From an uncultured virus (IMG/VR IMGVR_UViG_3300030104_003363) (taxonomy: Duplodnaviria; Heunggongvirae; Uroviricota; Caudoviricetes): a DNA stretch of 64,000 nucleotides. How positions within the stretch are numbered: position 1 is the stretch's first letter; every line of letters begins with the position of its first letter. Shown piece after piece: positions 1 through 64,000 of this stretch. The notes beneath the pieces are model-generated. The model made no database searches, was not told the origin of the DNA, and saw only the letters and a program-made list of their open reading frames with translations. Both the position numbers and the translations under genes were made by a program. The stretch lies in the IMG/VR virus record IMGVR_UViG_3300030104_003363. One strand, 5' to 3'.

Positions 1-101
1 GACGTTCTTATTACTTTGCGTTGTGAAAAATGCGGAGATACACAAGAACATACTTTAGATTTAGAAGATGTAATATACGATTTAGATTTGGGGTGGAACG
101 A

Positions 102-986
102 ATGATAACACATACTTTTAACTTAAAAGATTTAAGCATATATCATGCTTCGCCCGTAAGGAGAAACGATGAGGGTAAAACTGTTATACAACAATGTGAT
201 GTAGTATTGCAGAATAAGAGTAATGATTTCCGTATTATTAGGAGAGAAGTATTGAAGCAGTTATTAGACTACTGTTATGAATCATGCCGCCAAGAACCTT
301 TGAGTAAATCCGAGTTTAATTTCATGTATAGAAATTGTATAGAACACAGACCATCTAGTTTTTCGCTAAAAGCAATAATACATGATGCTATTTATGATGC
401 AGACGATGTAGAAATTACATTCATCTGTAACGAGAATCGTAGAACCGTAGTAGAAATACCGCAAAAGAAACCACTACAATTAGATGATATGTTTTTCACT
501 ACTTGTCGTGATACTTTATCTAGTGTTTGTCGCTTGAGAACGAGCGAGAGGAAGCAACAAGAGTTTAGACCAAAAATATTGTTAATGAACACTAAAGCCA
601 CTAAAGAAATGATAAATATTGCGAAGGGTAGAGTGCTTTCTAGTATTTTTAGGACAAATCTAATAATAGACACAATACTAGACTATTCAATCTTACTAGA
701 GATAACACAATTACCAAAACACTATACCATAGCGGTCAGAATTAAGTGCGGTAGTGGGTATGTACAACCTGTACCCGAACACACCAATGACGGGCTTGTA
801 TGTATGGAAAACAACGATGTTTTACATAGTGTCTTGAAACAGATTTTAGAGAACCTAGACAATGAAATAAGTTTGGGTAATTTATCAAAATTAAAAGGTA
901 AAAAGGCGTGGAATAAATACAGCCCTAACCTTTGGTTTTCCGATAAAAATAAGTTAGAACGTGAAAATTATTTATTCTTTTTATGA
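102..986 (+). CDS. Hypothetical protein (probable start ATG 102; ORF track starts at 30)
   Basis: Long open frame; GGGGTGG upstream of ATG 102; no recognised motif. Confidence 0.6.
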   Translation: MITHTFNLKDLSIYHASPVRRNDEGKTVIQQCDVVLQNKSNDFRIIRREVLKQLLDYCYESCRQEPLSKSEFNFMYRNCIEHRPSSFSLKAIIHDAIYDADDVEITFICNENRRTVVEIPQKKPLQLDDMFFTTCRDTLSSVCRLRTSERKQQEFRPKILLMNTKATKEMINIAKGRVLSSIFRTNLIIDTILDYSILLEITQLPKHYTIAVRIKCGSGYVQPVPEHTNDGLVCMENNDVLHSVLKQILENLDNEISLGNLSKLKGKKAWNKYSPNLWFSDKNKLERENYLFFL

Positions 987-1008
987 TTCTAAATTACGCA
1001 AAAAGAAT

Positions 1009-1150
1009 AACAGGCTTGCAGTACTGCGGTTTTGTTAATTCTTTAATTAATTCAATAGTATGTTTGGTAAGGCCATCTACTATTATTCTCATCTATGTTA
1101 TAGAAGAAATAAAATTAATTATAAAATGGAGAGCAGTACAGCGTTTTATT
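1009..1150 (+). repeat. Conserved non-coding element, copy A (28-bp core at 1088-1115 plus GCAGTAnnGCGTTTT boxes)
   Basis: CTCATCTATGTTATAGAAGAAATAAAAT is the exact reverse complement of 49943-49970; the box at 1133 has the same 17-nt spacing as in copy B. Confidence 0.85.
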
Positions 1151-1190
1151 CTTTTTACGGAAAGCAGAAATAAAAAAAAGAAATAAAAAG

Positions 1191-1208
1191 TTTATAATCG
1201 AAAGAAAA
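1191..1208 (+). promoter_or_regulatory. Archaeal TATA promoter, class TWTATAWYCGWAAGAAAA (also at 6718, 8143, 11148, 15551)
   Basis: Five similar copies in the replication module; four lie 30-31 nt before an ATG. Confidence 0.75.
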
Positions 1209-1221
1209 GGAGATAAGAAAT

Positions 1222-1629
1222 ATGGGAAGAATGACAGGCACTATGATACAGGATGAAGTGTATAACATACTAAAGGATTCAGAAGAAGGAATGACAGCGT
1301 ATGACATAAACAAATTGTTGAATGATAAAGATTTGCTTAGACAGAAAAATAGAGAGCGAGAAGAAAACGGTGATTTTATTGTTAGGGTAAAAGGAAATGG
1401 TAGTGGTAATACCACAACCCAATTATCCGCTAAACTAAGTAGAAGTATATTATTTGACAGTAGGACAGAAAGTAGAAGAAATCAAGCAGGGGTTCTAACA
1501 CCTACTGCTGTTTACACAGTAAGAGATTTAGATGTAGCACATGATAAGATGATTAAAAGTAAAAAGAAACTAAATAAGTTTCCTAAAGTACTGAGACAAT
1601 ACCACAAACAAAAGGAGATGGGACAATGA
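1222..1629 (+). CDS. Winged-helix DNA-binding protein (paralog of 63517-63909 and 5898-6296)
   Basis: QLSAKLSRSILF / FPKVLRQY align with ELASLLSKDRLF / MPKILRDAY. Confidence 0.55.
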   Translation: MGRMTGTMIQDEVYNILKDSEEGMTAYDINKLLNDKDLLRQKNREREENGDFIVRVKGNGSGNTTTQLSAKLSRSILFDSRTESRRNQAGVLTPTAVYTVRDLDVAHDKMIKSKKKLNKFPKVLRQYHKQKEMGQ

Positions 1630-2510
1630 AAATTAACATAGTAGAAACTTATGGCGATACAGATATTGTATGGAATAAGATATATGGTGAACATACATCT
1701 AAACAGTCTACAACTCTTATAGTCTTTAATCAGAATGAGAAGGGCTATGCTAGTTTTATTACAGGCATGGGTTTGATAGGTGATGAGAAACCTGTTGCTA
1801 GAATCTTTAGTAGGCTACATCAAGTAGAGCCTTTCAACAACTACCCCGAACCTGTATTTCCCGAATGGAGATTATTTGAAAAGAGGAACAAAGATGGTAG
1901 GAGATTCTTTATTCTTAGGGTTACACATACATTCCCTATACATAGTGATGACGAATCTTCTATATCGTGGTTATACACATACCCAATCATTAGAGATATT
2001 GTTTTAGCACTAAACAATAAGGGTGTTGATTCTATATGTTATCTTACGGTAAATCTAATGCAAGAGTTTTCTACTACAACTCATGGTATGATACATGAGA
2101 ATCAAATAGGAATCTTTGACTACATGAACCACGAAGAAGATATTCAGTTAATTACTAAATATGATGATGCTAACGAAACATTATTCCGAACAAAAACAAA
2201 ATTAAAAGAAGATATAGTGATGCCGTTGCCTGTTTGGGGATTCGGCTCGGTGTTCAAGAACTTCTGTACTAATACAATTAAGGAAAATATAACTGTAATA
2301 GGCGGTAGGGATAGGAATACATTTGTAAACGAAGAAACACAGGAAACACTATCATGGTGGATGAGACATCATTACAAACTAGAGACAGACCACGAAAAGG
2401 AAAACTATTTAACCGTTCTATTGTCTGACTTAGAACACCTTACCAAGCCGCTAAGTCTTGATAGGGCTATGGTAGAGTTTGGGGGTACTAATTTTGAAGA
2501 ATCAGTTTAA
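1626..2510 (+). CDS. Possible PAC2-family (proteasome assembly chaperone-like) protein
   Basis: GYASFITGMGLI..PVARIFS and YPIIRDIVLALNNKGVDSICYLT resemble PAC2 conserved blocks (by eye). Confidence 0.4.
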   Translation: MKINIVETYGDTDIVWNKIYGEHTSKQSTTLIVFNQNEKGYASFITGMGLIGDEKPVARIFSRLHQVEPFNNYPEPVFPEWRLFEKRNKDGRRFFILRVTHTFPIHSDDESSISWLYTYPIIRDIVLALNNKGVDSICYLTVNLMQEFSTTTHGMIHENQIGIFDYMNHEEDIQLITKYDDANETLFRTKTKLKEDIVMPLPVWGFGSVFKNFCTNTIKENITVIGGRDRNTFVNEETQETLSWWMRHHYKLETDHEKENYLTVLLSDLEHLTKPLSLDRAMVEFGGTNFEESV

Positions 2511-3828
2511 CGTATTTACAAAGACACAAGAGTTTGCTAATAGAAACTTCTTCATTGATGTAGATGACAAGATACCTATATTTCTATGTAGCATAGGTGG
2601 ACATTTGTTTAACACCCTTAACAAATGTAGTCGGTGTGATTTTGACCCCGATAGCCCACTATACACGACAGGGGATTTCGTCATAGAGCATTGTCCACTA
2701 CGGCATAACAATATGCCATTCTATACGCCAATGTCTCAGTTACCTGACACAAGGATTCATCTAATGCTTAGAGGTGCTAAAGGTTCGGGTAAAAGTATTC
2801 TCATCCTCATGTTCCTAGCGGAAGGTACAGGTCTTGTTCATAGTAATAATGCAGATATGGGTCAAGGCTTCCGTACAATGATGGGTGCTAATTCTGTTAC
2901 AGAAGCAGGTATGTTCGGCTCGGTGGATGAGGATGGTAATATAGCAGGGCGACCTATCGCTAGAGAGTTATGTGGCGGATTCTTAGGCTTCGAAGAGTTT
3001 AGTAGTATGTCTGATGCATCTAAAAAAGACCACAGCCTAGACATGAAGAATCAGTTACTTACGTCATTAGATAATGGTAGGGTACAAAAAGCCATGAGAA
3101 ACGGTTGGGTACAATATACTACTAGATACACAGTATGGGCGGGAACACAACCTGCTAGATTTGAATTGGAATCGGGATTAGATAGACGATTCTTCATTAT
3201 TGATATTGAGATGACACCCGATAAGGAACAGGCTTACAAGAGGGCACAGCACCTTCAAGCAAATATGCAGATAGCAGAAAGGGCTTCATTGGCTAATCTC
3301 AACATAGAAATCAAGGAATGGATTAGAAGAAGGCAACAAGAAGCGACAAGAAATCCACCAACAGGTGTTCTTTTCGACGACGAAGTTGCTGAATGGATTA
3401 ACAGACCCGATGTACGTTCTTTTGAGGCAGATTTATTTCGTAGATTATGTATAGGTTATCACATGATGCAGCCTAATTATGTTGGTGGACAACCACTAAT
3501 AATTACTCTTGACGATACTCTTAGGGGAATACTAAATCAATCACTAGAGATGAGAAGAAGAGTAATGGATGCAGACCTTGACTTAATCAAGAGTACGTTT
3601 TGGATGAAGGATATACCTAAATCAGTACTGTTGAAAGAAGTTTCCAAGATGGTTACGGCGGGTGATTATCAATCGGCAAAGAGATGGGTTACTGAAAACC
3701 TAGAAGGTCAATCGTGGTACGGAGAATACGCACCTAACGTCAAGAGGCGTGGTAGAAAGGGTGTTACTTGTCGTATCGGTACACAACGTCTTGAATCAGA
3801 CGAAGAAGAACAAAAGTGGGGTATATAG
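2479..3828 (+). CDS. mcm: MCM-like AAA+ replicative helicase
   Basis: Walker A GAKGSGKS, SVTEAGMFG, GGFLGFEEF (Walker B), LLTSLDNG, arginine finger LDRRF; N-terminal CxxC...C Zn site. Confidence 0.7.
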   Translation: MGVLILKNQFNVFTKTQEFANRNFFIDVDDKIPIFLCSIGGHLFNTLNKCSRCDFDPDSPLYTTGDFVIEHCPLRHNNMPFYTPMSQLPDTRIHLMLRGAKGSGKSILILMFLAEGTGLVHSNNADMGQGFRTMMGANSVTEAGMFGSVDEDGNIAGRPIARELCGGFLGFEEFSSMSDASKKDHSLDMKNQLLTSLDNGRVQKAMRNGWVQYTTRYTVWAGTQPARFELESGLDRRFFIIDIEMTPDKEQAYKRAQHLQANMQIAERASLANLNIEIKEWIRRRQQEATRNPPTGVLFDDEVAEWINRPDVRSFEADLFRRLCIGYHMMQPNYVGGQPLIITLDDTLRGILNQSLEMRRRVMDADLDLIKSTFWMKDIPKSVLLKEVSKMVTAGDYQSAKRWVTENLEGQSWYGEYAPNVKRRGRKGVTCRIGTQRLESDEEEQKWGI

Positions 3829-4110
3829 ATGAAGCCATTAAGTAGAAATAAAAGAGGATTGAAAGACGGTAGCCCTGTTGTGAAAGCCATGAGAAGATGG
3901 GCTATCAGACAGAACCAACCTTTTACCGTAAAAGAAATACAACAAAATATGACATTTGCTTGTGGCAAATCTGTAAAGGACTCTAGGTCTTTTTCACACT
4001 CGGAACACACTCTGTATTGTTACCTTAAAAGAAGTAACAATTATGAAATTGTAGATGAGTATGATTACCAAAGAAGAAGGGCTGCTACATTCAAATGGAG
4101 AGGTGAGTAA
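3829..4110 (+). CDS. Small winged-helix-like protein
   Basis: PFTVKEI...LYCYLKRS pattern; abuts neighbours. Confidence 0.45.
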   Translation: MKPLSRNKRGLKDGSPVVKAMRRWAIRQNQPFTVKEIQQNMTFACGKSVKDSRSFSHSEHTLYCYLKRSNNYEIVDEYDYQRRRAATFKWRGE

Positions 4111-4719
4111 ATGCGTAGTGCTAGAGAAATACAACAACGACTTCACGGAGAAACTGATGCGTTTGCTATTGAGGTTCTTAGGTGGGTACTAGACGGTGGA
4201 TGCCCTATGTGCGACCACAAATCCAAGAAGGACTATGAGTTAGGTATTATGAATGAAGAGTTTAGTGCTACATTCCTAGAAGTTAGACACAATTGGAATG
4301 AAGGTACTGTTATGAATCACATGGACAATCACATTGAGTTTGATGCATTACAAGCAAAAAACATGGAGAAGGATAGACAACAGACTATCTCTACTTTAGA
4401 TGCAGCAGAAGATATTGTAATTAGGATTCAGAACTATCTAAATGAGTTAGAAGAACAGAAAGAAGCACAAGGCGGAATATCCTCTGAGTTCGTTACTGAT
4501 GCGGCAAAACTAATAGGCCAAGCAAACTCTAGTCTTAAGTTGGTAGGACAACTAAAGAAAGAGATAGGTGTAGATTCTCAATTGATGTTAGCCCAAGCAC
4601 AAGTCAATGATATGTCGAGAATACTGATAGAAGTATTAGGTTCTCACCCACAGTTGTTAGACCAAGTAGAATTGAAAATGGCTATGTTGAAAGAACCCTC
4701 GGTGATTGTAGATGGCTAA
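4111..4719 (+). CDS. Zn-binding (CxxC...HxxxH) coiled-coil protein, possibly terminase small subunit
   Basis: CPMCDH...HMDNH followed by helical region; GAGGTGA SD. Confidence 0.4.
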   Translation: MRSAREIQQRLHGETDAFAIEVLRWVLDGGCPMCDHKSKKDYELGIMNEEFSATFLEVRHNWNEGTVMNHMDNHIEFDALQAKNMEKDRQQTISTLDAAEDIVIRIQNYLNELEEQKEAQGGISSEFVTDAAKLIGQANSSLKLVGQLKKEIGVDSQLMLAQAQVNDMSRILIEVLGSHPQLLDQVELKMAMLKEPSVIVDG

Positions 4720-4960
4720 GAAGTGGCGTAATGATTCTGTTAGAAGATTGATTAACAGAGCAATTTATGAAAAGGATTTACCTAATTTAATAGAGGCCAT
4801 GAAAGAAGATAATCTTACGGCAAATATAACTCCTAATGGTATAGAATGGTATCATGCTGATTATAGAGTTACAAAGACGGCCATAAGAGAAGTATGGGGT
4901 TTGACAGCAGGGCAAATGGAAAGAGTACAGAATTATGTTTATGGACACGACCCATTCTAA
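4712..4960 (+). CDS. Hypothetical protein
   Basis: GGTGA SD; overlaps upstream stop. Confidence 0.6.
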   Translation: MAKKWRNDSVRRLINRAIYEKDLPNLIEAMKEDNLTANITPNGIEWYHADYRVTKTAIREVWGLTAGQMERVQNYVYGHDPF

Positions 4961-5013
4961 GTTTATATAGTTGGGTTTGAAAAAAATTGTAGCAAAAAAT
5001 TATTGGTGGTAGC

Positions 5014-5679
5014 ATGGGCATTGTAATATTTACGGATGACGACAGCAAGTTTATGGATTCTAAATACATTATGATGATAGGGGAAATTGATACACCACCT
5101 ACGGATAAAGATACTACTTACATCTTGCGTAGTAATAAGTTTAAGGAGAAGGATGTCTTACAATGGCTTCCCTTGATAGCAAACCGACTTGTAGTTTGTT
5201 GTGATAAACCACCAAAGATTACTAAGAAAAGCGAGGATTATGTTATTATATCTGACTCTCTTAAAATTAAAGGTAAAAGTAATCACTACTCCCCTATCAA
5301 TGGGTTGCTAACATGGAAGGATAGAAGAAGAGTAAATGCTGTTTTTTCCAAAACACCGTTGCCTTTGGCTAAAGCATTCCTAAAAGAAAATGATGTAGAT
5401 ATTACAGTATGGCGTAAATTATCCAAAACTGCTATGTTTTTACCGGAAAAGTACGCTAGGGCTATCATGGTTTATGGTATAGAACCTGCTCATAAAAAAA
5501 TTAAGTTTCCTAAGAAGAATAAAGAAGTTTATAGGCATGAATTATGTCGTTCTAGTGATAAGCACATAGATGTCATAGTGCAAAACTCTATAACCGTAAG
5601 TAATCGCATTAAAGAACAAGGCGGCAGCGTACCTAAAGGTATGAAGAAGTCTAAGGATTTGATAAATGAATGGTTATGA
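5014..5679 (+). CDS. Possible degenerate clamp-loader large subunit without ATPase motifs
   Basis: PLPLAKAFLKEN, WRKLSKTAMFL, YARAIMVYGI resemble the archaeal RFC-L collar region; no Walker A. Confidence 0.4.
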   Translation: MGIVIFTDDDSKFMDSKYIMMIGEIDTPPTDKDTTYILRSNKFKEKDVLQWLPLIANRLVVCCDKPPKITKKSEDYVIISDSLKIKGKSNHYSPINGLLTWKDRRRVNAVFSKTPLPLAKAFLKENDVDITVWRKLSKTAMFLPEKYARAIMVYGIEPAHKKIKFPKKNKEVYRHELCRSSDKHIDVIVQNSITVSNRIKEQGGSVPKGMKKSKDLINEWL

Positions 5680-5873
5680 TGTTTATGATAGGGGTAGGTA
5701 AATTATTAATTGTATTGGGGCTATTGTATTTCCCCTTCAAAATCATAGAGGATTATTACCACCCTACGCAAATGAACACGAAGTATAAAGACGATATACA
5801 TTTATATCAAGACGGGGGGAACGACGGCTTCTTTATGGCTGCTATGTATCAAGATATGGGGAACGATTTATAA
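5670..5873 (+). CDS. Small membrane protein
   Basis: N-terminal hydrophobic stretch. Confidence 0.5.
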   Translation: MVMMFMIGVGKLLIVLGLLYFPFKIIEDYYHPTQMNTKYKDDIHLYQDGGNDGFFMAAMYQDMGNDL

Positions 5874-5897
5874 GCACTATGAGGCTTACATTTATAC

Positions 5898-6296
5898 ATG
5901 AGTGCTAATAACAAAAGAGTCCGTCGCATAATCGTGGACATCTTATGGGAACATGGTGCTATGACAAAGGAAGGGATGGCTGCTATGTTAAGTAAAACAA
6001 AAAACATTAGAACCGTACCTTCGCCCCATAGTCTTTCCGCCTTACTTAGCAAGAATCCACAAATAACACAAGTGGGTTCTACTAAGGTAGAAAATGCAGT
6101 AGGAACTACTGCTAAACATTTAGTTTACGATGTAGATAGAGAGTTAATAAGGTGCAAGGAGGATATTATGCTTACTAGAAGTCCTACCGTTATGACACCA
6201 TCTCAGATGGAACAGTCGCAACAATGTAGTTGTGGTAAGATAAGAATATTTCCCCCAAATGAAACTCGATGCTTACATTGTATTAGAAAAGTATAA
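5898..6296 (+). CDS. Winged-helix protein (DUF3860-like) with C-terminal Zn ribbon
   Basis: HSLSALLSKNPQITQVG; CSC...CLHC; TTTATAAG 30 nt upstream. Confidence 0.55.
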   Translation: MSANNKRVRRIIVDILWEHGAMTKEGMAAMLSKTKNIRTVPSPHSLSALLSKNPQITQVGSTKVENAVGTTAKHLVYDVDRELIRCKEDIMLTRSPTVMTPSQMEQSQQCSCGKIRIFPPNETRCLHCIRKV

Positions 6297-6315
6297 TAAT
6301 AAAACACTATGAGGT

Positions 6316-6690
6316 ATGACTATGCAGGGAATAGAAATGGATGACTTATCCACGATTATAGCAAGTGTGTTTAATGTAGAAAGACCAATAGATTTAGGGG
6401 AAATATTAACCGCACAAAATATGAGTGAAGCACAGTACATTAGATTTGTTTTATGTCTAGCAACAGACGTAGATTATGAAGTAGGGGAAGATGAAGTAGT
6501 AGACGATATGATTGCTACTTTACCCGAAAAAGTAAGTACAGAATATCTAAAGGGTATTATGGTAGGTTTACTTCTATCCCTAGAAGCAGAAGCGAGAACA
6601 GGCGGCCAATTAGGTTTCAGGCCAGCACACGCAGAAATTATGAGTTTATTCCAATCAGCAGAAGCGTTAATTTATGAGAGGCAAGTCTAA
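6316..6690 (+). CDS. Acidic hypothetical protein
   Basis: ORF track; GAGGT SD. Confidence 0.6.
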   Translation: MTMQGIEMDDLSTIIASVFNVERPIDLGEILTAQNMSEAQYIRFVLCLATDVDYEVGEDEVVDDMIATLPEKVSTEYLKGIMVGLLLSLEAEARTGGQLGFRPAHAEIMSLFQSAEALIYERQV

Positions 6691-6693
6691 ATG

Positions 6694-6724
6694 ACGCTTG
6701 CGAAGCATAACAAAAAGTATATAA
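6694..6724 (+). promoter_or_regulatory. ACGCTTGCGAAGCA upstream element plus TATA
   Basis: Same element as the eight copies in 58.1-63.9 kb; ATG 6748 is 54 nt downstream. Confidence 0.8.
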
Positions 6725-6747
6725 CCGTTAAAAAATGAGGTATAAAT

Positions 6748-6897
6748 ATGGGACAGACAGACTGCGAACCTAACTACCATGAGTTTGACTTTGTTAGAAT
6801 CAAGGGTAGTACTAGGGGAGACAGAATGTTAGTATATTGTACTTGTAGAGTATGTGGAATGCAGACAGCATTACACGGCACTATGGGTCTTTATTGA
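6748..6897 (+). CDS. 49-aa Cys/His microprotein (not in ORF track)
   Basis: MGQTDCEPNYHEF...CTCRVCG...; leaderless start 30 nt after TATATAA. Confidence 0.65.
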   Translation: MGQTDCEPNYHEFDFVRIKGSTRGDRMLVYCTCRVCGMQTALHGTMGLY

Positions 6898-6899
6898 AT

Positions 6900-7240
6900 C
6901 AAGGTATTGAACAGCGAAGTCGTGTGTAATAAGATGGGGATAGTACGCAGCCCCTTCCTTGACATTTTCCTAGTTGGCGAGGCTACATAAATAGGTGGTA
7001 GCCCAAAACCGTAACCAGTATGCACAGAACGGGATAAAGAAACAGGTATGATAATAAAACCGTTGAAGGGTCGGGGAGAGATTAGATTGCAACGCCCAAA
7101 CCGTAAGTTGTTGGAGATAAAGGGTAAGTCCATTAAAGTAATCCCGCATATGACGCTGCAAGTTTAACGTAGGGCATATAGATAAAAACGCAACTGTTCT
7201 GATAAACAATAGAGCATTAACAAGTCGGATAAGCCAACAA
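6900..7240 (+). ncRNA. Candidate structured non-coding RNA
   Basis: ~360-nt gap in a tightly packed operon with several nested complementary segments; no family recognised. Confidence 0.35.
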
Positions 7241-7264
7241 ACACAAAATTAAGGAGAAAATAAT

Positions 7265-8155
7265 ATGACGATATGGGCTACTGAATATAGACCTACGCTT
7301 AGTGAGATAGTAGGGCAGAATGAAGTTATTAATGAGGTAACTTCTTTACAACACTTTATCTTTTATAGCCCGCAAGCAGGTACAGGCAAAACTAGCCTTG
7401 CTTTGGCTTTGGCTAGGGACATGGAATGGCCTATTCATGTATTCAATGCTAGTAGTAAAAAGACTAGAGGTATTGATTTCGTAGAAGAAGAGTTATTGCC
7501 TATGTCTAGGACAGGCAATCCACGTCAATTCTTTTTGCTCGATGAAGCAGACCAATTAACACCTGCCGCACAGTCGGCATTGAAAGGTGTGATAGAAAAC
7601 TCACAAGGTTACTTTATCCTTACTTGTAATGATTTGAGTAAGGTTAGTAAGTGGCTTCAATCTAGGTGTAGGGTTTTGAGGTTCAATCCCATTTCTAAGG
7701 AACACATAGTAAAAAGACTATCTATGATAGCAGGTAAAACAGGAACGGTTATTACAGAAGGACAATTAAATCTGATTGCTGATGCACACGAAGGAGACTT
7801 AAGGAATAGCATCAATGCTTTACAAGCATTTTCCGTACATCCCGAACCCGAAGCATTCATCAACGGTCTTGTATCACAAGGTCTTGATGCTAAACATTTC
7901 CTTACGTTATGTTTCCGTGAGAATGATTATAATTTAGCCTTAAAAGAAACATACGGAATACCACCTAGAGAAGTGGTAAAAACAGTATTCGACTACGCTA
8001 TTACATCTACCGCAAAAGTAGATAGTATAATGCGTATCGTAGATGCCGCAGCAATTACCGAAAGGGATTTGATACACGGTGTCGAGGAAAATATAGCCAT
8101 AGCAAACTTTGTCCGGTTGTGCATGGAAGGATATACACAAACTTTATATCCGTAA
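7265..8155 (+). CDS. rfcS: Replication factor C small subunit (clamp loader)
   Basis: WATEYRP, AGTGKTS, NAS, LDEADQLT, AQSALK, QSRC, GDLR motifs. Confidence 0.92.
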   Translation: MTIWATEYRPTLSEIVGQNEVINEVTSLQHFIFYSPQAGTGKTSLALALARDMEWPIHVFNASSKKTRGIDFVEEELLPMSRTGNPRQFFLLDEADQLTPAAQSALKGVIENSQGYFILTCNDLSKVSKWLQSRCRVLRFNPISKEHIVKRLSMIAGKTGTVITEGQLNLIADAHEGDLRNSINALQAFSVHPEPEAFINGLVSQGLDAKHFLTLCFRENDYNLALKETYGIPPREVVKTVFDYAITSTAKVDSIMRIVDAAAITERDLIHGVEENIAIANFVRLCMEGYTQTLYP

Positions 8156-8192
8156 GAAAAACGGACTGAAAATACAAAGCGAGGAAACCAAC

Positions 8193-9377
8193 ATGGATGA
8201 AACGATGATAAGTAATGTAGCAAAAACAGTAAACGTGGCCGCAGACACCCTGCGGGCTAAGGCTGAATCAGTCTTGGCGGAACAAGGTGGTGCATGGAAG
8301 AATGCAGGTAAGTCTGATGACGACTGCGGTATTCTTGCGTTAAGGGTAGCGGCTAGAATGATTAGTACAGAAAACGCTAGACTATCAAGAAGCGGTGCAA
8401 CTAAATACGAAGGTATGTTTGTATCAGTACCTAGACCTAAAGAATGGGGTAAAATCCTATACAATAAAATGGCTAACCAACTGAGAACAGCAACAGAAGA
8501 TGTTCGCAACGTATTAGTAGAATCCGGTGCAGTAGTTATCTTTGACGATAATCACGACGGTACTTACACTAGACACGCTAGAGAAGATTTTTACGGTGTA
8601 GAAACTGCTGACGTATCTGAATTACCACGACACACACAAAAACTAGATGAGAATACACACTTCTTTGTTGTTTGGGATAAGAACAACAAGACATTCCCAT
8701 CCGGTGATGCTAACTTCAAATATGGTCGCCCTAGACCACAAGACGAAAGAGAAAGGACTATGTTATTCTTAGGCCGAAAGCAAGGTACTACTGATGAGGT
8801 AAAACCACTTACTGTTAAGGCAACACAAAAAGGTGCTGATGTACAATACCCTACCTTTACAACAGGTACTATTGCACTAAGACCTGCTTCTAACGGCACT
8901 ACTGCTTACGCTAAAGATGGTGTATCAGTCTTTGAATCTGACGCATCTTTATCAAGTATCTTTGCAGCAGACCCATTAACTCTTGTACCACAAATTATCG
9001 GTCAAGAAAATATGCTTTCCGGTTTGGATAAACTAGGCCAATACTACGATACACATAACGGCAACGATGGATGGTGGGATAGAACCTGTGCAACCGTCGC
9101 AGAAGTAATACACATAGACCCTAGAGATAATGGCGGATATGTATTAGTATGTGCTGATTTGGATATTTCTTCTACGGCTGCTACCGTAGATGTTTACATT
9201 CCAAGTGAACAAGATTCACTTGTGGACTTCGCTGTTGGTACTAAAGTACTACTTCACGGACAGGCATGGCGAACAAAAGAAGGAGAGGATAGGATGTCCA
9301 TCTCCGGTTGGTATGCCTTTGACAAAATAGCAGTCATGGATGAAGTAGTTTCTACTAACGACGGGTGGGATGAGTGA
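8193..9377 (+). CDS. Probable RPA-like ssDNA-binding (OB-fold) protein
   Basis: Helical N-terminus, beta-rich body and acidic tail (DGWDE); context; ATG 8193 has a GAGG SD. Confidence 0.5.
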   Translation: MDETMISNVAKTVNVAADTLRAKAESVLAEQGGAWKNAGKSDDDCGILALRVAARMISTENARLSRSGATKYEGMFVSVPRPKEWGKILYNKMANQLRTATEDVRNVLVESGAVVIFDDNHDGTYTRHAREDFYGVETADVSELPRHTQKLDENTHFFVVWDKNNKTFPSGDANFKYGRPRPQDERERTMLFLGRKQGTTDEVKPLTVKATQKGADVQYPTFTTGTIALRPASNGTTAYAKDGVSVFESDASLSSIFAADPLTLVPQIIGQENMLSGLDKLGQYYDTHNGNDGWWDRTCATVAEVIHIDPRDNGGYVLVCADLDISSTAATVDVYIPSEQDSLVDFAVGTKVLLHGQAWRTKEGEDRMSISGWYAFDKIAVMDEVVSTNDGWDE

Positions 9378-9625
9378 AGGCATTCGGTCATTACGTCTTT
9401 CTCCATAACACCATACAGGAGACTGTTGGTGGACTCATTCTTGAAGGCCATCTACAAGTCCTATCCGTAGGCGGTTTAGTGCCTCTTTACATAGAAGAGG
9501 GCTATTCCGTCATGGTGGATGAAGAAAAATTAATCCCTATCACTTCTAATAATACCGGAAAAGAAACTTTCGCTATACATTGGGAAAATATACTAGGGCA
9601 TTATGATGGCGAAGTATGGTTGTGA
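9374..9625 (+). CDS. groES: Co-chaperonin GroES (Cpn10)-like
   Basis: ETVGGLIL, QVLSVG, IEEGYSVMV, HWENILG match the GroES pattern; directly upstream of groEL. Confidence 0.7.
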   Translation: MKAFGHYVFLHNTIQETVGGLILEGHLQVLSVGGLVPLYIEEGYSVMVDEEKLIPITSNNTGKETFAIHWENILGHYDGEVWL

Positions 9626-9630
9626 GGAAT

Positions 9631-11145
9631 ATGGAAAATATATTACATGGACAGGAAGCGAGAGACAAGTTACTCTTAGGGGTAAACAAAGTCGCTAACG
9701 CTATCAAAGGAACATTGGGTGCAAATGCGGGTACTGTTATAGTACAGAACCCTGCGGGGCTACCATTAATTCTTAATGATGGTGTATCTATCACTAAGTC
9801 TGTTACCGACCCCGACCCTTACGTTCAGATGGGAATTAATCTCATGCAAGAAGTGGCTCACGAAGCACAAAGTAAATCGGGTGATGGTACTACTACTGCT
9901 ACTATTCTAGCACAAGCGTTGTGTAACACAATGGCTGATGACGATTCAGATAATATTAAGATAAAAGAAACTCTTACTAATTTGTGTCAATTCATAGTGT
10001 TTGAATTGGAACAGATGGCTACTGACGTTAATGATGATGACTTACTAGATGTATGTATTGTCGCATCTAATAATGATGAAGAATTGGGTACTTTAATACA
10101 TGAAGCACTTTTAGCCGTAGGCGAAGAAGGTAACGTGATAATAGAAAGTAATTCCGATAGCAGTACCACATGGTCTTTAACAGAAGGTCTTGTTATGGAT
10201 AGCGGCTATGTGAACAAACTCATGGCTAATGCAGATAGAGAGAAGTGTATTTATGATAATGCTTCTATACTTTTAACGAAAGAGAAAATAGATACCTTTA
10301 ATCACATAGTACCCGCACTAGAATTATCTATGAAAGCAGGTAAACCTTTGGTGATAGTCTGTCATGATTACAACCCAAGTATACTACCTAACTTACTTGT
10401 TAATATTATGCAGGGGAAACTAAATGTCTGTATAGTTAAAACGGCAGGTTTCGGTGATACCCAAGACAATTGGCTTGAGGACATAGAAGCGAAATGTGGT
10501 GGTAAAGTATTCAACTCATTTGACAGTATTGTTAAGGTAAAAGAACATGAGTTAGGTATATGTGATAAAGTAGAGATAACTTCCACTACATCTACCTTCA
10601 TTAAAGATGGGGTAGACGAGGATTATTTAGAAATGTTAGAGTATAATTTGGGTTTTGCAGTTAATGATTGGGAAACAGAAATGATACAGAATAGAATCGC
10701 TAGACTTACTTCGGGTATTGCATCTATCAAGGTAGGTGGAATTACTGACATAGAACAAAAGGAACGTAGAGAACGTGTAGACGATGCTGTCAATGCTGCT
10801 ATGCTTGCTAGAAAGCAGGGCATAGTAAGTGGTGGTGGCGTAGCACTTAAGGACATTTGGTGGAAAACCCATGAAATTGTTGAAGAGTTAGAAGGTATAC
10901 AGTATTTTGATGCAATTCTAGCACCTATCAATCAGATTTTATCTAATAGTGGTATTGTTTATGTCGGAACTACTTATAAGGAAAAAGACACGGGTTGGAA
11001 TGCTGCTTCGAGAAGAAGAGAAAACTTGAGATTTAATGGTATTATTGACCCTGTTGGTGTAACTATCAACGCTGTTGAATCCGCTTTTTCTATCGCTATA
11101 CTACTACTTACTACTGATTGTGCTATAATTGCACCACAGGAGTAA
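9631..11145 (+). CDS. groEL: Group I chaperonin GroEL (Cpn60)-like
   Basis: NDGVSI, GDGTTTATILAQA, GFGD, IKVGG, RVDDAVNA, GIVSGGG, GIIDP motifs. Confidence 0.93.
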   Translation: MENILHGQEARDKLLLGVNKVANAIKGTLGANAGTVIVQNPAGLPLILNDGVSITKSVTDPDPYVQMGINLMQEVAHEAQSKSGDGTTTATILAQALCNTMADDDSDNIKIKETLTNLCQFIVFELEQMATDVNDDDLLDVCIVASNNDEELGTLIHEALLAVGEEGNVIIESNSDSSTTWSLTEGLVMDSGYVNKLMANADREKCIYDNASILLTKEKIDTFNHIVPALELSMKAGKPLVIVCHDYNPSILPNLLVNIMQGKLNVCIVKTAGFGDTQDNWLEDIEAKCGGKVFNSFDSIVKVKEHELGICDKVEITSTTSTFIKDGVDEDYLEMLEYNLGFAVNDWETEMIQNRIARLTSGIASIKVGGITDIEQKERRERVDDAVNAAMLARKQGIVSGGGVALKDIWWKTHEIVEELEGIQYFDAILAPINQILSNSGIVYVGTTYKEKDTGWNAASRRRENLRFNGIIDPVGVTINAVESAFSIAILLLTTDCAIIAPQE

Positions 11146-11177
11146 ACTATATAACCGTAAGAAAATGAGATGATAAT

Positions 11178-12122
11178 ATGACATGGGGAACACAAGCACC
11201 GCAAGTAACTAAGACGAAAGAAGCACCACAAGGTACGGTGTACAACGAAGATTACTACCGTAATATCTTCAAGAACAACAAATCACAATCAGTTGATTTG
11301 CGTATGGGATTGGTAGGTTGGGAAAACACCGCTAAGACAGGACTAGCACTATCTATGATGGATGCAGAAATCAAAGCGGGTAAAAAGGTAGCAGTATTTG
11401 ATGTAGACAACTCAGCAAAATCTACGGTAGATTATATCTACCCCGATGCTGATAACATTATGGTAATACCACTACACGATGAAACAGACGATTCTATCTT
11501 TGATGAAGATAACAATGTAGATTACAAAGCATTAGTAGATAAGACTAATTGGTTTGTAAACATCCTAGCAGAAGAGGTAGCAGAAAGCCCCGATGATTGG
11601 GCGGGTGTCGTCTTTGATGGTGGGTCTACATTCCTAAAGTGGTGTGAACACGCCATGAGAGCATCACTACTAAGTCGTGGTGTCATTGAGACAGAAGATG
11701 GTACTTTTAACCAAAAAGAATGGCGAGAGCGTAATCGTATGAACAGAAATGTTTTGACTAGGATTCACGCTTTGCCTGTACCTAAAGTATTCTTTACCTT
11801 CCACCTAAAACCTGTACAGCAGTACATGGATGACGGTACAGGTAAAAAGGTACTAATGACAGTCGGTGATAGACCCGATTGGGATAAAGGTACTATGCGT
11901 AAGTTTTCGCAGCAGATATTCCTAAATAGATACATGAAAAAGGCTGATGTAGCCGCAGGTGTTAAGGGCGACAAAACCCTAGCCGACGGCGAGTGGGCTA
12001 TCAAAGGTACTATTGAGGAAATGAAGGGTAAGAACATGGAATATGTAGGTACAACACATACCATTTTGACCGTAAAAGATGGAAAGGTAGAGTGGACAGG
12101 ACTACCATTCCTAAATGAGTGA
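11178..12122 (+). CDS. RecA-superfamily P-loop ATPase (RadA/Sak4-like recombination protein)
   Basis: GWENTAKTG Walker A, VFDVD, VVFDGG Walker B. Confidence 0.6.
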   Translation: MTWGTQAPQVTKTKEAPQGTVYNEDYYRNIFKNNKSQSVDLRMGLVGWENTAKTGLALSMMDAEIKAGKKVAVFDVDNSAKSTVDYIYPDADNIMVIPLHDETDDSIFDEDNNVDYKALVDKTNWFVNILAEEVAESPDDWAGVVFDGGSTFLKWCEHAMRASLLSRGVIETEDGTFNQKEWRERNRMNRNVLTRIHALPVPKVFFTFHLKPVQQYMDDGTGKKVLMTVGDRPDWDKGTMRKFSQQIFLNRYMKKADVAAGVKGDKTLADGEWAIKGTIEEMKGKNMEYVGTTHTILTVKDGKVEWTGLPFLNE

Positions 12123-12131
12123 GGTGTTTAC

Positions 12132-12959
12132 GTGGAATGCGTTGTAGATACCGATTCATTGATTTGGTTATTAAAATGTACACAGCGTAGGCAAACTATT
12201 TCCGGTAAAAGTATTTCACAAGTTTCGGCTTGTATGTTGAATAGTGTCGGAAGTAGGATGTCTACCTGCTCTTTAACCAAAGATGGTGTATCATCAGTAG
12301 GTATATTTTCTATACCTTCATCGGGTGAAGCCAAAATCCCTGTTAGCGACATAGAGACTATGTTGGGAGTATTAAAGTATCACGGAAATGCTTTAACTTT
12401 GACTTATTCTAATGATAAGTTAAAACTAAGGTCTAGGTACAAACAAACGACAATTACCGCTTCCGAGAATGCTTTGGCATTCCCACATAGTCCTACCACA
12501 TTAAATGAGTGGTCTGATACTTCAATAACATTTGCCGCAAAAATAAGTGTAGGTAGGGAAGTAGGATATACTATGAATGATGGTACTATGCTAAAACCTA
12601 TATGCACATGGGAATCAGTAGATGCTGTTCGTTTGTTTGAAGCAGTTAGATGTGATGAAATGAACGGGCAAAAACTAAACAACTTTACCTTTACAGGTAG
12701 TGAAGAAGGACTTACTGTTGTAGTAGGTAAAGAACTAAAGGGTAGAACGGAGTATCAGTTAGATAAAAGAGGTACTAGATGGCCTTTCACAGCCACCTAT
12801 CAAGGCGGCTTCAATAATCTATTTAGTAATATTAACGGAAAAGTAAATCTACATTTCTTTGATTTCACTCAATGGAATCAAGGTATTAAAATGCTTATTG
12901 AATTAGGCGAAGGTGATTTCATTTTCCAATCAGCACTATTAGGAGATGAATACGTATGA
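12132..12959 (+). CDS. Probable sliding clamp (PCNA-like)
   Basis: Size, alternating alpha/beta pattern, position near RFC and PolB. Confidence 0.5.
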   Translation: MECVVDTDSLIWLLKCTQRRQTISGKSISQVSACMLNSVGSRMSTCSLTKDGVSSVGIFSIPSSGEAKIPVSDIETMLGVLKYHGNALTLTYSNDKLKLRSRYKQTTITASENALAFPHSPTTLNEWSDTSITFAAKISVGREVGYTMNDGTMLKPICTWESVDAVRLFEAVRCDEMNGQKLNNFTFTGSEEGLTVVVGKELKGRTEYQLDKRGTRWPFTATYQGGFNNLFSNINGKVNLHFFDFTQWNQGIKMLIELGEGDFIFQSALLGDEYV

Positions 12960-13330
12960 GAATGATGCTAAACAAAAATGCTGTTCCACTAACGGAAGAT
13001 GAGGAATACCCTTCTTATTACACTATACCGTATTTGATTGTAGGTGTGCCTGTACCCGAAGAGGGTTTGGATGGTGTTTCTGCATTTACATTTACCGGAA
13101 AAAATGGTGAAAACTATGTGGCTACTGTAAAAGTTAGACAAGAATTAGACCCTTTGTACCGTAGTGAAATATGGTTAAATGCGGAGTACATAGAAAAAGA
13201 AAGAAGCATGGCTGACATAGCAGAACAATTCGGTATCACACCTGCTGCTATCAATCAATGGTTAGTAAAACACAATATCCCAACTAGAGAAAGAGGTAGA
13301 AAGAATGATAGTGGAACAAGGAAAGGGTAG
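12956..13330 (+). CDS. HTH-domain protein
   Basis: RSMADIAEQFGITPAAINQWLVKHNIPTR. Confidence 0.7.
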   Translation: MRMMLNKNAVPLTEDEEYPSYYTIPYLIVGVPVPEEGLDGVSAFTFTGKNGENYVATVKVRQELDPLYRSEIWLNAEYIEKERSMADIAEQFGITPAAINQWLVKHNIPTRERGRKNDSGTRKG

Positions 13331-15545
13331 AGAAGTTATTGTAAGGTATAGAGATGCTAAAGGAAACAGACTCACCGAATCCATCAAAGGCCACTATCCG
13401 TACTGTTTTATTGAGAGTAGTAATGCCCCTTTTGTAGAAGATTGCGTTAGAAAAGAAGATGGTTACAAAGGTCTTTATGGGGAAGATTTAACTAAGATTG
13501 TTGTATCGCATAACTCGGAATTGAGGAATCTATCTTACTACGGCACTACATGGGAAGCAAATGTACCTTATGTTAATCGTGTACTTATAGATAGGCTAAA
13601 AGAAAAAGATGCTGAACCCTTTGAAAATTATAAACATAGGACTTGGTATCTCGATTGTGAATGGTCGCCCGCAACGAGCCAAATGAGGGTGATAGTAGTT
13701 TATGATAATTTTACCGAAAATGAATATGTATGGTTTGTATGCCCTTCTATTAAAGAAGAAGGTTTGGCTGATGGCGAACCTAAAAAGTTCGATACATATG
13801 GTGATTACGAATACCCTACCCCTGCACTCGGATTTGGTAGTGAAAGGGATATGCTTATTCATTTCTTGCGACACATGAAGAAACAAGACCCCGATATTAT
13901 CACAGGTTGGTATGTCGTAGGGGCTGATATTAGAACAATAGTAGAAAGATGTAGGGCTTGCGGTCTTAATCCCGCTACACTATCTCCTATGAGAAGAATT
14001 AGGTATAAGTTTGGTGATTGGGAACAACCAATTGTAGGTAGAAACTGTATAGATTTGATGATAGCATTCTCTAAAATATGGGAATTGAAAAATGGTAAAT
14101 TACCTTCTTACAAATTAGATGATGTTGCTAGTGAGGTTTTAGGGGAAAAGAAAGTAGAGTTGCCCGATGGACACGATACTTACTATTCCGACCTTCCTTT
14201 GTATGTACATTATTGTAGGCAAGACGTAAGGTTATTACCTAGACTTGACTTAAAAGTAAATGCTTTAGATTATTATACTGCGTTACAACACGTTGTACAA
14301 TGCGACCTACGTTCAACGCCTTTTATCACTAAGATGTTTACAAGTTTAGCATTGAAGGATGAGAAGTTTGATAAAAGAATACCTACACAACCACAGTTTC
14401 CTTACACGCCTTATGATGGGGCTAACGTCTTAGAACCCGAAGTAGGTGTATATGAGAACGTAGGTATCTTAGATATAAAGGCTATGTACCACAGCAACGT
14501 ACACAAGTACGGTATATCGTGGGACACACTAGACCCCGAAGGACAGGATTGTGGTAACGGTAGTAAGTTTAACGTAAAAGAAAAAGGTTTGTTGTGTAGA
14601 TTGATGGATGATATGACCTATTTGCGTAACGAAAACAAACTTAAAATGCTTATGAGTGATACACTAGAGAAGAAAAACAAATGGGATATTATGCAGTTTG
14701 CCTGTAAGTCTCTTGTAGCATCTATGTATGGCGTAGCGGGTGATTCTAAGTATGGTTTTTATCACCCCGAAGTAGCATCTGCTATTACATACACATCAAG
14801 GAATACGCTTGAGGAATTGATGTACCATGCAGAAGATATAGGTTTCAAGGTTTACTATGGGCATACCGATTCTATATTCTGTAACATAGATAAGCCCGAA
14901 GATGGTGTAGAAGCACTAAAGAAAATCAACAAAGAAATGTCTCCAATAGAAACTGAGTTTGAAAAGTGGTGTCCTAGTATGTTGATTATGGCTAAGAATA
15001 GATATGCCGGAAAAGTAACTTGGACTGATGGCTCTTACCATGACCCTAAAACTTATGTTAAGGGAATAGAACTTAAGCAATCTAGGATGCCTAGTGTAAT
15101 GAAATTGTGTATGAATACAGTCATTGATGGTATCTTAGACGGTACAGAACAAAATGAAATAACACAAAATATTTCTTCTCTTGTTGATGATGTAGTTAAG
15201 GGTAAAGTAGACCCTTCTGACCTATGTATGAAAGGTAAACTAGAGAAAAACCTAGATGACTACAAGGTCTTATCGGGTTCTGCGGCAGGTGCGGCATGGG
15301 CTAATGAATATCTAGGCAAAGGGTATAGAAAGGGTTCATTCTTTAAAGTTACGATAAATGAAAAAGGTAAATACATAGCATTCGATGACCCTTCTGAAAT
15401 AGAAGGTGTTACAAAAATAGGTAATAAGATTCTTGCAGAAAGATTTATCTTAAATAAAATAGAGCCTTATTATAATTTAGCAAAATGGGATATTCAACCG
15501 ATACATAACTCTTTACAGGGTATGAGTGGTATGAAATGGTTATAG
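13305..15545 (+). CDS. polB: Family B DNA polymerase
   Basis: ExoI DCE, ExoIII YCRQD, motifs DIKAMYHS, KSLVASMYG, YGHTDS, KNRYAG, KGIE. Confidence 0.95.
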   Translation: MIVEQGKGREVIVRYRDAKGNRLTESIKGHYPYCFIESSNAPFVEDCVRKEDGYKGLYGEDLTKIVVSHNSELRNLSYYGTTWEANVPYVNRVLIDRLKEKDAEPFENYKHRTWYLDCEWSPATSQMRVIVVYDNFTENEYVWFVCPSIKEEGLADGEPKKFDTYGDYEYPTPALGFGSERDMLIHFLRHMKKQDPDIITGWYVVGADIRTIVERCRACGLNPATLSPMRRIRYKFGDWEQPIVGRNCIDLMIAFSKIWELKNGKLPSYKLDDVASEVLGEKKVELPDGHDTYYSDLPLYVHYCRQDVRLLPRLDLKVNALDYYTALQHVVQCDLRSTPFITKMFTSLALKDEKFDKRIPTQPQFPYTPYDGANVLEPEVGVYENVGILDIKAMYHSNVHKYGISWDTLDPEGQDCGNGSKFNVKEKGLLCRLMDDMTYLRNENKLKMLMSDTLEKKNKWDIMQFACKSLVASMYGVAGDSKYGFYHPEVASAITYTSRNTLEELMYHAEDIGFKVYYGHTDSIFCNIDKPEDGVEALKKINKEMSPIETEFEKWCPSMLIMAKNRYAGKVTWTDGSYHDPKTYVKGIELKQSRMPSVMKLCMNTVIDGILDGTEQNEITQNISSLVDDVVKGKVDPSDLCMKGKLEKNLDDYKVLSGSAAGAAWANEYLGKGYRKGSFFKVTINEKGKYIAFDDPSEIEGVTKIGNKILAERFILNKIEPYYNLAKWDIQPIHNSLQGMSGMKWL

Positions 15546-15581
15546 ATAAGTATATAACCGAAAGAAAAGGAGAGATAAATA

Positions 15582-15890
15582 ATGTCTAACGCAAGTGATA
15601 TAAAAGAGTTACAAGAACAACAGAAACAATTTACTAACGGTGTGGTGAAAGCCTTTGAACAAGTTAGTTTTGACTATATGAAACTACAAACAATGTTTTA
15701 CGCATTGTTAAATGATTTGGGAAAAACCGATATATTATATTGTGCTAAATGTGATGAAGAGGTTTTACGACCTATACTAAAGGAGATACCTTTGGAACAA
15801 CATTGTCCTATGTGTGGTGATGAGTTGAGTATTCATATGCACCAAACAAGTGTAGAAGATTGGGACAACGGAAAGATAGAAGAAGAGTGA
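15582..15890 (+). CDS. Zn-ribbon protein
   Basis: CAKC...CPMC; own TATA promoter. Confidence 0.65.
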   Translation: MSNASDIKELQEQQKQFTNGVVKAFEQVSFDYMKLQTMFYALLNDLGKTDILYCAKCDEEVLRPILKEIPLEQHCPMCGDELSIHMHQTSVEDWDNGKIEEE

Positions 15891-15894
15891 TTAT

Positions 15895-16758
15895 ATGAAG
15901 GCCACACAAGACCAAATTGCTAATTCCTCATACAGACCTATGGAAAAGGATTGGTTGAGAATAAGCAAATCGTCTTTGATGACATATATGATGTGTCCTA
16001 GACAATTTTATTGGCGATATGTGGCTGATATACCCTCTCCACCGCCTAGCGTAGAGGCTATTCGTGGTGGTAAAATACACAAAGTTATGGAAGTAGGTCT
16101 TTTAGAAGGCTCAGACCAAGTAATGATAGCAGCAGAAGAAGAAGGCGTGGCTGATGATGTTGGAGTAGATAGTCTCAATATGTTATTACATCAGATAGCA
16201 CATGACATTGGCGGCTTTGACATAGTAGAAGCAGAAGTTAAACACCAAGTAGCAGAAAACTATAACGGTAAAAATATTGTTTGGGTAGGTATGATTGACG
16301 GTGTGATTAGACACCCTCATGGTGGATTAATTCTTATGGAATTGAAAACAGGTAAAATGAACATGGGTAAACTAGGTAGAACAAGAAAGGAATTGGTCTA
16401 TTACTCACGTTTATTGGAAAAATTAGGTTATGAACCAATCACTCATTTTATGTATATATCACCCGATTATGAAATACCCGAAGATGGTAACGACAAGTTA
16501 TTACTAGAGGGCGACAAAAGGGGTAAGACTTTGTGGTTGGGAGCAGAGCGTGGTATCGCTATTCTTGAGAAGATAAACAAGCGAAGTATAAATGCTTTCT
16601 CGGAATCCTTAAGTAGCACTATTGATACGCTAACAATCCAACAATACCCTATGAATTGGAATGACTATTTCTGCCCTTTATGGTGTGAGTTTAACATGAA
16701 TTGTGAGTCCGAAATGACGGGTTATGTGGATAATGGAATAGGTGAATGGAATGAGTAG
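15895..16758 (+). CDS. PD-(D/E)XK Cas4/RecB-like exonuclease
   Basis: SKSSL..YMMCPRQF, G..IH, GMID, ELKTG, C-terminal CPLWCEF..C. Confidence 0.85.
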   Translation: MKATQDQIANSSYRPMEKDWLRISKSSLMTYMMCPRQFYWRYVADIPSPPPSVEAIRGGKIHKVMEVGLLEGSDQVMIAAEEEGVADDVGVDSLNMLLHQIAHDIGGFDIVEAEVKHQVAENYNGKNIVWVGMIDGVIRHPHGGLILMELKTGKMNMGKLGRTRKELVYYSRLLEKLGYEPITHFMYISPDYEIPEDGNDKLLLEGDKRGKTLWLGAERGIAILEKINKRSINAFSESLSSTIDTLTIQQYPMNWNDYFCPLWCEFNMNCESEMTGYVDNGIGEWNE

Positions 16759-16906
16759 AATTAACGTATGTGCGGCTTGTGGGGCTAGTGAAAGTTGGGT
16801 AGATGAAGATATAATGTGGAGAGTAACAGGAGAAGAAGGGGCAGACCCCGAAGAAATTACTGTACTTACTTGTAAATGTAGCAATAAACAAAAGAAAGAA
16901 GAGTGA
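16751..16906 (+). CDS. 51-aa Zn-finger microprotein (not in ORF track)
   Basis: MSRINVCAACG...CKC; GGTGA SD. Confidence 0.65.
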   Translation: MSRINVCAACGASESWVDEDIMWRVTGEEGADPEEITVLTCKCSNKQKKEE

Positions 16907-16910
16907 TTAT

Positions 16911-17924
16911 ATGCTTAATTTTCCTAGAGAGATAGGGCTACGTCGTAAGATTTGTAGAACCCAAGAAGAATATGATAATTACGTTAAAAGTATTAACGGT
17001 AAATCTTCTTGTTACACATCTTTGTATAGTTTTCAACGAGTACACCCTAACAAATCTTGGAAAGTAGATACAGAAACAGTAATCATGGATAGAGCATGGT
17101 GGGATTTTGACATTGTAGAGGGTGGTACTCTTGATGATGTTAAGAAAGATGTAGCAGTACTACTAAATAGACTTAAGGGAGATGTAAGGTTAGTCTTTAC
17201 AGGTAGAGGATTTCATATCCATCAGATGTTCGATAAAAATGTCATTGGTACTACCATAGCCAAGCACGTTGATAGGTACGAGAGAGAGGTCGCTAGAGGG
17301 CTAAAAACACTAGATGGTGTAGGACACCCACTAAAACTAACACGCATACCGGACACATACAACACTACTAGGAAAAAGTGGGCTGTAAATGTAGACTTGA
17401 ATGCGTTCAAAGCAGACCCTCTAGGGTATAACATACCCGAAAAACCTTTACCGCAACTAAAAGGCAACGACCCTTTTAAGGGAAAACAAAGTCAATCTAA
17501 TTTTAGTATAATAAAATGGATTGCTAATAATCCTGTTAAGGTAGAATACTTACCTGTTAGTGGTACTTTTGACGGAAATATAACTTCCGCTAGTCAGATA
17601 CCTATACCACCATGTATAGATAATGCTATGAGACACGAAAACCCTAGACACGAAGTAAGGATAGCGTTGGCTCAGCATTTGTATGAGAATCTAAGGTGGT
17701 TTGCACACCCCTCTACTTTAACAGTAGAACAGAAAAACAAAATTACCGAAGAAATAATAGATTTTATTTCCACACTAGGGTGGAGAGACTTCAATGAATA
17801 CACAAGCAGAAAGCACGTAAGAAGTCTGCTTAACTACGAGAGAACACCGTCTTGTTCGTGGTTACAAACAAGAGGGCTGTGCGAAGCATCCTGTTGGCGA
17901 GATGACGGTACAAGGAGAAAATAA
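16911..17924 (+). CDS. Archaeo-eukaryotic primase (PriS catalytic domain fused to PriL Fe-S-like domain)
   Basis: WDFD, FTGRGFH, RIP.T.N; C-terminal PPC..., PSC...GLC...C. Confidence 0.85.
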   Translation: MLNFPREIGLRRKICRTQEEYDNYVKSINGKSSCYTSLYSFQRVHPNKSWKVDTETVIMDRAWWDFDIVEGGTLDDVKKDVAVLLNRLKGDVRLVFTGRGFHIHQMFDKNVIGTTIAKHVDRYEREVARGLKTLDGVGHPLKLTRIPDTYNTTRKKWAVNVDLNAFKADPLGYNIPEKPLPQLKGNDPFKGKQSQSNFSIIKWIANNPVKVEYLPVSGTFDGNITSASQIPIPPCIDNAMRHENPRHEVRIALAQHLYENLRWFAHPSTLTVEQKNKITEEIIDFISTLGWRDFNEYTSRKHVRSLLNYERTPSCSWLQTRGLCEASCWRDDGTRRK

Positions 17925-17925
17925 T

Positions 17926-18069
17926 ATGGTATTAGATAGACACCCAAACGCATTTTTTGGTTTAGAAAAAGAACCATGCAATTTCTGTAAAAGCACTTTG
18001 GGTTATCTTTACCCTAAAAATATGCCACCAGTCTGCATGAATTGTAGTATGGAAAAACAATCCTCTTAA
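17926..18069 (+). CDS. 47-aa Zn-finger microprotein (not in ORF track)
   Basis: CNFC...CMNC. Confidence 0.55.
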   Translation: MVLDRHPNAFFGLEKEPCNFCKSTLGYLYPKNMPPVCMNCSMEKQSS

Positions 18070-18094
18070 ATACAGTAATAATACTGTAACAACT

Positions 18095-18805
18095 GTGCTT
18101 CTGATAGATGACCGAGAAAACCCCAAAGTAATTAATAAGTTGTTGATGAGATTGGGCGAAGAAAATACCCAAGTTTTGCGTATGGCCTCATCAGATTATA
18201 GAATAGGCTCTTGGGGAATTGAGGCAAAAGAAATAAATGATTTGTATCGTAGTATTTTAGGTCTAGGTAGAAACGGTAGAACTATTGTACATCAATTAAG
18301 AGAACTACAAGAGGATTTTGATAATCCTATGCTAGTAGTTTATGGCACTAAACTAAAACCATATGTTCATAGTGCAGGTGGCAGACCGTCAGCAAAACAA
18401 ATAGCAGTAGAAATGGGTAGAATGAAAAAAGTAAACCAACAATTCAAAATGACATTTTACCAAAGATTCCCTAAAATTAAATATATGGAACTAACTACTA
18501 TGGATGACTTTGTAGAATGGTTGGTAATAAATCATACACAAACACAAGTAAAAGAGGCTACTGGACTTAATGTTATGGAAAAAGAAATACAGACATCGGC
18601 AGAAATAAGTAACTTAGACCCAAGAGTCGCTGCTTTATCTTCCCTTAAAGGTATTACACCGCAGAATGCAGAAGATTTGCTAAAGCAGTTTGGTAGCATA
18701 CCTAAATTATTGAGAACTAGAACTACGCAGAAATCTGTTATGGAAGTAAAAGGCATAGGTAGACTAAAGGCTCAAACTATATTAGGTCTTAGGGATTCTT
18801 ACTGA
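18095..18805 (+). CDS. ERCC4/XPF-family structure-specific nuclease with tandem HhH
   Basis: IDDRE, SDY, IEAKEINDL, C-terminal KGI / KGIG HhH motifs. Confidence 0.88.
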   Translation: MLLIDDRENPKVINKLLMRLGEENTQVLRMASSDYRIGSWGIEAKEINDLYRSILGLGRNGRTIVHQLRELQEDFDNPMLVVYGTKLKPYVHSAGGRPSAKQIAVEMGRMKKVNQQFKMTFYQRFPKIKYMELTTMDDFVEWLVINHTQTQVKEATGLNVMEKEIQTSAEISNLDPRVAALSSLKGITPQNAEDLLKQFGSIPKLLRTRTTQKSVMEVKGIGRLKAQTILGLRDSY

Positions 18806-21800
18806 ATACCAAAGCCACTAGAACTACTTTTAACAGGTGCAGTAGCCCTATTTAGTTTTACGTCAAGATTCTTTAGTAATACGCTATTTCTATCTGAGTC
18901 ATCATCTCCTGTCGCAGCCTTTCTTGTTATTTTTACCTCTAATTTATTACCGGATTCTATACCTGTCAATAATGTTTGTGGTATTAACTCTATGATTTTA
19001 TTATCGGTGTTAGTTTTTATGTAGCAGGTATTAGTTACGCTATTTCCTGTTTCTTTTACCGTAACAGTAGTGTATAGTATTGCTGTTTTATTTAAGGTAG
19101 AATTATTTGCGTGTGATATTTCCGCTTGTACTAGAATAGTTTTGTCTATAACATCTACGGGTATCACAAACTCTGTTTGTAGCGTAGACTCAAAGGTCGT
19201 AGTAGTAGAAGTCTCATTCAATAAATCAACTCTACCCTTACCCGCTAAAATATAGCCGTCAGAAGTAACAGAAGCGTTGCCACTTGCTGTTTGTACATCT
19301 ACATCCATACCTTCTACACCCTTCAAAATAGCAGGTACTCTAGGTGGTTTTTGTTGTCCTAAGATACTAAACTTAGAATTGTGGCTAAGATTATCATTCA
19401 TCAAAGACATTTTACCTCTTAGGTTTCTATATGCAGTCTTACTCATTTTATTTATACCTTGATTCGGGTCAAAGTCTAATCTATCAGCCCCACCTTTACC
19501 ATTATCGTCTGCTCCACCTGTGGGTAATTGTATACTTTGACTAATATTTTGTGAAGGCGTTGTCGGGGGTGGGGTTATTGTAGTTGTTTGTTCGGGTGCA
19601 GCAGGTACATATCCTCTTGAATCTTGGTTTCCTACCTGTCTACCTCTTCCGTTAGTAGGGAATAAGTAACCCATTACCCCACCACTTCTTAAAGATTCAT
19701 CTCTTTCTAACTTAAAAGAAACATTTTCCTTTTTACCTGCTGTTACATCCCACGAAACTTCTTGTATGGTTAAAGTAGTAGACGTATCTAAACCTATACC
19801 TGCATCAGTATATGAAACAAAAGTAGCGGGAATATAAGACAAATCATTAGTAATATTGATTCTTGGTGCATACCATTCATTTCTTTCTACGGTAAAACCA
19901 CCAAACATTTCTGAATATTCTCTACCACCAAGAGGGAAAATACTATTTGTATTTCCTGTTGTCAAAGTTATGCCTTGTATAGAGTTAGCGTTTTTTAAGA
20001 TATTAGCACTATCGGGGTCGCCACATCTATGACGTAGTAAAGCCCTACAATATTCTGCGTTAAAACTAACTACTATCTTAGCACTTGCTACCGCACCATA
20101 CCCACTAGGTATATCTATTTCATAAAACCCACTACGTTTTACATTCTTAGAAGTTACAGCAGATAAAGTAGGTGCTTTATCTCTATCATCAGCAAAACTA
20201 TAATCAGCAAGATGTATTGTAAACTCGCAATCATCTATTGTAGAAGTTTGGGTTTTTAATGATATAAAGACTCTTAGTGATTCTCCGGTAGTACTACTTA
20301 TTTTTGGGGTAAAATTAGGTACATGAACAACTTGTAAAGCATAACTAAGAGATTTAGAGCCATACCAATAATAGTTATCATCCCAAGCCACATCACTAGC
20401 AGTATGCGTAAACGCTGAGTTACCATATCTATTGTATATATCGGTAGAAGTTTTCATATTCCCATCTAATGCATTAGTCATACCGGAAAACAAAACACCA
20501 CCTGTACCTAATCTAGTCCAAGAGTTTCCTTTGTTAGTGTTACCGGAATCATAATCACCATAACCTTGTAGAGCGATTTGTGGGTCAGAAATATAACCAA
20601 ATCTACCACTTTCTATCATTTTGTGTTCTACCCCACCTTCTAATATAGGAGAAGCGGTAATACTCATGCGAGTTTCTTGATTTTGATTATAAGATTGTTT
20701 TGCTATAAACTCAGCCTCTACGCTAGAAGTAACACTAGGGTATTCTAAAACCTTCCAACGGCTAGTATCTGTAAGATTTGTAGCCGGATAATCTACAAAA
20801 GCCTGTGAATTATTGTAGTAAACACGAACATTCGTTATTTGACCTGCTACATCTGTTTTTAGATTAGATATTTTTAGATTTTCTCTAGTCAAAACTAAAC
20901 CACTATTATATTTAGGTCTATACTCAAATCTACCATCTCTACCCATGAGGTAAGAAAAGGTTGTTTTAAGGCCGTTTGTTGTGCCGAAGCCACTCTTAGA
21001 CCTAATATCATTTATCGTGGCTAGAATCGTCTTAGTACGGCTATCTACGGTACTTCCGTAAGTATCGTTGTTGGTAGTAGTACCGTCAGTAGTCATATTG
21101 GAAGTTATAGGTATATTATTTATATCAAAAGCACATGATAATCTAGTTTTAGGCAGCCAAGAATCCATGATAGCAGCAGACCATAATAATCTAAACTTAT
21201 CACTATCATAAAAACTACCACTATTCTCGCTTTTTACATCTCCTTTTACATTCATAACAAGCCTTAACATAAAATCACTATTAACAGTAGTATGAACTGC
21301 TATTGAAGATGCATCTACCGTGTTACCTGCTATTCTTATAGTTGTTTTTACCCCTAAATTATTATAGTTATTTATCCAACTACTTACATAATCATTCCAC
21401 AAATATTCTTCTAATGCGAATGGGGTTAGTTTTAAGGAATCACTAATACTTGTAGCAGATGTTAGATATACATTACTTAGTTGTACCGGAATTGTATAAT
21501 CATCTGTATTAGAAGAATCGGAAGTCCATGTACCACTAACAATTATTGTATCTTCGTCTACTACCGATAATACATTATGTCTTGTGGTGTTTGTAGTATT
21601 TTTTATAACCATACCGTTAGTAACCCCTTTTGTTACAAAGGTTTCTCCGGTCTTGGTAAGAGTTGTATTAGGTATAGGGAAACTAGAACTGTCCGAAGAA
21701 TCTACTGCTATCGCTGTGTTTTCTACTGCTGTGCCTAGTTTACCAGTCCAACAGAAATAAAACTCTTGAGTATCATCCGAACTTTCTAAATCTGCTGATA

Positions 21801-24800
21801 TTAATCCTGTGCCTCTATCTGAAAAATTAGATACATCTTCGACAGGTATTCCGGCATCACCACTAAATAACCCCTCATCTGCAAATGTAACGTCAGATAA
21901 CAACCTTCTTTCATTAGGGTGTGCAGTATAAGGAGAAGCAGTAGTTTTGTAAGATGAAATTGCTTCTGCATAGTAGTTGTCTATCAAAGCAGGGAATCCA
22001 TGTACCGTTGCTACATAATCGCCTAAGTCGCTACTACCACCGGAGATTTGCCCCGATTGACCTTTGTTCGCTAAAGTATTAAGGTTAAAGAAAGGCGACG
22101 AATCTATGACTAAAAATGCACCTGCCTTATCTTCCCAATCGTGATATTTAGTATTTGATTCTGATTCCGAGGCTGCTGCGGGTGCAATCATAACACTACC
22201 TACTACTGCATTAGTATTAGTACCTTCTGTAACCCCTTCTAAAGTAATAGTGCTTGAGCCACTAATAGACGCTATTTTGTAAGTTCCGTTGTAATGTAGA
22301 CTATTGTATATTGTAGCGTAAGAGCCTACTGTGTATCTTGATTCGGTAGCACCACTAACTACTAATTGATTTGACCCATATGTAATAGTTACTTCTTCCC
22401 CTAAAGAATAATCGGGAGTCTTAGAAAATGCAGCACCACTAACAGGTTCATTTGTAGCATCTACATTCCATATATCTATATCCTCTCCTACCTTCAAAGA
22501 TGCAAACTTATCTATGTTACCGTCTGTATCTGTTTGGTCTACATAATACAGAGATACATCGTAGTTTTCAGACGTAGGATAATTCAAACCAAAGTCTTGT
22601 TTCCTAAAACTACCATCTGCATCGGCTTTACCGTTATTTCTCATATCAGACCAAAGTAACCAAAGATGTTTGTAATCATCTGATATGTCTAATATATTTA
22701 CCATAGACCAAAGATGTGAACCAAAAGCAGCAGGGTTAAGATATGTAAAAGATTGAGTTATATATTTACATCCAACAAGATAATAATTACCGCCACTAGA
22801 TAAAATACCTTGATAAATAAACTTAGTTATATTACCATTATTAGGGTCTTTTATTTCTGCTACGCCACTTTTGTAATTACTTAACGCACTATAAAGAGTA
22901 GAAGTTATCTGTACTGTGGTAGCACTAACAGAAACATTTGCTTGTATAGCACAACTACCTATTATGTTTTCTTTTATGATACCGTAATGATATTTAAACC
23001 AAAGAGAATTAGGCAAATCTCTCATCCATCTAGCGTGTAAAACTCTATTTTCGGCAGCCGTGAAAGCCGAAGGAGCAGGTGTAAGTACGCCTCTATCGCT
23101 AGTCCATTCTTTTCTATCGTTACCTGTCTTAAGTCCTGTGTTACTTGTGTATGTACCGAACTCACCGGATGTATATGTTGTTGTTGTAGTTACGCACCAA
23201 ATATATGTACTACTTAAAGTAGAAGCATCATAGTAGTTCAAAGTTTTTTTAGTAGATGCGACAACGTGCCTACCGCTTTGTGTATTCTCTGCTGCACCAC
23301 CAATAGTTAATCTATTGACATAAAATACATCTCCCGAAGATAGTGCGGGGTCATCATCAAAGAAAAATGTAACATATTCTGATGTTGGGTCAGTAGATTG
23401 TGGGTACTGCGTAGCCACTAATATTTGCCAGTTACCATATTCTGTTATATTATCAGCAATAGTAGTGTCAAAATCTACACCTGTATATTTACCTGCGTAA
23501 ACTATACTTCCGTTGCCTATTTGACTAGCACCAAAAGGTAAATCAGTTTGTGAAAAACTTAGTGTGGTTGCCTGTGCATCTACGGGATTTATACCACTTG
23601 CGTTAAAATTATCTGAGCCACTTATAGTTATACTACTACTTGTAGTATATCCATGACCCGAAGGTACTTCAATAGTAGTTCTCTTAGTGCCAGTAACTAA
23701 AGTTTCGTGAAAAGTATCTAGGTTTATACCGTCGTATTCATCTTCTAAATTATTTGGTCCAGTAGTAGATTCGTTGTTGTACATCTGTATAGGATGACCT
23801 GAACCCAACTGCATTCTTTGATTAGATGTTTCTTCGTAAGAATCGTCTACGTCAAACCCTATATTACTACTTAATACTTTTAGCGGTAAAGTACCTAGAT
23901 TCATAATACTCTTAAAACCCTGTGCGTCATAAAGCCAATATTCTGTAACCGCATTTTCTGAATCATTTATACCCTTCTGTCCTATTTCCCAAAGAGGTAC
24001 TTGTCTATCTAGTAAGTTGATATTGTCGGTAGCAGAAAAATCTATTGTTCTGTTTCTACCTTTTTGGCTGATACTCATTGTATTTATTACACCTCTCCAA
24101 ACTGGTCTATCTATTCTAGCATTTGCACCTGCGAAAACTAACAAAGACCAATCAACAGGGGTAGAAGAAGAGAATATACTTTTAAGGTTTAACAAATAAT
24201 CTTGTTTTCTCATACCTAAGTTTAGGTTATCTGTCCCACCACTTTCATAACTAGGCATATCGTTGATTTCTAAACTAGCAGAAGAAAAACCATTTACGGG
24301 ATAAGTAATTTTTAGAGACTGTATAGGTGTCTCATAACTAGCATAATCTTCTGCATCTGTAAGATACCTAACTAGACCTACTCTGTCTACCATAAGTGTT
24401 GTAGAAGTACTACTACCGGATTTAGGTAGAAGTGTCAATTGGAAACCATACATATTTTCTGCTGTTCTTGTTTCATCAAACGCTGCACCCGTAACCTTTT
24501 TTTCTCCGTTAATATATACGTCATAAGTTTGTGCTGTGTAATCCATAACAAAATCAAAATCTATCCATGTATTATCATTAATAACATTTTGTGGTGTATT
24601 ATTACCTATGTATTCAAATCCTAAAGCATCATATTCTATTGTACTACCGCTATCTAAATCAATAGTTTTGCTTATTGCAGGGTTATTACTAAAACCGGAA
24701 GAAATACTGCTAGTAGGAAAATCAGTAGATTCAAAACCTAATTCAAAAAGTAGATTTAAGTCAATTTTACCATTGTTAGCAGTAGCACCGTTAAATGCCC

Positions 24801-25620
24801 TTGCTGCTATTCTTGCGGTAAAAGTATCTCCATCTAATTTACTATTCAAAGAACCCCTATAAATTAAAGTAGGTTTTCCGCTACTACTGTTGTATACAGA
24901 GCGATAAGTTTGTATAACCAAAAAAGGTTGTCCTGATGGAGATGTAACAGGAGCAAAAAGATTTTGTGGTGTAGTACTTGTTGCATCCCATGTACCGGAT
25001 TCTCCTAGTGTTTCTCCCATCCAAGTACCGACTAAATGTGCTCTTTGCATAAAATCTCCACTAGCGACTATTTCACCTGCTACCTTATCAACATAATTAG
25101 TAGTACCACCGGAATTGTAAAATGATTTCATGGCTGTTCTTCCAAGTGTAGAATCGTTATCGCCTGTACCTACATAGTATTTACCTAATGTATCGTATCC
25201 GTTAGTAAACAAAAGATAATCTTCTGATGATACAGCATTAAACTTATATCTATTTGCTACGTGTCCGTCGGGATATTGTAGTTGTGCTCTACCTTCCCAC
25301 TTCTCCGGTTTTTGTCTTGAAGAATCATAAGACAACCACTCAAACAAACCTTTGTTGCTAAGATACTGATTGCTAGTAGTACTTAAAAAATTACTGCCGT
25401 AACTACCTAGTCTATTTCTATCTGCTATACTAAATCTATATCTAGGATTTAAAGTAGCCTCTCCGTTCATAGGATTTCCAAAATGACTAGATGTTATACT
25501 ATAATCGCTTGTTGCACTAGGTGAATTGTTATCATCGGGTATAGCCCTAGCACTATTAAAGTCATCGTAGTAACCCGCAAGCCATACACCATAAATACTA
25601 GATACTTTCCTTACCACCAA
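18799..25620 (-). CDS. Large tail tip/baseplate hub protein (2273 aa)
   Basis: Directly downstream of tape measure; S/T/G-rich beta character; GRFEYRP...ITNVRVYY hub-like segment. Confidence 0.65.
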   Translation of the reverse strand: MVVRKVSSIYGVWLAGYYDDFNSARAIPDDNNSPSATSDYSITSSHFGNPMNGEATLNPRYRFSIADRNRLGSYGSNFLSTTSNQYLSNKGLFEWLSYDSSRQKPEKWEGRAQLQYPDGHVANRYKFNAVSSEDYLLFTNGYDTLGKYYVGTGDNDSTLGRTAMKSFYNSGGTTNYVDKVAGEIVASGDFMQRAHLVGTWMGETLGESGTWDATSTTPQNLFAPVTSPSGQPFLVIQTYRSVYNSSSGKPTLIYRGSLNSKLDGDTFTARIAARAFNGATANNGKIDLNLLFELGFESTDFPTSSISSGFSNNPAISKTIDLDSGSTIEYDALGFEYIGNNTPQNVINDNTWIDFDFVMDYTAQTYDVYINGEKKVTGAAFDETRTAENMYGFQLTLLPKSGSSTSTTLMVDRVGLVRYLTDAEDYASYETPIQSLKITYPVNGFSSASLEINDMPSYESGGTDNLNLGMRKQDYLLNLKSIFSSSTPVDWSLLVFAGANARIDRPVWRGVINTMSISQKGRNRTIDFSATDNINLLDRQVPLWEIGQKGINDSENAVTEYWLYDAQGFKSIMNLGTLPLKVLSSNIGFDVDDSYEETSNQRMQLGSGHPIQMYNNESTTGPNNLEDEYDGINLDTFHETLVTGTKRTTIEVPSGHGYTTSSSITISGSDNFNASGINPVDAQATTLSFSQTDLPFGASQIGNGSIVYAGKYTGVDFDTTIADNITEYGNWQILVATQYPQSTDPTSEYVTFFFDDDPALSSGDVFYVNRLTIGGAAENTQSGRHVVASTKKTLNYYDASTLSSTYIWCVTTTTTYTSGEFGTYTSNTGLKTGNDRKEWTSDRGVLTPAPSAFTAAENRVLHARWMRDLPNSLWFKYHYGIIKENIIGSCAIQANVSVSATTVQITSTLYSALSNYKSGVAEIKDPNNGNITKFIYQGILSSGGNYYLVGCKYITQSFTYLNPAAFGSHLWSMVNILDISDDYKHLWLLWSDMRNNGKADADGSFRKQDFGLNYPTSENYDVSLYYVDQTDTDGNIDKFASLKVGEDIDIWNVDATNEPVSGAAFSKTPDYSLGEEVTITYGSNQLVVSGATESRYTVGSYATIYNSLHYNGTYKIASISGSSTITLEGVTEGTNTNAVVGSVMIAPAAASESESNTKYHDWEDKAGAFLVIDSSPFFNLNTLANKGQSGQISGGSSDLGDYVATVHGFPALIDNYYAEAISSYKTTASPYTAHPNERRLLSDVTFADEGLFSGDAGIPVEDVSNFSDRGTGLISADLESSDDTQEFYFCWTGKLGTAVENTAIAVDSSDSSSFPIPNTTLTKTGETFVTKGVTNGMVIKNTTNTTRHNVLSVVDEDTIIVSGTWTSDSSNTDDYTIPVQLSNVYLTSATSISDSLKLTPFALEEYLWNDYVSSWINNYNNLGVKTTIRIAGNTVDASSIAVHTTVNSDFMLRLVMNVKGDVKSENSGSFYDSDKFRLLWSAAIMDSWLPKTRLSCAFDINNIPITSNMTTDGTTTNNDTYGSTVDSRTKTILATINDIRSKSGFGTTNGLKTTFSYLMGRDGRFEYRPKYNSGLVLTRENLKISNLKTDVAGQITNVRVYYNNSQAFVDYPATNLTDTSRWKVLEYPSVTSSVEAEFIAKQSYNQNQETRMSITASPILEGGVEHKMIESGRFGYISDPQIALQGYGDYDSGNTNKGNSWTRLGTGGVLFSGMTNALDGNMKTSTDIYNRYGNSAFTHTASDVAWDDNYYWYGSKSLSYALQVVHVPNFTPKISSTTGESLRVFISLKTQTSTIDDCEFTIHLADYSFADDRDKAPTLSAVTSKNVKRSGFYEIDIPSGYGAVASAKIVVSFNAEYCRALLRHRCGDPDSANILKNANSIQGITLTTGNTNSIFPLGGREYSEMFGGFTVERNEWYAPRINITNDLSYIPATFVSYTDAGIGLDTSTTLTIQEVSWDVTAGKKENVSFKLERDESLRSGGVMGYLFPTNGRGRQVGNQDSRGYVPAAPEQTTTITPPPTTPSQNISQSIQLPTGGADDNGKGGADRLDFDPNQGINKMSKTAYRNLRGKMSLMNDNLSHNSKFSILGQQKPPRVPAILKGVEGMDVDVQTASGNASVTSDGYILAGKGRVDLLNETSTTTTFESTLQTEFVIPVDVIDKTILVQAEISHANNSTLNKTAILYTTVTVKETGNSVTNTCYIKTNTDNKIIELIPQTLLTGIESGNKLEVKITRKAATGDDDSDRNSVLLKNLDVKLNRATAPVKSSSSGFGIQ

Positions 25621-25626
25621 ATCACC

Positions 25627-28600
25627 TCAAGAACTGCTAAGGCTCATTCCTCTTAGACCTGCCCCTCTTTCTATTTCATCTAATATTTGATTTGCTGCTT
25701 CGGTAGTAGTCATACCATTAAATGTATTAGTCATAATTACTTCTGTGGTAGTTATAAGAGTTTCCACTCCTTGTTGTACTACTTGTTTAACTAGATTTCC
25801 GGTTAAATTATTAGAGGAAAAACCGTAGAATAATTCTTCTCTAGCATTGGAAAACTCATGTAGTGCGTCAGACGCTTCGGTATAACCATCTACTACTATA
25901 CCTATTGCATCTCTTTCTGCCGTACTAAGTATTTCTAAACCGGACTTAACACCATCTATAAACGCTTCCCAATCTTCTAAACTTTCTATTCCTCTTTCTT
26001 GCATTAAAGAATATACCGCTTCGTTTTCTTTAGCGAAATCTACAAGGTCTTTTTCTGCATCTTTTAATTCACCTCTCCAATTAATTCCTTCAAATCTTTT
26101 TGCTCTTCTACCGAATAGTTGTTCAAAAGAACGAGGTATAATATCATCGGGATTTAATTTTTGTAATTCCTTTATATCATCTAAAGTACTAAAATAATTT
26201 TCTAGTGCTGCCGAATCAAAAGTACCTGCTTCTTCTTGTGCTATAATTTTTTGTGCCTTTTTAATATCTAAAAGACTTTGTTCCAAACCTAATTCTGTAT
26301 GTAGTTGTTCAATTCTTGCCTTAGTTACTGTATCTTCAAACTTAGCCAAACTTTGTAATTCTGCTTGTTTTTCTGTTATAGAAGTCGTAAGACTATCAAT
26401 AGTGTGTGATTCATCCTTTATCATATCTATTAATTCACTTGTACCTGCTTTGTATTTATCCATAGACTCTAAATCACTATCAAAATCTAAATTAGTTTCA
26501 TCTCCCATAATACCTAAAAACTCTAAAGCCTCAACAACAGCCATAGCCGCCAAACCTAAAGCCAAATACTGAGGTACTGCTGCCATAACAGCCCTACTAG
26601 ATGCTATGATTGATGTTGCGGCTGCCTTTGCACTCGCACCTACCGCAGCAAAAGAAACTGCTTGCGTTTGATTTGCTTTGATATTTACAGCAGTATTAAC
26701 AGTATCTTTTTTAGTAGCCTCGCTCTTTAATCTCATAGCGTTTAATTGCATTACCATAGCAGCAGTATTTAATACTATACCTATTCTCATACTTTTTTGT
26801 CCTTTACCAAACAACATAAAACCTGTACCTACCGCACCCATTTTCATAGTAAGGTTATTCATAGCACCTGCTTGTGCCGCAGTATCAGCAAGCATTTGTT
26901 TTCTGTTTTGCTCTCTTTCTATATCAACTGCTAGATTATGGCTACCTATTTTTGCCGTGAGTTCATCATATTCTGCACCTACTATCTGTAATACTTGTGC
27001 TGTGTTAAGTTGTTTTCTTGTATTAAAACCTATGGCTTGATTATTTCTTGCCAAAGCCCTTGATTCTCCATCAAGGGTTTTAATCTTTTTTTCTAGTTTT
27101 GCATCAACATCTAAAAGAATACTAGATTTTTTGGTTACGTTTTTTCTAGCCTGTTCCTGTCTTAATTTTTTATTAATTAATAATTGTTCCTTTGCTAAAT
27201 TAATCTCTTGTCTTTTTCCTAATATTTCTTGTTCTGTTGTATAAATTGATTTAATGTCTGCCATAGTTTTATCAACAATGGCTTGCTCTAATTTTTCAGT
27301 TTCAAAAGTCTGCATTTTTAGTTGGTCGGTTATATTCTGTACACTAGCAGCGTGGTGCATCATTTGTGCTGTACCTGTGGAATATGCTGCGGCTTTGTTA
27401 CCGTAGGCATCTTGGTTAATTAATTCATCACCAGACAAAGCCCTAACAACTGATTGGTATGTCCCCATAGCAACAGTAAGCATTTGTAGATTTACCATAG
27501 TATTAAACATTGGCCCTATTGCATTAGTAAATGTTTGGCCGAAACTAGCCATTTTACCTACTACCTGTCCTACACCACCACTACCTAAGAACATAGCGAT
27601 TTCTGCATTCAAATCCGCTTGTCTGTTTGTTGCTTCTGTTAAAGCAGGTATTAGTGAGTTACCGATAGCACCGGACATATTTTTAAGTCTTGCTTCTGCC
27701 TTTTCTAATTGGAATAAATCTGTTTGTCTCCTTCTATTTATTTCCTCTAAAGCGGGAGATAATCTCATAGTCGCTTCAAACTCTAACTCTAAAGCCCTGT
27801 TATAGTTTTCGCTTAACTTTAGGAATCTTGTATAGTGTCTGTTACCCGCTACTTTTTGAGCCAAAGCAGTCTTTTCTGAATCTTCTAAAGTGCCGTATAT
27901 TTTGTGTAAATCCCCCAGTATTTCTGAAAGACTTCTTAAGTTACCTTCTTCGTTTTTTGTAGCAATACCTAATTCGTGAAATGCGTCTGCTGCCCCGCTT
28001 GTATTAGCACCTAACCTAGCATATATCATACGCAAGGCTCTACCACCCTTACCTTGTTCCTCACCCGCTTCGATAAGAACAGCAGACTGAGCCGCCATAG
28101 CCGCTATACTTTCACCTGTAAGGTGAGCCTGTGATGCAAATTGATTCATAACGAAAGTTATTTGTTCCATAGTAGAAGCAGACCTGTTTTCAATTGTGTT
28201 AAGTTGGTCTAGTACCCTAATAGAGTTTTCTCTAATAGAATCTATTCTTTGTTGTTCGGTAGCATTTTCCAATATACCTTCGGTCATAAACTTAGTCTGT
28301 TGTTGTAAGTTAATCATACGCTGCATGGCCGCTTCTGTTTCCATGTTGCTTATCATACCGAATTGCATACCTACTTCTGTACCTATACCCATTGAACCTT
28401 GACCTAAAACACCTGTTAGTTGTGCCATTCTTGCGGCTGCTTGGAATGATTGGTCGGCTGAAAACCCAAAGTCTAAACCTGTTGCTTGTATTTCGTTTTG
28501 TACTTTAGCAGTATCTTCTGTTACATTAAGAAACTTTTCTAATTCTATTCTTGCCGTTTCTATTTCCCTAGCAATAGGAGTCATACTATTCATCATACCG

Positions 28601-28836
28601 GCAAACTGGTCGCCTATGGCTTGACCTGCCTCTTGTACACCACTAATAGCATCAAGCATAAGAGATTGAAAAACTACGCTTGCAGTTTTAGCATCTTTGA
28701 TTAATCTGTTTGCTTGGAACGTACCTACAACGTCGAAGAAAACCCTAGACGCACCGGCTCTAAGAACAAGTAAAGTAACAGCACAAACAATAGGTATAAA
28801 ACTTGTAAGATACCCTAAAACTAAATTATCTATCAT
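25627..28836 (-). CDS. Tail tape measure protein
   Basis: 1069-aa helical Ala-rich protein; GGRALRMIYARL...LGIAT...GNLRSL.EIL motif; follows tail chaperones. Confidence 0.9.
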   Translation of the reverse strand: MIDNLVLGYLTSFIPIVCAVTLLVLRAGASRVFFDVVGTFQANRLIKDAKTASVVFQSLMLDAISGVQEAGQAIGDQFAGMMNSMTPIAREIETARIELEKFLNVTEDTAKVQNEIQATGLDFGFSADQSFQAAARMAQLTGVLGQGSMGIGTEVGMQFGMISNMETEAAMQRMINLQQQTKFMTEGILENATEQQRIDSIRENSIRVLDQLNTIENRSASTMEQITFVMNQFASQAHLTGESIAAMAAQSAVLIEAGEEQGKGGRALRMIYARLGANTSGAADAFHELGIATKNEEGNLRSLSEILGDLHKIYGTLEDSEKTALAQKVAGNRHYTRFLKLSENYNRALELEFEATMRLSPALEEINRRRQTDLFQLEKAEARLKNMSGAIGNSLIPALTEATNRQADLNAEIAMFLGSGGVGQVVGKMASFGQTFTNAIGPMFNTMVNLQMLTVAMGTYQSVVRALSGDELINQDAYGNKAAAYSTGTAQMMHHAASVQNITDQLKMQTFETEKLEQAIVDKTMADIKSIYTTEQEILGKRQEINLAKEQLLINKKLRQEQARKNVTKKSSILLDVDAKLEKKIKTLDGESRALARNNQAIGFNTRKQLNTAQVLQIVGAEYDELTAKIGSHNLAVDIEREQNRKQMLADTAAQAGAMNNLTMKMGAVGTGFMLFGKGQKSMRIGIVLNTAAMVMQLNAMRLKSEATKKDTVNTAVNIKANQTQAVSFAAVGASAKAAATSIIASSRAVMAAVPQYLALGLAAMAVVEALEFLGIMGDETNLDFDSDLESMDKYKAGTSELIDMIKDESHTIDSLTTSITEKQAELQSLAKFEDTVTKARIEQLHTELGLEQSLLDIKKAQKIIAQEEAGTFDSAALENYFSTLDDIKELQKLNPDDIIPRSFEQLFGRRAKRFEGINWRGELKDAEKDLVDFAKENEAVYSLMQERGIESLEDWEAFIDGVKSGLEILSTAERDAIGIVVDGYTEASDALHEFSNAREELFYGFSSNNLTGNLVKQVVQQGVETLITTTEVIMTNTFNGMTTTEAANQILDEIERGAGLRGMSLSSS

Positions 28837-29150
28837 GCTGCACTATCTCCACTCTCACCCTTTATAGGCATTCCGCTATCCCTAATCGCTTGTAGTACAT
28901 CACCACCGTTTGATAAGTATTTTCGTTGCTCTCTCCTTTGGTTTCTACGTGCTACTGCGCCTTTAGCATCGGTCTTAGCATCTTTGGTTGCTTCGGATAT
29001 TTTATCGCTGATTTCTGCTGCCATAATCATGTCTAGTTGCATTTTATATGCTCCGCCCTCACCATCATATCTATCCCACAAATCAGAGGGTAATACCCCC
29101 TTATACGCCATACATAGAGAGGGGGCTACTCTAATAAAGTCTATAAAGGG
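28833..29150 (-). CDS. Tail assembly chaperone, frameshifted C-terminal part (gpT-like)
   Basis: Open in the -1 frame from slippery site CCCTTTA into MAYKGVLP... Confidence 0.75.
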   Translation of the reverse strand, partial: PFIDFIRVAPSLCMAYKGVLPSDLWDRYDGEGGAYKMQLDMIMAAEISDKISEATKDAKTDAKGAVARRNQRREQRKYLSNGGDVLQAIRDSGMPIKGESGDSAA

Positions 29151-29482
29151 ACTGCACCCTCTTCTGTATCTCCACGAACGAATTGTAATATTTCATTTAG
29201 TTCTTCAAATGTTAAATCATCTAAACTAATTTTTTCATCTAAGATGCAATTTGGCACCCATGCTTCTATTTGGTCGGTCATTCCCGCACCCATTTCATCT
29301 AACATACTAGCAAACTCTTCATTCTGTTCTTCGGTCCAATCAGTAGGTTCACCCGCATGACGCATTTTTCTAAATGCTTGTGCTTGTAGATTTGTAATTT
29401 TGAGTTTCGCCATTCCAGACGCTTGTTTAACCCATATTCTTGTTCCATCATTTAGTTCTATTTCTTTTTTTAGTACTGGCAT
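29141..29482 (-). CDS. Tail assembly chaperone (gpG-like)
   Basis: Between tail tube and tape measure; ends GTC CCT TTA TAG; GAGTGA SD before ATG 29482. Confidence 0.75.
   Translation of the reverse strand: MPVLKKEIELNDGTRIWVKQASGMAKLKITNLQAQAFRKMRHAGEPTDWTEEQNEEFASMLDEMGAGMTDQIEAWVPNCILDEKISLDDLTFEELNEILQFVRGDTEEGAVPL
29144..29150 (-). other. Programmed -1 ribosomal frameshift heptamer C CCT TTA
   Basis: X XXY YYZ pattern in correct phase just before the stop; -1 frame joins the next ORF. Confidence 0.8.
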
Positions 29483-29600
29483 ATTTATCACTCTTTTTTC
29501 TTTCTTTTGGCGGCTCAGCCTCACTTATCAGACGGATAGTTCCATCTTCTTTAATCTCCCAAACGCCTAAAGTGTTTATGAAAGTATTCCTATCATTCAT
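29448..29600 (-). CDS. 50-aa basic protein (not in ORF track)
   Basis: MNDRNTFINTLGVWEIKEDG...KKRNRTK; ATGA overlap with upstream gene. Confidence 0.5.
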   Translation of the reverse strand: MNDRNTFINTLGVWEIKEDGTIRLISEAEPPKERKKSDKYASTKKRNRTK

Positions 29601-29845
29601 TCTTCTTCATCTACTTTTGGGGTAAAAGAACGGGGTAATGCTTTCATTACTTTATCCCATCCTAAATCAATTGCTTCATCTCTTGTTAAGGTAGTATTAG
29701 CCACAATGTGTCCTTTCATTAAACCAAGACGATAACCTGCTTTTCTATCTGCTTCGTTAGCCCACCAAAACACTTCTTCGGAAGAATGCTGCCCTAGTGC
29801 TGCGGCCAAAACTTCTATATCGTCTGTTGCGACCAATACTCTCAT
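29597..29845 (-). CDS. Hypothetical protein
   Basis: ORF track; AGGTG SD. Confidence 0.6.
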   Translation of the reverse strand: MRVLVATDDIEVLAAALGQHSSEEVFWWANEADRKAGYRLGLMKGHIVANTTLTRDEAIDLGWDKVMKALPRSFTPKVDEEE

Positions 29846-29854
29846 TGTAACACC

Positions 29855-29992
29855 TTACTCTTTCTTAGATTTTTTAGTAGCCTTCTTTTTTGGTGCTGCT
29901 TTCTTTTTTCTTTCGATAAGTTTTTCAACCAATCTACCATCTTTCATTTCTTTAGACCAAATGTTTCCTTCTTTATCTTCGTATGTTTCCAT
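29855..29992 (-). CDS. 45-aa Lys-rich protein (not in ORF track)
   Basis: METYEDKEGNIW...KKKAAPKKKATKKSKKE; AGGTGAG SD. Confidence 0.65.
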   Translation of the reverse strand: METYEDKEGNIWSKEMKDGRLVEKLIERKKKAAPKKKATKKSKKE

Positions 29993-30007
29993 TTTCTCAC
30001 CTTATAT

Positions 30008-30205
30008 TTATGCTACATCAATCCATACTACGGTTAATGTAATGAAATTACTGTCTTTCTTTCTTGTAGTATCACAAGAAATTACTACGTCATTGTTGGC
30101 TATTGCAGCCCTAAATGCCGTTTGTACTTCTGCTGCTGTTCCTGTAAAAGCATTGACTTTTAGTTTTGTTTTGTCTGCTATTACTGTACCACCATTGTTA
30201 GCCAT
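30008..30205 (-). CDS. Small virion-associated protein
   Basis: GAGGTGA SD; follows tail tube. Confidence 0.6.
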   Translation of the reverse strand: MANNGGTVIADKTKLKVNAFTGTAAEVQTAFRAAIANNDVVISCDTTRKKDSNFITLTVVWIDVA

Positions 30206-30216
30206 ACTTATTCACC

Positions 30217-31425
30217 TCAGTATGCTGATGGCGCACCGCTACCATCATCTACGCCTGTACCTGCTATACTCATGTCAATTGCTTTTCCTAGTAGTGGATT
30301 TACTAATGCTGTAAAGTTTACAGACATTGTGTTTGTATCTCTACCGCTTACGTTAGCAGTAGGGGCTTCAAACCTTAAGTGGTATAGGTTAATTGTAAGA
30401 TTAGAAGGTGTTGATTCGTCATCAGTAAAGACTAACTGCATAATAGAGTTACCGTTGTATTGCGGGTCCTCAAAGGATAAACCATCTTCTGCGATTAAAG
30501 TATCATAGGTAGGTTCTTCTGCTGCTGCTGTGTAAACAACTTCGTTAAAGTCAATGCTACCTGTAATTTCCATTTGTTGTGAAGCAGGTGCGTGTCTGTA
30601 AGTACTGCTACCTAGACCGTATGAGTTATCTGTATCTCTGTTCATAGAAATACTTAGGTTTACTCCCTTTACCTTTGCTGTTGCTGAACCTAATCCGTCT
30701 GTACCGTTGTCAAACTTTACTGTACCGTTAGCGAAATGTAGTGCGTCTAAAGCAACACCATCATAAAGAACTGTACTTGTTTGTAATGCAGATGTAGCGG
30801 ATTCTGATTTTCCTACGAAATCAAAACTAGCCATAACGTATTCTCCTACGTTAGCAGTTAAAGACATACTGTTAAGCATCATACCTGTGTATGTGTGTTC
30901 TTTTGCTTCTCTACCTACTCTTAGGGTAAAAGAAGGATAGATAATTTTGTATGCGTCTGCTGCATCCCAAGCACCTGCGGAATGAGTTGCGATAAATCTG
31001 TATAATTCATCATTGTAAATAACGTAATCACCAATAGAGTAAGACGTACTTGCAGAAAATACACCTTCGTTTGCTAGTGCTGTATTACTTGTTCTTTTGT
31101 TAAGACCAAAAAATGCTTGCTCTAATGAATGTTTTGAAGTAGCACCGCTACCCGATACTGTATCATCCGGTAAAATACCGTGTAGTAGCATTCCGAAGAA
31201 ATCATCTACTTGTACAGCCATGTTTATTCCGCCCTCGGAATACTCTGTACCTGTTACCATTTTGCTTGATTGCTGTCTGCTTATATCTGACCTACCTAGC
31301 ATCTCAAAGTTCATTGAAATTGATTCATCATCAATCTCACCAAATGTTTGTGTACCGGAAGGTTCTGAACCGTATGTAGTCTCTTTTTCTATTGAAATAT
31401 ACCTATTTAAGAACTCTGTCGCCAT
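30217..31425 (-). CDS. Major tail tube protein with inserted CBM5/12-like module
   Basis: KETTYG N-terminus, PSFTL, YTGM..NSMSL, ITGSI motifs; insert YSIGDYVIYNDELY. Confidence 0.8.
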   Translation of the reverse strand: MATEFLNRYISIEKETTYGSEPSGTQTFGEIDDESISMNFEMLGRSDISRQQSSKMVTGTEYSEGGINMAVQVDDFFGMLLHGILPDDTVSGSGATSKHSLEQAFFGLNKRTSNTALANEGVFSASTSYSIGDYVIYNDELYRFIATHSAGAWDAADAYKIIYPSFTLRVGREAKEHTYTGMMLNSMSLTANVGEYVMASFDFVGKSESATSALQTSTVLYDGVALDALHFANGTVKFDNGTDGLGSATAKVKGVNLSISMNRDTDNSYGLGSSTYRHAPASQQMEITGSIDFNEVVYTAAAEEPTYDTLIAEDGLSFEDPQYNGNSIMQLVFTDDESTPSNLTINLYHLRFEAPTANVSGRDTNTMSVNFTALVNPLLGKAIDMSIAGTGVDDGSGAPSAY

Positions 31426-31476
31426 ATTATTACCTCTATGTGTGTGTAGAACGAACCGAGTCTCTTATCAATATTA

Positions 31477-32541
31477 TTATCTATGTCGCATATCTAACAA
31501 ACGCATATATGTCAAAGTCAAAGTATGCACACATACCGTTTCGTCATCATCCATTTTAGTATCTAATTCTGCACTATATGACACAAGGCTATCAGTAGTA
31601 CCTAAAACACCAGTATTGACGTATAATTCGTCAAACACTTCACCTATAATATTTAAACCTTGTCTGTAAGCATTTTCGTAATTAGTACCTTTAGTGGTAA
31701 CATATATTTCTACATCATAATTTTGTTTTATCTTAGAACCGGATAATGCTTCAAACTGTGGAGAATCAAGACCCGTAACAACAATATGTATGTTAGGCGT
31801 AGTATATCTATTTAGCATTCTTGAAGATATGTCGTAACCATATACTATATTAGCATCGGAAACTTGTGTTTTTAAATATATTTTTTGTGTATTTTTTAAT
31901 AAATCTACAATAGCAATACCCATTCTAGGTACTGCGTCTTGTGCGAAATCACTTGTCATTAATTGTTCGGGGGTAAACGCACCAAACTTAGAATAATATA
32001 CGTTAGACCATTTTACATTACCTGTTGTATTTCCCCATTGTATAATTTTTGATGAACCACTAGCACCTGTAACGCTGCTAAAAATATCTTCTGCGTCATC
32101 ATCCTGTATAATTTCATGTACATACATTTTAGCCGCCCCTGTTGCATCTAAAGTTAAACGCAAAACTAAAGGTACTGGGTTATTTTCCGTTAAAAGTAAA
32201 TCTAAATCACTTACTGTAACTGTTGTAGCACCTACTAATTTTAGTGAAGTACCGTTACCAGTACCTTTTACTTCTACTTTGTGTGTACCGTTATCTAACT
32301 TTACAAGAACTTCATCATTATCGGGTGCAGTAGTATAAGATAAACACGCAACGAATGTGTATGCTGTATGAGTTGTAGGTGTTATAAGGTAAGTACCGTT
32401 TGTTACAACCCAATTCCCATTAGAAGCAGTACCACTACCCGAAACAGCAGTCCAAGAATCTTGGAAATGACCTGTCAATGCTGTTGGGTTTGTACCGTTC
32501 ATTCTACTATTCCAATACTGTGTTGTTGTCGCTACTGCCAT
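31477..32541 (-). CDS. Tail terminator/completion-like protein with N-terminal beta domain
   Basis: Directly upstream of tail tube; C-terminal ~140 aa fits terminator size. Confidence 0.5.
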   Translation of the reverse strand: MAVATTTQYWNSRMNGTNPTALTGHFQDSWTAVSGSGTASNGNWVVTNGTYLITPTTHTAYTFVACLSYTTAPDNDEVLVKLDNGTHKVEVKGTGNGTSLKLVGATTVTVSDLDLLLTENNPVPLVLRLTLDATGAAKMYVHEIIQDDDAEDIFSSVTGASGSSKIIQWGNTTGNVKWSNVYYSKFGAFTPEQLMTSDFAQDAVPRMGIAIVDLLKNTQKIYLKTQVSDANIVYGYDISSRMLNRYTTPNIHIVVTGLDSPQFEALSGSKIKQNYDVEIYVTTKGTNYENAYRQGLNIIGEVFDELYVNTGVLGTTDSLVSYSAELDTKMDDDETVCVHTLTLTYMRLLDMRHR

Positions 32542-32543
32542 AT

Positions 32544-33719
32544 TTACTGCCTCTTTAATTGTTTTCTAAATGTTCTGCCACTCATACCTTGCCTTCTATT
32601 AAATCTTGTACCTTTACCTAAAAAATATGCAGCAGTATCGGATTTAGGAGAAGGCCGTACATTTGGCCTAACTCTAAATGGTTGTTGAGTGTTTTCTCGC
32701 AATTCTGTCAAAGATTTGCCGCCTTTGTTCATTCTACTACCTCTCGCACCAGTAGGTCTTGTAGTGCTATCTCCTTCATCAAAAGAACCTATAATGAAAG
32801 AAATATATCTTGAATATTTTTGTGTTCCTTCGCCTTTTTCTTCTACTAAATTACCGTACAAAGACCTAGCAATTCTACTTATAGCATCACCTGTTAATTT
32901 ATGGCCTGTACCTCTTTGAAAAGAAGTAATACTATCTTCTCCTGTAGGTACATCTGTATGACCCCATCTTGATTTCTTTTTAAAATGCTTGCTTTTACTT
33001 GTTCCGGGTCTACTATTTATCTCTCTTCTTGTTTCTACTACCGTTCTATGTACTATATCACCCAAAAAAGCCTTAGATACCATATACACTCCTTCTGTCA
33101 AATAAGTAGATTGTTTGATAAAAGCCGATTTATCGAAAAAAGCCTTAAAACTTAAGTTGTATTCTTTATTTCTAAGAAGTTTTGGGTATTTAGGTTTACT
33201 TCTATCTATTCTACCACCTGCTTTAAAACCAAAACGCGCTTGTCTTAAATTAGAGGCTGCTCTTTGTTTTCTTAATACTCTATTCCATGCTTCTCTTGAT
33301 TTAGCCGATGATGTAGCCTCGGCTGTTGCTCCGCTTTTTAATTTAATTTCTGTTCCCGGCATATATCCGGGTGCGGTAAATAAACTTCTCATATTTGCTT
33401 GTTGAGCGTTTCTGAAACCCGCAGCACCTATTCGGCTATTGTCTTTGTTTTGTTTTAAGTATCTTTTATCTTGTTTTGTTAAAGGTCTACCATCTCTAAT
33501 ATTATTTTGACTTAATTCAAACCAAGTTTTATCTTCTAATTTTTGTATTTGGCTTTTAAAATTGTTTATATTTTGCCCTAATAGTTTAGAGTAATTACTT
33601 CTTGCTTTAGTCATTGTTCCTAATCTGACCCAACCCGGATGAACATAATTTTCACCACTAATAAAAACTGCACCTTTCTTTTCTTGTTTTACCTTAAATT
33701 GTTTTTTTAGATTAGCCAT
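32544..33719 (-). CDS. Highly basic neck/tail-completion region protein
   Basis: K/R-rich 391 aa; position in neck cluster. Confidence 0.45.
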   Translation of the reverse strand: MANLKKQFKVKQEKKGAVFISGENYVHPGWVRLGTMTKARSNYSKLLGQNINNFKSQIQKLEDKTWFELSQNNIRDGRPLTKQDKRYLKQNKDNSRIGAAGFRNAQQANMRSLFTAPGYMPGTEIKLKSGATAEATSSAKSREAWNRVLRKQRAASNLRQARFGFKAGGRIDRSKPKYPKLLRNKEYNLSFKAFFDKSAFIKQSTYLTEGVYMVSKAFLGDIVHRTVVETRREINSRPGTSKSKHFKKKSRWGHTDVPTGEDSITSFQRGTGHKLTGDAISRIARSLYGNLVEEKGEGTQKYSRYISFIIGSFDEGDSTTRPTGARGSRMNKGGKSLTELRENTQQPFRVRPNVRPSPKSDTAAYFLGKGTRFNRRQGMSGRTFRKQLKRQ

Positions 33720-33728
33720 ATAATTACC

Positions 33729-34253
33729 TCAAGAAAAACTTCCGAGATGAGCCAATCTTGTAAGGTTATTTACTCCCCTTTCTCTAAGTACATTTCCTCT
33801 TAGAGTATCACCACCTTCGTGAAATGTGGATTCATCTTCCATGTAATATGCTGCTGCTATATCTGCACATATTTCTCTAAGAACGTGTGCAAACTCACCT
33901 TGTTGAACAGTAACGCCACTTGCGTGTGCAATAGAAACTCCTGTAACACCTGTTAAATCATTACTAGATTTACCAGTCCAAGATATTGTATCACCGTCAA
34001 TGTTGCCGCTACCGGAAGTAGCGAATGCACTTGCACTTGTTAGTGTTATAGTCGTAGCACCTACTGATACAGCACCGTTAGCGGTAGTCTCTGTAACACT
34101 AGGATTAGACCTACCGTAGTCGTTATAGACTTGTTCTATTTCAATAGAAGCCCTACGAATTGCTACTTGTAAAGTATTACCTGCCTGTACTCTTTGTGCT
34201 GAGTTAAGACCCAATCTAAGTCCGACATCACTTGTAGAACAATAATATACCAT
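33729..34253 (-). CDS. Head-tail adaptor-like protein
   Basis: YCSTSDV N-terminus, RASIEI, LREICADIAA; central beta insert. Confidence 0.6.
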   Translation of the reverse strand: MVYYCSTSDVGLRLGLNSAQRVQAGNTLQVAIRRASIEIEQVYNDYGRSNPSVTETTANGAVSVGATTITLTSASAFATSGSGNIDGDTISWTGKSSNDLTGVTGVSIAHASGVTVQQGEFAHVLREICADIAAAYYMEDESTFHEGGDTLRGNVLRERGVNNLTRLAHLGSFS

Positions 34254-34425
34254 TTAAACCAATCACTCCTATTACTAATATCTGCGTTATCCAATGCATA
34301 CGCATACTTTTGGTTTGATATTTTTCAAGTGTCTTTTCAATATTACTAACTTTTACGGCTGTATTGCCGCTAGTTGCAGACAAATGACTTATCCATTGAT
34401 TCCATCTTTCGCGTTCACTAGCCAT
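34228..34425 (-). CDS. Small protein with C-terminal hydrophobic segment
   Basis: MASERERW...WITQILVIGVIGL. Confidence 0.45.
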   Translation of the reverse strand: MASERERWNQWISHLSATSGNTAVKVSNIEKTLEKYQTKSMRMHWITQILVIGVIGLNGILLFYK

Positions 34426-34429
34426 ATAA

Positions 34430-34672
34430 TCACATTTGTGTAGATATTCCCATAGCACCTGCTACTATTGCTATTAAGGTAAATATAATTTTTTGCATAT
34501 TAGCCATATAAGTACCTATTAGGCCGTTAGTTATTTCTAATTCAGTAGCCACCTTAGCAAGCCCTGTTTGCATATTTACTTGAGACTGCACAAGTTGTTC
34601 TATCAACCTTTCATGTCTTTCGGTTACATTCTCTAAGTTATCTAATCTTAAAGATATTACGTCGTCTGACAC
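34430..34672 (-). CDS. Coiled-coil protein with C-terminal TM helix
   Basis: RLDNLENVTERHE...IIFTLIAIVAGAMGI. Confidence 0.6.
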   Translation of the reverse strand: MSDDVISLRLDNLENVTERHERLIEQLVQSQVNMQTGLAKVATELEITNGLIGTYMANMQKIIFTLIAIVAGAMGISTQM

Positions 34673-35058
34673 TAAGCCTCACCCATGTGTGCTTCTAATC
34701 GAGCCACAAGGTCTGCCTTTTTGCCTTTAACTGAAAGACCTGCCTCTTTCAATTTTTCTTTTAGTTCAGAAACATTATGTGAATCAAGAGTTTTTTCTAT
34801 TTTCTCTATTTCTTCTTTTGCTTCTTCGGCTTTCTCCTTAACCTCATCTACTGAATCTAATAATTCGTCTAATGTTATTTTTCCATCAGCACTTAATACT
34901 AGGTATTTTTTGTACAAAAATACACCTATACCTACTAATGCTGCTAAAGATAACAGTATTAATTCTATATCATCTAATAATGAAGATGATTCTAAGGGTA
35001 TGCAATCTATTGTTTCGTTTAGTGCGTTTACGCACGTTTCTGCTGTTGTGTTATTCAT
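34672..35058 (-). CDS. Membrane-anchored SAP-domain protein
   Basis: TM LILLSLAALVGIGVFLY; SAP motif VSELKEKLKEAGLSVKGKKADLVARL. Confidence 0.8.
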   Translation of the reverse strand: MNNTTAETCVNALNETIDCIPLESSSLLDDIELILLSLAALVGIGVFLYKKYLVLSADGKITLDELLDSVDEVKEKAEEAKEEIEKIEKTLDSHNVSELKEKLKEAGLSVKGKKADLVARLEAHMGEA

Positions 35059-35060
35059 TT

Positions 35061-35267
35061 TTATTCCTCTCTATCGTATATTATTTGTTTAACTGCTGAG
35101 TGTGGTATAACAGTAAATGCTCTTTCACTACCCCTTCGGTAAATCTTGAACCCATGAGGTGTCTCTTCAATGTTTACATTTGTATATGACTTTTCGGGTG
35201 CAATATACACTATTTTTCCTGTTCTTACTACCAAAAAAATCACTCCCAACGTGGGCCTTCGGCCCAC
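35061..35267 (-). CDS. Hypothetical protein (true start probably downstream)
   Basis: ORF track; fills the gap in the operon. Confidence 0.5.
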   Translation of the reverse strand: MGRRPTLGVIFLVVRTGKIVYIAPEKSYTNVNIEETPHGFKIYRRGSERAFTVIPHSAVKQIIYDREE

Positions 35268-35809
35268 CCTACTAGACTTGTCCTATTACCTTTAGTAATA
35301 GGTGCAACTCCGTGTTCAAAGTATGATAAGAAACATATTACTGTACCTTTCTTAGCGAGTGCTACTGGGTCGGGATTTTGAGTATGACTAAATGTTAATT
35401 CGCCACCTTCATAATCTTCGGGGTCTGATAATTGTACGACAATGCTTATCTTTCTATGCATTCCGTCTTGTCTGTTCCAGTCAATATCATGGTGCATACC
35501 ATAATGATAACCTATATCTTTGTATTCTGTAAATTGTAAAGGAGGCAGATAAGATACTTTTACGTTAAAATGTTCGTTGGCTTTTTCTATATACCACATC
35601 ATTTGTTCTGTAAGAGGTTTGTATTTTTCATCTTGTAGCCACCTTATTTGTGTCTTTCTATGTCCATCTTCTTTGCCTTCTCCTGTTCTAAAGGTAGAGG
35701 CTTTTTTAGGCTCTGCTTCTTTTGCTGCCTCGATTATTTCATTCACTAATTCTTCACTCAACGCTTCTTCCCACATTATCCATGCGGGATGTTTCATCAT
35801 TTCTGACAT
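35240..35809 (-). CDS. 2OG-Fe(II) oxygenase (prolyl-hydroxylase/PKHD-like)
   Basis: HxD (HHD), RKISIVVQLSDPEDYEGGEL, H.V.PITKG.R.SLVGW. Confidence 0.92.
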   Translation of the reverse strand: MSEMMKHPAWIMWEEALSEELVNEIIEAAKEAEPKKASTFRTGEGKEDGHRKTQIRWLQDEKYKPLTEQMMWYIEKANEHFNVKVSYLPPLQFTEYKDIGYHYGMHHDIDWNRQDGMHRKISIVVQLSDPEDYEGGELTFSHTQNPDPVALAKKGTVICFLSYFEHGVAPITKGNRTSLVGWAEGPRWE

Positions 35810-35845
35810 ATACCACCATTACATCATAGGGTATTTAAGGAGTAT

Positions 35846-36403
35846 CTAAGCCCACCAACTACCAATATTAGTTACATAACTACCATATCTTTCTTCCATT
35901 AATTCTTTGTATGCTTTCATGGTTAATGGATTGTCATAAACCCAAGTATCAAACCAACCTACATCCCAAGAAGAATCTGCCGGTGGATTCCAAGTTTCTA
36001 TATCTGCTTTTATTAAGGTAAAAGTATCATCTTTAACGCAGTTATCCCAAACTAAATCAATTACATCTTGGCTGTTTTCTATTATAGTTACAGAAGTAAC
36101 ATTAGGATTATCAATTAATGTTTGATGCACCAAACCTATCCCTAGACCACCAATTAACACATCTCCTGTTGCATTATCCCAAAGCCATTGATGTTCTCTA
36201 TATTCAGCGTAAGAATCTTGCATAATAGGCATACTGCACCCTTCTTTAGTTAATACTGTATATTCTTCTGCTGTTTCGTTTTTCATATTTACATAAGTTT
36301 CCCACATATAATCTGTAGTCTGCATTGTAAAATGTCTTATTGCGAAGTCTCCCGATGTTCCTTCCGGTAAAATTACTCTTTGTCTTTCTGCCATATTAAT
36401 CAA
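35846..36403 (-). CDS. Class I SAM-dependent methyltransferase (spermidine-synthase-like fold)
   Basis: VLIGGLGIG, VTIIE, IKADI, WFD. Confidence 0.85.
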   Translation of the reverse strand: MINMAERQRVILPEGTSGDFAIRHFTMQTTDYMWETYVNMKNETAEEYTVLTKEGCSMPIMQDSYAEYREHQWLWDNATGDVLIGGLGIGLVHQTLIDNPNVTSVTIIENSQDVIDLVWDNCVKDDTFTLIKADIETWNPPADSSWDVGWFDTWVYDNPLTMKAYKELMEERYGSYVTNIGSWWA

Positions 36404-36990
36404 CTCACATAATCATAAATTATTCTTACTTTAGGGGATATTGTAGTAGTACCACTAGAATTAGTAGCCGTTGCTCTAACTAAAAGTTTTAACTCATCTC
36501 CCGCAGCAGGTCCGGCAAGGCCACCCCTACCACCACCAAAAGTCATAGTACAAGTATTAGCATCAGTAGTACCTGTGCAATCCTGTGCTGTTGAGTTAGT
36601 ACCCATAGAAACCGAACAAGAATTACTTAGACTAGAAGAGTCAATCGTACAATTCCAAGCAAAACTTGTTGCGTTTGTTGCTCTAATATATCCTTTAATT
36701 TTTATTTGGTCTACTGATGCACAACCATTAAAAGGCAAAATAGCATCAACAGGTGCAGAATGAGTATATTCTCTTGTAGTACCACTATCAGCACTAGACC
36801 AACCACTACTTGTTCCTGTTTGGGATATGCTGTGCATAGCATCTGCACCCGGACACCCTGAACCCGAACTAACCCAAGCGGCATCATCTGTATTATTACC
36901 TGCATTATTTACCGCAGTAGCAATAGAGCAAGCGGTAGGTGGAACACCTGCGGCATCTTGGGCTATTGTTCCTAAAATACCAATCCACAT
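36400..36990 (-). CDS. Cys/Ser/Thr-rich fibre-associated protein
   Basis: Directly downstream of collagen-like fibre; composition. Confidence 0.5.
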   Translation of the reverse strand: MWIGILGTIAQDAAGVPPTACSIATAVNNAGNNTDDAAWVSSGSGCPGADAMHSISQTGTSSGWSSADSGTTREYTHSAPVDAILPFNGCASVDQIKIKGYIRATNATSFAWNCTIDSSSLSNSCSVSMGTNSTAQDCTGTTDANTCTMTFGGGRGGLAGPAAGDELKLLVRATATNSSGTTTISPKVRIIYDYVS

Positions 36991-36994
36991 TTTA

Positions 36995-39900
36995 TCACCC
37001 TATAACTATCCATGTACTAGCATCTACGGCTATAAATGTTTTAGACTTATATCTTGTTGTTATTAGTTGATTAGTAGTAGAACCATTCATTGTATCAGAA
37101 CCATTAGAATCTATTGTAACTGTACCTGTCGTATCACTAAAAATAAGATATTGTTCACCTGCTGCCGGACTAGCAGGGAGATTCATTGTGGCTGTTGCTG
37201 TTACTATAATATATTTACCCGCATAGTTTGTGTTAAGAGTAGTAGTGCTGTTAAGACTAACTACCATACCTTCATTTAGTTTTACCCCATCACTAAATGT
37301 TTTTTCTCCCGAAAATGATTGTGTTCCGCTTGTTACACCAGTAGGTCCTGTAGGGCCGGTAGGTCCCGTAGGTCCTGTTCCGCCACTTGGTCCGGTCGGC
37401 CCATTCGGTCCCGTAGGTCCTGTAGGTCCTGTCGAACCCGGCGGCCCAGTTGGGCCTGTATCTCCGGGCGGGATTGTAAAGGCAAAAACCTTAGCAGTCG
37501 CAGGTCCACTAGATGCAATTGCTAGCGGGCCACTCGCTACCGTAGGCGTACCAAAACCGGCTGCCGTTCCGGTAGGTCCCGTAGGTCCCGTAGGCCCAGT
37601 AGGTCCGGGCGGCCCCGCAGGTCCGGTCGGCCCAGTAGGTCCGGTACTTCCGGGTGGTATTGTAAATGCAAAGACTTTTGCAGTTGCCGGACCGCTTGAA
37701 GCAATTGCTAAAGGCCCGCTTGCTACGGTGGGTGTTCCAAACCCTGCGGCTGTTCCTGTTGGTCCAGTCGGTCCGGTTGGTCCCGCAGGGCCAGTAGGTC
37801 CAGTCGGTCCGGTTGGTCCAGTAGGTCCAGTTGAACCCGGTGGTATTGTAAAGGCAAATATTTTGGCTGTGTCCGGTCCACTTGAAGATATAGCAAGCGG
37901 TCCACTTGCCACCGTTGGGGTGCCAAATCCGGCAGCAGCCCCAGTTGGTCCACCCGGTCCTGTTGAGCCGGGCGGTCCTGTCGGACCTGTCGGACCTGTA
38001 GGTCCTGTCGGACCTGTAGGGCCAGTATCTCCCGGTGGAATCGTGAATGCAAATACTTTAGCAGTATTAGGGCCGCTACTAGATATAGCCAAAGGACCAC
38101 TAGCAACCGTAGGTGTTCCGAAACCTGCCGCACTTCCTGTTGAACCTGTCGGTCCTGTAGAACCCGGTGGTCCAGTTGGACCTGTCGGCCCAGTTGGTCC
38201 CGTAGGACCTGCCGGCCCAGTTGAGCCGGGTGGAATAGTAAAAGCAAAGACCTTTGATGTATTTGGTCCACTACTACTTATAGCAAGAGGACCGGAAGAA
38301 ACTGTCGGTGTTCCAAATCCGGCAGCAGCACCCGCAGGTCCAGTAGGTCCTGTATCTCCATCACCACCGGCCGGTCCGGTTGGTCCGGTAGGGCCTGTTG
38401 GTCCGGTAGGTCCTGTTGGTCCTGTACCACCGGGCGGTATAGTGAAAGCAAATATCTTAGCCGTGTCCGGTCCACTTGCTGAAATTGCCAAAGGTCCGGA
38501 AGCCATAGTAGGTGTACCAAATCCGGCTGCTGTTCCTGTACTACCTGTTGGTCCATTTGGTCCAGTTGGTCCACTAGGTCCCGTAGGTCCGGTTGGTCCT
38601 TCATCTCCTTGTGTACCTTGAGGTCCGGTAGGTCCACTTGGCCCAGTTGGGCCGGGTGGTCCGGCTGAACCCGTTGGACCGGAAGGACCAGTAGCCCCTG
38701 TATCTCCTTTGTCTCCTGTTCTAGCAAAAGTTACCATAACATCTTCACCATCTGAAAACGGTGAGGAAGCGGAAGAGTCTATTGTACTTACTGTTATGTC
38801 AAAATAACCCGAATCTTCTGCTAAAGATGAAATAGTGTGTAAAGTAAATTGGCTTGAGTCTGTTAAGTTGCTAATTTTAACATGACCTTTTATTGTTGAT
38901 GTAGAATCATCAATAGTACGAAGGAATGATTGAATATCAGTACCGTCTAAATCGCTATCATCTATGTATATAGCAGTAGCAGATGATTGAGTACCGTTAT
39001 TTAGTTTTACCTTACCTGCACCGGGGTCGCTATCGCTAGTATTTGTAGAAAAATCATATTTGAAAGATGCACCACCAAAGTTACCGTCTGCACCACTTGG
39101 TCCTGTCGGCCCTGTACTACCTGCCGGCCCAGTAGGCCCAGTAGGACCACTTGGCCCAGTAGGACCATTTGGTCCGGTAGGACCTTGACTACCAGTAGGA
39201 CCACTAGGTCCTGTAGGCCCTGTCGGTCCCGCAGGTATAGTAAAGGCAAATACTTTTGCACTATCCGGCCCACTTACTGCTACTGCTAAAGGCCCTGTGG
39301 TTATAGTAGGTGTTCCTACACCTGCTGCTGCACCCGAAGGCCCTGTCGGTCCGGTAGAACCTGTTGGTCCTGTTCCCCCCGATGGACCAGTAGGACCAGT
39401 AGGGCCTGTAGGTCCTGTTGGTCCGGTAGAACCGGGTGGAATTGTAAAAGCGAAAACTTTTGCTGTGTCCGGCCCACTAGAGCCGATTGCTAATGGACCA
39501 CTAGCAACTGTCGGTGTACCAAAACCTGCGGCAGAACCCGTAGGGCCAGTATTACCTTGTGTTCCTTGTGGGCCTGTAGGTCCGGTAGGTCCTTGTGAGC
39601 CTGTTGAACCCGTAGGTCCGGGTGGACCTGCCGGTCCTGTACTGCCTTGAGGCCCTGTTGGACCATCCGGTCCTACATTTCCTTGAGGTCCTTGAGGTCC
39701 TGTCGGTCCAGTTGAACCTGTATCTCCTTTATCACCCGTTCTTGCGAAAGTAACTGCTACATCTTCACCATCACTAAAAGGGGATGTTGTGGAAGAATCT
39801 ACTGCACTTACTGTTATATCGAAATAACCTGTATTTTCTGTTAGAGAAGATATAGTAAATAATACAAACTGTGAAGGGTCTGTAAGGTTACTTACTTTAA

Positions 39901-41524
39901 CATGACCTTTTATAGTAGATGTGGAATCGTCAATGGTTCTCATAAAAGATTGTATATCGCTACCGTCTAAATCAGAATCGTCAATATAAATACCCGTAGC
40001 AGCATTTTGTGTAGAGTTATCAAATCTTATTTTACCTGCACCGGGGTCTGAATCTGTTGTTGTCGTACTAAAATCATACTTAAATGTAGCACCACCAAAA
40101 GAGCCTTGAGGACCAGTTGGGCCAGTTGGACCACTAGGCCCAGTTGGACCGCTAGGCCCTGTGCTTCCTTGAGGACCAGTAGGTCCTGTTGGACCAGTAG
40201 GACCTGCTACTGTTGAATCTGCACCAGTTGGACCTGTTGGTCCGGTAGGACCACTTGGTCCTGTGCTTCCTTGAGGACCTTGACTTCCTGTTGGGCCTGT
40301 TGGTCCAGTTGGGCCATTCGGACCAGTAGGTCCTGTAGACCCAGTAGGTCCTGTATTTCCCGCTTGTGAAAACTCTACTACATATTTTGTATTGTTTGAT
40401 AATGCGCCCGTTTGTGTTGCCGAAGTAGGGGAAACGCCTAATTTATACCATCCTGTCATATCTGTAACGCTATTTACTACTAAATCAGCAAATTGTTCTG
40501 TATCACCTGCTCTAAGAGTTATATGTATAGTACCTTTTCTAGTGCCAGTAGAAGCAGCCATATAAGTAAAGAAAGCATCTTGATTTACACCCGCAGCATC
40601 TTCTTCATCAATGTATATTTCTGTAACACTAGCAAATGTAGCATGGTCGAATCTTAAAAAACCTGAAGTAGGGTCTGCTTCTGTTGTGGTTGTACTAAAC
40701 TTCCAATTAAAACCGGATTTTACTGCCGTACCGGGCGGTCCTGTTGGCCCAGTTGGTCCTGTTGAGCCAGTTGGCCCTGCGGGAATAGCAAACGCAAAAA
40801 CTTTTGCTGTATCAGGACCACTTGCTGTTATGGCTAAAGGACCTGTACTTACACTTGGGGTTCCGAAACCCGCAGCAGCACCAGTAGAACCAGTCGGGCC
40901 GGTTGAACCTGTGCTACCTGTGGGTCCAGTTGGCCCAGTCGGTCCGGTAGGACCATTTGGACCAGTCGGACCTGTTGGACCGTTAGGTCCTGTCGGACCA
41001 GTTGGACCTGTCGGACCAGTTGGGCCAGTAGCATTGTTTTGATATGCAATCCATGTATCTTGTGTAGCACTATGTCTTAAGTAGACTTTTTGATTTTGTG
41101 TTAAGGTAAAAGTACCGCTAGTACCTGCGTTAGAGACACCAGTACCTACAAGAGAAACTACTGTGCCATCATCAGTAGCAATAGTAATATTACCTGTTCC
41201 TTCATTCATAACTTGTAATTCTGATAAACCTACTGGAAAAGGAACAGCAGAATATGTAGGTAGTTTGTAAGTATATGTAGAAGAATCTGTATGAAGTATC
41301 ATACGTGCTTCGTCTGCTCTAGTAAATGTGTAATCAGCATTTTTTGTTTCTAGTGGTCTAACATCTGCCGACCTACCACCTGCCGTAGCGCCATCACCAA
41401 TAAAAACACCATTAGCGGCTGAACCTGTATTAGTATCTAGGAATATCTGCTCCTTAGTAGGCGTAACACCTGCTCTTTGAGTTGTAGTAGCAGTAAACAG
41501 GTTTTTATTGCTTGTTAATGCCAT
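36995..41524 (-). CDS. Collagen-like (Gly-Pro-Thr) fibre protein
   Basis: Extensive GPT triplets, nine AAGFGTP..GPLA..SGP.TAK.FAF.IP interruptions, three copies of a ~125-aa globular domain. Confidence 0.92.
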
Positions 41525-41553
41525 ATACTTTACCCTCTTTTAATGTTTTATAA

Positions 41554-42879
41554 TTATATCACTAATGAACCCATGATAATGATACCACTATCGTTATTGG
41601 TTACAACTAAGTCTCCTATATCAAGTGTTCCCCCACCGCCACCGTCGCCACCTGTGTTAGCAGCCCAAGTAGGTGTACCGCTACTTATTGTAAGTACTGT
41701 ACCCTCTGAACCTGCGGCTAAGATTGTCATATCGTCGTGTCCCTGCCCCACTAATATTGCATCTTTAGTAATAAACTCTCTTCCTGTACCCCCCTCTACG
41801 ACAGAAGTTGAAGGTGGTGTGTTTCTACTGCGGTAAATACCGTCAGATACTTGAGAAAAGTTCCAATCTCCCTTTATACTAGGTCTTTTTACCGTGTGTA
41901 TATCTGCACTTTGTTTAGATTGTGAATACGGACCGTATAACGTACCATCAGTTTCTATAACTAATTCATTACACGTTAGTGTACGACCATCAGATATAAT
42001 CCAATCGTGTGTAGATGCTTCTATAACTACTTTGTTATATTTGACGTTAAACTTTTTTGTTGTGGAATTACCGTAGGTTGTATCTCCGTTTACAGGTAAA
42101 ACTTGGTTACTAGAAGTAGCGGTATAATGTACAGTAGTATTACCCCAATTATATTCCTCATGTGCTATGCTAATAGTACCCTGTAACTTAAATATTTTTG
42201 ATAAATCATCTGTATCAATTGTTTTAGGACTTACTTTTACGGTAGAAGGAACTACAAAGTTACCAATATCTACTGAACCGTATGTGTTCCATACTGCACC
42301 TGTTCTTGTATATGTGTGTTCGGGACTAAATGTAGCACTACCGGATGCAGTAGCCAATGTAACTTTAGGATATTTACCGTCTACTAAAGTCATTACTCCA
42401 CCGGAAGGTAATGTAAATGTTATTATACTATTAGCGTGTGGCTCTCCATTCTCACCATTCCATATACTTGTGTTTGCTTCATATTGTATGTAAAGTCTGT
42501 TGTTTGTTTGTGCTGCGGCACTATCACCTATGGGAAAAGGTGGTGTTCCTGTAAAAGTCCACGTTGTACCTGTGTTATCTTTAACACATCCGGCTTTAGC
42601 AATAATTAACCCCGCTTCAAATATAACAGTAGAAGCACTAACATTAAATAATTCATCGAATGTAGAATCTATTGTAACAAGATTAAGATATACTGTGTTC
42701 GCACCAAAAACGCAGTCATTAGATGCAACAGATGTAAAATAAAGATTATCGTCATTTCCTGTATCTAACCAATCAGCCGGAAGGCTGCTTGCTAGTGAAG
42801 AACCGTTTGAAGTTGTAGACCAATTAGCAGGGGTTTCGGGATTTGTAGAAGTACCGCCAACCCACCAATAATCTGCCAT
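41554..42879 (-). CDS. Virion structural protein (fibre/spike-like, beta-rich)
   Basis: YWVGG...NWS N-terminus; GGTG and GTVLT..SGTPTW fibre-type motifs. Confidence 0.55.
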   Translation of the reverse strand: MADYWWVGGTSTNPETPANWSTTSNGSSLASSLPADWLDTGNDDNLYFTSVASNDCVFGANTVYLNLVTIDSTFDELFNVSASTVIFEAGLIIAKAGCVKDNTGTTWTFTGTPPFPIGDSAAAQTNNRLYIQYEANTSIWNGENGEPHANSIITFTLPSGGVMTLVDGKYPKVTLATASGSATFSPEHTYTRTGAVWNTYGSVDIGNFVVPSTVKVSPKTIDTDDLSKIFKLQGTISIAHEEYNWGNTTVHYTATSSNQVLPVNGDTTYGNSTTKKFNVKYNKVVIEASTHDWIISDGRTLTCNELVIETDGTLYGPYSQSKQSADIHTVKRPSIKGDWNFSQVSDGIYRSRNTPPSTSVVEGGTGREFITKDAILVGQGHDDMTILAAGSEGTVLTISSGTPTWAANTGGDGGGGGTLDIGDLVVTNNDSGIIIMGSLVI

Positions 42880-42891
42880 GTTTCACCCTCT

Positions 42892-43326
42892 TTAATCGTG
42901 ATAAAGAGAGCCGGACAATTGCGAGCCAGTTGTTGTTCCACTAACTCTTGATGTTGTTGTTCCCGATTTAAACGCACTACCACCCTTCTCTTCTATCGCT
43001 GCTAAAGCGTCTTGTGCTGATTTCTCAAAAGACGCTAATTGTTTATTGTATCGAATGTCAGATGTACCTTGTTCTTTTTCGGGGAATACAGCAGGTATAG
43101 TATCTATCAATACTCTTAAACAATCTACACACACTAAAAACTTTATTGCACTTTCTTTTAAGGTATCAGTAGGTGCGCCTGTGGCATCTACTCCAAAGTA
43201 TTCTGCTACTCTTGCTTTTTTGTTTACTTCTGCTGTTCGGATAGTAATATATTCATTGATTGTACCATTGTTTAGACCTCTAGGTCTGTTAAGTAAATCC
43301 CTAATATTATCTGTCGTTACTGCCAT
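42892..43326 (-). CDS. Head completion/connector-like protein
   Basis: VTTDNIRDLL N-terminus; position after capsid genes. Confidence 0.5.
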   Translation of the reverse strand: MAVTTDNIRDLLNRPRGLNNGTINEYITIRTAEVNKKARVAEYFGVDATGAPTDTLKESAIKFLVCVDCLRVLIDTIPAVFPEKEQGTSDIRYNKQLASFEKSAQDALAAIEEKGGSAFKSGTTTSRVSGTTTGSQLSGSLYHD

Positions 43327-43699
43327 TTCCGAACCTCTCCATGTAATCTAACGGTACGTCAAGCACTATATTGTTTGATGAAGGTTTGGTTGCCCTACCT
43401 AGTACTAATACTAATTTTGTAGCAATAATTTTTTGAGCCATTTCGCTATTTGGAATCCAATAAGGTTGTTTAGCATCTCTACTTAATAACGACATAGGGT
43501 GATTAGCATATCTTCTACCACCATTCTTATGCGCCCTAAGTAACCATCCCGGTCCCGGCAAATAATTATCTAGTCTAAATTGCATATCTTCTATACTACC
43601 ACTTTCGGGTAATGGAATACCTGCTTCTTTTAACGCAGATGCGAGTTTAGCCTTAGAAGGTTTCTTTGGCTTCGCCTTAGCGACCTTTTTCTCAGTCAT
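43307..43699 (-). CDS. Protein with HeH/SAP-like N-terminus
   Basis: SKAKLASALKEAGIPLP. Confidence 0.45.
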   Translation of the reverse strand: MTEKKVAKAKPKKPSKAKLASALKEAGIPLPESGSIEDMQFRLDNYLPGPGWLLRAHKNGGRRYANHPMSLLSRDAKQPYWIPNSEMAQKIIATKLVLVLGRATKPSSNNIVLDVPLDYMERFGNGSNDR

Positions 43700-43716
43700 T
43701 TATTCACCTTTTATGT

Positions 43717-44133
43717 TCAAGGGTTTGAATATCCTAGCACGAAAACATGGACTGCCGGTGCTGTGTCATCAGAGGATGTAGATGTTACTTTGAGAGTACC
43801 ACCTGCACTAATCTTGTAGTAAGAATCATCTATCTCGCCACATCTTACGACATCTTTATCACCTGCTGTTCCAGTTACGAAAGCATCAGTAATAGCATCA
43901 GTACCGTTAAGAACTTGTAGACTGTTAGCGTTTGCTCCACCGTCTGCTAAGAGATGGCACCATACATCAACAACTTCAAGATTACGGTCTACGGTTAGTG
44001 AAACACTTTCTGTTGCTCCACCATCTACTGCTATTTTGTAAAGGATAGGTATAGACCCACCAGTTCCACCATTAGAGACTTGCTTGGTATTAATACCAGT
44101 CATTAGGTTTTGTAACTTACGGTTAATAGGCAT
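43717..44133 (-). CDS. Probable capsid decoration protein
   Basis: Small beta-rich protein directly after the major capsid protein. Confidence 0.45.
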   Translation of the reverse strand: MPINRKLQNLMTGINTKQVSNGGTGGSIPILYKIAVDGGATESVSLTVDRNLEVVDVWCHLLADGGANANSLQVLNGTDAITDAFVTGTAGDKDVVRCGEIDDSYYKISAGGTLKVTSTSSDDTAPAVHVFVLGYSNP

Positions 44134-44147
44134 TTATTTTACCCCCC

Positions 44148-45059
44148 TTAAGCCCTTACGCCTGTAATCTTACAGATTCGGTTGTTCTTACCTGCTGCTG
44201 CTCCATCTTGGTGTTCGTGGATAACGCTACCCATGTAAGATGTTAATAGCCAGTCGAAACCGACACCCGGTAGACGAGTTAATTCAGTCTCTTGGAATCC
44301 CGGTCCATTGTATGTAAAGAACTCTGCTGTTTCTGCACCCGGAATCAATAGTAGACCATCGTTTACCAATGCGCTACCTGTTCCGTAATCTCTTGTGTAA
44401 TATACTGTTAGGTTTGCGATTCTACCCAAGTGTTGTTGTAGAGACTCAACTACGTTTCCGTAAAGAGTTGTGTTAAGCATAGCACTTCTCTTGTCAGCAG
44501 GTAGTACTAGAGCCATTGGCTCACTACCGCTAACCTTTGCGTTAGCAAAGATTAAGTCCATAGCATCTAGCAAATCTTTTTCTTCGTCTGCCGAAGCACT
44601 ACCGAAGGTTGAAGTTGCTGCTTGTGATTGACCGTTACCTGCCATCAATTTTGATAGGATGTGGTTGTCTATTAAGTCTGCACGACCTCTTACAACAGCC
44701 ATTTGTTGCCTGTCAATGTTCTCGAAAGATTCACCACGTAGACGTACTGCATCTAGGAAAGTAACACGGCCTTGTCCTTTTTCAAGTTTAACTGTGTAGT
44801 TTGCTGTACCGATGTTTGTTGGGTCGGTTAGTGCAACGTCATCAATTGGGTAAGAGAATGTACCAGTAACACCTGTGTACCATTTGAACTCTAACCAAGG
44901 TACGGTTCTAACACCGACTAAGTTAGTTGCGATAGCAATTGTGTTAGACTGCAATTGAATGAAGTCTCTTAGAGTTTGTTCTAAAACCGCATCTCCTACT
45001 GAGAACGGGCCTGTTGCTGCTTCTACGTTTAATATTTCTTCTAATGTATTGTTAACCAT
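44148..45059 (-). CDS. Major capsid protein (HK97-fold, inferred)
   Basis: ~300 aa; order portal-protease-cement-MCP; GAGGTGA SD before ATG 45059. Confidence 0.75.
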   Translation of the reverse strand: MVNNTLEEILNVEAATGPFSVGDAVLEQTLRDFIQLQSNTIAIATNLVGVRTVPWLEFKWYTGVTGTFSYPIDDVALTDPTNIGTANYTVKLEKGQGRVTFLDAVRLRGESFENIDRQQMAVVRGRADLIDNHILSKLMAGNGQSQAATSTFGSASADEEKDLLDAMDLIFANAKVSGSEPMALVLPADKRSAMLNTTLYGNVVESLQQHLGRIANLTVYYTRDYGTGSALVNDGLLLIPGAETAEFFTYNGPGFQETELTRLPGVGFDWLLTSYMGSVIHEHQDGAAAGKNNRICKITGVRA

Positions 45060-45087
45060 TTTATTCACCTCAATTTATTTGCTATAT

Positions 45088-45501
45088 CTAACAAGATACA
45101 GGAATAAAGTCTCCCGATGCGATTGCACCTTCTCCACCAAAGTAGTACCCTACGAATACTGCTGAATTGGTTGCGTCATTTACTGTAACTGTTCCGTTAT
45201 CAGAAGCAGTTTGTGAAACATATACGGACATTCCAAACTTAGGTGCTGCTGTTGCTGCACCTGCTTTAAGATAGCAAATACCATCAAGAGCAACTACTGA
45301 AACTGTTCCTGTACCTGCTGCTTCTAATGCTTGGTCTGCATCTCTGCTTGATTCAGCCATTGTGTAAGCGATTGGTGTATCTGTTACACTTGCTGTCATT
45401 AGTATTCCACCTGCACCGTACTTAACTAAAAGTCCTTTGCTTGCGAAAGTTTCTGCTATGTCTACTACGTTTACTGGGTCATTTCCTGAATATGCTACCA
45501 T
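45088..45501 (-). CDS. Capsid cement/stabilising protein
   Basis: Small Ala/Gly-rich beta protein between scaffold and MCP. Confidence 0.55.
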   Translation of the reverse strand: MVAYSGNDPVNVVDIAETFASKGLLVKYGAGGILMTASVTDTPIAYTMAESSRDADQALEAAGTGTVSVVALDGICYLKAGAATAAPKFGMSVYVSQTASDNGTVTVNDATNSAVFVGYYFGGEGAIASGDFIPVSC

Positions 45502-45502
45502 T

Positions 45503-47431
45503 TTATCTCATCTCCTTTATTGTGTCGTATGTTGGTGCTTTCATTCTGTCTCCTTCACCAACTGCGAGTGTTTTGTTCCATGCTCCGGCCCATGCGTTCC
45601 ATGCTCTAGCATATAGGTCCTCATCATTTTCTACGATTTTTCCGTTCAAGTAGTTTGCTACTTTGCTAACGGATTCTGAAGCGATTGCTTCTTCAACAGG
45701 CTTCTCGACTGATTCAACAGGAGCCATTTCTACTTCTGTTGGTTGAGGATGAGCCTCATTCCATGAAGCAATTAGAGAAGTTAGTGTGTCTGATGACAAA
45801 TCTTCGTGTCCTGACATTCCTAATTCTGTTGCCTCATCAACAAGAGTTTGGCGGGCTGCCTCTACTCTTGCTTCTTCTTTTGCCTCAAACTCACCAACTC
45901 TTGAATTGGCTAATACGAGGGAAGCCTTAAGTGCTTCAATTTCTGCTTCGTAATCTACTGTATTTTCTTCTTGGCTCATTTTATTCACCTGTTTGTGGTC
46001 TGTGTCAGATTGTGAATGTCCTATAAAGGTTGCTTCGACCTTACTCGCTTGTATTTTTCTTATAGAATCTATTGTAGCACGTTCATATGCCGGTTTATGC
46101 ACAATAGCAAGGTGGTCGAACTTAAAATCTTCTCCAAACAACATACCATCTTCCGATGCTTCGACGGGTACGCCACTACCACCGATTGATACTCCGTAGT
46201 TTTCCCTAGACCATAGACCGGACTCTAAAGCATCAAACAATTCTGTTCTTACAACGTGTGCTACATACCTAACTTCATATCCACTACTTACTGTTTTGTG
46301 GAATGTTGCTCCTTTGATATATCCTACAACCGCTTCTTCTACTCCACCATCCATGTTTCTTGTAAATCCGCTACCATATTGGCTTGCTGCCGGATGATTT
46401 AGTGTTAAGTCTGCACCTTTCATTTGTTCTGCTACTAATTTTGCACCTTCTTCTGTCAAAGCCCATTTGTTTTTATTCATACCTTCGTGGAATGCAACAC
46501 CTCTTATTTCTATAACGGTATTTCCAGTAGATGCTTCTACTATTGCTTCTACCTCATCAAAATCTAAATCTAAGGTAACAGAAACTTTTCTGCATTCACC
46601 ATCTATCATTTTTTCTCCGTAGCCACATTCATTAGCATATTTCTTTTTCTTCATACCGTAACCTGCTTCGTGGTCCTCTTCGTCATGTGGTTCGCTTTGG
46701 TCTTTGAAAGTATGGCCTTCGTGTGCTTTCATACACTCTTCTTTAGTATAGTTCATAGCCATACACCTAGACATATATTCATCATGTGTTTCAGAATCTT
46801 TAGGTGTTGGCTCTGCTGCTTGTTTCAAAGCCTTTTCCATTGACGGTTCGGGGTCCTCTATGTAAGCAACACTCATACATTTACCATGAGATGCACATTT
46901 TTCTTGTGTCATACAAGAAGAACAAACATCGTATGCTGCTTCTGCCTTTTTCTTAATAGGTATGCAATTAGGTACTTTTCTACCGTTTTTCATTTTCATA
47001 CCGTATTGTTCATAACCCGATGTACATGGGTCATCAGCATCTTTAGCCTCTACCTCTTCATCGTTACAACCGCAACCGCACGGAGTACCATCTTCTGCTT
47101 CTACCTTTGTGCCACCACGCCATTGTCTGCAAGACCAATATCTTGCCTTCCATTTTGGTCCGGGTGTGTTACAGTTATGCCTTGCACGAAATGATTTTCT
47201 TCTTTCAGGGTCATCTCTCTTGATTTCCATATTAGGGTCGCCAAACCTTACTATGACTACGTTCCCACTACCATTTTTAGTATATACTGCGAACTTTTTC
47301 GGTCCACCTTTAGTTCTAAAAGGCTTGTTAAGGGTAACTTGTCGGCCTTGATACTCTGCTGCCGAGACATCTTCTTCATCCCATTCTTCATAAGCAACTA
47401 CTTCACCACTACAACCGCACCCACACGACAT
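45503..47431 (-). CDS. Prohead protease-scaffold fusion with multi-module N-terminal extension
   Basis: GVAFHEG.NKN, LNH, GVSIG, FDHLAIVHKPAY protease motifs; C-terminal coiled coil. Confidence 0.82.
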   Translation of the reverse strand: MSCGCGCSGEVVAYEEWDEEDVSAAEYQGRQVTLNKPFRTKGGPKKFAVYTKNGSGNVVIVRFGDPNMEIKRDDPERRKSFRARHNCNTPGPKWKARYWSCRQWRGGTKVEAEDGTPCGCGCNDEEVEAKDADDPCTSGYEQYGMKMKNGRKVPNCIPIKKKAEAAYDVCSSCMTQEKCASHGKCMSVAYIEDPEPSMEKALKQAAEPTPKDSETHDEYMSRCMAMNYTKEECMKAHEGHTFKDQSEPHDEEDHEAGYGMKKKKYANECGYGEKMIDGECRKVSVTLDLDFDEVEAIVEASTGNTVIEIRGVAFHEGMNKNKWALTEEGAKLVAEQMKGADLTLNHPAASQYGSGFTRNMDGGVEEAVVGYIKGATFHKTVSSGYEVRYVAHVVRTELFDALESGLWSRENYGVSIGGSGVPVEASEDGMLFGEDFKFDHLAIVHKPAYERATIDSIRKIQASKVEATFIGHSQSDTDHKQVNKMSQEENTVDYEAEIEALKASLVLANSRVGEFEAKEEARVEAARQTLVDEATELGMSGHEDLSSDTLTSLIASWNEAHPQPTEVEMAPVESVEKPVEEAIASESVSKVANYLNGKIVENDEDLYARAWNAWAGAWNKTLAVGEGDRMKAPTYDTIKEMR

Positions 47432-47462
47432 GGCTAACCAATTTTAGGTTTGTCTTATTAAT

Positions 47463-47822
47463 CTATTCTAATATACCGGATTGTTTAAGGCTTTCTATCA
47501 AATCTTTGTAGATAGAATAATCATTCAAAGTACAAATAGGTTCTATATGTGTATCACCTACACTATAATTAGAATATGCTTTAGGGCTTACATATACCTT
47601 AAAATCTTCACTAATATAAGTGTAGTTATCTTCTACCCTCACTATAATGTAAAATGGTTCTTTTTCTATTATTTCACCACTAACTGTTGTACAACTAATT
47701 GCGTTGGGGTCATAGAATGGGCTATTTTCGTAAACGGGTGTAGTAAAAGGTACTATAAAAAAACACACCATTAGTACTGCTATCGCCTTTTCTATGGCAT
47801 CGTCTTTATCCATTAGCCCCAC
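47463..47822 (-). CDS. Membrane-anchored hypothetical protein
   Basis: N-terminal hydrophobic helix. Confidence 0.55.
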   Translation of the reverse strand: MGLMDKDDAIEKAIAVLMVCFFIVPFTTPVYENSPFYDPNAISCTTVSGEIIEKEPFYIIVRVEDNYTYISEDFKVYVSPKAYSNYSVGDTHIEPICTLNDYSIYKDLIESLKQSGILE

Positions 47823-47893
47823 TTTTCCGTATCAAGAGCCATAGCAGCGATAACGATAAAGACAAGTATAAGGCATACTTCGTTGAGAGTCAT
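47813..47893 (-). CDS. 26-aa hydrophobic peptide (not in ORF track)
   Basis: MTLNEVCLILVFIVIAAMALDTEKWG; TATA-like box upstream. Confidence 0.4.
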   Translation of the reverse strand: MTLNEVCLILVFIVIAAMALDTEKWG

Positions 47894-47926
47894 ATACACC
47901 AAGTCATATTAGTGATTTATGATTAT

Positions 47927-48433
47927 TTACTTTTTGCCGCCTTTAGTAACAGTAAACGCTTCCATATCTAATGTATGTTGTTTTTGCATTTTTTCCATTT
48001 CTAAATCATGCTTTAGTTTGTATTCTTCAAGCATACGAGTATGTGTTTTTTCAGCGTCTACGGCATTTACGTCAGCAGATAGTCTATCAGGCAATACTGC
48101 AATTTTAGCACTTTCTTTACCCTTAAATAAATCTAGTACGCTAGTTATGATAAGAAGTGCCGGACCACCTAATAGACCAATAACTGTTAGTTGCGAATCC
48201 GAAATCTCACGTTGTTCTACAATACTAAAGTAGGATGCTGTTGCAGCAATAACTACCCAAGCCATAACGACACCCATACCAAAAGTAAGCATAAGAGTTT
48301 CATTAGGATTAGTCTGTTTCATACCGGACATATCATCACCTTGTGTCGGGTGTCTTTTAAGTATTATTGCTGTAACTGCACCCAAAGCAGCCAAAACTAG
48401 GCTGTAAATAGCAAATTGGATTTCAGAGTTCAT
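47927..48433 (-). CDS. Multi-TM membrane protein with C-terminal coiled coil
   Basis: Two to three hydrophobic helices. Confidence 0.65.
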   Translation of the reverse strand: MNSEIQFAIYSLVLAALGAVTAIILKRHPTQGDDMSGMKQTNPNETLMLTFGMGVVMAWVVIAATASYFSIVEQREISDSQLTVIGLLGGPALLIITSVLDLFKGKESAKIAVLPDRLSADVNAVDAEKTHTRMLEEYKLKHDLEMEKMQKQHTLDMEAFTVTKGGKK

Positions 48434-49824
48434 ATATCTCCCTCACTAGGTGCGCTTTCTTGTTCGTTTTCTCTAGGTAGACTTCCTACATTTGCAGGTT
48501 TATCGAGACTTTTTCTTTCGTCGCCTTCCTTACCTACTTGTGGCAGGTTTAGAATATCAAGGGATTGGTTAAGCGTAAGTAGGCCACCATCGTAACCCAT
48601 AGTTACTCTTTGCATAACATTAAGTGGAGACTCCATATCCATAGCGTCAAACTTGATAGTAGGTAGGTCTTGCCTTCTATATGTTATACCTAGTAAATCT
48701 AGGTGCATCATAAATAGTTGCATAGCAGATTCCGCTAGTATTTTATGCATACGACTAATTGCTTGTACAGCCCAAAGGTTAGCATTGAATGTTGCAGCGA
48801 ATGTTGAACCACGTTCTTGACCTGCTGCGACTCTAGGTACTTGTAGTACAGCCGCAATATCAGCGTTTATACTGTCTAGGAAGTCAGCACTATTAGGCAT
48901 TGTGTTACCTAAATCAACGTGGTGTAAATTAACGTAATGCGGCAATACAGGTATTTGGTCGCCTCTTAGACCGGAAAACAAACTGATAACCTCATCCATA
49001 ATAAATGATAGTCTTTGCGATTGTTCAACAGGGTCTTGTATGTGTTCGATAGCAGATTTGTCAATAGTAATGTATTGTTTAGTCATAGCATCCTCTAAAG
49101 ATATACGATTGTTCATACTGTTGTATTTCATGCGTATTGCTTGCTTAAGACTGCTAAATCTTGATGCACCCCATATACCATATGTCTTTCTTCCTTTGTT
49201 GTCTGTAAACCAATTAGAACGAAAATCAACTTTGACGTGTAATATCTCTTTTGCAGATATAGCAACTTCGTATGGGGATGTTTCACGCATTACATATGTT
49301 CTTGCGTTAATGATAGGGTTATCTTCATCTGCTACGAAATAAGAACCTACACCGCCTCTTTCATCAACTATGGTAATTTGTTTTACGGGTAAACTTTGTA
49401 GTGCTGTTACGCCTATACCTTGTTTACCTACTATTTTATTTATATCATTACCATACACCATCATATTACGCATAGCGTTAATCATAATGTCGTCAAAATC
49501 AAGAGTATCTTCTACTAAAGTCTGTATTGCGTTACGGATTTGTGCGTTTCTACCTTTAGAGTAATTAATTTCGTAATTATTTGCTGTAAGTGATACTGCA
49601 CGTACCGCACCGTTTAGTTCGGGGTCTAACTTTAGCATAAGGTCATACAAATCAAACTCATTGTCAAACTTGCTGTCCTGTCTTAGTTTTTCCGTATCTC
49701 TTACAATATCAGGTATTCCCGCTACCGCAGAAAACTTTTGGTTAGTAGGCAGAGTTATTCTTTGTGGTTCTTCTGTTTTTTCTACACTTCCTGTTAATCT
49801 TTGCCACAAACTTCGCTCCGCCAT
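48430..49824 (-). CDS. Portal protein
   Basis: 464 aa; VYGN, EILHVK, YGIWG.S, IAAVLQVP, GLLTLNQ; first gene of the head operon. Confidence 0.85.
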   Translation of the reverse strand: MAERSLWQRLTGSVEKTEEPQRITLPTNQKFSAVAGIPDIVRDTEKLRQDSKFDNEFDLYDLMLKLDPELNGAVRAVSLTANNYEINYSKGRNAQIRNAIQTLVEDTLDFDDIMINAMRNMMVYGNDINKIVGKQGIGVTALQSLPVKQITIVDERGGVGSYFVADEDNPIINARTYVMRETSPYEVAISAKEILHVKVDFRSNWFTDNKGRKTYGIWGASRFSSLKQAIRMKYNSMNNRISLEDAMTKQYITIDKSAIEHIQDPVEQSQRLSFIMDEVISLFSGLRGDQIPVLPHYVNLHHVDLGNTMPNSADFLDSINADIAAVLQVPRVAAGQERGSTFAATFNANLWAVQAISRMHKILAESAMQLFMMHLDLLGITYRRQDLPTIKFDAMDMESPLNVMQRVTMGYDGGLLTLNQSLDILNLPQVGKEGDERKSLDKPANVGSLPRENEQESAPSEGDI

Positions 49825-49907
49825 ATATTAACCAGTTTTAGCCCGTTTTATAACACTTTTTGATAATTTTGCTTATTTTTTTTATTTTTTCGATATTCTA
49901 CAGAATT

Positions 49908-50069
49908 AATAAAACGCAATACTGCGGCAATTTCTTCTATTTATTTTATTTCTTCTATAACATAGATGAGTTAAATTAGTAATAGATTAGTTATCAGACA
50001 GGGCCGTCGCTATCCCATACTAAAGAAAAAATAAATTAATTCCGAAACAGGCTTGTAGTACCACGTTTT
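49908..50069 (-). repeat. Conserved non-coding element, copy B
   Basis: Inverted homolog of 1009-1150 in the divergent portal/phosphoesterase gap. Confidence 0.85.
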
Positions 50070-50123
50070 TTTTATTTTGTAAACAACATAAATTATAAAA
50101 TTAAATAAGTATTATAAGACGGT

Positions 50124-51572
50124 ATGAGCAGCCTAATATCAATGGCAAGGTATCAAGGTGGGTACGACCTCATAGAAAAATACGCTAACGATAGAACTTT
50201 CAAAAGCAACTCCGAGTTTGCTAGGTTTTTGCACGAAGTTGAGCCTCAATGCTCGGTAAACAGTTGGAGATGTAGAATACAACGATGGGTCAAACAAGGA
50301 AATGACTTTAGGAATGTTGCTATACAAGATGTCTCTGTAAATAAGATAAAAGTTTACTATGATAAGGCAAACGACACTTATTTAACAGTATTAGAAGGTT
50401 TAGGCGGTCAAATGATTGCTATTGATGGTGATAAGCATAGAAACATGAAAAAAGATTACTCGGATGACGGTAACGGACTTACTATAACAGATTTGTCAAG
50501 AAAGTACGGATTACCTACTGGATGGGTAAAAGAATATGTAAAGGCAAACGAGTGGAATCACGGTATGGATATTTTTACCGACGAAGAAGTTATGCAAAAG
50601 ACAACAGATGACTTAGTTAAGGAAACTCTTGCTGTTAGACGTATGCAAGTAGCAGAGAAAGCAGAAAGTAAGCGTTGGGCGGAAATAGAAAAGGATGCTA
50701 ACTCATATAGAGCATTTAGCGAAACAATTCTTGATGAGTTCCGTAGTTTAATCCCAAAAGTAAAAACAAGTACGAAAAACAGAATCAAAATGACGGAAAA
50801 CGGTAATTACGCAGTAGTTATTTCTCCAACAGACTTACACTACGGTAAATATGGGTGGAAAGACGAGGTTGGTGAGGAGTATGACCTTGACGAAGCACGT
50901 TCAAGACTAATTGACAGAACTAACAACCTAATTTCAAGATTACCTAGTAGACCGGAAAAGATTATAGTAACTGCGGGTTCTGATTGGTTTCACATAGATA
51001 ATGACGTAGGCACTACTACAAAAGGTACACCACAAGATATGGCTGCATCTCCGGCACAGATTCTTATGGGTGGTTGTGAGTTAGCGAGAGAACATATCGA
51101 AATGCTTCGTGCTGTTTCTCCTGTACAAGTAGTATTTATGTGTGGTAATCACGACAGACACAGTAATTTTGCTTTGATGATGTATTTATCTGCACTTTAT
51201 GAGAATACAGACGATGTAGAAGTTATTGTTAGTCCGTACCCTCGACAGTATATAAAATACGGAAACTCTTTGTTAGGTTTTACTCATGGTGATGGTGTTA
51301 GAGGTAATGACTTACCTGCACTTATGGCTACCGAAGAAAGACAGGCATGGGGGCAGAGAGAACACCACTATTGGTTTCACGGACATTTACATCATATGAG
51401 ATTAACAGAAAAAGCCGGATGTACCGTAATACAACTACCTAGTTTAGCAGGGCATGATAGATACCACGCTAGAAAAGGTTATGTTCTTGCTAGGGCAGGG
51501 ATATGCGCCCACATTATAGATAAAGACTTAGGGCTTGTAGGCAATTTGTTTTCTCCGGTGGTGCATGAGTAA
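50124..51572 (+). CDS. Calcineurin-like metallophosphoesterase with N-terminal HTH-like region
   Basis: DLHYG, GSD..H, GNHD, HGD, GHLH. Confidence 0.85.
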   Translation: MSSLISMARYQGGYDLIEKYANDRTFKSNSEFARFLHEVEPQCSVNSWRCRIQRWVKQGNDFRNVAIQDVSVNKIKVYYDKANDTYLTVLEGLGGQMIAIDGDKHRNMKKDYSDDGNGLTITDLSRKYGLPTGWVKEYVKANEWNHGMDIFTDEEVMQKTTDDLVKETLAVRRMQVAEKAESKRWAEIEKDANSYRAFSETILDEFRSLIPKVKTSTKNRIKMTENGNYAVVISPTDLHYGKYGWKDEVGEEYDLDEARSRLIDRTNNLISRLPSRPEKIIVTAGSDWFHIDNDVGTTTKGTPQDMAASPAQILMGGCELAREHIEMLRAVSPVQVVFMCGNHDRHSNFALMMYLSALYENTDDVEVIVSPYPRQYIKYGNSLLGFTHGDGVRGNDLPALMATEERQAWGQREHHYWFHGHLHHMRLTEKAGCTVIQLPSLAGHDRYHARKGYVLARAGICAHIIDKDLGLVGNLFSPVVHE

Positions 51573-51688
51573 TGTGGGTTTCTGCTAGATGTCGTACTTG
51601 CGGGTGGGCTACTAACAGAATGATGAAAAGTAAAGCAGTAACAGGTATATGTCCACATTGTAATAAAAAAGACTTACATCCGAGGTAA
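51572..51688 (+). CDS. 38-aa Zn-ribbon microprotein (not in ORF track)
   Basis: CRTC...CPHC; TAATG overlap with upstream stop. Confidence 0.65.
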   Translation: MWVSARCRTCGWATNRMMKSKAVTGICPHCNKKDLHPR

Positions 51689-51692
51689 TTGT

Positions 51693-53204
51693 ATGGGTAC
51701 ATTTAACACTAATTTTTCTATGGAACGTAGTCGTAACGACGTAGAATATTTCTACAAGTGGTTAGGCTACACATGGGGAGAACACATAGGTGAGTGGATA
51801 GATATGTATGGCGATAACCATGACAATTCTTCTGTACATCGTGTTTGTATTATTGCACCGAGGGACCACAGTAAATCTACTACTTTAAGGGTAAAACTAT
51901 TACACATGGCTCTTTTTGAACAATGGCGTAACAAACCCTTTACTTGTTGGTTGTTTTCTGCTAGTAAGGACTTGGCTGTAAGAAGATTAGAAGAAATAAG
52001 GGAGGATATGAAAAGACATCCTCAATTGTCTAGGTATCTTGACCCTAAAAGGGGTAACAAACTAGAAATACGTTTTACTAATGGTGCATGGATTCGTGCT
52101 ACCTCAGTTGGTGCGGCTATTCGTGGAGAACACCCTGCGGCTATTGCATTTGATGACGTACTTGATGATATGGGCGATATGAACTGGAATGGTATAGCAC
52201 AATGGTTTAGAAAAAAGATTACACCTATGTTAAGTCCCGGCACAGCGATTTTCGTAGTAGGCACACCTATGAGTATGAATGATTTGTATCATACAGAGAT
52301 GTTAGAAAACAAAACATGGAAATCGGGTACATGGTCTGCTATTCCTAATTGGGATGAGTACAAAGCCGACCCCGAAAACGTAAAACCGAAGGAATTATGG
52401 TCTGAGTATAGACCAATTAAGTTTTTGTTAGAGCAGAAAGAGGCTATGGGTGAATTGTCTTTTGTACAGGAATATTTGTGTAAGGTAGTAGATGACGAGG
52501 CTAGTGTGTTTCCTAGAATGCTAATTAGAAAAAATCTTGACATGGATGCTATATTGCAGGTAGATAAGATGGATGGTTACAGATATGTAATAGGGTTTGA
52601 CCCTGCACACGGTTTAGGGCAAGATTATAGCGTTATGATATGTTTGAAACAAGATGACGAAGGTTATATTCACTTTGTAGATATGTGGAGAAGAAATGAC
52701 TTCCCACCGGATAAACAAGCAGATATGTTGATAGAGTGGAGTAAACGCTATGGTAACTGCCCCATAGCAGTTGAGGATGTAGGTTTTCAACAAATGTACG
52801 AAAGTTTGCTTGCACAAAAAGGTGCGGTAGTAGATTATCGGGCTAGTAAGGTTGGCAACAGGACTTTAAAGCAAGGTTTACTAAATAGGCTTAGAGTTTG
52901 GTTTGAAAGGGAAATGATAGTATTCCCCTTTGGTAACGATGCTACTAGAACAAAAGTAGGTATATTGTTACAAGAATTAGAAACCCATGCATGGCGTGAT
53001 GGGTTAATTGTAGATTTAGGTAAGCATAACGATACAGTTATGGCTTTTGCACACGCCATAGACCAATTCACATATAGAACACCGGATATGCCTGTAATTA
53101 TGAAAACCATGAAAGGTGGTGATTGGTTAGGCGGTGAAATACAAATGCAGCGTAGAGACAGGCATGGTATTGGTGGCAAAGTGATAGATAGGAGAGGATG
53201 GTAA
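51693..53204 (+). CDS. terL: Terminase large subunit
   Basis: APRDHSKST Walker A, IRGEH..IAFDD, VGTP, IGFDPA, HND.VMA. Confidence 0.93.
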   Translation: MGTFNTNFSMERSRNDVEYFYKWLGYTWGEHIGEWIDMYGDNHDNSSVHRVCIIAPRDHSKSTTLRVKLLHMALFEQWRNKPFTCWLFSASKDLAVRRLEEIREDMKRHPQLSRYLDPKRGNKLEIRFTNGAWIRATSVGAAIRGEHPAAIAFDDVLDDMGDMNWNGIAQWFRKKITPMLSPGTAIFVVGTPMSMNDLYHTEMLENKTWKSGTWSAIPNWDEYKADPENVKPKELWSEYRPIKFLLEQKEAMGELSFVQEYLCKVVDDEASVFPRMLIRKNLDMDAILQVDKMDGYRYVIGFDPAHGLGQDYSVMICLKQDDEGYIHFVDMWRRNDFPPDKQADMLIEWSKRYGNCPIAVEDVGFQQMYESLLAQKGAVVDYRASKVGNRTLKQGLLNRLRVWFEREMIVFPFGNDATRTKVGILLQELETHAWRDGLIVDLGKHNDTVMAFAHAIDQFTYRTPDMPVIMKTMKGGDWLGGEIQMQRRDRHGIGGKVIDRRGW

Positions 53205-53483
53205 GTGAAGAAGCGATATAACAAACAAAACCCCGAAATAAGAAGGCATGGACCAAAAAGCAAAAAAATTGTCTATAAGGAATCTATTGATAAAGTAATG
53301 GATGAAGGATATTTAGACGATTGGAAAACATCAGAAGAAATTGCGTGGAAAGCAAATAAATATGTAAGTAATTATTGGACACCACTTTCTAGGAATATAG
53401 TCCCAACGTACTTGAAGCGTACTAACCAAGTAAAATGGCGTAGGAAACCCGGCGCACATAAACTTGAGTGGAAAAAAATGTAA
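53205..53483 (+). CDS. Small basic winged-helix-like protein
   Basis: WKTSEEIA...IVPTYLKR. Confidence 0.5.
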   Translation: MKKRYNKQNPEIRRHGPKSKKIVYKESIDKVMDEGYLDDWKTSEEIAWKANKYVSNYWTPLSRNIVPTYLKRTNQVKWRRKPGAHKLEWKKM

Positions 53484-53659
53484 AAAAATATTTTTCAAAA
53501 AAATTATAAAAAATTGTGAGAGGGGGTTGGCGGTGTAATACGGCGACCTATATCTGACTTTTGGAAGAGAGAAAAGTGTATTTTTGGCCTAAAATCGCAC
53601 ATTTTTAGGTGAGAATCAAAATCATACATACTATATAGTAACGCTATCTAGGTAATGGC

Positions 53660-54808
53660 ATGGAGCAAAATCTGATGTATTTTGTAATTAGGCCTAACGA
53701 CGAACGCCCTCTATCCATAGAGGAAGAAGGAGAGTCAAAGACTCTTCTTGATGTGGTAAATACTCTCGGTATTACTACATCAAAAGGAGAATCTTTCAAG
53801 CGGTTTTCTTCGATGTTAAAAGCATTAGAGAAACACGGATTTCCTGTCATCGATTTACCTCATATTTCTGCCGGTAAATTAGACCATCTTGAATTAAAGA
53901 TTACACCAGTTAAAAGTAATGCGATTGTTAGTAGTTACAAGACTGACGAACTCAACCGTTCAGTTGACCCCAGTAACAAAAATATTTCAAGATATTCTAA
54001 GCAAGATTTTACTACACAACCTAGAAAGATTTGTCCTTGTAATTTCAATGATGATTATAGAAAAGACTCGACTCATGAAGCACCTAAATGTTACATGATT
54101 CTAGAACCAAATAGTAACCCAACCGAAGAGAAATATATCTCTAGAGGTTCAAAGTGTAGAAACACAATGTCATCACTAGAATATTACCAGTTAAAGACAT
54201 ACTTTACGAGTTCTATTATCGGTCATTATTGGAATATTATTAATGTCCCGACAATGGTATTCAAGAGAGGTGATTTCGACAAAGCAAGAGATTCAAAACT
54301 TAATCTTAGAATCGGCAACGGAGAATCATTTCAATCGGACTTTTACAGTAATAACAAAGACTTCCGAGATACAGTAGACGGTATCTGTAAAGACTGCAAT
54401 TCTCAAGGGTTTCAATGTGTTACAAAACAGAAGAAAAACGGCAACAAAGAAGTCTTAGGGACTATGCTACTGGCTCAACTAAATTATCATGGTTGGTATT
54501 CAGAAACTTACGACATGGTTGGTCTAGGTCAATCATGGAATCAACCAAAGTACTTACAGAAATTATCTACCGGAGAAATCAGAAGTGTTGATGATTGGAA
54601 TATGCCGGACTTCAAATGCCGACCGACATGGAGATTCACAATCGCAAAGTTCCTTTGTAGAAATGACCCAATGAGTAACGAGCCTCAAGTGAGATATGGT
54701 TGGGTCAAATATGTACCAACTGATGCTATGAACAAAGCACTAGATTCAATCAACAATGTATCATCAGAAATGCCATTGTTCGGAGAGGTTGATACAGGAT
54801 ATTATTAG
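53660..54808 (+). CDS. Hypothetical Cys-containing protein (first gene of the early-type region)
   Basis: 382-aa ORF; CTATATAG TATA ~29 nt upstream. Confidence 0.7.
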   Translation: MEQNLMYFVIRPNDERPLSIEEEGESKTLLDVVNTLGITTSKGESFKRFSSMLKALEKHGFPVIDLPHISAGKLDHLELKITPVKSNAIVSSYKTDELNRSVDPSNKNISRYSKQDFTTQPRKICPCNFNDDYRKDSTHEAPKCYMILEPNSNPTEEKYISRGSKCRNTMSSLEYYQLKTYFTSSIIGHYWNIINVPTMVFKRGDFDKARDSKLNLRIGNGESFQSDFYSNNKDFRDTVDGICKDCNSQGFQCVTKQKKNGNKEVLGTMLLAQLNYHGWYSETYDMVGLGQSWNQPKYLQKLSTGEIRSVDDWNMPDFKCRPTWRFTIAKFLCRNDPMSNEPQVRYGWVKYVPTDAMNKALDSINNVSSEMPLFGEVDTGYY

Positions 54809-54814
54809 ATGTAA

Positions 54815-54850
54815 AGGGGGTTAGGGGTCGTCAAGACCTCTAGCCTCTCT
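54815..54850 (+). other. RNA hairpin, ~13-bp stem
   Basis: GGGGTTAGGGGTC-GTCAA-GACCTCTAGCCTC right after the stop; no T-tract. Confidence 0.6.
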
Positions 54851-54877
54851 TAAAACATCACAATAGGGGGTAAAAAC

Positions 54878-55105
54878 ATGAAGATAAATGATAACACACT
54901 AAACGGAGATATAATCATAGTGAAATATGTTTACAAATCTGATAAATCTACATCATGGATTCGGGTATTTATTGACTTCGAGAATTATTTTGATTGTGTA
55001 GATTCTAAAGATAAAATAATACTTTCACAAGAAAGAAAATCGAACATATATGGCACATGGATTCAGAATAATATTATTGGAAGGATTGACAATGAAGAGA
55101 GATAA
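54878..55105 (+). CDS. Hypothetical protein
   Basis: ORF track; GGGGGT SD. Confidence 0.55.
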   Translation: MKINDNTLNGDIIIVKYVYKSDKSTSWIRVFIDFENYFDCVDSKDKIILSQERKSNIYGTWIQNNIIGRIDNEER

Positions 55106-55194
55106 GATAATTGCTGTAATAAGTAATGACGAAGAAGGTTGGGAATTAACCTTTACAGACATTGATTATTTATGCTAAATGGAGATGATGACGA

Positions 55195-55560
55195 ATGAAG
55201 AATGAAAGCGAGAAATTAGGAGACAACCTAATCAAAAACAGTCATGGAAAGGGGGGTGATATGCTAATGACTAACAAAAGACCAACATACCGAATAACAA
55301 CCTATGAAGATGCTGAAAATCTAGTGAATCCAACTCATAAAGAACATAATGGAGATTTATATGCAGTTGTAAATATCTTAGATTTAGAAAAGAGACTTGC
55401 TAAATGCAAAAAACATTGGAATAAAAGTCTTGGACAAAAAAGGACAGGTAAAAAAGATTATGTTATATTTTACTTTGATAAAATGTCACATCTTCAAGGA
55501 TGTAAATCAGATGACGAGGATATTCAATTAGGTGATTTTATACTTTCGGGTGAAAAGTAA
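55195..55560 (+). CDS. Hypothetical protein (start may be 55261)
   Basis: ORF track; GGGGTGA SD before 55261. Confidence 0.55.
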   Translation: MKNESEKLGDNLIKNSHGKGGDMLMTNKRPTYRITTYEDAENLVNPTHKEHNGDLYAVVNILDLEKRLAKCKKHWNKSLGQKRTGKKDYVIFYFDKMSHLQGCKSDDEDIQLGDFILSGEK

Positions 55561-55628
55561 ATATGGATATTAGACGGATTTACAAAAGACTTCTATGGAT
55601 ATATTCATAGAAGTTTAGAGCATAAATT

Positions 55629-55670
55629 AGGTCGGCCACCAAATTGGTGGTCGGCCTTTTTTTTATTTTT
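55629..55670 (+). terminator. Hairpin plus T-tract terminator
   Basis: AGGTCGGCCACCA-AAT-TGGTGGTCGGCCT followed by a T run. Confidence 0.75.
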
Positions 55671-55865
55671 ACAAAGGGGCTACCCTACAAAATAATTTTA
55701 TTTTTTTTCTGTTGTGCTACCCTACAAAATATTAGCCTACAAAATATTACCCTACAAAACTTTAACCTACAAAACTTTAACCTACAAAAGTCTGAGAGAA
55801 TCTAAAATCTAAAAATGTTTTCAAAAACTAAGATTTCAAACCCTACAAAATAAAGTAAATTATCC

Positions 55866-55897
55866 AAAAAAAGAAGGGGACTAGCCCCAACTTTTTT
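55866..55897 (-). terminator. Short hairpin flanked by A/T tracts
   Basis: AAAAAAGAAGGGGACTAGCCCCAACTTTTTTT directly after the 55898 stop. Confidence 0.55.
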
Positions 55898-56431
55898 TCA
55901 AATATCCGATGCAAACTTTAGCATCTCTTCCGGCACTTTTCTGAATAATAACCATTGTCCAGAATCTCTGGATTTCATAACCCAATATCCAGCAGCCTTA
56001 ATATCTGCTTTATTTTCTCTCCATTCATCCCAGAATGCTTTATCATTGATATGGCCGTACCAGACCGTTCTACGGCGACTCATTTTCATGGTAATACCAA
56101 ATGCTTCCATATTAGTAAACACCGGCCTAGCCGAGTCGTATTGCTTAATTTTAGCACCTTTATCACCTAGTTTGTCTCTGATTGCTTGTGCTTTTACTTT
56201 TGCCTCAGTTTTATTGTGTGCTAGGTTCTGAATAAAGGATGAAGTATGGAAGTAACCATATGCACCTCTAATCAATCTATCAATGTACAGGGTGTAGTAT
56301 TGTTCTTTATCACCTGTTCTACATACATAGTATGTAGCCTCAATTTTGGGTTTTTGCGTTTTAGGGCTTGCGTCATCAAGTTTAGCGGCCTGTAGTAATA
56401 ATACTAGACCTAGTAGGATTCCAACCAACAT
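55898..56431 (-). CDS. Hypothetical protein with N-terminal signal/TM segment
   Basis: MLVGILLGLVLLLQAA; TATATATA promoter and downstream terminator. Confidence 0.7.
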   Translation of the reverse strand: MLVGILLGLVLLLQAAKLDDASPKTQKPKIEATYYVCRTGDKEQYYTLYIDRLIRGAYGYFHTSSFIQNLAHNKTEAKVKAQAIRDKLGDKGAKIKQYDSARPVFTNMEAFGITMKMSRRRTVWYGHINDKAFWDEWRENKADIKAAGYWVMKSRDSGQWLLFRKVPEEMLKFASDI

Positions 56432-56643
56432 GATTCATACGAAGTGGTATTAGTATATATATATTATTGGTTATTAGGATAATATTTTGTAGGGTTAGGT
56501 TTCTATTATACTGCGTATGTCATCCCTACAAAATCTTATGTAGCATATTAGGTCAAACAACATAGGTCAACCCTACAAAATATGGGTCAACCCTACAAAA
56601 AAATGAGGGCGGGGTGTTGCAGCACCCCAACCCTACAAAAGAT

Positions 56644-56781
56644 TTATTGCGTTATTTTACGGTAACGAGCCGCCCCATTTTGATACCCTACAAAAGAGTA
56701 TTTTTTTGGGCATGGGTAGCCCCATTCATTCTTATTTTTCTTACTTAGCCTATCCGCTTTAACTGTACCTTTTAAGGACAT
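56644..56781 (-). CDS. 45-aa basic protein (not in ORF track)
   Basis: MSLKGTVKADRLSKKNKNEWGYPCPKKYSFVGYQNGAARYRKITQ; promoter matches that of 56431; GGGGTG/CACCCC hairpin plus T-tract downstream. Confidence 0.6.
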   Translation of the reverse strand: MSLKGTVKADRLSKKNKNEWGYPCPKKYSFVGYQNGAARYRKITQ

Positions 56782-57579
56782 ATTTTACTCTAGTCGTGTT
56801 TTGCTTATAGTATTATTGGTAATCTATCTCTTTATTTTGTAGGGTGTTGTAATATTCCCTAGTATTGTCTCCTACAAAACAATATGTATGGATTTTATTT
56901 TGTGTCCTCTAAGTATAGGGGTTTCATGCCCTAAAAAATCAACCCTACAAAATAATAATAAGTGTAATTTTTACACTAAGTGTTGTGAATAACACCGAAT
57001 AACCCTACAAAATAAGTTTTTTTAGCAAAAAAACCCTACAAAATATTGAGCCGTAAAAAGGTAGTATTTATATAGGTAAACAGCATCTCATCACGGATAT
57101 TTAGTTTTGCGGGATTATTTTGTAGGGGTAAAATAACATGGCCGGATTTGACACACAGTCGAGCGTGTAAAATAAAAACCCTACAAAATAAAAAAAACGC
57201 TGTACTGCGGCGGTGCAAAAAGTAAACCTGAGATTTTTTCCCTACAAAATAAAACCTACAAAAGATTTTCCTACATTCATTTATCCACAATTATTTTGTA
57301 GGGGTTTTCCGAAGTCAAAAAGTTACTTAGTGTAAAAACTACACCGAGTGTCAAAAATCACACCTACTGTTAAACACACACTAAGATATTTTGTAGGGGT
57401 TGGGTACTCTAAAAAATGAAAGACCCTACAAAAGATTAAATAGAAAGATTATTTTTTTGGTAAAACAAAACCCTACAAAAGACAGGCTATAAGATGATGA
57501 AAAATTACAAAAAGTTACCCTACAAAATAAGGAGAATGAGAATAGAAACGCTTATAAAGGGTAACGATATATTCAAATT

Positions 57580-58158
57580 ATGAGTAAAATTAGAAAACCG
57601 TGCAGATACAAACAATGTAAAGGGGTTGTCCATCGTGGAAAATGTCCAGTAGCCTCAAAAAGAGGTTCAAAAGGTGGTAGCACTACCGGCAAATCAAAAG
57701 CGAGAACAGGTTCAAATAATGGTCGATTTACAGGACTTCGAGAATGTGGATGTCCAAAAAGACAACATTTACCTTCTTGTATTCATTCTCAATTAACATT
57801 ACAAAAAGTCAAAATTATTAACGCACATGATTTCAATTATAATGAGAATCTATCACTTGAGATTTACGACCAAAAAATGCAATCTAAGTTTCCAAAGTCA
57901 AAGACTAAAATTAGAATTGCGAGAAAAGAAAATATCCCACTTAAAAGAACTGTGGCAAATTGGGAATTAGAAAATGCCGTCAAGGTAAAATCAATTCCTC
58001 ATTATTCATTCTTAAAATATACGGGCGTGTGTGCCTCATGTGCGTGCGAGAAAAATATCAAAGACGCTCACGTCATACACGTAGACGATATTAAATATAA
58101 ATTACCAAAAGAGCATTATTTCAAGGCTCGAATAATTTGCGACGCTTGCGAAGCATAA
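57580..58158 (+). CDS. Basic Cys/His-rich (multi Zn-finger-like) protein
   Basis: CRYKQC..H..C, CGC..H..C, CASC, CDAC; CTTATAAA TATA upstream. Confidence 0.7.
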   Translation: MSKIRKPCRYKQCKGVVHRGKCPVASKRGSKGGSTTGKSKARTGSNNGRFTGLRECGCPKRQHLPSCIHSQLTLQKVKIINAHDFNYNENLSLEIYDQKMQSKFPKSKTKIRIARKENIPLKRTVANWELENAVKVKSIPHYSFLKYTGVCASCACEKNIKDAHVIHVDDIKYKLPKEHYFKARIICDACEA

Positions 58159-58195
58159 TCGGAGACTCTAAATACTATTAACAAAAGGTGAGAAC

Positions 58196-58300
58196 ATGGA
58201 CAAAAGAGGCGTAAATAACAGAGGTAGAACTCAAAGAATTGTTAATTTGCTTCTTGATGATTCTAAAAGATACGGGAGACAAAGATATGAACAACGATAA
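58196..58300 (+). CDS. 34-aa basic peptide (not in ORF track)
   Basis: ATG exactly 54 nt after the promoter element. Confidence 0.45.
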   Translation: MDKRGVNNRGRTQRIVNLLLDDSKRYGRQRYEQR

Positions 58301-58532
58301 ATATAATGGATGGACAAACAGAGAAACGTGGCTTATTAATCTACATTTTGAGCCAAGAAATCTTAGTGATTTGGATTTCATAAATGATGAGATAATAACT
58401 TATGCTAAAAAAATCCAAGAATTACCTTACGGTATGTTCTTTACAGATTTTCTTGATTTGAGTAAAATCAATTGGTACGAATTAAAAAATCACGTTCAAG
58501 AAAATTATGATGACGCTTGTGAAGCAGAATGA
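58287..58532 (+). CDS. Conserved phage protein (YNGWTNxETW motif)
   Basis: MNNDKYNGWTNRETWLINL; GGAG SD. Confidence 0.7.
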   Translation: MNNDKYNGWTNRETWLINLHFEPRNLSDLDFINDEIITYAKKIQELPYGMFFTDFLDLSKINWYELKNHVQENYDDACEAE

Positions 58533-58872
58533 AAGACTTTAAATAAGATTGACGATAAGATTAAATTGTAAGAAAAACAACGGAGATAAAAAATATGTAT
58601 GAAGATAGCGAATGGCTAAAAGAAATGATTGAAAACACGAAAGCGGGTAAGATTTATTTGGCGGGGTCTGAAAGATGAAAGATTTCCGCCCGACACTTCA
58701 AAGAAGAATTGATTTGAAGAAATCAAATCCGGCCTTGACCCTTTGGGCTAGGCAAAAAATTGATGAACTCGGATTGAATGCCGAGAAATATTAGATTTAC
58801 CAAAAAAGTAAAACTTGCCTTCCGGCATTAGGTTCGGGAGAGGACTTGTTTTGTAGGGTCAAAAAACCTTTC

Positions 58873-58907
58873 GGGGTGCATCCATTCGGGTGCATCCCAC
58901 TTTTTTT
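58873..58907 (+). terminator. Hairpin plus T-tract terminator
   Basis: GGGGTGCATCC-ATTC-GGGTGCATCCC then AC-T7. Confidence 0.7.
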
Positions 58908-59248
58908 ATTTTTATAGCCTATATTTTGTAGGGTTAAAGAGTGATTTTTTTTTATTTCAGATTCAAATATTTTGTAGGGTAGTTACTTCTTCCGCAAAAA
59001 TAATTTTGTAGGGTCGCCCCTTTTTTTGTAGATACATATACCCTACAAAATAATTAAGCCTGTCTTTTGTAGGTTAATTACATTTACAGTAAAACTAAAA
59101 ATCCTACAAAAGATTTCAAATCCAAAAACTAAAACCCTACAAAATAAAACCGTAAAAGAAAAAATAAAACTCAAAAATAAACCCTACAAAATAACGCTTG
59201 TGTAGCAGAATTGAAAGACTTAAATAAAATTACTTTTTGGTGTTAAAT

Positions 59249-59425
59249 ATGCGAACAGAACTAAGAATTGCACTAACGGTTGAGAAAATAAATCAAATTA
59301 GAGAAAGAAATGGTGAATTATTTGCTAAGGGAATTACCAACCTATCAAGTGATGAATTAGAAGAATTAGGCGAATTAATTGATGAACTTGAAAAATTACT
59401 TCATCTACAAAGAAACGGGTTCTGA
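59249..59425 (+). CDS. Small helical protein
   Basis: Leaderless ATG 55 nt after the promoter element. Confidence 0.65.
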   Translation: MRTELRIALTVEKINQIRERNGELFAKGITNLSSDELEELGELIDELEKLLHLQRNGF

Positions 59426-59480
59426 GACGCTTGCGAAGCAGAATCAACAGGTTTAAGTAGTAGGGCGGAGATGGATATAT

Positions 59481-59600
59481 ATGGCGAGAATGGAGAAGAG
59501 AAGCGAACAAACACCGATAGAAGGATTAAAAGTTATAAAAATACAAAGTGGGGCACGAATAAAAAAGTGTCATAATTTGTTGAGGGAGATGGGATTTTAA
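59481..59600 (+). CDS. 39-aa peptide (not in ORF track)
   Basis: Fills the gap between two promoter elements exactly; ATG at +54. Confidence 0.55.
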   Translation: MARMEKRSEQTPIEGLKVIKIQSGARIKKCHNLLREMGF

Positions 59601-59716
59601 CGCTTGCGAAGCAGAATCGTAAGCCTTAAAAGGAATGACTAATTAGTTAGTTTTGTGGGAGAAGTAACCCACACTAAAAAAACATTCGCAAAAAAACAAA
59701 AAAGGAGATAAAAAAA

Positions 59717-59911
59717 ATGAAATATGAAATAGGAATGAAAGTGAGTTTCGGGCGACCGAATGGAGAAAAGACCGAGGGTATTATCACAAAGATAAACCCT
59801 AAAAGCCTCAAGGTGCGAACCTTAGAGAGTCGTGGTAGAGCAGGTAGGTCTGTTCAAGGGACTGTCTGGAAAGTACCGAGAGATGAGAGATACACGAAGG
59901 TGATACAATGA
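59717..59911 (+). CDS. Small SH3/Tudor-like beta-barrel protein
   Basis: YEIGMKVSF...GIITKINPKSLKV...WKVP. Confidence 0.6.
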   Translation: MKYEIGMKVSFGRPNGEKTEGIITKINPKSLKVRTLESRGRAGRSVQGTVWKVPRDERYTKVIQ

Positions 59912-60903
59912 GTAGAGGAATGAGAGGAATGTTGGGTGCATATGCCCGATTTGGAAAAGAAGCACAAGGAACGACTGTGAAAGAGGTTTTGTGTAATGCA
60001 AAAGCCGATTTCAAGATTGGTATGGAATCTGTCTATACTAAAGATGGTAAGGTTATACCTAACCAATTTAGGACATTTAGAGAAGATACCGATGAAACTT
60101 TTGGTGTTGTAAAAGGCACATACAAAGTTATGCAAAATGAAAGATTGTTAAATATATCTGACGATTTGGTAAAAAGAGGCGTAGTAGATTGGGATAGGAT
60201 TGGACTTGTAGATAACGGTAGAAAAATCGTAGCATCTTTTAAGATGCCCGAAGGGTTCTCTATCGGTGGAATGGATGATGTAGACCAATATATCATGCTG
60301 CAAAATACAAATGATGGTTCGGGTGGAATACGTATTTTACCCTCAAATGTAAGAATTGCTTGTAGTAATCAATTTACATATATGCAAAGTCTATTGAATA
60401 AAATGGGTATCAATAAAAATGCTCTAACTATCAGACATTCAGCACGTCAAGAAGATAGGATTGCACAATTAGTCGAGGCTCTAAAAATTGTAGACCATCT
60501 CAATCAGACATTCATGGAAACAGCGACAGAGTTAATCAATGTTGAAATGTCTCAAGATGAGAGAATCAATTTCTACATAGATACTTTAGGGCTAAAACAA
60601 AATGAAGATATGATGAAGGGCGGCAAAGATTATGATGCTAACAATCCTTACGGATTAGGTACTAGAGGTCAAAATACTCTCACAGAATTGTTAGAGTTAG
60701 AGTTAGCACCAACAAATCAATTGAACGGAATGGGTGGCTCGGCTTGGGGCTGTTTTAATACAGCAACGGAATATATAGACCATTCGTGGACGTACTCAAA
60801 GGACGGCAAATCAAGTGATAGCAAAGTAGAATCAGCAATCGTAGGTGCGGGTGCTAGAATGAAGTCAAAAGCATGGGAAACCATCACGGAGATGTACGCC
60901 TAA
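59908..60903 (+). CDS. DUF932-family phage/plasmid protein
   Basis: GVV...YKVMQN, NTNDGSG, VRIACSN, IRH, AW..FN.ATEYIDH. Confidence 0.8.
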   Translation: MSRGMRGMLGAYARFGKEAQGTTVKEVLCNAKADFKIGMESVYTKDGKVIPNQFRTFREDTDETFGVVKGTYKVMQNERLLNISDDLVKRGVVDWDRIGLVDNGRKIVASFKMPEGFSIGGMDDVDQYIMLQNTNDGSGGIRILPSNVRIACSNQFTYMQSLLNKMGINKNALTIRHSARQEDRIAQLVEALKIVDHLNQTFMETATELINVEMSQDERINFYIDTLGLKQNEDMMKGGKDYDANNPYGLGTRGQNTLTELLELELAPTNQLNGMGGSAWGCFNTATEYIDHSWTYSKDGKSSDSKVESAIVGAGARMKSKAWETITEMYA

Positions 60904-61035
60904 GATTTATCGTAAAAGTAAGTAGGGGGGTAGTACCCTCTACTTACGCCTTCGGGCGTAGCCTATCTTTTGTAGGGTTCACGCTTGCGAGGCAGAATGA
61001 ATAGATTTAAGTAAAAAGAAAAAGGAGAGAGATAT

Positions 61036-61446
61036 ATGAGAACAAGATACGGTAAAACCGGAGAAATATGTAAAAGACAAAACGGAAGAATGATGATGAC
61101 TATAAGACCGACACCAACGGTTTTAGATGATAAAGATATAGCCATGTTTTTAGGTTATCTTTGTAATGTACAAATGCGTTTTGGTGATTATGGCGAAAAA
61201 ATTAGTTATCAAGAGGCTAAACAAAAAATACATGATTGGCAATATAATTGCGGTGCAGTTACACCTTTGACAAAGAAATTAATTATGGATTATCTAACAA
61301 GTAATCATTACTTAGCACAATATGAAGAATGTACTGATATGTATGAGTGTTATGATTCAGAAAATGAGTCGCATAAAGCATTACTAGAAAAAGTACATGA
61401 GATATTCCCTTCTTTTGTCGTAAAAGAAACCGAGGTGATTGCGTGA
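61036..61446 (+). CDS. Hypothetical protein
   Basis: ORF track; own promoter. Confidence 0.65.
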   Translation: MRTRYGKTGEICKRQNGRMMMTIRPTPTVLDDKDIAMFLGYLCNVQMRFGDYGEKISYQEAKQKIHDWQYNCGAVTPLTKKLIMDYLTSNHYLAQYEECTDMYECYDSENESHKALLEKVHEIFPSFVVKETEVIA

Positions 61447-61700
61447 GTAATCCTTACAGCGTTAAAGTTTATCCTATGGCTGCAAATCAGTTTAGGATAT
61501 ATCATGGTGATACGATAACATTTCAATCATACAATTCAACAATATGCACCAAAATTGAAGATAGAGTAATTTTACATGAGCCATATTGGAATATGTATTC
61601 AGCAACCACTAACAAATATTTACTAAGATTCTTAGAAGAAGATTCAATTAATACTATTAGGGAAAAAGTAAAGTCAGGAGAATATGAGGTGATTGCATAA
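61443..61700 (+). CDS. Conserved phage protein (FQSYNS...YSATT motif)
   Basis: Motif recurrent in small phage early proteins; GAGGTGA SD. Confidence 0.65.
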   Translation: MSNPYSVKVYPMAANQFRIYHGDTITFQSYNSTICTKIEDRVILHEPYWNMYSATTNKYLLRFLEEDSINTIREKVKSGEYEVIA

Positions 61701-62041
61701 TGGCTAATCTAAATATTATTACAAATCAAGTTTATGATTGGATAAACGAATCTAATACAGATTTTAACTTAGATTTCGGAGAAAAGAAACTTTACTTGGT
61801 TGTAGAATGGATTGACGGTAAATCGCTTTTTATAGAAGATTATTTTTATTTTATGAATGAATTGATTGCTGCTTATTGTGATTTAGATAGAGATACTGAT
61901 GAGGTAAAAGTAATTTGGTTTAACAGAATATTCGGAATCAATAGTGAGTATCATGGAATCGCTGATGGGAGATGGACTGATGACGCTTGCGATACACAAT
62001 CGGCAGACTTAAATAAGATGGAAAAGGAGAGAGATATATGA
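61700..62041 (+). CDS. Acidic hypothetical protein
   Basis: ORF track; GAGGTGA SD. Confidence 0.6.
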   Translation: MANLNIITNQVYDWINESNTDFNLDFGEKKLYLVVEWIDGKSLFIEDYFYFMNELIAAYCDLDRDTDEVKVIWFNRIFGINSEYHGIADGRWTDDACDTQSADLNKMEKERDI

Positions 62042-62229
62042 GTAAAAGAGAAGAAGAGATGGTAGACTTAGCCTTAACAGAATTAGAAAATGCTATGGAT
62101 GCACTACATAAACTGAATAGAGAAACGAACATAGTAGACGATGTTGAATATGATAAAATAAATAGAGCGACTTGGGATATAGAACAAGTGTTAAAAGATT
62201 GGAAAGATGAAAATATAGGGGATGAATAA
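62038..62229 (+). CDS. Small acidic helical protein
   Basis: ORF track; own promoter. Confidence 0.6.
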   Translation: MSKREEEMVDLALTELENAMDALHKLNRETNIVDDVEYDKINRATWDIEQVLKDWKDENIGDE

Positions 62230-62482
62230 AATGAGAAACGTAAGTATAAATGGACACGGCATAAAAGAAATAAGAATACTAAGAGGCAAAGGTGATTTAG
62301 ACCATTTGCTTAGAGTTATAATCGTTGGTAAAAATGATGAAGTAACCGATATTAGTTTATTTGGTATGGCTGATAAAGAAACACACAAAGATATTAAAAT
62401 ACCCGTAAAAGTAACTAGTGATATTCAAGTAACTACCCATGAGATTAATTTTCTTGGTGATATAATAGATGAAGAGGAATAA
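62222..62482 (+). CDS. Hypothetical protein
   Basis: ORF track; coupled to neighbours. Confidence 0.6.
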   Translation: MNKMRNVSINGHGIKEIRILRGKGDLDHLLRVIIVGKNDEVTDISLFGMADKETHKDIKIPVKVTSDIQVTTHEINFLGDIIDEEE

Positions 62483-62484
62483 AT

Positions 62485-62823
62485 ATGGCATTAAAAGATA
62501 CACTAACTAATTTGCACAAGTATGATGAAGAGATAGAGACATTATACAATGAACATGACTTTAACCCCAATCTTAGTTTCGCTAGGAATGCGGCTAAAAA
62601 TACTGTTTGGGCTGCTTTTTACACAGCAGCGAGAGAGGTAGGAATGACCGAAGATATGGCTAAACAATTTATTGATTCAAAGTGGTTTAGACACAATCAA
62701 GAGGAAATATACAAACAAATTACAGCGACATTATTTACAATGCTTTGGTGCGAATCATCCTTTGTTGATGATACCGAGTTTAGTAAATTAGAGCCTTACA
62801 TTGATAGAGGGGATGTAGAATGA
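62485..62823 (+). CDS. Hypothetical protein
   Basis: ORF track; GAGG SD. Confidence 0.6.
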   Translation: MALKDTLTNLHKYDEEIETLYNEHDFNPNLSFARNAAKNTVWAAFYTAAREVGMTEDMAKQFIDSKWFRHNQEEIYKQITATLFTMLWCESSFVDDTEFSKLEPYIDRGDVE

Positions 62824-62939
62824 TTAGAGATAGTTTTAAGGAAATAGTAAATGATGAGTTGATGATACTAATTATGACACAAGTTATTTTTGGGGTAATA
62901 TCATTAGGTATCTTGATTACTGCGGCTGTGATATTATGA
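62820..62939 (+). CDS. 39-aa single-TM peptide (not in ORF track)
   Basis: ATGA overlaps at both ends; hydrophobic C-terminal half. Confidence 0.55.
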   Translation: MIRDSFKEIVNDELMILIMTQVIFGVISLGILITAAVIL

Positions 62940-63520
62940 ATATACCAAAATACTACGGATATAAATACTATGTGGGCGACCCTTGTTATGTCATAGATGA
63001 TAATAGATGGGAAGAGTTTTGTACAGCCCTATGGGATGGAGAAAAAGAAAATAAAGATAATGGTTGTCCTGAATATCCCGTTTATATCGAGTGGGGTATA
63101 GATGGTATAATTTACAATATAGAAGTATGGAATAGTCCAAACGGAGATGGTGTTTGGAACTTTAGTAATACCGTAAAAGAAATGCGTGGTTGGATTGCAG
63201 GTACAGAAATGGGTGTTGATGCAGGTTTATTGGCTATCGTACCCTATGGTGCTATTTCTAATAACAGCACTTGTTCAGATAAAGATAGCATAAAAGAAAT
63301 ATCAAATCTAGGTATTATTTTTACCGAAGAACCAACCTTAGAAACAGGTATACACGTAGTAGGTGAAGTAACACTAAATTACAATGATGAAAATAATGTA
63401 TATTATTGTTATAATTGCGGAGAGCATACCTACGAACATGATGTAATAGATTGTGAAAACTATAATTGTATGGGATGCTATACGTGTTTTGAATGTGAAT
63501 GTGAGGATGAGGAAGAATGA
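62936..63520 (+). CDS. Phage protein with GDPCY / GVDAG motifs and Cys-rich acidic tail
   Basis: YVGDPCYV, GVDAGLL, CYNC..CENYNC.GC..C. Confidence 0.7.
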   Translation: MNIPKYYGYKYYVGDPCYVIDDNRWEEFCTALWDGEKENKDNGCPEYPVYIEWGIDGIIYNIEVWNSPNGDGVWNFSNTVKEMRGWIAGTEMGVDAGLLAIVPYGAISNNSTCSDKDSIKEISNLGIIFTEEPTLETGIHVVGEVTLNYNDENNVYYCYNCGEHTYEHDVIDCENYNCMGCYTCFECECEDEEE

Positions 63521-63909
63521 CTAGTAGGCGACCTAGAAAAATCATGGTTGATTTCTGTTACAGATATATTAGAGATAACGGAAAACAAAGTGCTACTGAT
63601 TTACTTCAAGCCTATGATAAACAAGATTTGAGTCTGAAAAGAATCGGTCTTTGCAGCCATCGTGAGTTAGCATCTTTATTATCCAAAGATAGACTTTTCT
63701 TTAAGGTAAAAGAAGATTGGAAAATAGTAAATGGAAATAAAGTTTACAAATATGATATTAATGATGTGCATGAGGTAGCGAAGAAATTGGCCTTGCTAAC
63801 ACATATTAGAGCGACACCTGCTCAGATGCCTAAGATACTTAGGGATGCATATCTTGACGCTTGCGAGGCAAAATCAACAGACTTAAATAGAATGAGCGAG
63901 AGGGTATAA
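63517..63909 (+). CDS. Winged-helix protein (paralog of 1222-1629)
   Basis: ELASLLSKDRLF, MPKILRDAY. Confidence 0.6.
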   Translation: MTSRRPRKIMVDFCYRYIRDNGKQSATDLLQAYDKQDLSLKRIGLCSHRELASLLSKDRLFFKVKEDWKIVNGNKVYKYDINDVHEVAKKLALLTHIRATPAQMPKILRDAYLDACEAKSTDLNRMSERV

Positions 63910-63910
63910 T

Positions 63911-64000
63911 ATGAGTAAAACAATAGAGGTAAGAATGAGAGTATTAGATTGGACATGGTGTGATGGAGATGAAGAGTGCTTCGTTACATTAGAATATACA
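63911..64000 (+). CDS. Partial ORF running off the window
   Basis: ATG 54 nt after the promoter element; open to window end. Confidence 0.55.
   Translation, partial: MSKTIEVRMRVLDWTWCDGDEECFVTLEYT

What the first reader, a model, noticed from the sequence alone, without database searches (positions are those of the whole stretch)
1009..1150. Same non-coding module, with a perfect 28-bp core, heads both major operons 49 kb apart in inverted orientation
Seen: 1088-1115 (CTCATCTATGTTATAGAAGAAATAAAAT) is the exact reverse complement of 49943-49970. In both copies a GCAGTAnnGCGTTTTATT box follows after exactly 17 nt, and both carry a second box AACAGGCTTGyAGTAC (1009; 50046). The core contains the dyad TCTAT-GTT-ATAGA. 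One copy precedes the replication-operon promoter and the other precedes the portal promoter; a further GCAGTACAGCGTTTT box lies at 57194-57208 (minus strand). Inference: paired replication origins, a shared master regulatory switch, or recombination sites that could invert the 49-kb core.
Basis: partly seen in the sequence, partly recalled or inferred. Interest (0 to 1): 0.8.

Follow-up and report, generated by a model that had tools for sequence, protein, structure and literature searches.

The report
Twin-armed DNA docking sites, magrovirus
An abundant ocean virus of archaea carries the same 220-letter mirror-symmetric DNA site in front of its replication genes and between its head and packaging genes, and its relatives keep both; it is most likely a protein docking platform where copying of the virus genome starts, and it is not a flip switch.

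Summary
The 28-bp inverted repeat is real and is the longest in the window, but it is only a fragment. The window is a group C magrovirus (~68-kb circular map). Each copy is a dyad of two gap-free ~91-bp arms around a 21-72-bp centre. One copy heads the MCM operon; the other lies between portal and exonuclease/terminase. At least one arm occurs at both places in 15 of 15 related genomes, and 160 of 160 motif-first hits lie at these two places. The perfect 28 bp is lineage-specific (10-19 bp elsewhere). Inversion is not supported (0 of 72 loci, 0 of 15 genomes, no recombinase found), nor is a structured RNA. The arm facing no promoter is as conserved as the arm facing one. The central 22-bp box occurs in either orientation. 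Some genomes carry a third copy in an iteron field, one of them ~0.8 kb from any gene. Best reading: a double-stranded-DNA protein platform (~0.9), most likely an Orc1-independent replication origin that also gates neighbouring promoters (0.45); purely transcriptional switch 0.35. No binder or activity is shown, and skew gives no origin signal.

The parts
970..1061 (-). Module A, upstream ('away') arm, ~91 bp. Faces no gene and overlaps the last codons and stop (986) of the upstream 318-aa gene.
   Evidence: PWM score 69.5 with flipped box; upstream stop at arm index 75
1010..1031 (+).
1062..1094 (.). Module A centre, 33 bp; begins GTTTGGTAAGGCC, as in many portal-side centres
1088..1115 (+). 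The 28-bp perfect repeat: last 7 nt of the centre plus the first 21 nt of the arm; lineage-specific
1095..1186 (+). Module A, downstream arm (box 1125-1146), ending just before the TATA-like TTTATAAT at 1191
1222..1629 (+). First gene of the replication operon: fast-evolving small HTH-like protein (DUF3860 hits in 4 of 12 homologues); no homologue clustered in 3 of 17 genomes
2479..3828 (+). MCM-like AAA+ helicase (Walker A GAKGSGKS; named from recalled motifs, no family hit)
   Evidence: translation; clustered in 17 of 17 genomes
4111..4719 (+). Conserved 202-aa Zn/helical-hairpin protein with small-terminase-like layout (recalled resemblance, unconfirmed); candidate binder
   Evidence: fold search uninformative
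5898..6296 (+). Conserved winged-helix plus Zn-ribbon protein, TFE/TFIIE-alpha-like; candidate binder or general transcription factor
   Evidence: pLDDT 91; best Foldseek match TFIIE 5gpy_A, E 4.8e-4
49872..49963 (-). Module B, portal-facing arm (box 49912-49933); TATA-like TTATAAAA at 49853-49846, portal ATG at 49824
49964..50016 (.). Module B centre, 53 bp. In 11 of 21 non-redundant long centres of relatives it holds a 6-7-bp stem with a GNA triloop; this genome lacks it.
50017..50108 (+). Module B, exonuclease/terminase-facing arm (box 50047-50068); TATA-like TTATAAG at 50112, probable ATG at 50142
55684..59191 (.). Iteron field: 36 of the window's 37 CCTACAAAA copies, both strands, between the terminase block and the early genes
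57195..57208 (-). Lone box in the iteron field, in the region where G014, G017 and G018 carry a full third module

Best explanation
Each module is a two-fold symmetric landing platform on double-stranded DNA, and most likely a replication origin of this virus that also gates the adjacent operon promoters. Shown: two back-to-back arms of fixed internal spacing. Read outward, each arm has two GAAAGAATT-like A-tract units, a 22-bp GC box that occurs in either orientation, an inverted T-tract unit and an outer A-tract unit; the arms flank a centre of variable length. Inferred: a dimeric protein binds each box and further subunits hold the A/T units. The 80-130-bp AT-rich stretch between the boxes opens, where many relatives can fold a GNA-triloop DNA hairpin. 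The virus's own MCM-like helicase and primase load there without Orc1/Cdc6. Copies sit at operon boundaries and, in some genomes, in the iteron field. Because TATA boxes lie 0-20 bp beyond the arm ends, occupancy probably also affects middle and late transcription. The initiator is not identified; candidates are the conserved wHTH-Zn protein (5898-6296), the 202-aa protein (4111-4719) or a host protein.
For: Conservation does not depend on a promoter. The away arm of module A has the same information content as the gene-facing arm (87.1 vs 86.8 bits; 32 and 31 non-redundant arms), although in 27 of 32 it overlaps the upstream gene's stop at arm index 37-87. The arm-to-ATG distance is not fixed (mostly 114-139, a few 87). 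A full third copy exists in 3 of 16 fetched genomes, inside the iteron field; in G018 it is ~0.8-0.9 kb from the nearest gene starts. Lone boxes are modestly enriched in iteron fields (17 in, 90 out, fields 7.9% of DNA, p=0.004; reversed control 4 vs 56). DNA between the boxes averages 75% A+T, and the windows at modules B and A rank 1st, 4th and 5th among the most AT-rich 100-bp windows. Eleven of 21 long centres have a perfect stem with compensatory changes and a GNA triloop, a DNA-type hairpin reported at single-strand origins and the N4 promoter (PMC13037366, passages). The virus encodes PolB, RFC and an MCM-like helicase but no detectable Orc1/Cdc6, and module A heads the MCM operon. SPP1 gives a precedent for two similar origins bound by one phage protein (PMC6316719, passages).
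Against: No activity or binder is shown. The GC-skew minimum near module B is a codon effect: at four-fold sites the coding-strand skew is negative in all blocks (-0.07 to -0.22) and does not change across module A (-0.088 vs -0.108). The centre itself is not especially AT-rich (67%) and varies from 21 to 72 bp. The hairpin is absent from this genome and is not a common feature of short centres. A freely orientable box is atypical of polar initiator sites (recalled). Both constant copies end right at promoters, and the third copy in G014 also has a TATA and gene at +108/+147. The lone-box enrichment rests mostly on 3 genomes (G016, G018, G024).
Confidence: 0.45

Rival explanations
1. Purely transcriptional master switch or insulator: a multimeric DNA-binding protein wraps both arms, sets the timing of the replication, head and packaging operons, and blocks incoming early transcription at module A.
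For: 160 of 160 motif-first hits lie at the two operon heads. TATA-like boxes follow the arm ends within 0-20 bp and, in many A copies, coincide with the outer unit. An orientation-free box suits a dimeric operator. Long spacers cluster near 50, 60 and 70 bp (Rayleigh p~2e-4 at period 10, n=21, lineages not independent). The virus encodes a TFE-like and other HTH-like proteins. Repeated intergenic elements of halovirus HF2 proved to be promoters (PMC8707807, abstract and passages).
Against: The promoter-less arm is equally conserved. Spacing to the start is variable. The same element heads middle and late operons, unlike HF2's class-specific repeats. One full copy lies far from gene starts. 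Short spacers fill 21-34 bp without phasing.
Confidence: 0.35
2. Packaging or genome-architecture site: each ~91-bp arm wraps a small-terminase-type ring (candidate 4111-4719) or another organiser of concatemer DNA.
For: Module B adjoins the portal and terminase genes. Boxes recur in the iteron field. The 202-aa protein is conserved in 16 of 17 genomes and has a TerS-like layout (recalled).
Against: There are two or three copies, one ahead of the replication operon. The contig depth steps at 52.6 and 60.0 kb do not coincide with a module. The fold search matched only generic helical hairpins.
Confidence: 0.1
3. Recombination sites that invert the 49-kb core.
For: The two copies share a perfect 28-bp inverted match here. 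The same two-base change appears at both copies relative to sister lineages, which may reflect a past gene conversion.
Against: 0 of 72 informative portal loci and 0 of 15 genomes show the inverted arrangement. Contigs run unbroken through module B in 4 of 4 runs (contigs drop rare variants). No recombinase hit. The longest A-B match is 10-19 bp in the other genomes.
Confidence: 0.03
4. Structured non-coding RNA or long single-strand hairpin formed by the two arms.
For: Module A folds well as single-stranded DNA (z -4.69). Arms of one module are slightly more alike than shuffled pairs (0.663 vs 0.634), which shared ancestry can also explain.
Against: No consensus pairs in 35 sequences and no Rfam match. 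There is no wobble bias (86 G-T vs 99 A-C), and module B has z -1.33. Box flips destroy the pairing.
Confidence: 0.02

Closest known systems
Archaeal chromosomal origins (Orc1/Cdc6-ORB; WhiP-oriC3 in Sulfolobus, PMC3607249 passages; the inverted-ORB/unwinding-element layout is recalled)
   Same: Inverted protein sites flanking AT-rich DNA, next to replication genes, in a replicon with an MCM-type helicase.
   Different: No ORB-like motif in the modules and no Orc1/Cdc6 gene detected. Arms are ~91 bp and multipartite, and the box is orientation-free.
Phage SPP1 oriL/oriR (PMC6316719, passages)
   Same: Two similarly built sites, one at the replication genes and one among late genes, with short repeats and AT-rich DNA; oriL overlaps a gene.
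   Different: SPP1 origins consist of direct repeats bound by a known protein (gp38). These modules are dyads, the host is archaeal, and no binder is known.
Halovirus HF2 intergenic repeats, classes I and II (PMC8707807: abstract, passages, section 3.7)
   Same: Repeated, positionally conserved non-coding elements heading the polymerase and morphogenesis transcripts of a tailed archaeal virus; one class II repeat sits at a strand switch.
   Different: HF2 repeats are 29-58 bp, contain the TATA box and start site, and differ between early/middle and late genes. This module is ~220 bp, symmetric, lies mostly upstream of the TATA box and is the same for middle and late operons.
Papilloma/polyomavirus origin-promoter regions (recalled, not tested here)
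   Same: Palindromic dimer sites that serve both helicase loading and promoter control, between divergent promoters.
   Different: Unrelated viruses and proteins; functional analogy only.

Membership tests
Archaeal Orc1/Cdc6 origin (oriC) | ORB consensus boxes | tested here: not met
   A recalled short ORB core gave 8 matches at <=1 mismatch against 14.8 expected, none in the modules
Archaeal Orc1/Cdc6 origin (oriC) | Adjacent or encoded orc1/cdc6 or whiP gene | tested here: inconclusive
   No hit among 66 window ORFs (Pfam, PHROGs), 21 (NCBIfam) or 16 ORFs of the 4.2 kb outside the window.
Archaeal Orc1/Cdc6 origin (oriC) | Inverted sites flanking AT-rich unwinding DNA | tested here: met
   Dyad of arms with 75% A+T between the boxes; the centre alone is only 67%
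Archaeal Orc1/Cdc6 origin (oriC) | Strand-skew switch at the site | tested here: not met
   Four-fold-site skew does not change across A, and the minimum at B is explained by coding
Archaeal Orc1/Cdc6 origin (oriC) | Initiation activity | not testable with these tools
   Needs 2D gels, nascent-strand or marker-frequency data
Site-specific inversion system | Both orientations found among genomes or reads | tested here: not met
   0 of 72 loci, 0 of 15 genomes, 4 of 4 runs unbroken
Site-specific inversion system | Conserved identical crossover core in both sites | tested here: not met
   Longest A-B match 10-19 bp in 15 genomes, 28 only here
Site-specific inversion system | Recombinase gene | tested here: inconclusive
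   No family hit; a host recombinase is not excluded
HF2-type intergenic-repeat promoters | TATA box and start site inside the repeat at a fixed position | tested here: not met
   ATG at mostly 114-139 from the arm start; TATA lies at or beyond the arm end; away arms have no gene
HF2-type intergenic-repeat promoters | Promoter activity | not testable with these tools
   No RNA holder listed
Structured ncRNA | Consensus structure with covariation or an Rfam family | tested here: not met
pac/cos packaging site | Single site at the genome end bound by small terminase | tested here: inconclusive
   Two or three copies; only contigs were available, so ends cannot be seen; TerS identity unconfirmed
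Magrovirus group C (the genome) | GroEL-type chaperonin, no DNA ligase, DP1-like exonuclease gene in the structural module, small genome (PMC5434244, section 5 parts 1-2) | tested here: met
   assigned from gene content, no tree built

The most novel reading that the evidence does not exclude
Group C magroviruses use an undescribed, Orc1/Cdc6-independent origin present in two or three copies. Each is a ~220-bp dyad of rigidly spaced 91-bp arms with an orientation-free central box, on which a viral initiator assembles and loads the viral MCM-like helicase while controlling the middle and late promoters. It would be a first defined origin and initiator for these marine archaeal viruses.
Probability: 0.35. 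Interest if true: 0.78.

Novelty: new variant of a known kind. Interest (0 to 1): 0.56.

Why it matters
Magroviruses are among the most abundant ocean viruses and encode a near-complete archaeal replisome, but neither virus nor host is cultured (PMC5434244). I found no origin or regulatory element described for them in the papers searched. This element supplies a defined, lineage-wide DNA substrate and a short list of candidate binders, so initiation or the transcriptional programme can be tested in vitro without a host. The motif was also specific to these viruses in every hit examined (160 of 160).

Tried and rejected
No whole genome is held for the window, so the circular map comes from an identical contig. 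The host test failed. The arm pattern found 0 matches in genome contigs, but it matches only 10 of 208 viral arms. The chaperonin search returned no Poseidoniales among its 80 listed loci. The looser pattern (77 of 208 arms) gave only magrovirus hits in the 80 metagenome loci examined, out of at least 117 (scan stopped at its limit). No RNA holder was listed. INPHARED held no portal match, only haloviruses and cyanophages among the 25 PolB rows shown, and not the group A reference accession, so groups A and B were not tested. Atlas searches for the 135-aa and 294-aa proteins gave only scores under 0.9. PDB sequence searches for the two candidate binders gave nothing significant. Active flipping of the box was rejected: the closest flipped/unflipped pair has 66% flank identity (78 flipped, 282 unflipped arms). 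GC skew was rejected as origin evidence. My first flipped matrix was one base off and was corrected. The 'none' class mixes in undetected HTH genes, so one search was used instead. Not in print as far as searched: term searches of PMC5434244, PMC11706807, PMC10160649 and PMC5332604 found no passage on such elements, and library searches listed no paper describing it. Supplements and subscription papers (e.g. Zhou et al. 2023) were not seen and may bear on this.

Full report
Observation. The 28-mer at 1088-1115 is the exact reverse complement of 49943-49970. It is the only exact inverted repeat of 20 bp or more in the window; the next is 18 bp. The boxes, the 17-nt spacing and the lone box at 57208 are as described. 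The box pattern occurs 8 times against 1.42 expected. The two AACAGGCTTGyAGTAC boxes are both on the + strand, hence opposite with respect to the two modules.

Context. The window encodes PolB, RFC, a chaperonin, portal, TerL, a tape measure protein and a phosphoesterase/exonuclease beside portal, plus an MCM-like ATPase named from recalled motifs. The chaperonin's closest cellular relatives are mostly bacterial, which fits GroEL, and no ligase was found. This matches group C magroviruses in PMC5434244 (section 5, parts 1-2); no tree was built. An identical contig joins window end to window start through 4.2 kb, giving a ~68.2-kb circle. Module A lies at the boundary of early and replication genes. 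Module B lies between the divergent portal and exonuclease/TerL operons.

Anatomy. Alignment of 35 portal-side regions shows two nearly gap-free arms around a variable centre. Iterated matrices define a ~91-bp arm. Read outward it has two GAAAGAATT-like units (index 8-25), a 22-bp box (30-51, GCAGTAnnnCGKTT), an inverted T-rich unit (50-60) and an outer A-rich unit (72-89). Two arms stand back to back with 21-72 bp between them (196 modules). In the window, A spans 970-1186 and B spans 49872-50108. The 28-mer is the inner end of the downstream arm of each. The box occurs in either orientation while the flanks stay fixed: 33 NN, 24 FN and 3 FF among 60 non-redundant modules. The closest flipped/unflipped arms share only 66% of their flanks, so flips are old events and not a switch. 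Reversed-sequence controls score at most 7.2, against mostly 20-70 for real arms.

Conservation and specificity. Of 16 long records fetched, 15 hold both regions, and all 15 have at least one arm at both A and B. In four cases only one arm passed the threshold, and G019's A arms are weak, at 19.0 and 13.4. G014, G017 and G018 have a full third module in the iteron field between TerL and the early genes. Scanning by motif alone, 80 of 80 IMG/VR loci (62 B, 18 A) and 80 of 80 metagenome loci (37 B, 42 A and one further A identified by its neighbour gene) were at these two positions. The perfect core is special to this lineage: the longest A-B match is 28 here, 10-19 in 15 other genomes, and at most 25 in 240 cross-genome pairs. 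An exact 28-mer was found in only 5 contigs, all close relatives. Sister lineages have ATACT where this one has ATGTT at both copies, which suggests a past gene conversion.

Inversion. Not seen. 72 of 80 portal loci show the divergent exonuclease and 8 lack upstream DNA. MCM and TerL share a strand in 15 of 15 genomes. One contig spans module B in each of 4 runs, though contigs drop rare variants. No recombinase was found.

RNA or hairpin. No Rfam match, no consensus fold, and no G-T over A-C bias across the dyad in 48 modules (86 vs 99). The arms behave as protein half-sites in duplex DNA. The exception is the centre: 11 of 21 long centres carry a perfect 6-7-bp stem with compensatory changes and a GTA or GAA loop. 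GNA-loop DNA hairpins are reported at single-strand origins and the N4 promoter (PMC13037366, passages). This genome lacks that hairpin.

Origin or switch. For a switch: TATA-like boxes follow gene-facing arms within 0-20 bp, long spacers cluster near 50, 60 and 70 bp, and HF2's repeats are promoters (PMC8707807). For a function beyond promoters: the away arm of A is as conserved as the gene-facing arm (87.1 vs 86.8 bits) although it overlaps a coding end in 27 of 32 cases. The arm-to-ATG distance spreads over 114-139. G018's third copy is ~0.8-0.9 kb from gene starts. Lone boxes are enriched in iteron fields, and the inter-box DNA is among the most AT-rich in the window. Against an origin: four-fold-site skew shows no signal, the centre is only 67% A+T, and G014's third copy does head a small gene. 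I put a duplex-DNA protein platform at about 0.9, an origin with a secondary promoter role at 0.45 and a pure switch at 0.35.

Binder. The first gene after A and the gene overlapping the away arm both diverge quickly, which fits poorly with so stable a site. The 132-aa protein at 5898-6296 has a near-invariant helix region and a confident winged-helix plus Zn-ribbon model closest to TFIIE/TFE; it may simply be a general transcription factor. The 202-aa protein at 4111-4719 is conserved, but its fold search was uninformative. A host binder could not be tested properly.

Known systems and novelty. By layout it resembles an origin with inverted initiator sites, or SPP1's paired origins (PMC6316719, passages). 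It is not an ORB origin by sequence and not an HF2-type promoter repeat by anatomy. I found no description in the magrovirus papers searched (PMC12999244 read whole); supplements were not seen. Two unchecked notes of this scan describe similar sites in other magrovirus genomes and lean towards gene switches. I did not test their genomes, and they are not independent support.

Verdict. The element is real, deeply conserved and larger than reported. It is not an invertible-segment boundary. Its function is unproven, and origin is narrowly preferred over switch. Interest 0.56; new variant of a known kind.

Noticed in passing
window 55684-59191; G007, G013-G017, G021, G024 and others: A 1-6-kb field of 10-mer iterons in both orientations between TerL and the early genes (36 copies here, up to 82 in G021). 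The TACAAA or TACAAAA core is shared by most genomes, with other words in G018 and G019; no clear field in G006 and G022. Possibly the genome terminus or an origin region.
   Followed up: partly
window 52584-59973: Contig depth is about 2x and 1.55x the flanks in two runs of one study. This could be a 7.4-kb terminal repeat, but a deletion variant at 54876-55087 shows a second strain there, which explains it equally well.
   Followed up: partly
window 6693, 58141, 58512, 59426, 61982, 63856 (and similar at 59194, 59600, 60981): Repeated GACGCTTGyGA(A/G)GCAGAAT motif ~55 nt upstream of early-region genes, followed by an AT-rich TATA-like box; probable early promoter element.
   Followed up: no
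window 1191, 6718, 8143, 11148, 15551: Shared TATATAACCG-type TATA motif before replication-operon genes; probable middle promoter.
   Followed up: no
window 30-986: A fast-evolving 250-330-aa family sits directly upstream of module A; 27 of 28 such ORFs link by phmmer and end in a DRNKLE-like motif. Function unknown.
   Followed up: partly
window 5898-6296: Virus-encoded TFE/TFIIE-alpha-like winged-helix plus Zn-ribbon protein, present in 16 of 17 genomes.
   Followed up: partly
G015 44054-50072 (L188): Early genes including DUF932 lie on the opposite strand compared with the other genomes that have the gene, inside the iteron field; a local rearrangement not bounded by modules.
   Followed up: partly
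window 36995-41524: 1509-aa collagen-repeat protein with a ~35-nt non-collagen unit recurring every 186-204 nt.
   Followed up: no
L001 14635-15210 (outside the window, same genome): Pyrimidine-dimer DNA glycosylase-like gene among the early genes.
   Followed up: no
G022 11321 (L214): A lone arm (score 30) inside the replication block, between RFC and PolB.
   Followed up: no

Follow-up and report, generated by a model that had tools for sequence, protein, structure and literature searches.

The stretch of DNA analyzed here (the window, 64,000 nt of one strand) carries a mostly non-coding region with packaging genes on one side and small early genes on the other, and a single short word recurs throughout it. 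The exact 9-mer CCTACAAAA is present in 37 copies (26 on the + strand and 11 on the - strand), the first at 55684 and all inside 5.3 kb, with 0 copies in the 58.7 kb of the window that lie outside 55.6-61 kb. In 100 dinucleotide-preserving shuffles the mean count was 1.17 and the maximum 4, with 0/100 reaching 37. The 8-mer CCTACAAA is as confined as the 9-mer (37/37 in the array region), and the extended consensus of the copies is aACCCTACAAAA(T/G)A. The word is asymmetric, 9-12 bp long and without a TATA of its own. An earlier note on this DNA had described about 37 copies on both strands between 55.7 and 61 kb, had noticed none elsewhere and had proposed a count against shuffled background; the exact count agrees with it, and a similar density genome-wide is ruled out.

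The copies form three clusters (7, 20 and 9 copies) and one solitary copy (Table 1). Some stand alone, others form 12/15-bp tandems or, at divergent promoters, palindromes, and the spacing between copies is loose (12-98 bp). Cluster 1 is flanked by two hairpin-plus-T-run elements (55630-55672 and 55873-55898), and the hairpin at the edge of cluster 3 has a fold (z -4.16) that 0/200 shuffles equal. Five tandem copies at an exact 15-bp period, as reported earlier, begin at 55721, 55736, 55751, 55766 and 55781. The numbering used in the earlier note (55720 and so on) refers to the same tandem copies counted from an extra C. Its description of the array as almost entirely intergenic holds for the 534-nt ORF (55898-56431, -) and the 579-nt ORF (57580-58158, +), which contain 0 copies, and needs amending for one copy (56687) that lies inside a 45-aa ORF overlooked at the time. 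The 56,790-57,550 part of cluster 2 is strongly conserved in relatives and contains no ORF having promoter geometry. The layout of cluster 3 recurs in L154 (16032-16213) and in G004, and units similar to GTGT-N-ACAC are seen in L136 (8090-8330) and also in L166.

Table 1. Features of the array region, in window coordinates.
Feature	Position	Strand	Remarks
Cluster 1, 7 copies	55684..55850	all +	five tandem copies at 15-bp period (55721-55789), then short GAGAGA tract
177-aa gene, function not assigned	55898..56431	-	TATA 56454-56463, 21 nt downstream of - copy 56485
Cluster 2, 20 copies	56485..57527	15 +, 5 -	
45-aa leaderless ORF	56644..56781	-	contains copy 56687
Two GTGT-N-ACAC palindromes	56960..56996		second, different site type inside the array
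Palindromic TATA-like box TATTTATATA	57065..57074		21 nt downstream of + copy 57035
Three GTGT-N-ACAC units, period ~19 nt	57327..57385		
p192, 192-aa basic Zn-Cys protein	57580..58158	+	TATA 57551-57559, 24 nt downstream of + copy 57519
Cluster 3, 9 copies	58849..59191	divergent	four -, inward +/- pair 59042/59065, three +; A/T-rich spacers
Strong hairpin then seven-T run, terminator-like	58873..58907	+	left edge of cluster 3
Motif B element + TATA (59219)	59195..59229	+	between last + copy (59183) and gene starting 59249
Solitary copy	60968..60976	-	abuts motif B promoter element

Magroviruses rank with the most abundant viruses in surface seawater. To our knowledge, neither they nor their hosts are in culture, and we know of no account of how their gene expression is controlled or where their replication starts. 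The virus studied here looks like a group C magrovirus: it encodes archaeal-type replication genes and GroEL, a phosphoesterase/exonuclease ORF (50124-51572) adjoins its terminase gene, and the longest contig carrying p192 is 68,263 nt. Group C magroviruses are reported to have genomes of ~65 kb, whose replication block includes a bacterial-type GroEL and whose structural block includes a PolD-exonuclease-like gene (PMC5434244), and the chaperonin encoded here is likewise of the GroEL type. These features and the replication genes support the marine archaeal virus suspected earlier. A search of three magrovirus papers for repeats, promoters and intergenic regions found no such array described, in line with the earlier note, which knew of none for marine archaeal viruses.

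The array is not an assembly artefact, a possibility raised earlier, because independent assemblies carry it. One 4876-nt Logan contig, identical to the window over 55098-59973, is present in two runs. Another study supplied a 20.8-kb contig that reaches from 50009 to 63996 and includes a related form of the array, and IMG/VR contigs of at least five other samples carry the array as well.

Small leaderless genes are present within the array region, and the geometry of promoters in this virus (leaderless, TATA-22 nt-ATG) provides a working promoter model for annotating magrovirus genomes. Five of the 37 copies sit 21-28 nt upstream of a TATA that is itself ~22 nt upstream of an ATG; for the 45-aa ORF, 22 nt separate the - copy at 56835 from the TATA (56804-56812) downstream, and another 22 nt lead from there to the ATG. 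No ORF follows the palindromic TATA-like box. In a pool of 322 copies from 10 loci, the commonest place for TATA-like hexamers is +24 to +27 from the copies (33 matches vs 3-14 in other downstream bins and 1-10 in bins on the upstream side), and copies favor the strand of the flanking genes both in the window (26 vs 11) and in a pool of 326 (241 vs 85). The copies and loci are kin, so neither set of pooled counts represents independent events. Head-to-head pairs at a fixed 11-nt offset number 14 in relatives. In L136, palindromes lie between the divergent TATA boxes of small leaderless genes, and ~seven small leftward genes are each headed by one. The early genes at 59.4-64 kb have a different element, motif B.

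What is new here is that, as a search of related viral contigs revealed, arrays of this kind recur in relatives with lineage-specific variants of the word. Of the terminase-relative loci, 29 extend 4 kb or more past the terminase gene on its downstream side, and 24 of these have a 9-mer at 10 or more copies there; upstream of the terminase gene this was the case in 0/55 loci. The arrays comprise 37-64 copies within 3.5-7 kb. The word varies by lineage round a common TACAAA core (ACCCTACAAAAT, TGCCTACAAAAC, GACTACAAAAT, TGTTACAAAAC with 64 copies, and TTATCTACAAAT), and the core is shared by clades with terminases 69-95% identical to that of the window. Terminases of 93-95% identity are nonetheless accompanied by three word variants, the word switching in concert between close lineages, and at the homologous site upstream of p192 a copy occupies the same place with the clade's own word. 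Within the window's clade, word columns are invariant (126/126 vs 441/648 other columns), as measured on the 14 copies in 56779-57585, all of them unchanged across the five sequences compared. The array is an easily recognized, strongly selected cis-element marking a control region, and its lineage variants offer a natural experiment for studying joint change in a DNA-binding specificity and dozens of its sites. Homogenization among repeats is another possible source of the concerted change.

No protein family common to all arrays was found, Pfam and PHROGs detected no DNA-binding domain within the array or next to it, and an HTH repressor did not turn up either. The array-linked p192 is only a candidate reader of the word: it is 57-59% identical where the word changes (terminase 95%), and it is missing from four array-bearing loci (L181, L154, L133 and L189) that cover the array and its downstream side. 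Since the word is known for each lineage, the array can be used as a concrete bait for finding the reader protein.

We tentatively favor the reading that the copies are operator-type sites for a virus-specific DNA-binding regulator of the early control region, at slightly less than even odds. The reality and confinement of the word, its extra conservation and lineage variants, the partial promoter geometry and the strand bias are observed; from these we infer protein binding of the word, a viral origin of the protein and transcriptional control as the outcome. Some protein almost certainly reads the word, since arrays of this kind recur in relatives with small changes of spelling, and the palindromes together with the use of both strands point to double-stranded DNA as the form in which the word is used. 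The copies would be recognition sites at the DNA level for one sequence-specific protein, most likely virus-encoded, whose role would be transcriptional control of the hypervariable region that separates the early genes from the late packaging operon. This putative protein would occupy the asymmetric ~12-bp sites singly, the 12-15-bp tandem runs cooperatively and, in dimeric form, the palindromic pairs that lie between divergent leaderless promoters. Where a copy precedes a TATA by ~21-28 nt, it could act on promoter firing, by activation or repression, with the remaining copies serving as a high-occupancy sink or roadblock. Counting against the operator reading, the protein searches above yielded no binder, p192 is missing from four array-bearing loci, the TATA geometry applies to only 5/37 copies, the strand bias is incomplete and the early genes at 59.4-64 kb use motif B. 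The earlier note is partly supported: its binding array for one protein is favored, on word invariance, use of both strands, fixed-offset palindromes and concerted change, but it had overlooked the copies at a fixed distance from TATA boxes, the small leaderless genes and the variant words of relatives. A broader version, in which the array is an organizing center that nucleates both replication and transcription, an origin and early-promoter hub in one, seems to us rather unlikely; a private 'address word' would co-evolve with a viral protein, and switching words would give co-infecting relatives mutually exclusive control circuits, a logic comparable to that of EBV oriP/FR-EBNA1 or ParB-parS nucleation.

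Several other readings were weighed. Replication iterons, one of the roles listed in the earlier note, are possible though unlikely: an initiator would bind the copies, and divergent polarity round an A/T-rich center would direct two-way loading of the helicase that the virus itself encodes. In cluster 3 a central inverted pair does have copies pointing outward on both sides, and the spacers are A-rich; the counterpart at L154 16032-16213 is followed by ~60 nt of A-rich DNA, and G004 has five copies in one direction and seven in the opposite one. Words specific to a lineage are typical of iteron/initiator pairs, and the L136 promoters with a (GA)n tract after them could conceivably prime through R-loops. 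However, GC skew and duplex stability add no support: cumulative GC skew reaches its minimum not at the array but at ~49-50 kb, the point at which gene direction flips, and the least stable DNA is at ~1030, 47455 and 49.9-50.0 kb, the clusters (67-70% A+T vs 62% for the window) ranking only 8th and 10th among 200-bp windows. Iterons at plasmid and phage origins are replicon-specific repeated binding sites, usually 3-10 in number and 17-22 bp in length, beside an initiator gene and an A/T-rich unwinding element. The array resembles them in its repeated putative binding sites of replicon-specific sequence, but the usual number, length and adjoining initiator were not found here, and no clear unwinding element stands out; 37 to 64 copies over 3.5-7 kb is far above what known origins use, the array and its neighborhood yielded no initiator-like family, and some copies have a fixed promoter geometry. 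The replication genes reported for magroviruses include no origin-binding initiator (PMC5434244), so one would still have to be found. We consider it improbable that the word clusters and promoters are boundaries of mobile regulatory cassettes, whose junctions flank small hypervariable genes and mediate recombinational shuffling, with gene conversion keeping the word uniform without a dedicated reader. Gene content differs greatly from array to array (of the relatives, only L103 and L104/L112 share the window's 177-aa gene, which L105-L107 lack), L136 has its ~seven palindrome-headed small genes, no protein family is common across clades, copy number differs between strains (37, 46, 36 and 35), and contigs of runs X3 and X4 show skips and a 155-nt go-back. 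The PeSLs of T4-type phages are such mobile regulatory cassettes, promoter-plus-stem-loop units of ~50-70 bp that occur once per gene; they share with the array repeated promoter-bearing motifs flanking small novel genes in a hyperplastic early region, and differ from its dozens of copies of a 9-12-bp word. Homogenization alone does not account for an invariant 9-mer amid freely varying spacing and flanks, nor for fixed 11-nt palindromes and a fixed TATA distance, and cassettes are in any case compatible with a reader protein.

A centromere-like or packaging site, either parS-type with a partition adaptor or pac with a small terminase, is very unlikely. The array always lies downstream of the terminase operon, and short direct and inverted repeats at promoters recall the heptad arrays of omega (pSM19035) and the ParR/parC iterons, which consist of 7-10 contiguous units with partner genes adjacent and cooperative binding; here the spacing is loose and partner genes were not found. 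The parS/centromere idea in the earlier note is weakened on the same point, no partition ATPase/adaptor pair having been found beside the array. An ORF 44 kb away (11178-12122) has a weak CbiA/ParA-type match (E 0.0012, below the cut-off) but no relative among solved structures. A small-terminase gene was not recognizable, the first copy is 2.5 kb past the terminase gene, and known pac and cos sites have a handful of repeats. We also have little confidence that the array serves to titrate or recruit some DNA-binding protein of the host, or that it is a staged-entry (T5-like) stop signal. The TACAAA core shared across clades could point to a host factor that is itself conserved, the flanks being adapted to each host strain, but three word variants at 93-95% terminase identity speak against it, and a genome scan returned only bacterial records among the 80 matches listed. 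In T5 the first-step-transfer stop region lies within a terminal repeat at the genome end that enters first. The T5-like injection stop and the placement at the end of the genome find no support here, since contigs run through the region, the window extends 3 kb further and nothing places the region at a genome end. Least credible of all is that the word acts in RNA, with rightward non-coding transcripts carrying copies as a sponge or decoy for an RNA-binding protein. About 74% of the copies are on the rightward-transcription strand, the tandem copies of L136 begin about where a rightward TATA-like box would place the transcript start, and the fold of 56596-56690 leaves the word unpaired in a three-way structure (z -3.05; 1/200 shuffles as good). 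On the other hand, one copy in four is on the opposite strand, the palindromes suggest double-stranded DNA, there is no Rfam match and other inter-copy segments fold no better than shuffles.

Returning to operator-type sites, two described systems are close. The stoperators of Cluster A mycobacteriophages, sites of the L5 gp71-type immunity repressor, are also asymmetric short sites in many copies (PMC6550527, PMC9283540), and their motif is likewise similar but not identical between related viruses (PMC6550527). Most stoperators point the same way relative to transcription; here 26/37 copies, and 241/326 in the pool, are on the strand of the flanking genes. Stoperators differ in being genome-wide with a known HTH repressor (PMC6550527), whereas here the copies keep to one region of a virus with an archaeal host and a quarter of them are reversed. 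The halovirus HF2 (Haloferacalesvirus), also an archaeal tailed virus, has two bidirectional promoters embedded in 12-bp direct repeats 14-15 bp apart, and class I/II intergenic repeats that carry promoters (PMC8707807). Private short direct repeats at ~15-bp spacing at divergent promoters, with position and orientation kept in relatives, are common to both, with counterparts here in the five-copy 15-bp run, the L136 palindromes between divergent TATA boxes and the conservation of 14/14 copies. HF2 has four boxes at one site and nine promoter-carrying repeats of 29-58 bp dispersed over the genome, in contrast to a 9-12-bp word present 37-64 times in 3.5-7 kb, on both strands and changing between close lineages. 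The HF2 repeat holds the TATA and the transcript start, whereas here the TATA is 21-28 nt downstream of the word; in this respect motif B fits the HF2 repeat better.

The 64-kb window contains 37 copies of the 9-mer CCTACAAAA, here called the word (26 on the plus strand and 11 on the minus strand), all within 55684-60976, in agreement with the earlier note, which had counted about 37 copies at 55.7-61 kb and noticed none elsewhere. Dinucleotide-preserving shuffles, a shuffled background such as it had proposed for an exact count, gave a mean of 1.17 copies and a maximum of 4. The shorter CCTACAAA is equally restricted (37 of 37 inside the array region), and alignment of the copies extends the consensus to aACCCTACAAAA(T/G)A. 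Five tandem copies at an exact 15-bp period (55721-55781) are present as had been described, and no copy lies within the 534-nt or the 579-nt ORF that the word was said to skip. Helical phasing of the copies was considered and rejected, as same-strand spacings hold no 10.5-bp series and are most commonly 12, 15, 26 and 47. The array is not an assembly product, the artefact that the earlier note had raised, because independent contigs carry it: one 4876-nt contig matches 55098-59973 identically in two runs, another study supplied a 20.8-kb contig that runs through a related version of the whole region, and IMG/VR contigs of several other samples bear 23-46 copies.

Features of the array region in window coordinates
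Feature	Position	Strand	Remark
Cluster 1	55684-55850		
Cluster 2	56485-57527		
Cluster 3	58849-59191		
Lone word copy	60968		
Hairpin and T-run	55630-55672		Ends the terminase operon; left of cluster 1
Two-way hairpin with T-runs	55873-55898		Right of cluster 1
Strong hairpin and seven-T run	58873-58907		z -4.16; start of cluster 3
TATA-proximal copy	56485	-	Before the 177-aa gene
TATA-proximal copy	56835	-	Before 45-aa leaderless ORF 56644-56781
TATA-proximal copy	57035	+	Before a TATA without an ORF
TATA-proximal copy	57519	+	Before p192
TATA-proximal copy	59183	+	Before the gene at 59249

No tRNA gene or Rfam family was matched across the window, and blastn of 55400-61400 against named phages returned only a single chance-like match of 58 nt. 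The nearest record, a 17-kb fragment (G001), does not carry the word, and a host search of genome contigs with a three-copy pattern gave bacterial records only among the 80 matches listed. The tandem period equals five codons, and a TTG-started 53-aa ORF at 55644-55805 (+) would translate the run as five xYKxL units; with neither TATA-ATG geometry nor a homologue, this ORF is unlikely to be a real gene.

We collected 80 related loci, anchored on the large terminase. Some 9-mer is present in at least 10 copies downstream of the terminase gene in 24 of the 29 loci with at least 4 kb there, and on the upstream side in 0 of the 55 loci with at least 4 kb there. The search of related viral contigs suggested in the earlier note thus uncovered analogous arrays, with a word that varies by lineage: ACCCTACAAAAT in the window clade (35-46 copies), TGCCTACAAAAC in L115, L122 and L124 (22-33), GACTACAAAAT in L126 (20), ATGCTACAAATTT in L131 (22), TGTTACAAAAC in L136 (64), CGTTACAAAAC in L142 (34), TTATCTACAAAT in L154 (46) and GGTAACAAAT in L133 (17). 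More distant clades carry unrelated words: AAATCCAAAT, a GGGTATATAAAC promoter box and palindromes. The CCC, GCC and GAC variants of the word are all found in viruses with terminases that share 93-95% identity with that of the window, which indicates that the word flanks change fast and in concert over dozens of copies. The copy upstream of the gene for p192, a 192-aa Zn-Cys protein, keeps the same position in the CCC and GCC clades, each with its clade's own word.

Loci with CCTACAAAA on one strand only (L048, L028 and others) were rejected: what they carry is an unrelated 9-bp tandem repeat. In these unrelated viral contigs (L048, L049, L074, L028, L013, L097 and L017; IMG/VR 3300013383_000066, 3300014039_000045 and others), units of CCTACAAAA or CCTACCCCA and their variants, all on one strand, fill 40-120 nt directly 5′ of many start codons.

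Conservation was examined in an alignment of window 56779-57585 with four relatives, in which 14 of 14 word copies are intact in all five sequences. Not one of the 126 columns of the word varies, and of the remaining 648 columns 441 are invariant. The non-coding stretch is 81-84% identical to L105-L107 (85-94% in cluster 3) and is more conserved than the adjoining coding DNA (72-73% over 53001-54882), indicating that more than the word is functional here. A second class of site, GTGT-N-ACAC palindromes, lies at 56960-56996 and 57327-57385 and recurs in other clades (L136 8090-8330; L166 3520-3540 and 6990-7010). In several clades the arrays contain these units in tandem, at a period of roughly 19 nt and irrespective of which word is used; a second factor, one that is more conserved, probably binds them.

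Five of the 37 copies sit 21-28 nt 5′ of a TATA box and point at it. The word itself was considered as a TATA box or BRE and dropped, the true TATA boxes lying 21-28 nt further on. Over 322 copies at 10 loci, with related copies treated as independent, TATA-like hexamers peak 24-27 nt past the word (33 matches, against 3-14 in other downstream bins), and the opposite side has 1-10 per bin and no peak. The spacing is real but limited to some 10% of copies. More copies lie on the strand of the flanking genes than on the opposite one, by 26:11 in the window and by 241:85 in a pooled count whose events are not independent. Cluster 3, which stops on the right at the promoter of the gene at 59249, is divergent, with four copies leftward, an inward pair and three rightward, a layout also found in L154 and G004. 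The clearest case is L136. There a perfect palindrome (two copies at an 11-nt offset) has on one side a leftward TATA, heading a leaderless gene of small size, and on the other a TATA-like box facing right, after which come 2-4 copies in tandem, at a period of 12 or 15 bp, and a (GA)n tract. The palindrome-promoter unit is repeated about eight times. Head-to-head pairs at exactly 11 nt number 14 over 10 loci; none is in the window, where the nearest is the 59042/59065 pair at 23 nt.

The reading that fits best, suggested tentatively and as a possibility somewhat short of probable, is that the copies are putative sites for a sequence-specific DNA-binding protein controlling transcription of a hypervariable early control region. 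It would account for a short word that does not vary and is used on either strand, for the palindromes of fixed geometry that separate divergent promoters, for the tandem runs, for the constant spacing from some of the TATA boxes, and for a word that changes in concert from lineage to lineage. A promoter-proximal word would be centred near -57, and in archaea activators bind at such a position more typically than repressors do. Many other copies would lie in presumably transcribed DNA, where they may act more like roadblocks or a sink.

The main rival, an iteron-type replication origin, appears unlikely. The divergent polarity of copies with A-rich spacers would suit it, as would the initiator that is missing in magroviruses, but the sheer number of copies and the ordinary duplex stability of the clusters do not; as an origin mark, an unwinding element was not distinctive. 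GC skew, by which the earlier note had proposed to locate the origin, instead reaches its minimum at about 49-50 kb, outside the array, and is not distinctive for it. Roles as cassette boundaries, as centromere or packaging sites, at the RNA level, or in host-factor binding or an entry stop are less likely.

If the copies are indeed binding sites for a transcription regulator, p192 (57580-58158, plus strand) is the obvious suspect as their reader. It is basic, with two invariant Cys clusters; in the CCC, GCC, AAATCCAAAT, GGGTATATAAAC and GTTACAAAA clades its gene is found at the main array's right edge, and its own promoter bears the word. Between the CCC and GCC clades it is 57-59% identical, against 95% for the terminase and 91% for the DUF932 neighbour. 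We keep it only as a candidate because its family is missing from four loci that cover an array and its downstream side (L181, L154, L133 and L189), because none of its 35 homologue clusters has a family name (one has precomputed Pfam domains), and because its AlphaFold2 model is poor (pLDDT 64, pTM 0.31) and matched no solved fold in the PDB by Foldseek at E <= 0.001. The weak Foldseek matches above that threshold, from this poor model, were to Zn(Cys)4 parts of Fur/PerR, and the best ESM Atlas score (0.79) is in the chance range. No protein family common to all arrays emerged when 321 ORFs from the array regions of 16 loci were compared all against all by BLASTP. Likewise, Pfam, run on 95 ORFs of the window and related loci, showed no clear DNA-binding domain next to the array. 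Away from it, Pfam gave only a sub-threshold HTH at 12956-13330 and, in the structural block, a 128-aa protein (34672-35058, minus strand) with a C-terminal SAP domain, a DNA-binding motif (E 2.8e-11).

The window has a second private element, the promoter element motif B (ACGCTTGCGAAGCAGAAT), with nine plus-strand copies at 6695, 58143, 58514, 59195, 59428, 59601, 60982, 61984 and 63858, which head the gene at 6748 and early genes of small size. It contains a small GCTT-gcg-AAGC hairpin and lies 7-9 nt 5′ of a (C/T)TTAA(A/G)TA box, itself about 22 nt 5′ of the ATG. Two genes, whose ends are at 58158 and 58532, use its letters as code for the C-terminal DACEA(E), which is kept throughout the p192 family. 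In sequencing run X2, a contig departs from the window immediately after the motif B copy at the p192 end (58158), and its first 30 loose letters are those following the copy at 6695 (about 6713). This points either to recombination at motif B in a strain variant or to a cross-link of the graph at the 19 common letters.

Genes of the window include a family B DNA polymerase, an RFC-like clamp loader, an ERCC4/HhH nuclease, tail, portal and large terminase genes, the last adjoined by a phosphoesterase/exonuclease gene. The polymerase is nearest those of haloarchaeal tailed viruses (24-25% identity), the window encodes a bacterial-type chaperonin (GroEL), and the longest contig bearing the window's p192 is 68,263 nt. 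These traits fit the description of group C magroviruses by Philosof et al. 2017 (PMC5434244), and from gene content, by a match of traits rather than a tree, we infer this placement and the host. A 2273-aa ORF adjoining the tape-measure gene (18799-25620, minus strand) was considered as a virion RNA polymerase and dropped, having no PHROG or Pfam match. Many gene starts, among them 49824(-), 53660, 1222, 61036, 62038, 57580 and 56431(-), have a TATA-like box about 22 nt before the ATG, the geometry of archaeal leaderless transcripts, which fits an archaeal host. Were leaderless transcripts general, the GGAG-like runs 5′ of some ATGs would precede the transcript start.

Among archaeal tailed viruses, the nearest described likeness is in halovirus HF2, where two bidirectional promoters lie within four 12-bp direct repeats at 14-15-bp spacing, and promoters are also borne by nine longer repeats between genes (PMC8707807). 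The logic of the array recalls the stoperators of Cluster A mycobacteriophages, asymmetric sites that are numerous, for the most part share one orientation and have motifs drifting between relatives (PMC6550527); stoperators are, however, genome-wide as a defining feature, whereas the array is confined to one region. It belongs to neither family and is a variant on known kinds. Term searches in the text of the magrovirus papers PMC5434244, PMC11706807 and PMC10160649 found no mention of similar repeats, promoters or intergenic elements, and a literature listing on magroviruses and repeats gave none either.

In L112 (contig 3300021368_001314), a close relative with 46 copies in total, a cluster 1 duplication of about 770 bp at 4550-6330 gives two tandem runs, and the same 155-nt go-back is present in runs X3 and X4. 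Logan contigs over 52,600-59,970 have 1.5-2x the depth of flanking contigs in runs X1 and X2, with boundaries within the terminase and DUF932 genes, more likely reflecting a co-occurring strain with a common segment than a terminal repeat. Near the window start, a 67-aa ORF (983-1186, plus strand) and its A/T-rich surroundings have homologues in the relatives G004 (5527-5682) and G002 (7438-7549), where they occupy the gap that separates the divergent portal and nuclease genes. This small element moves between the two least stable intergenic regions.
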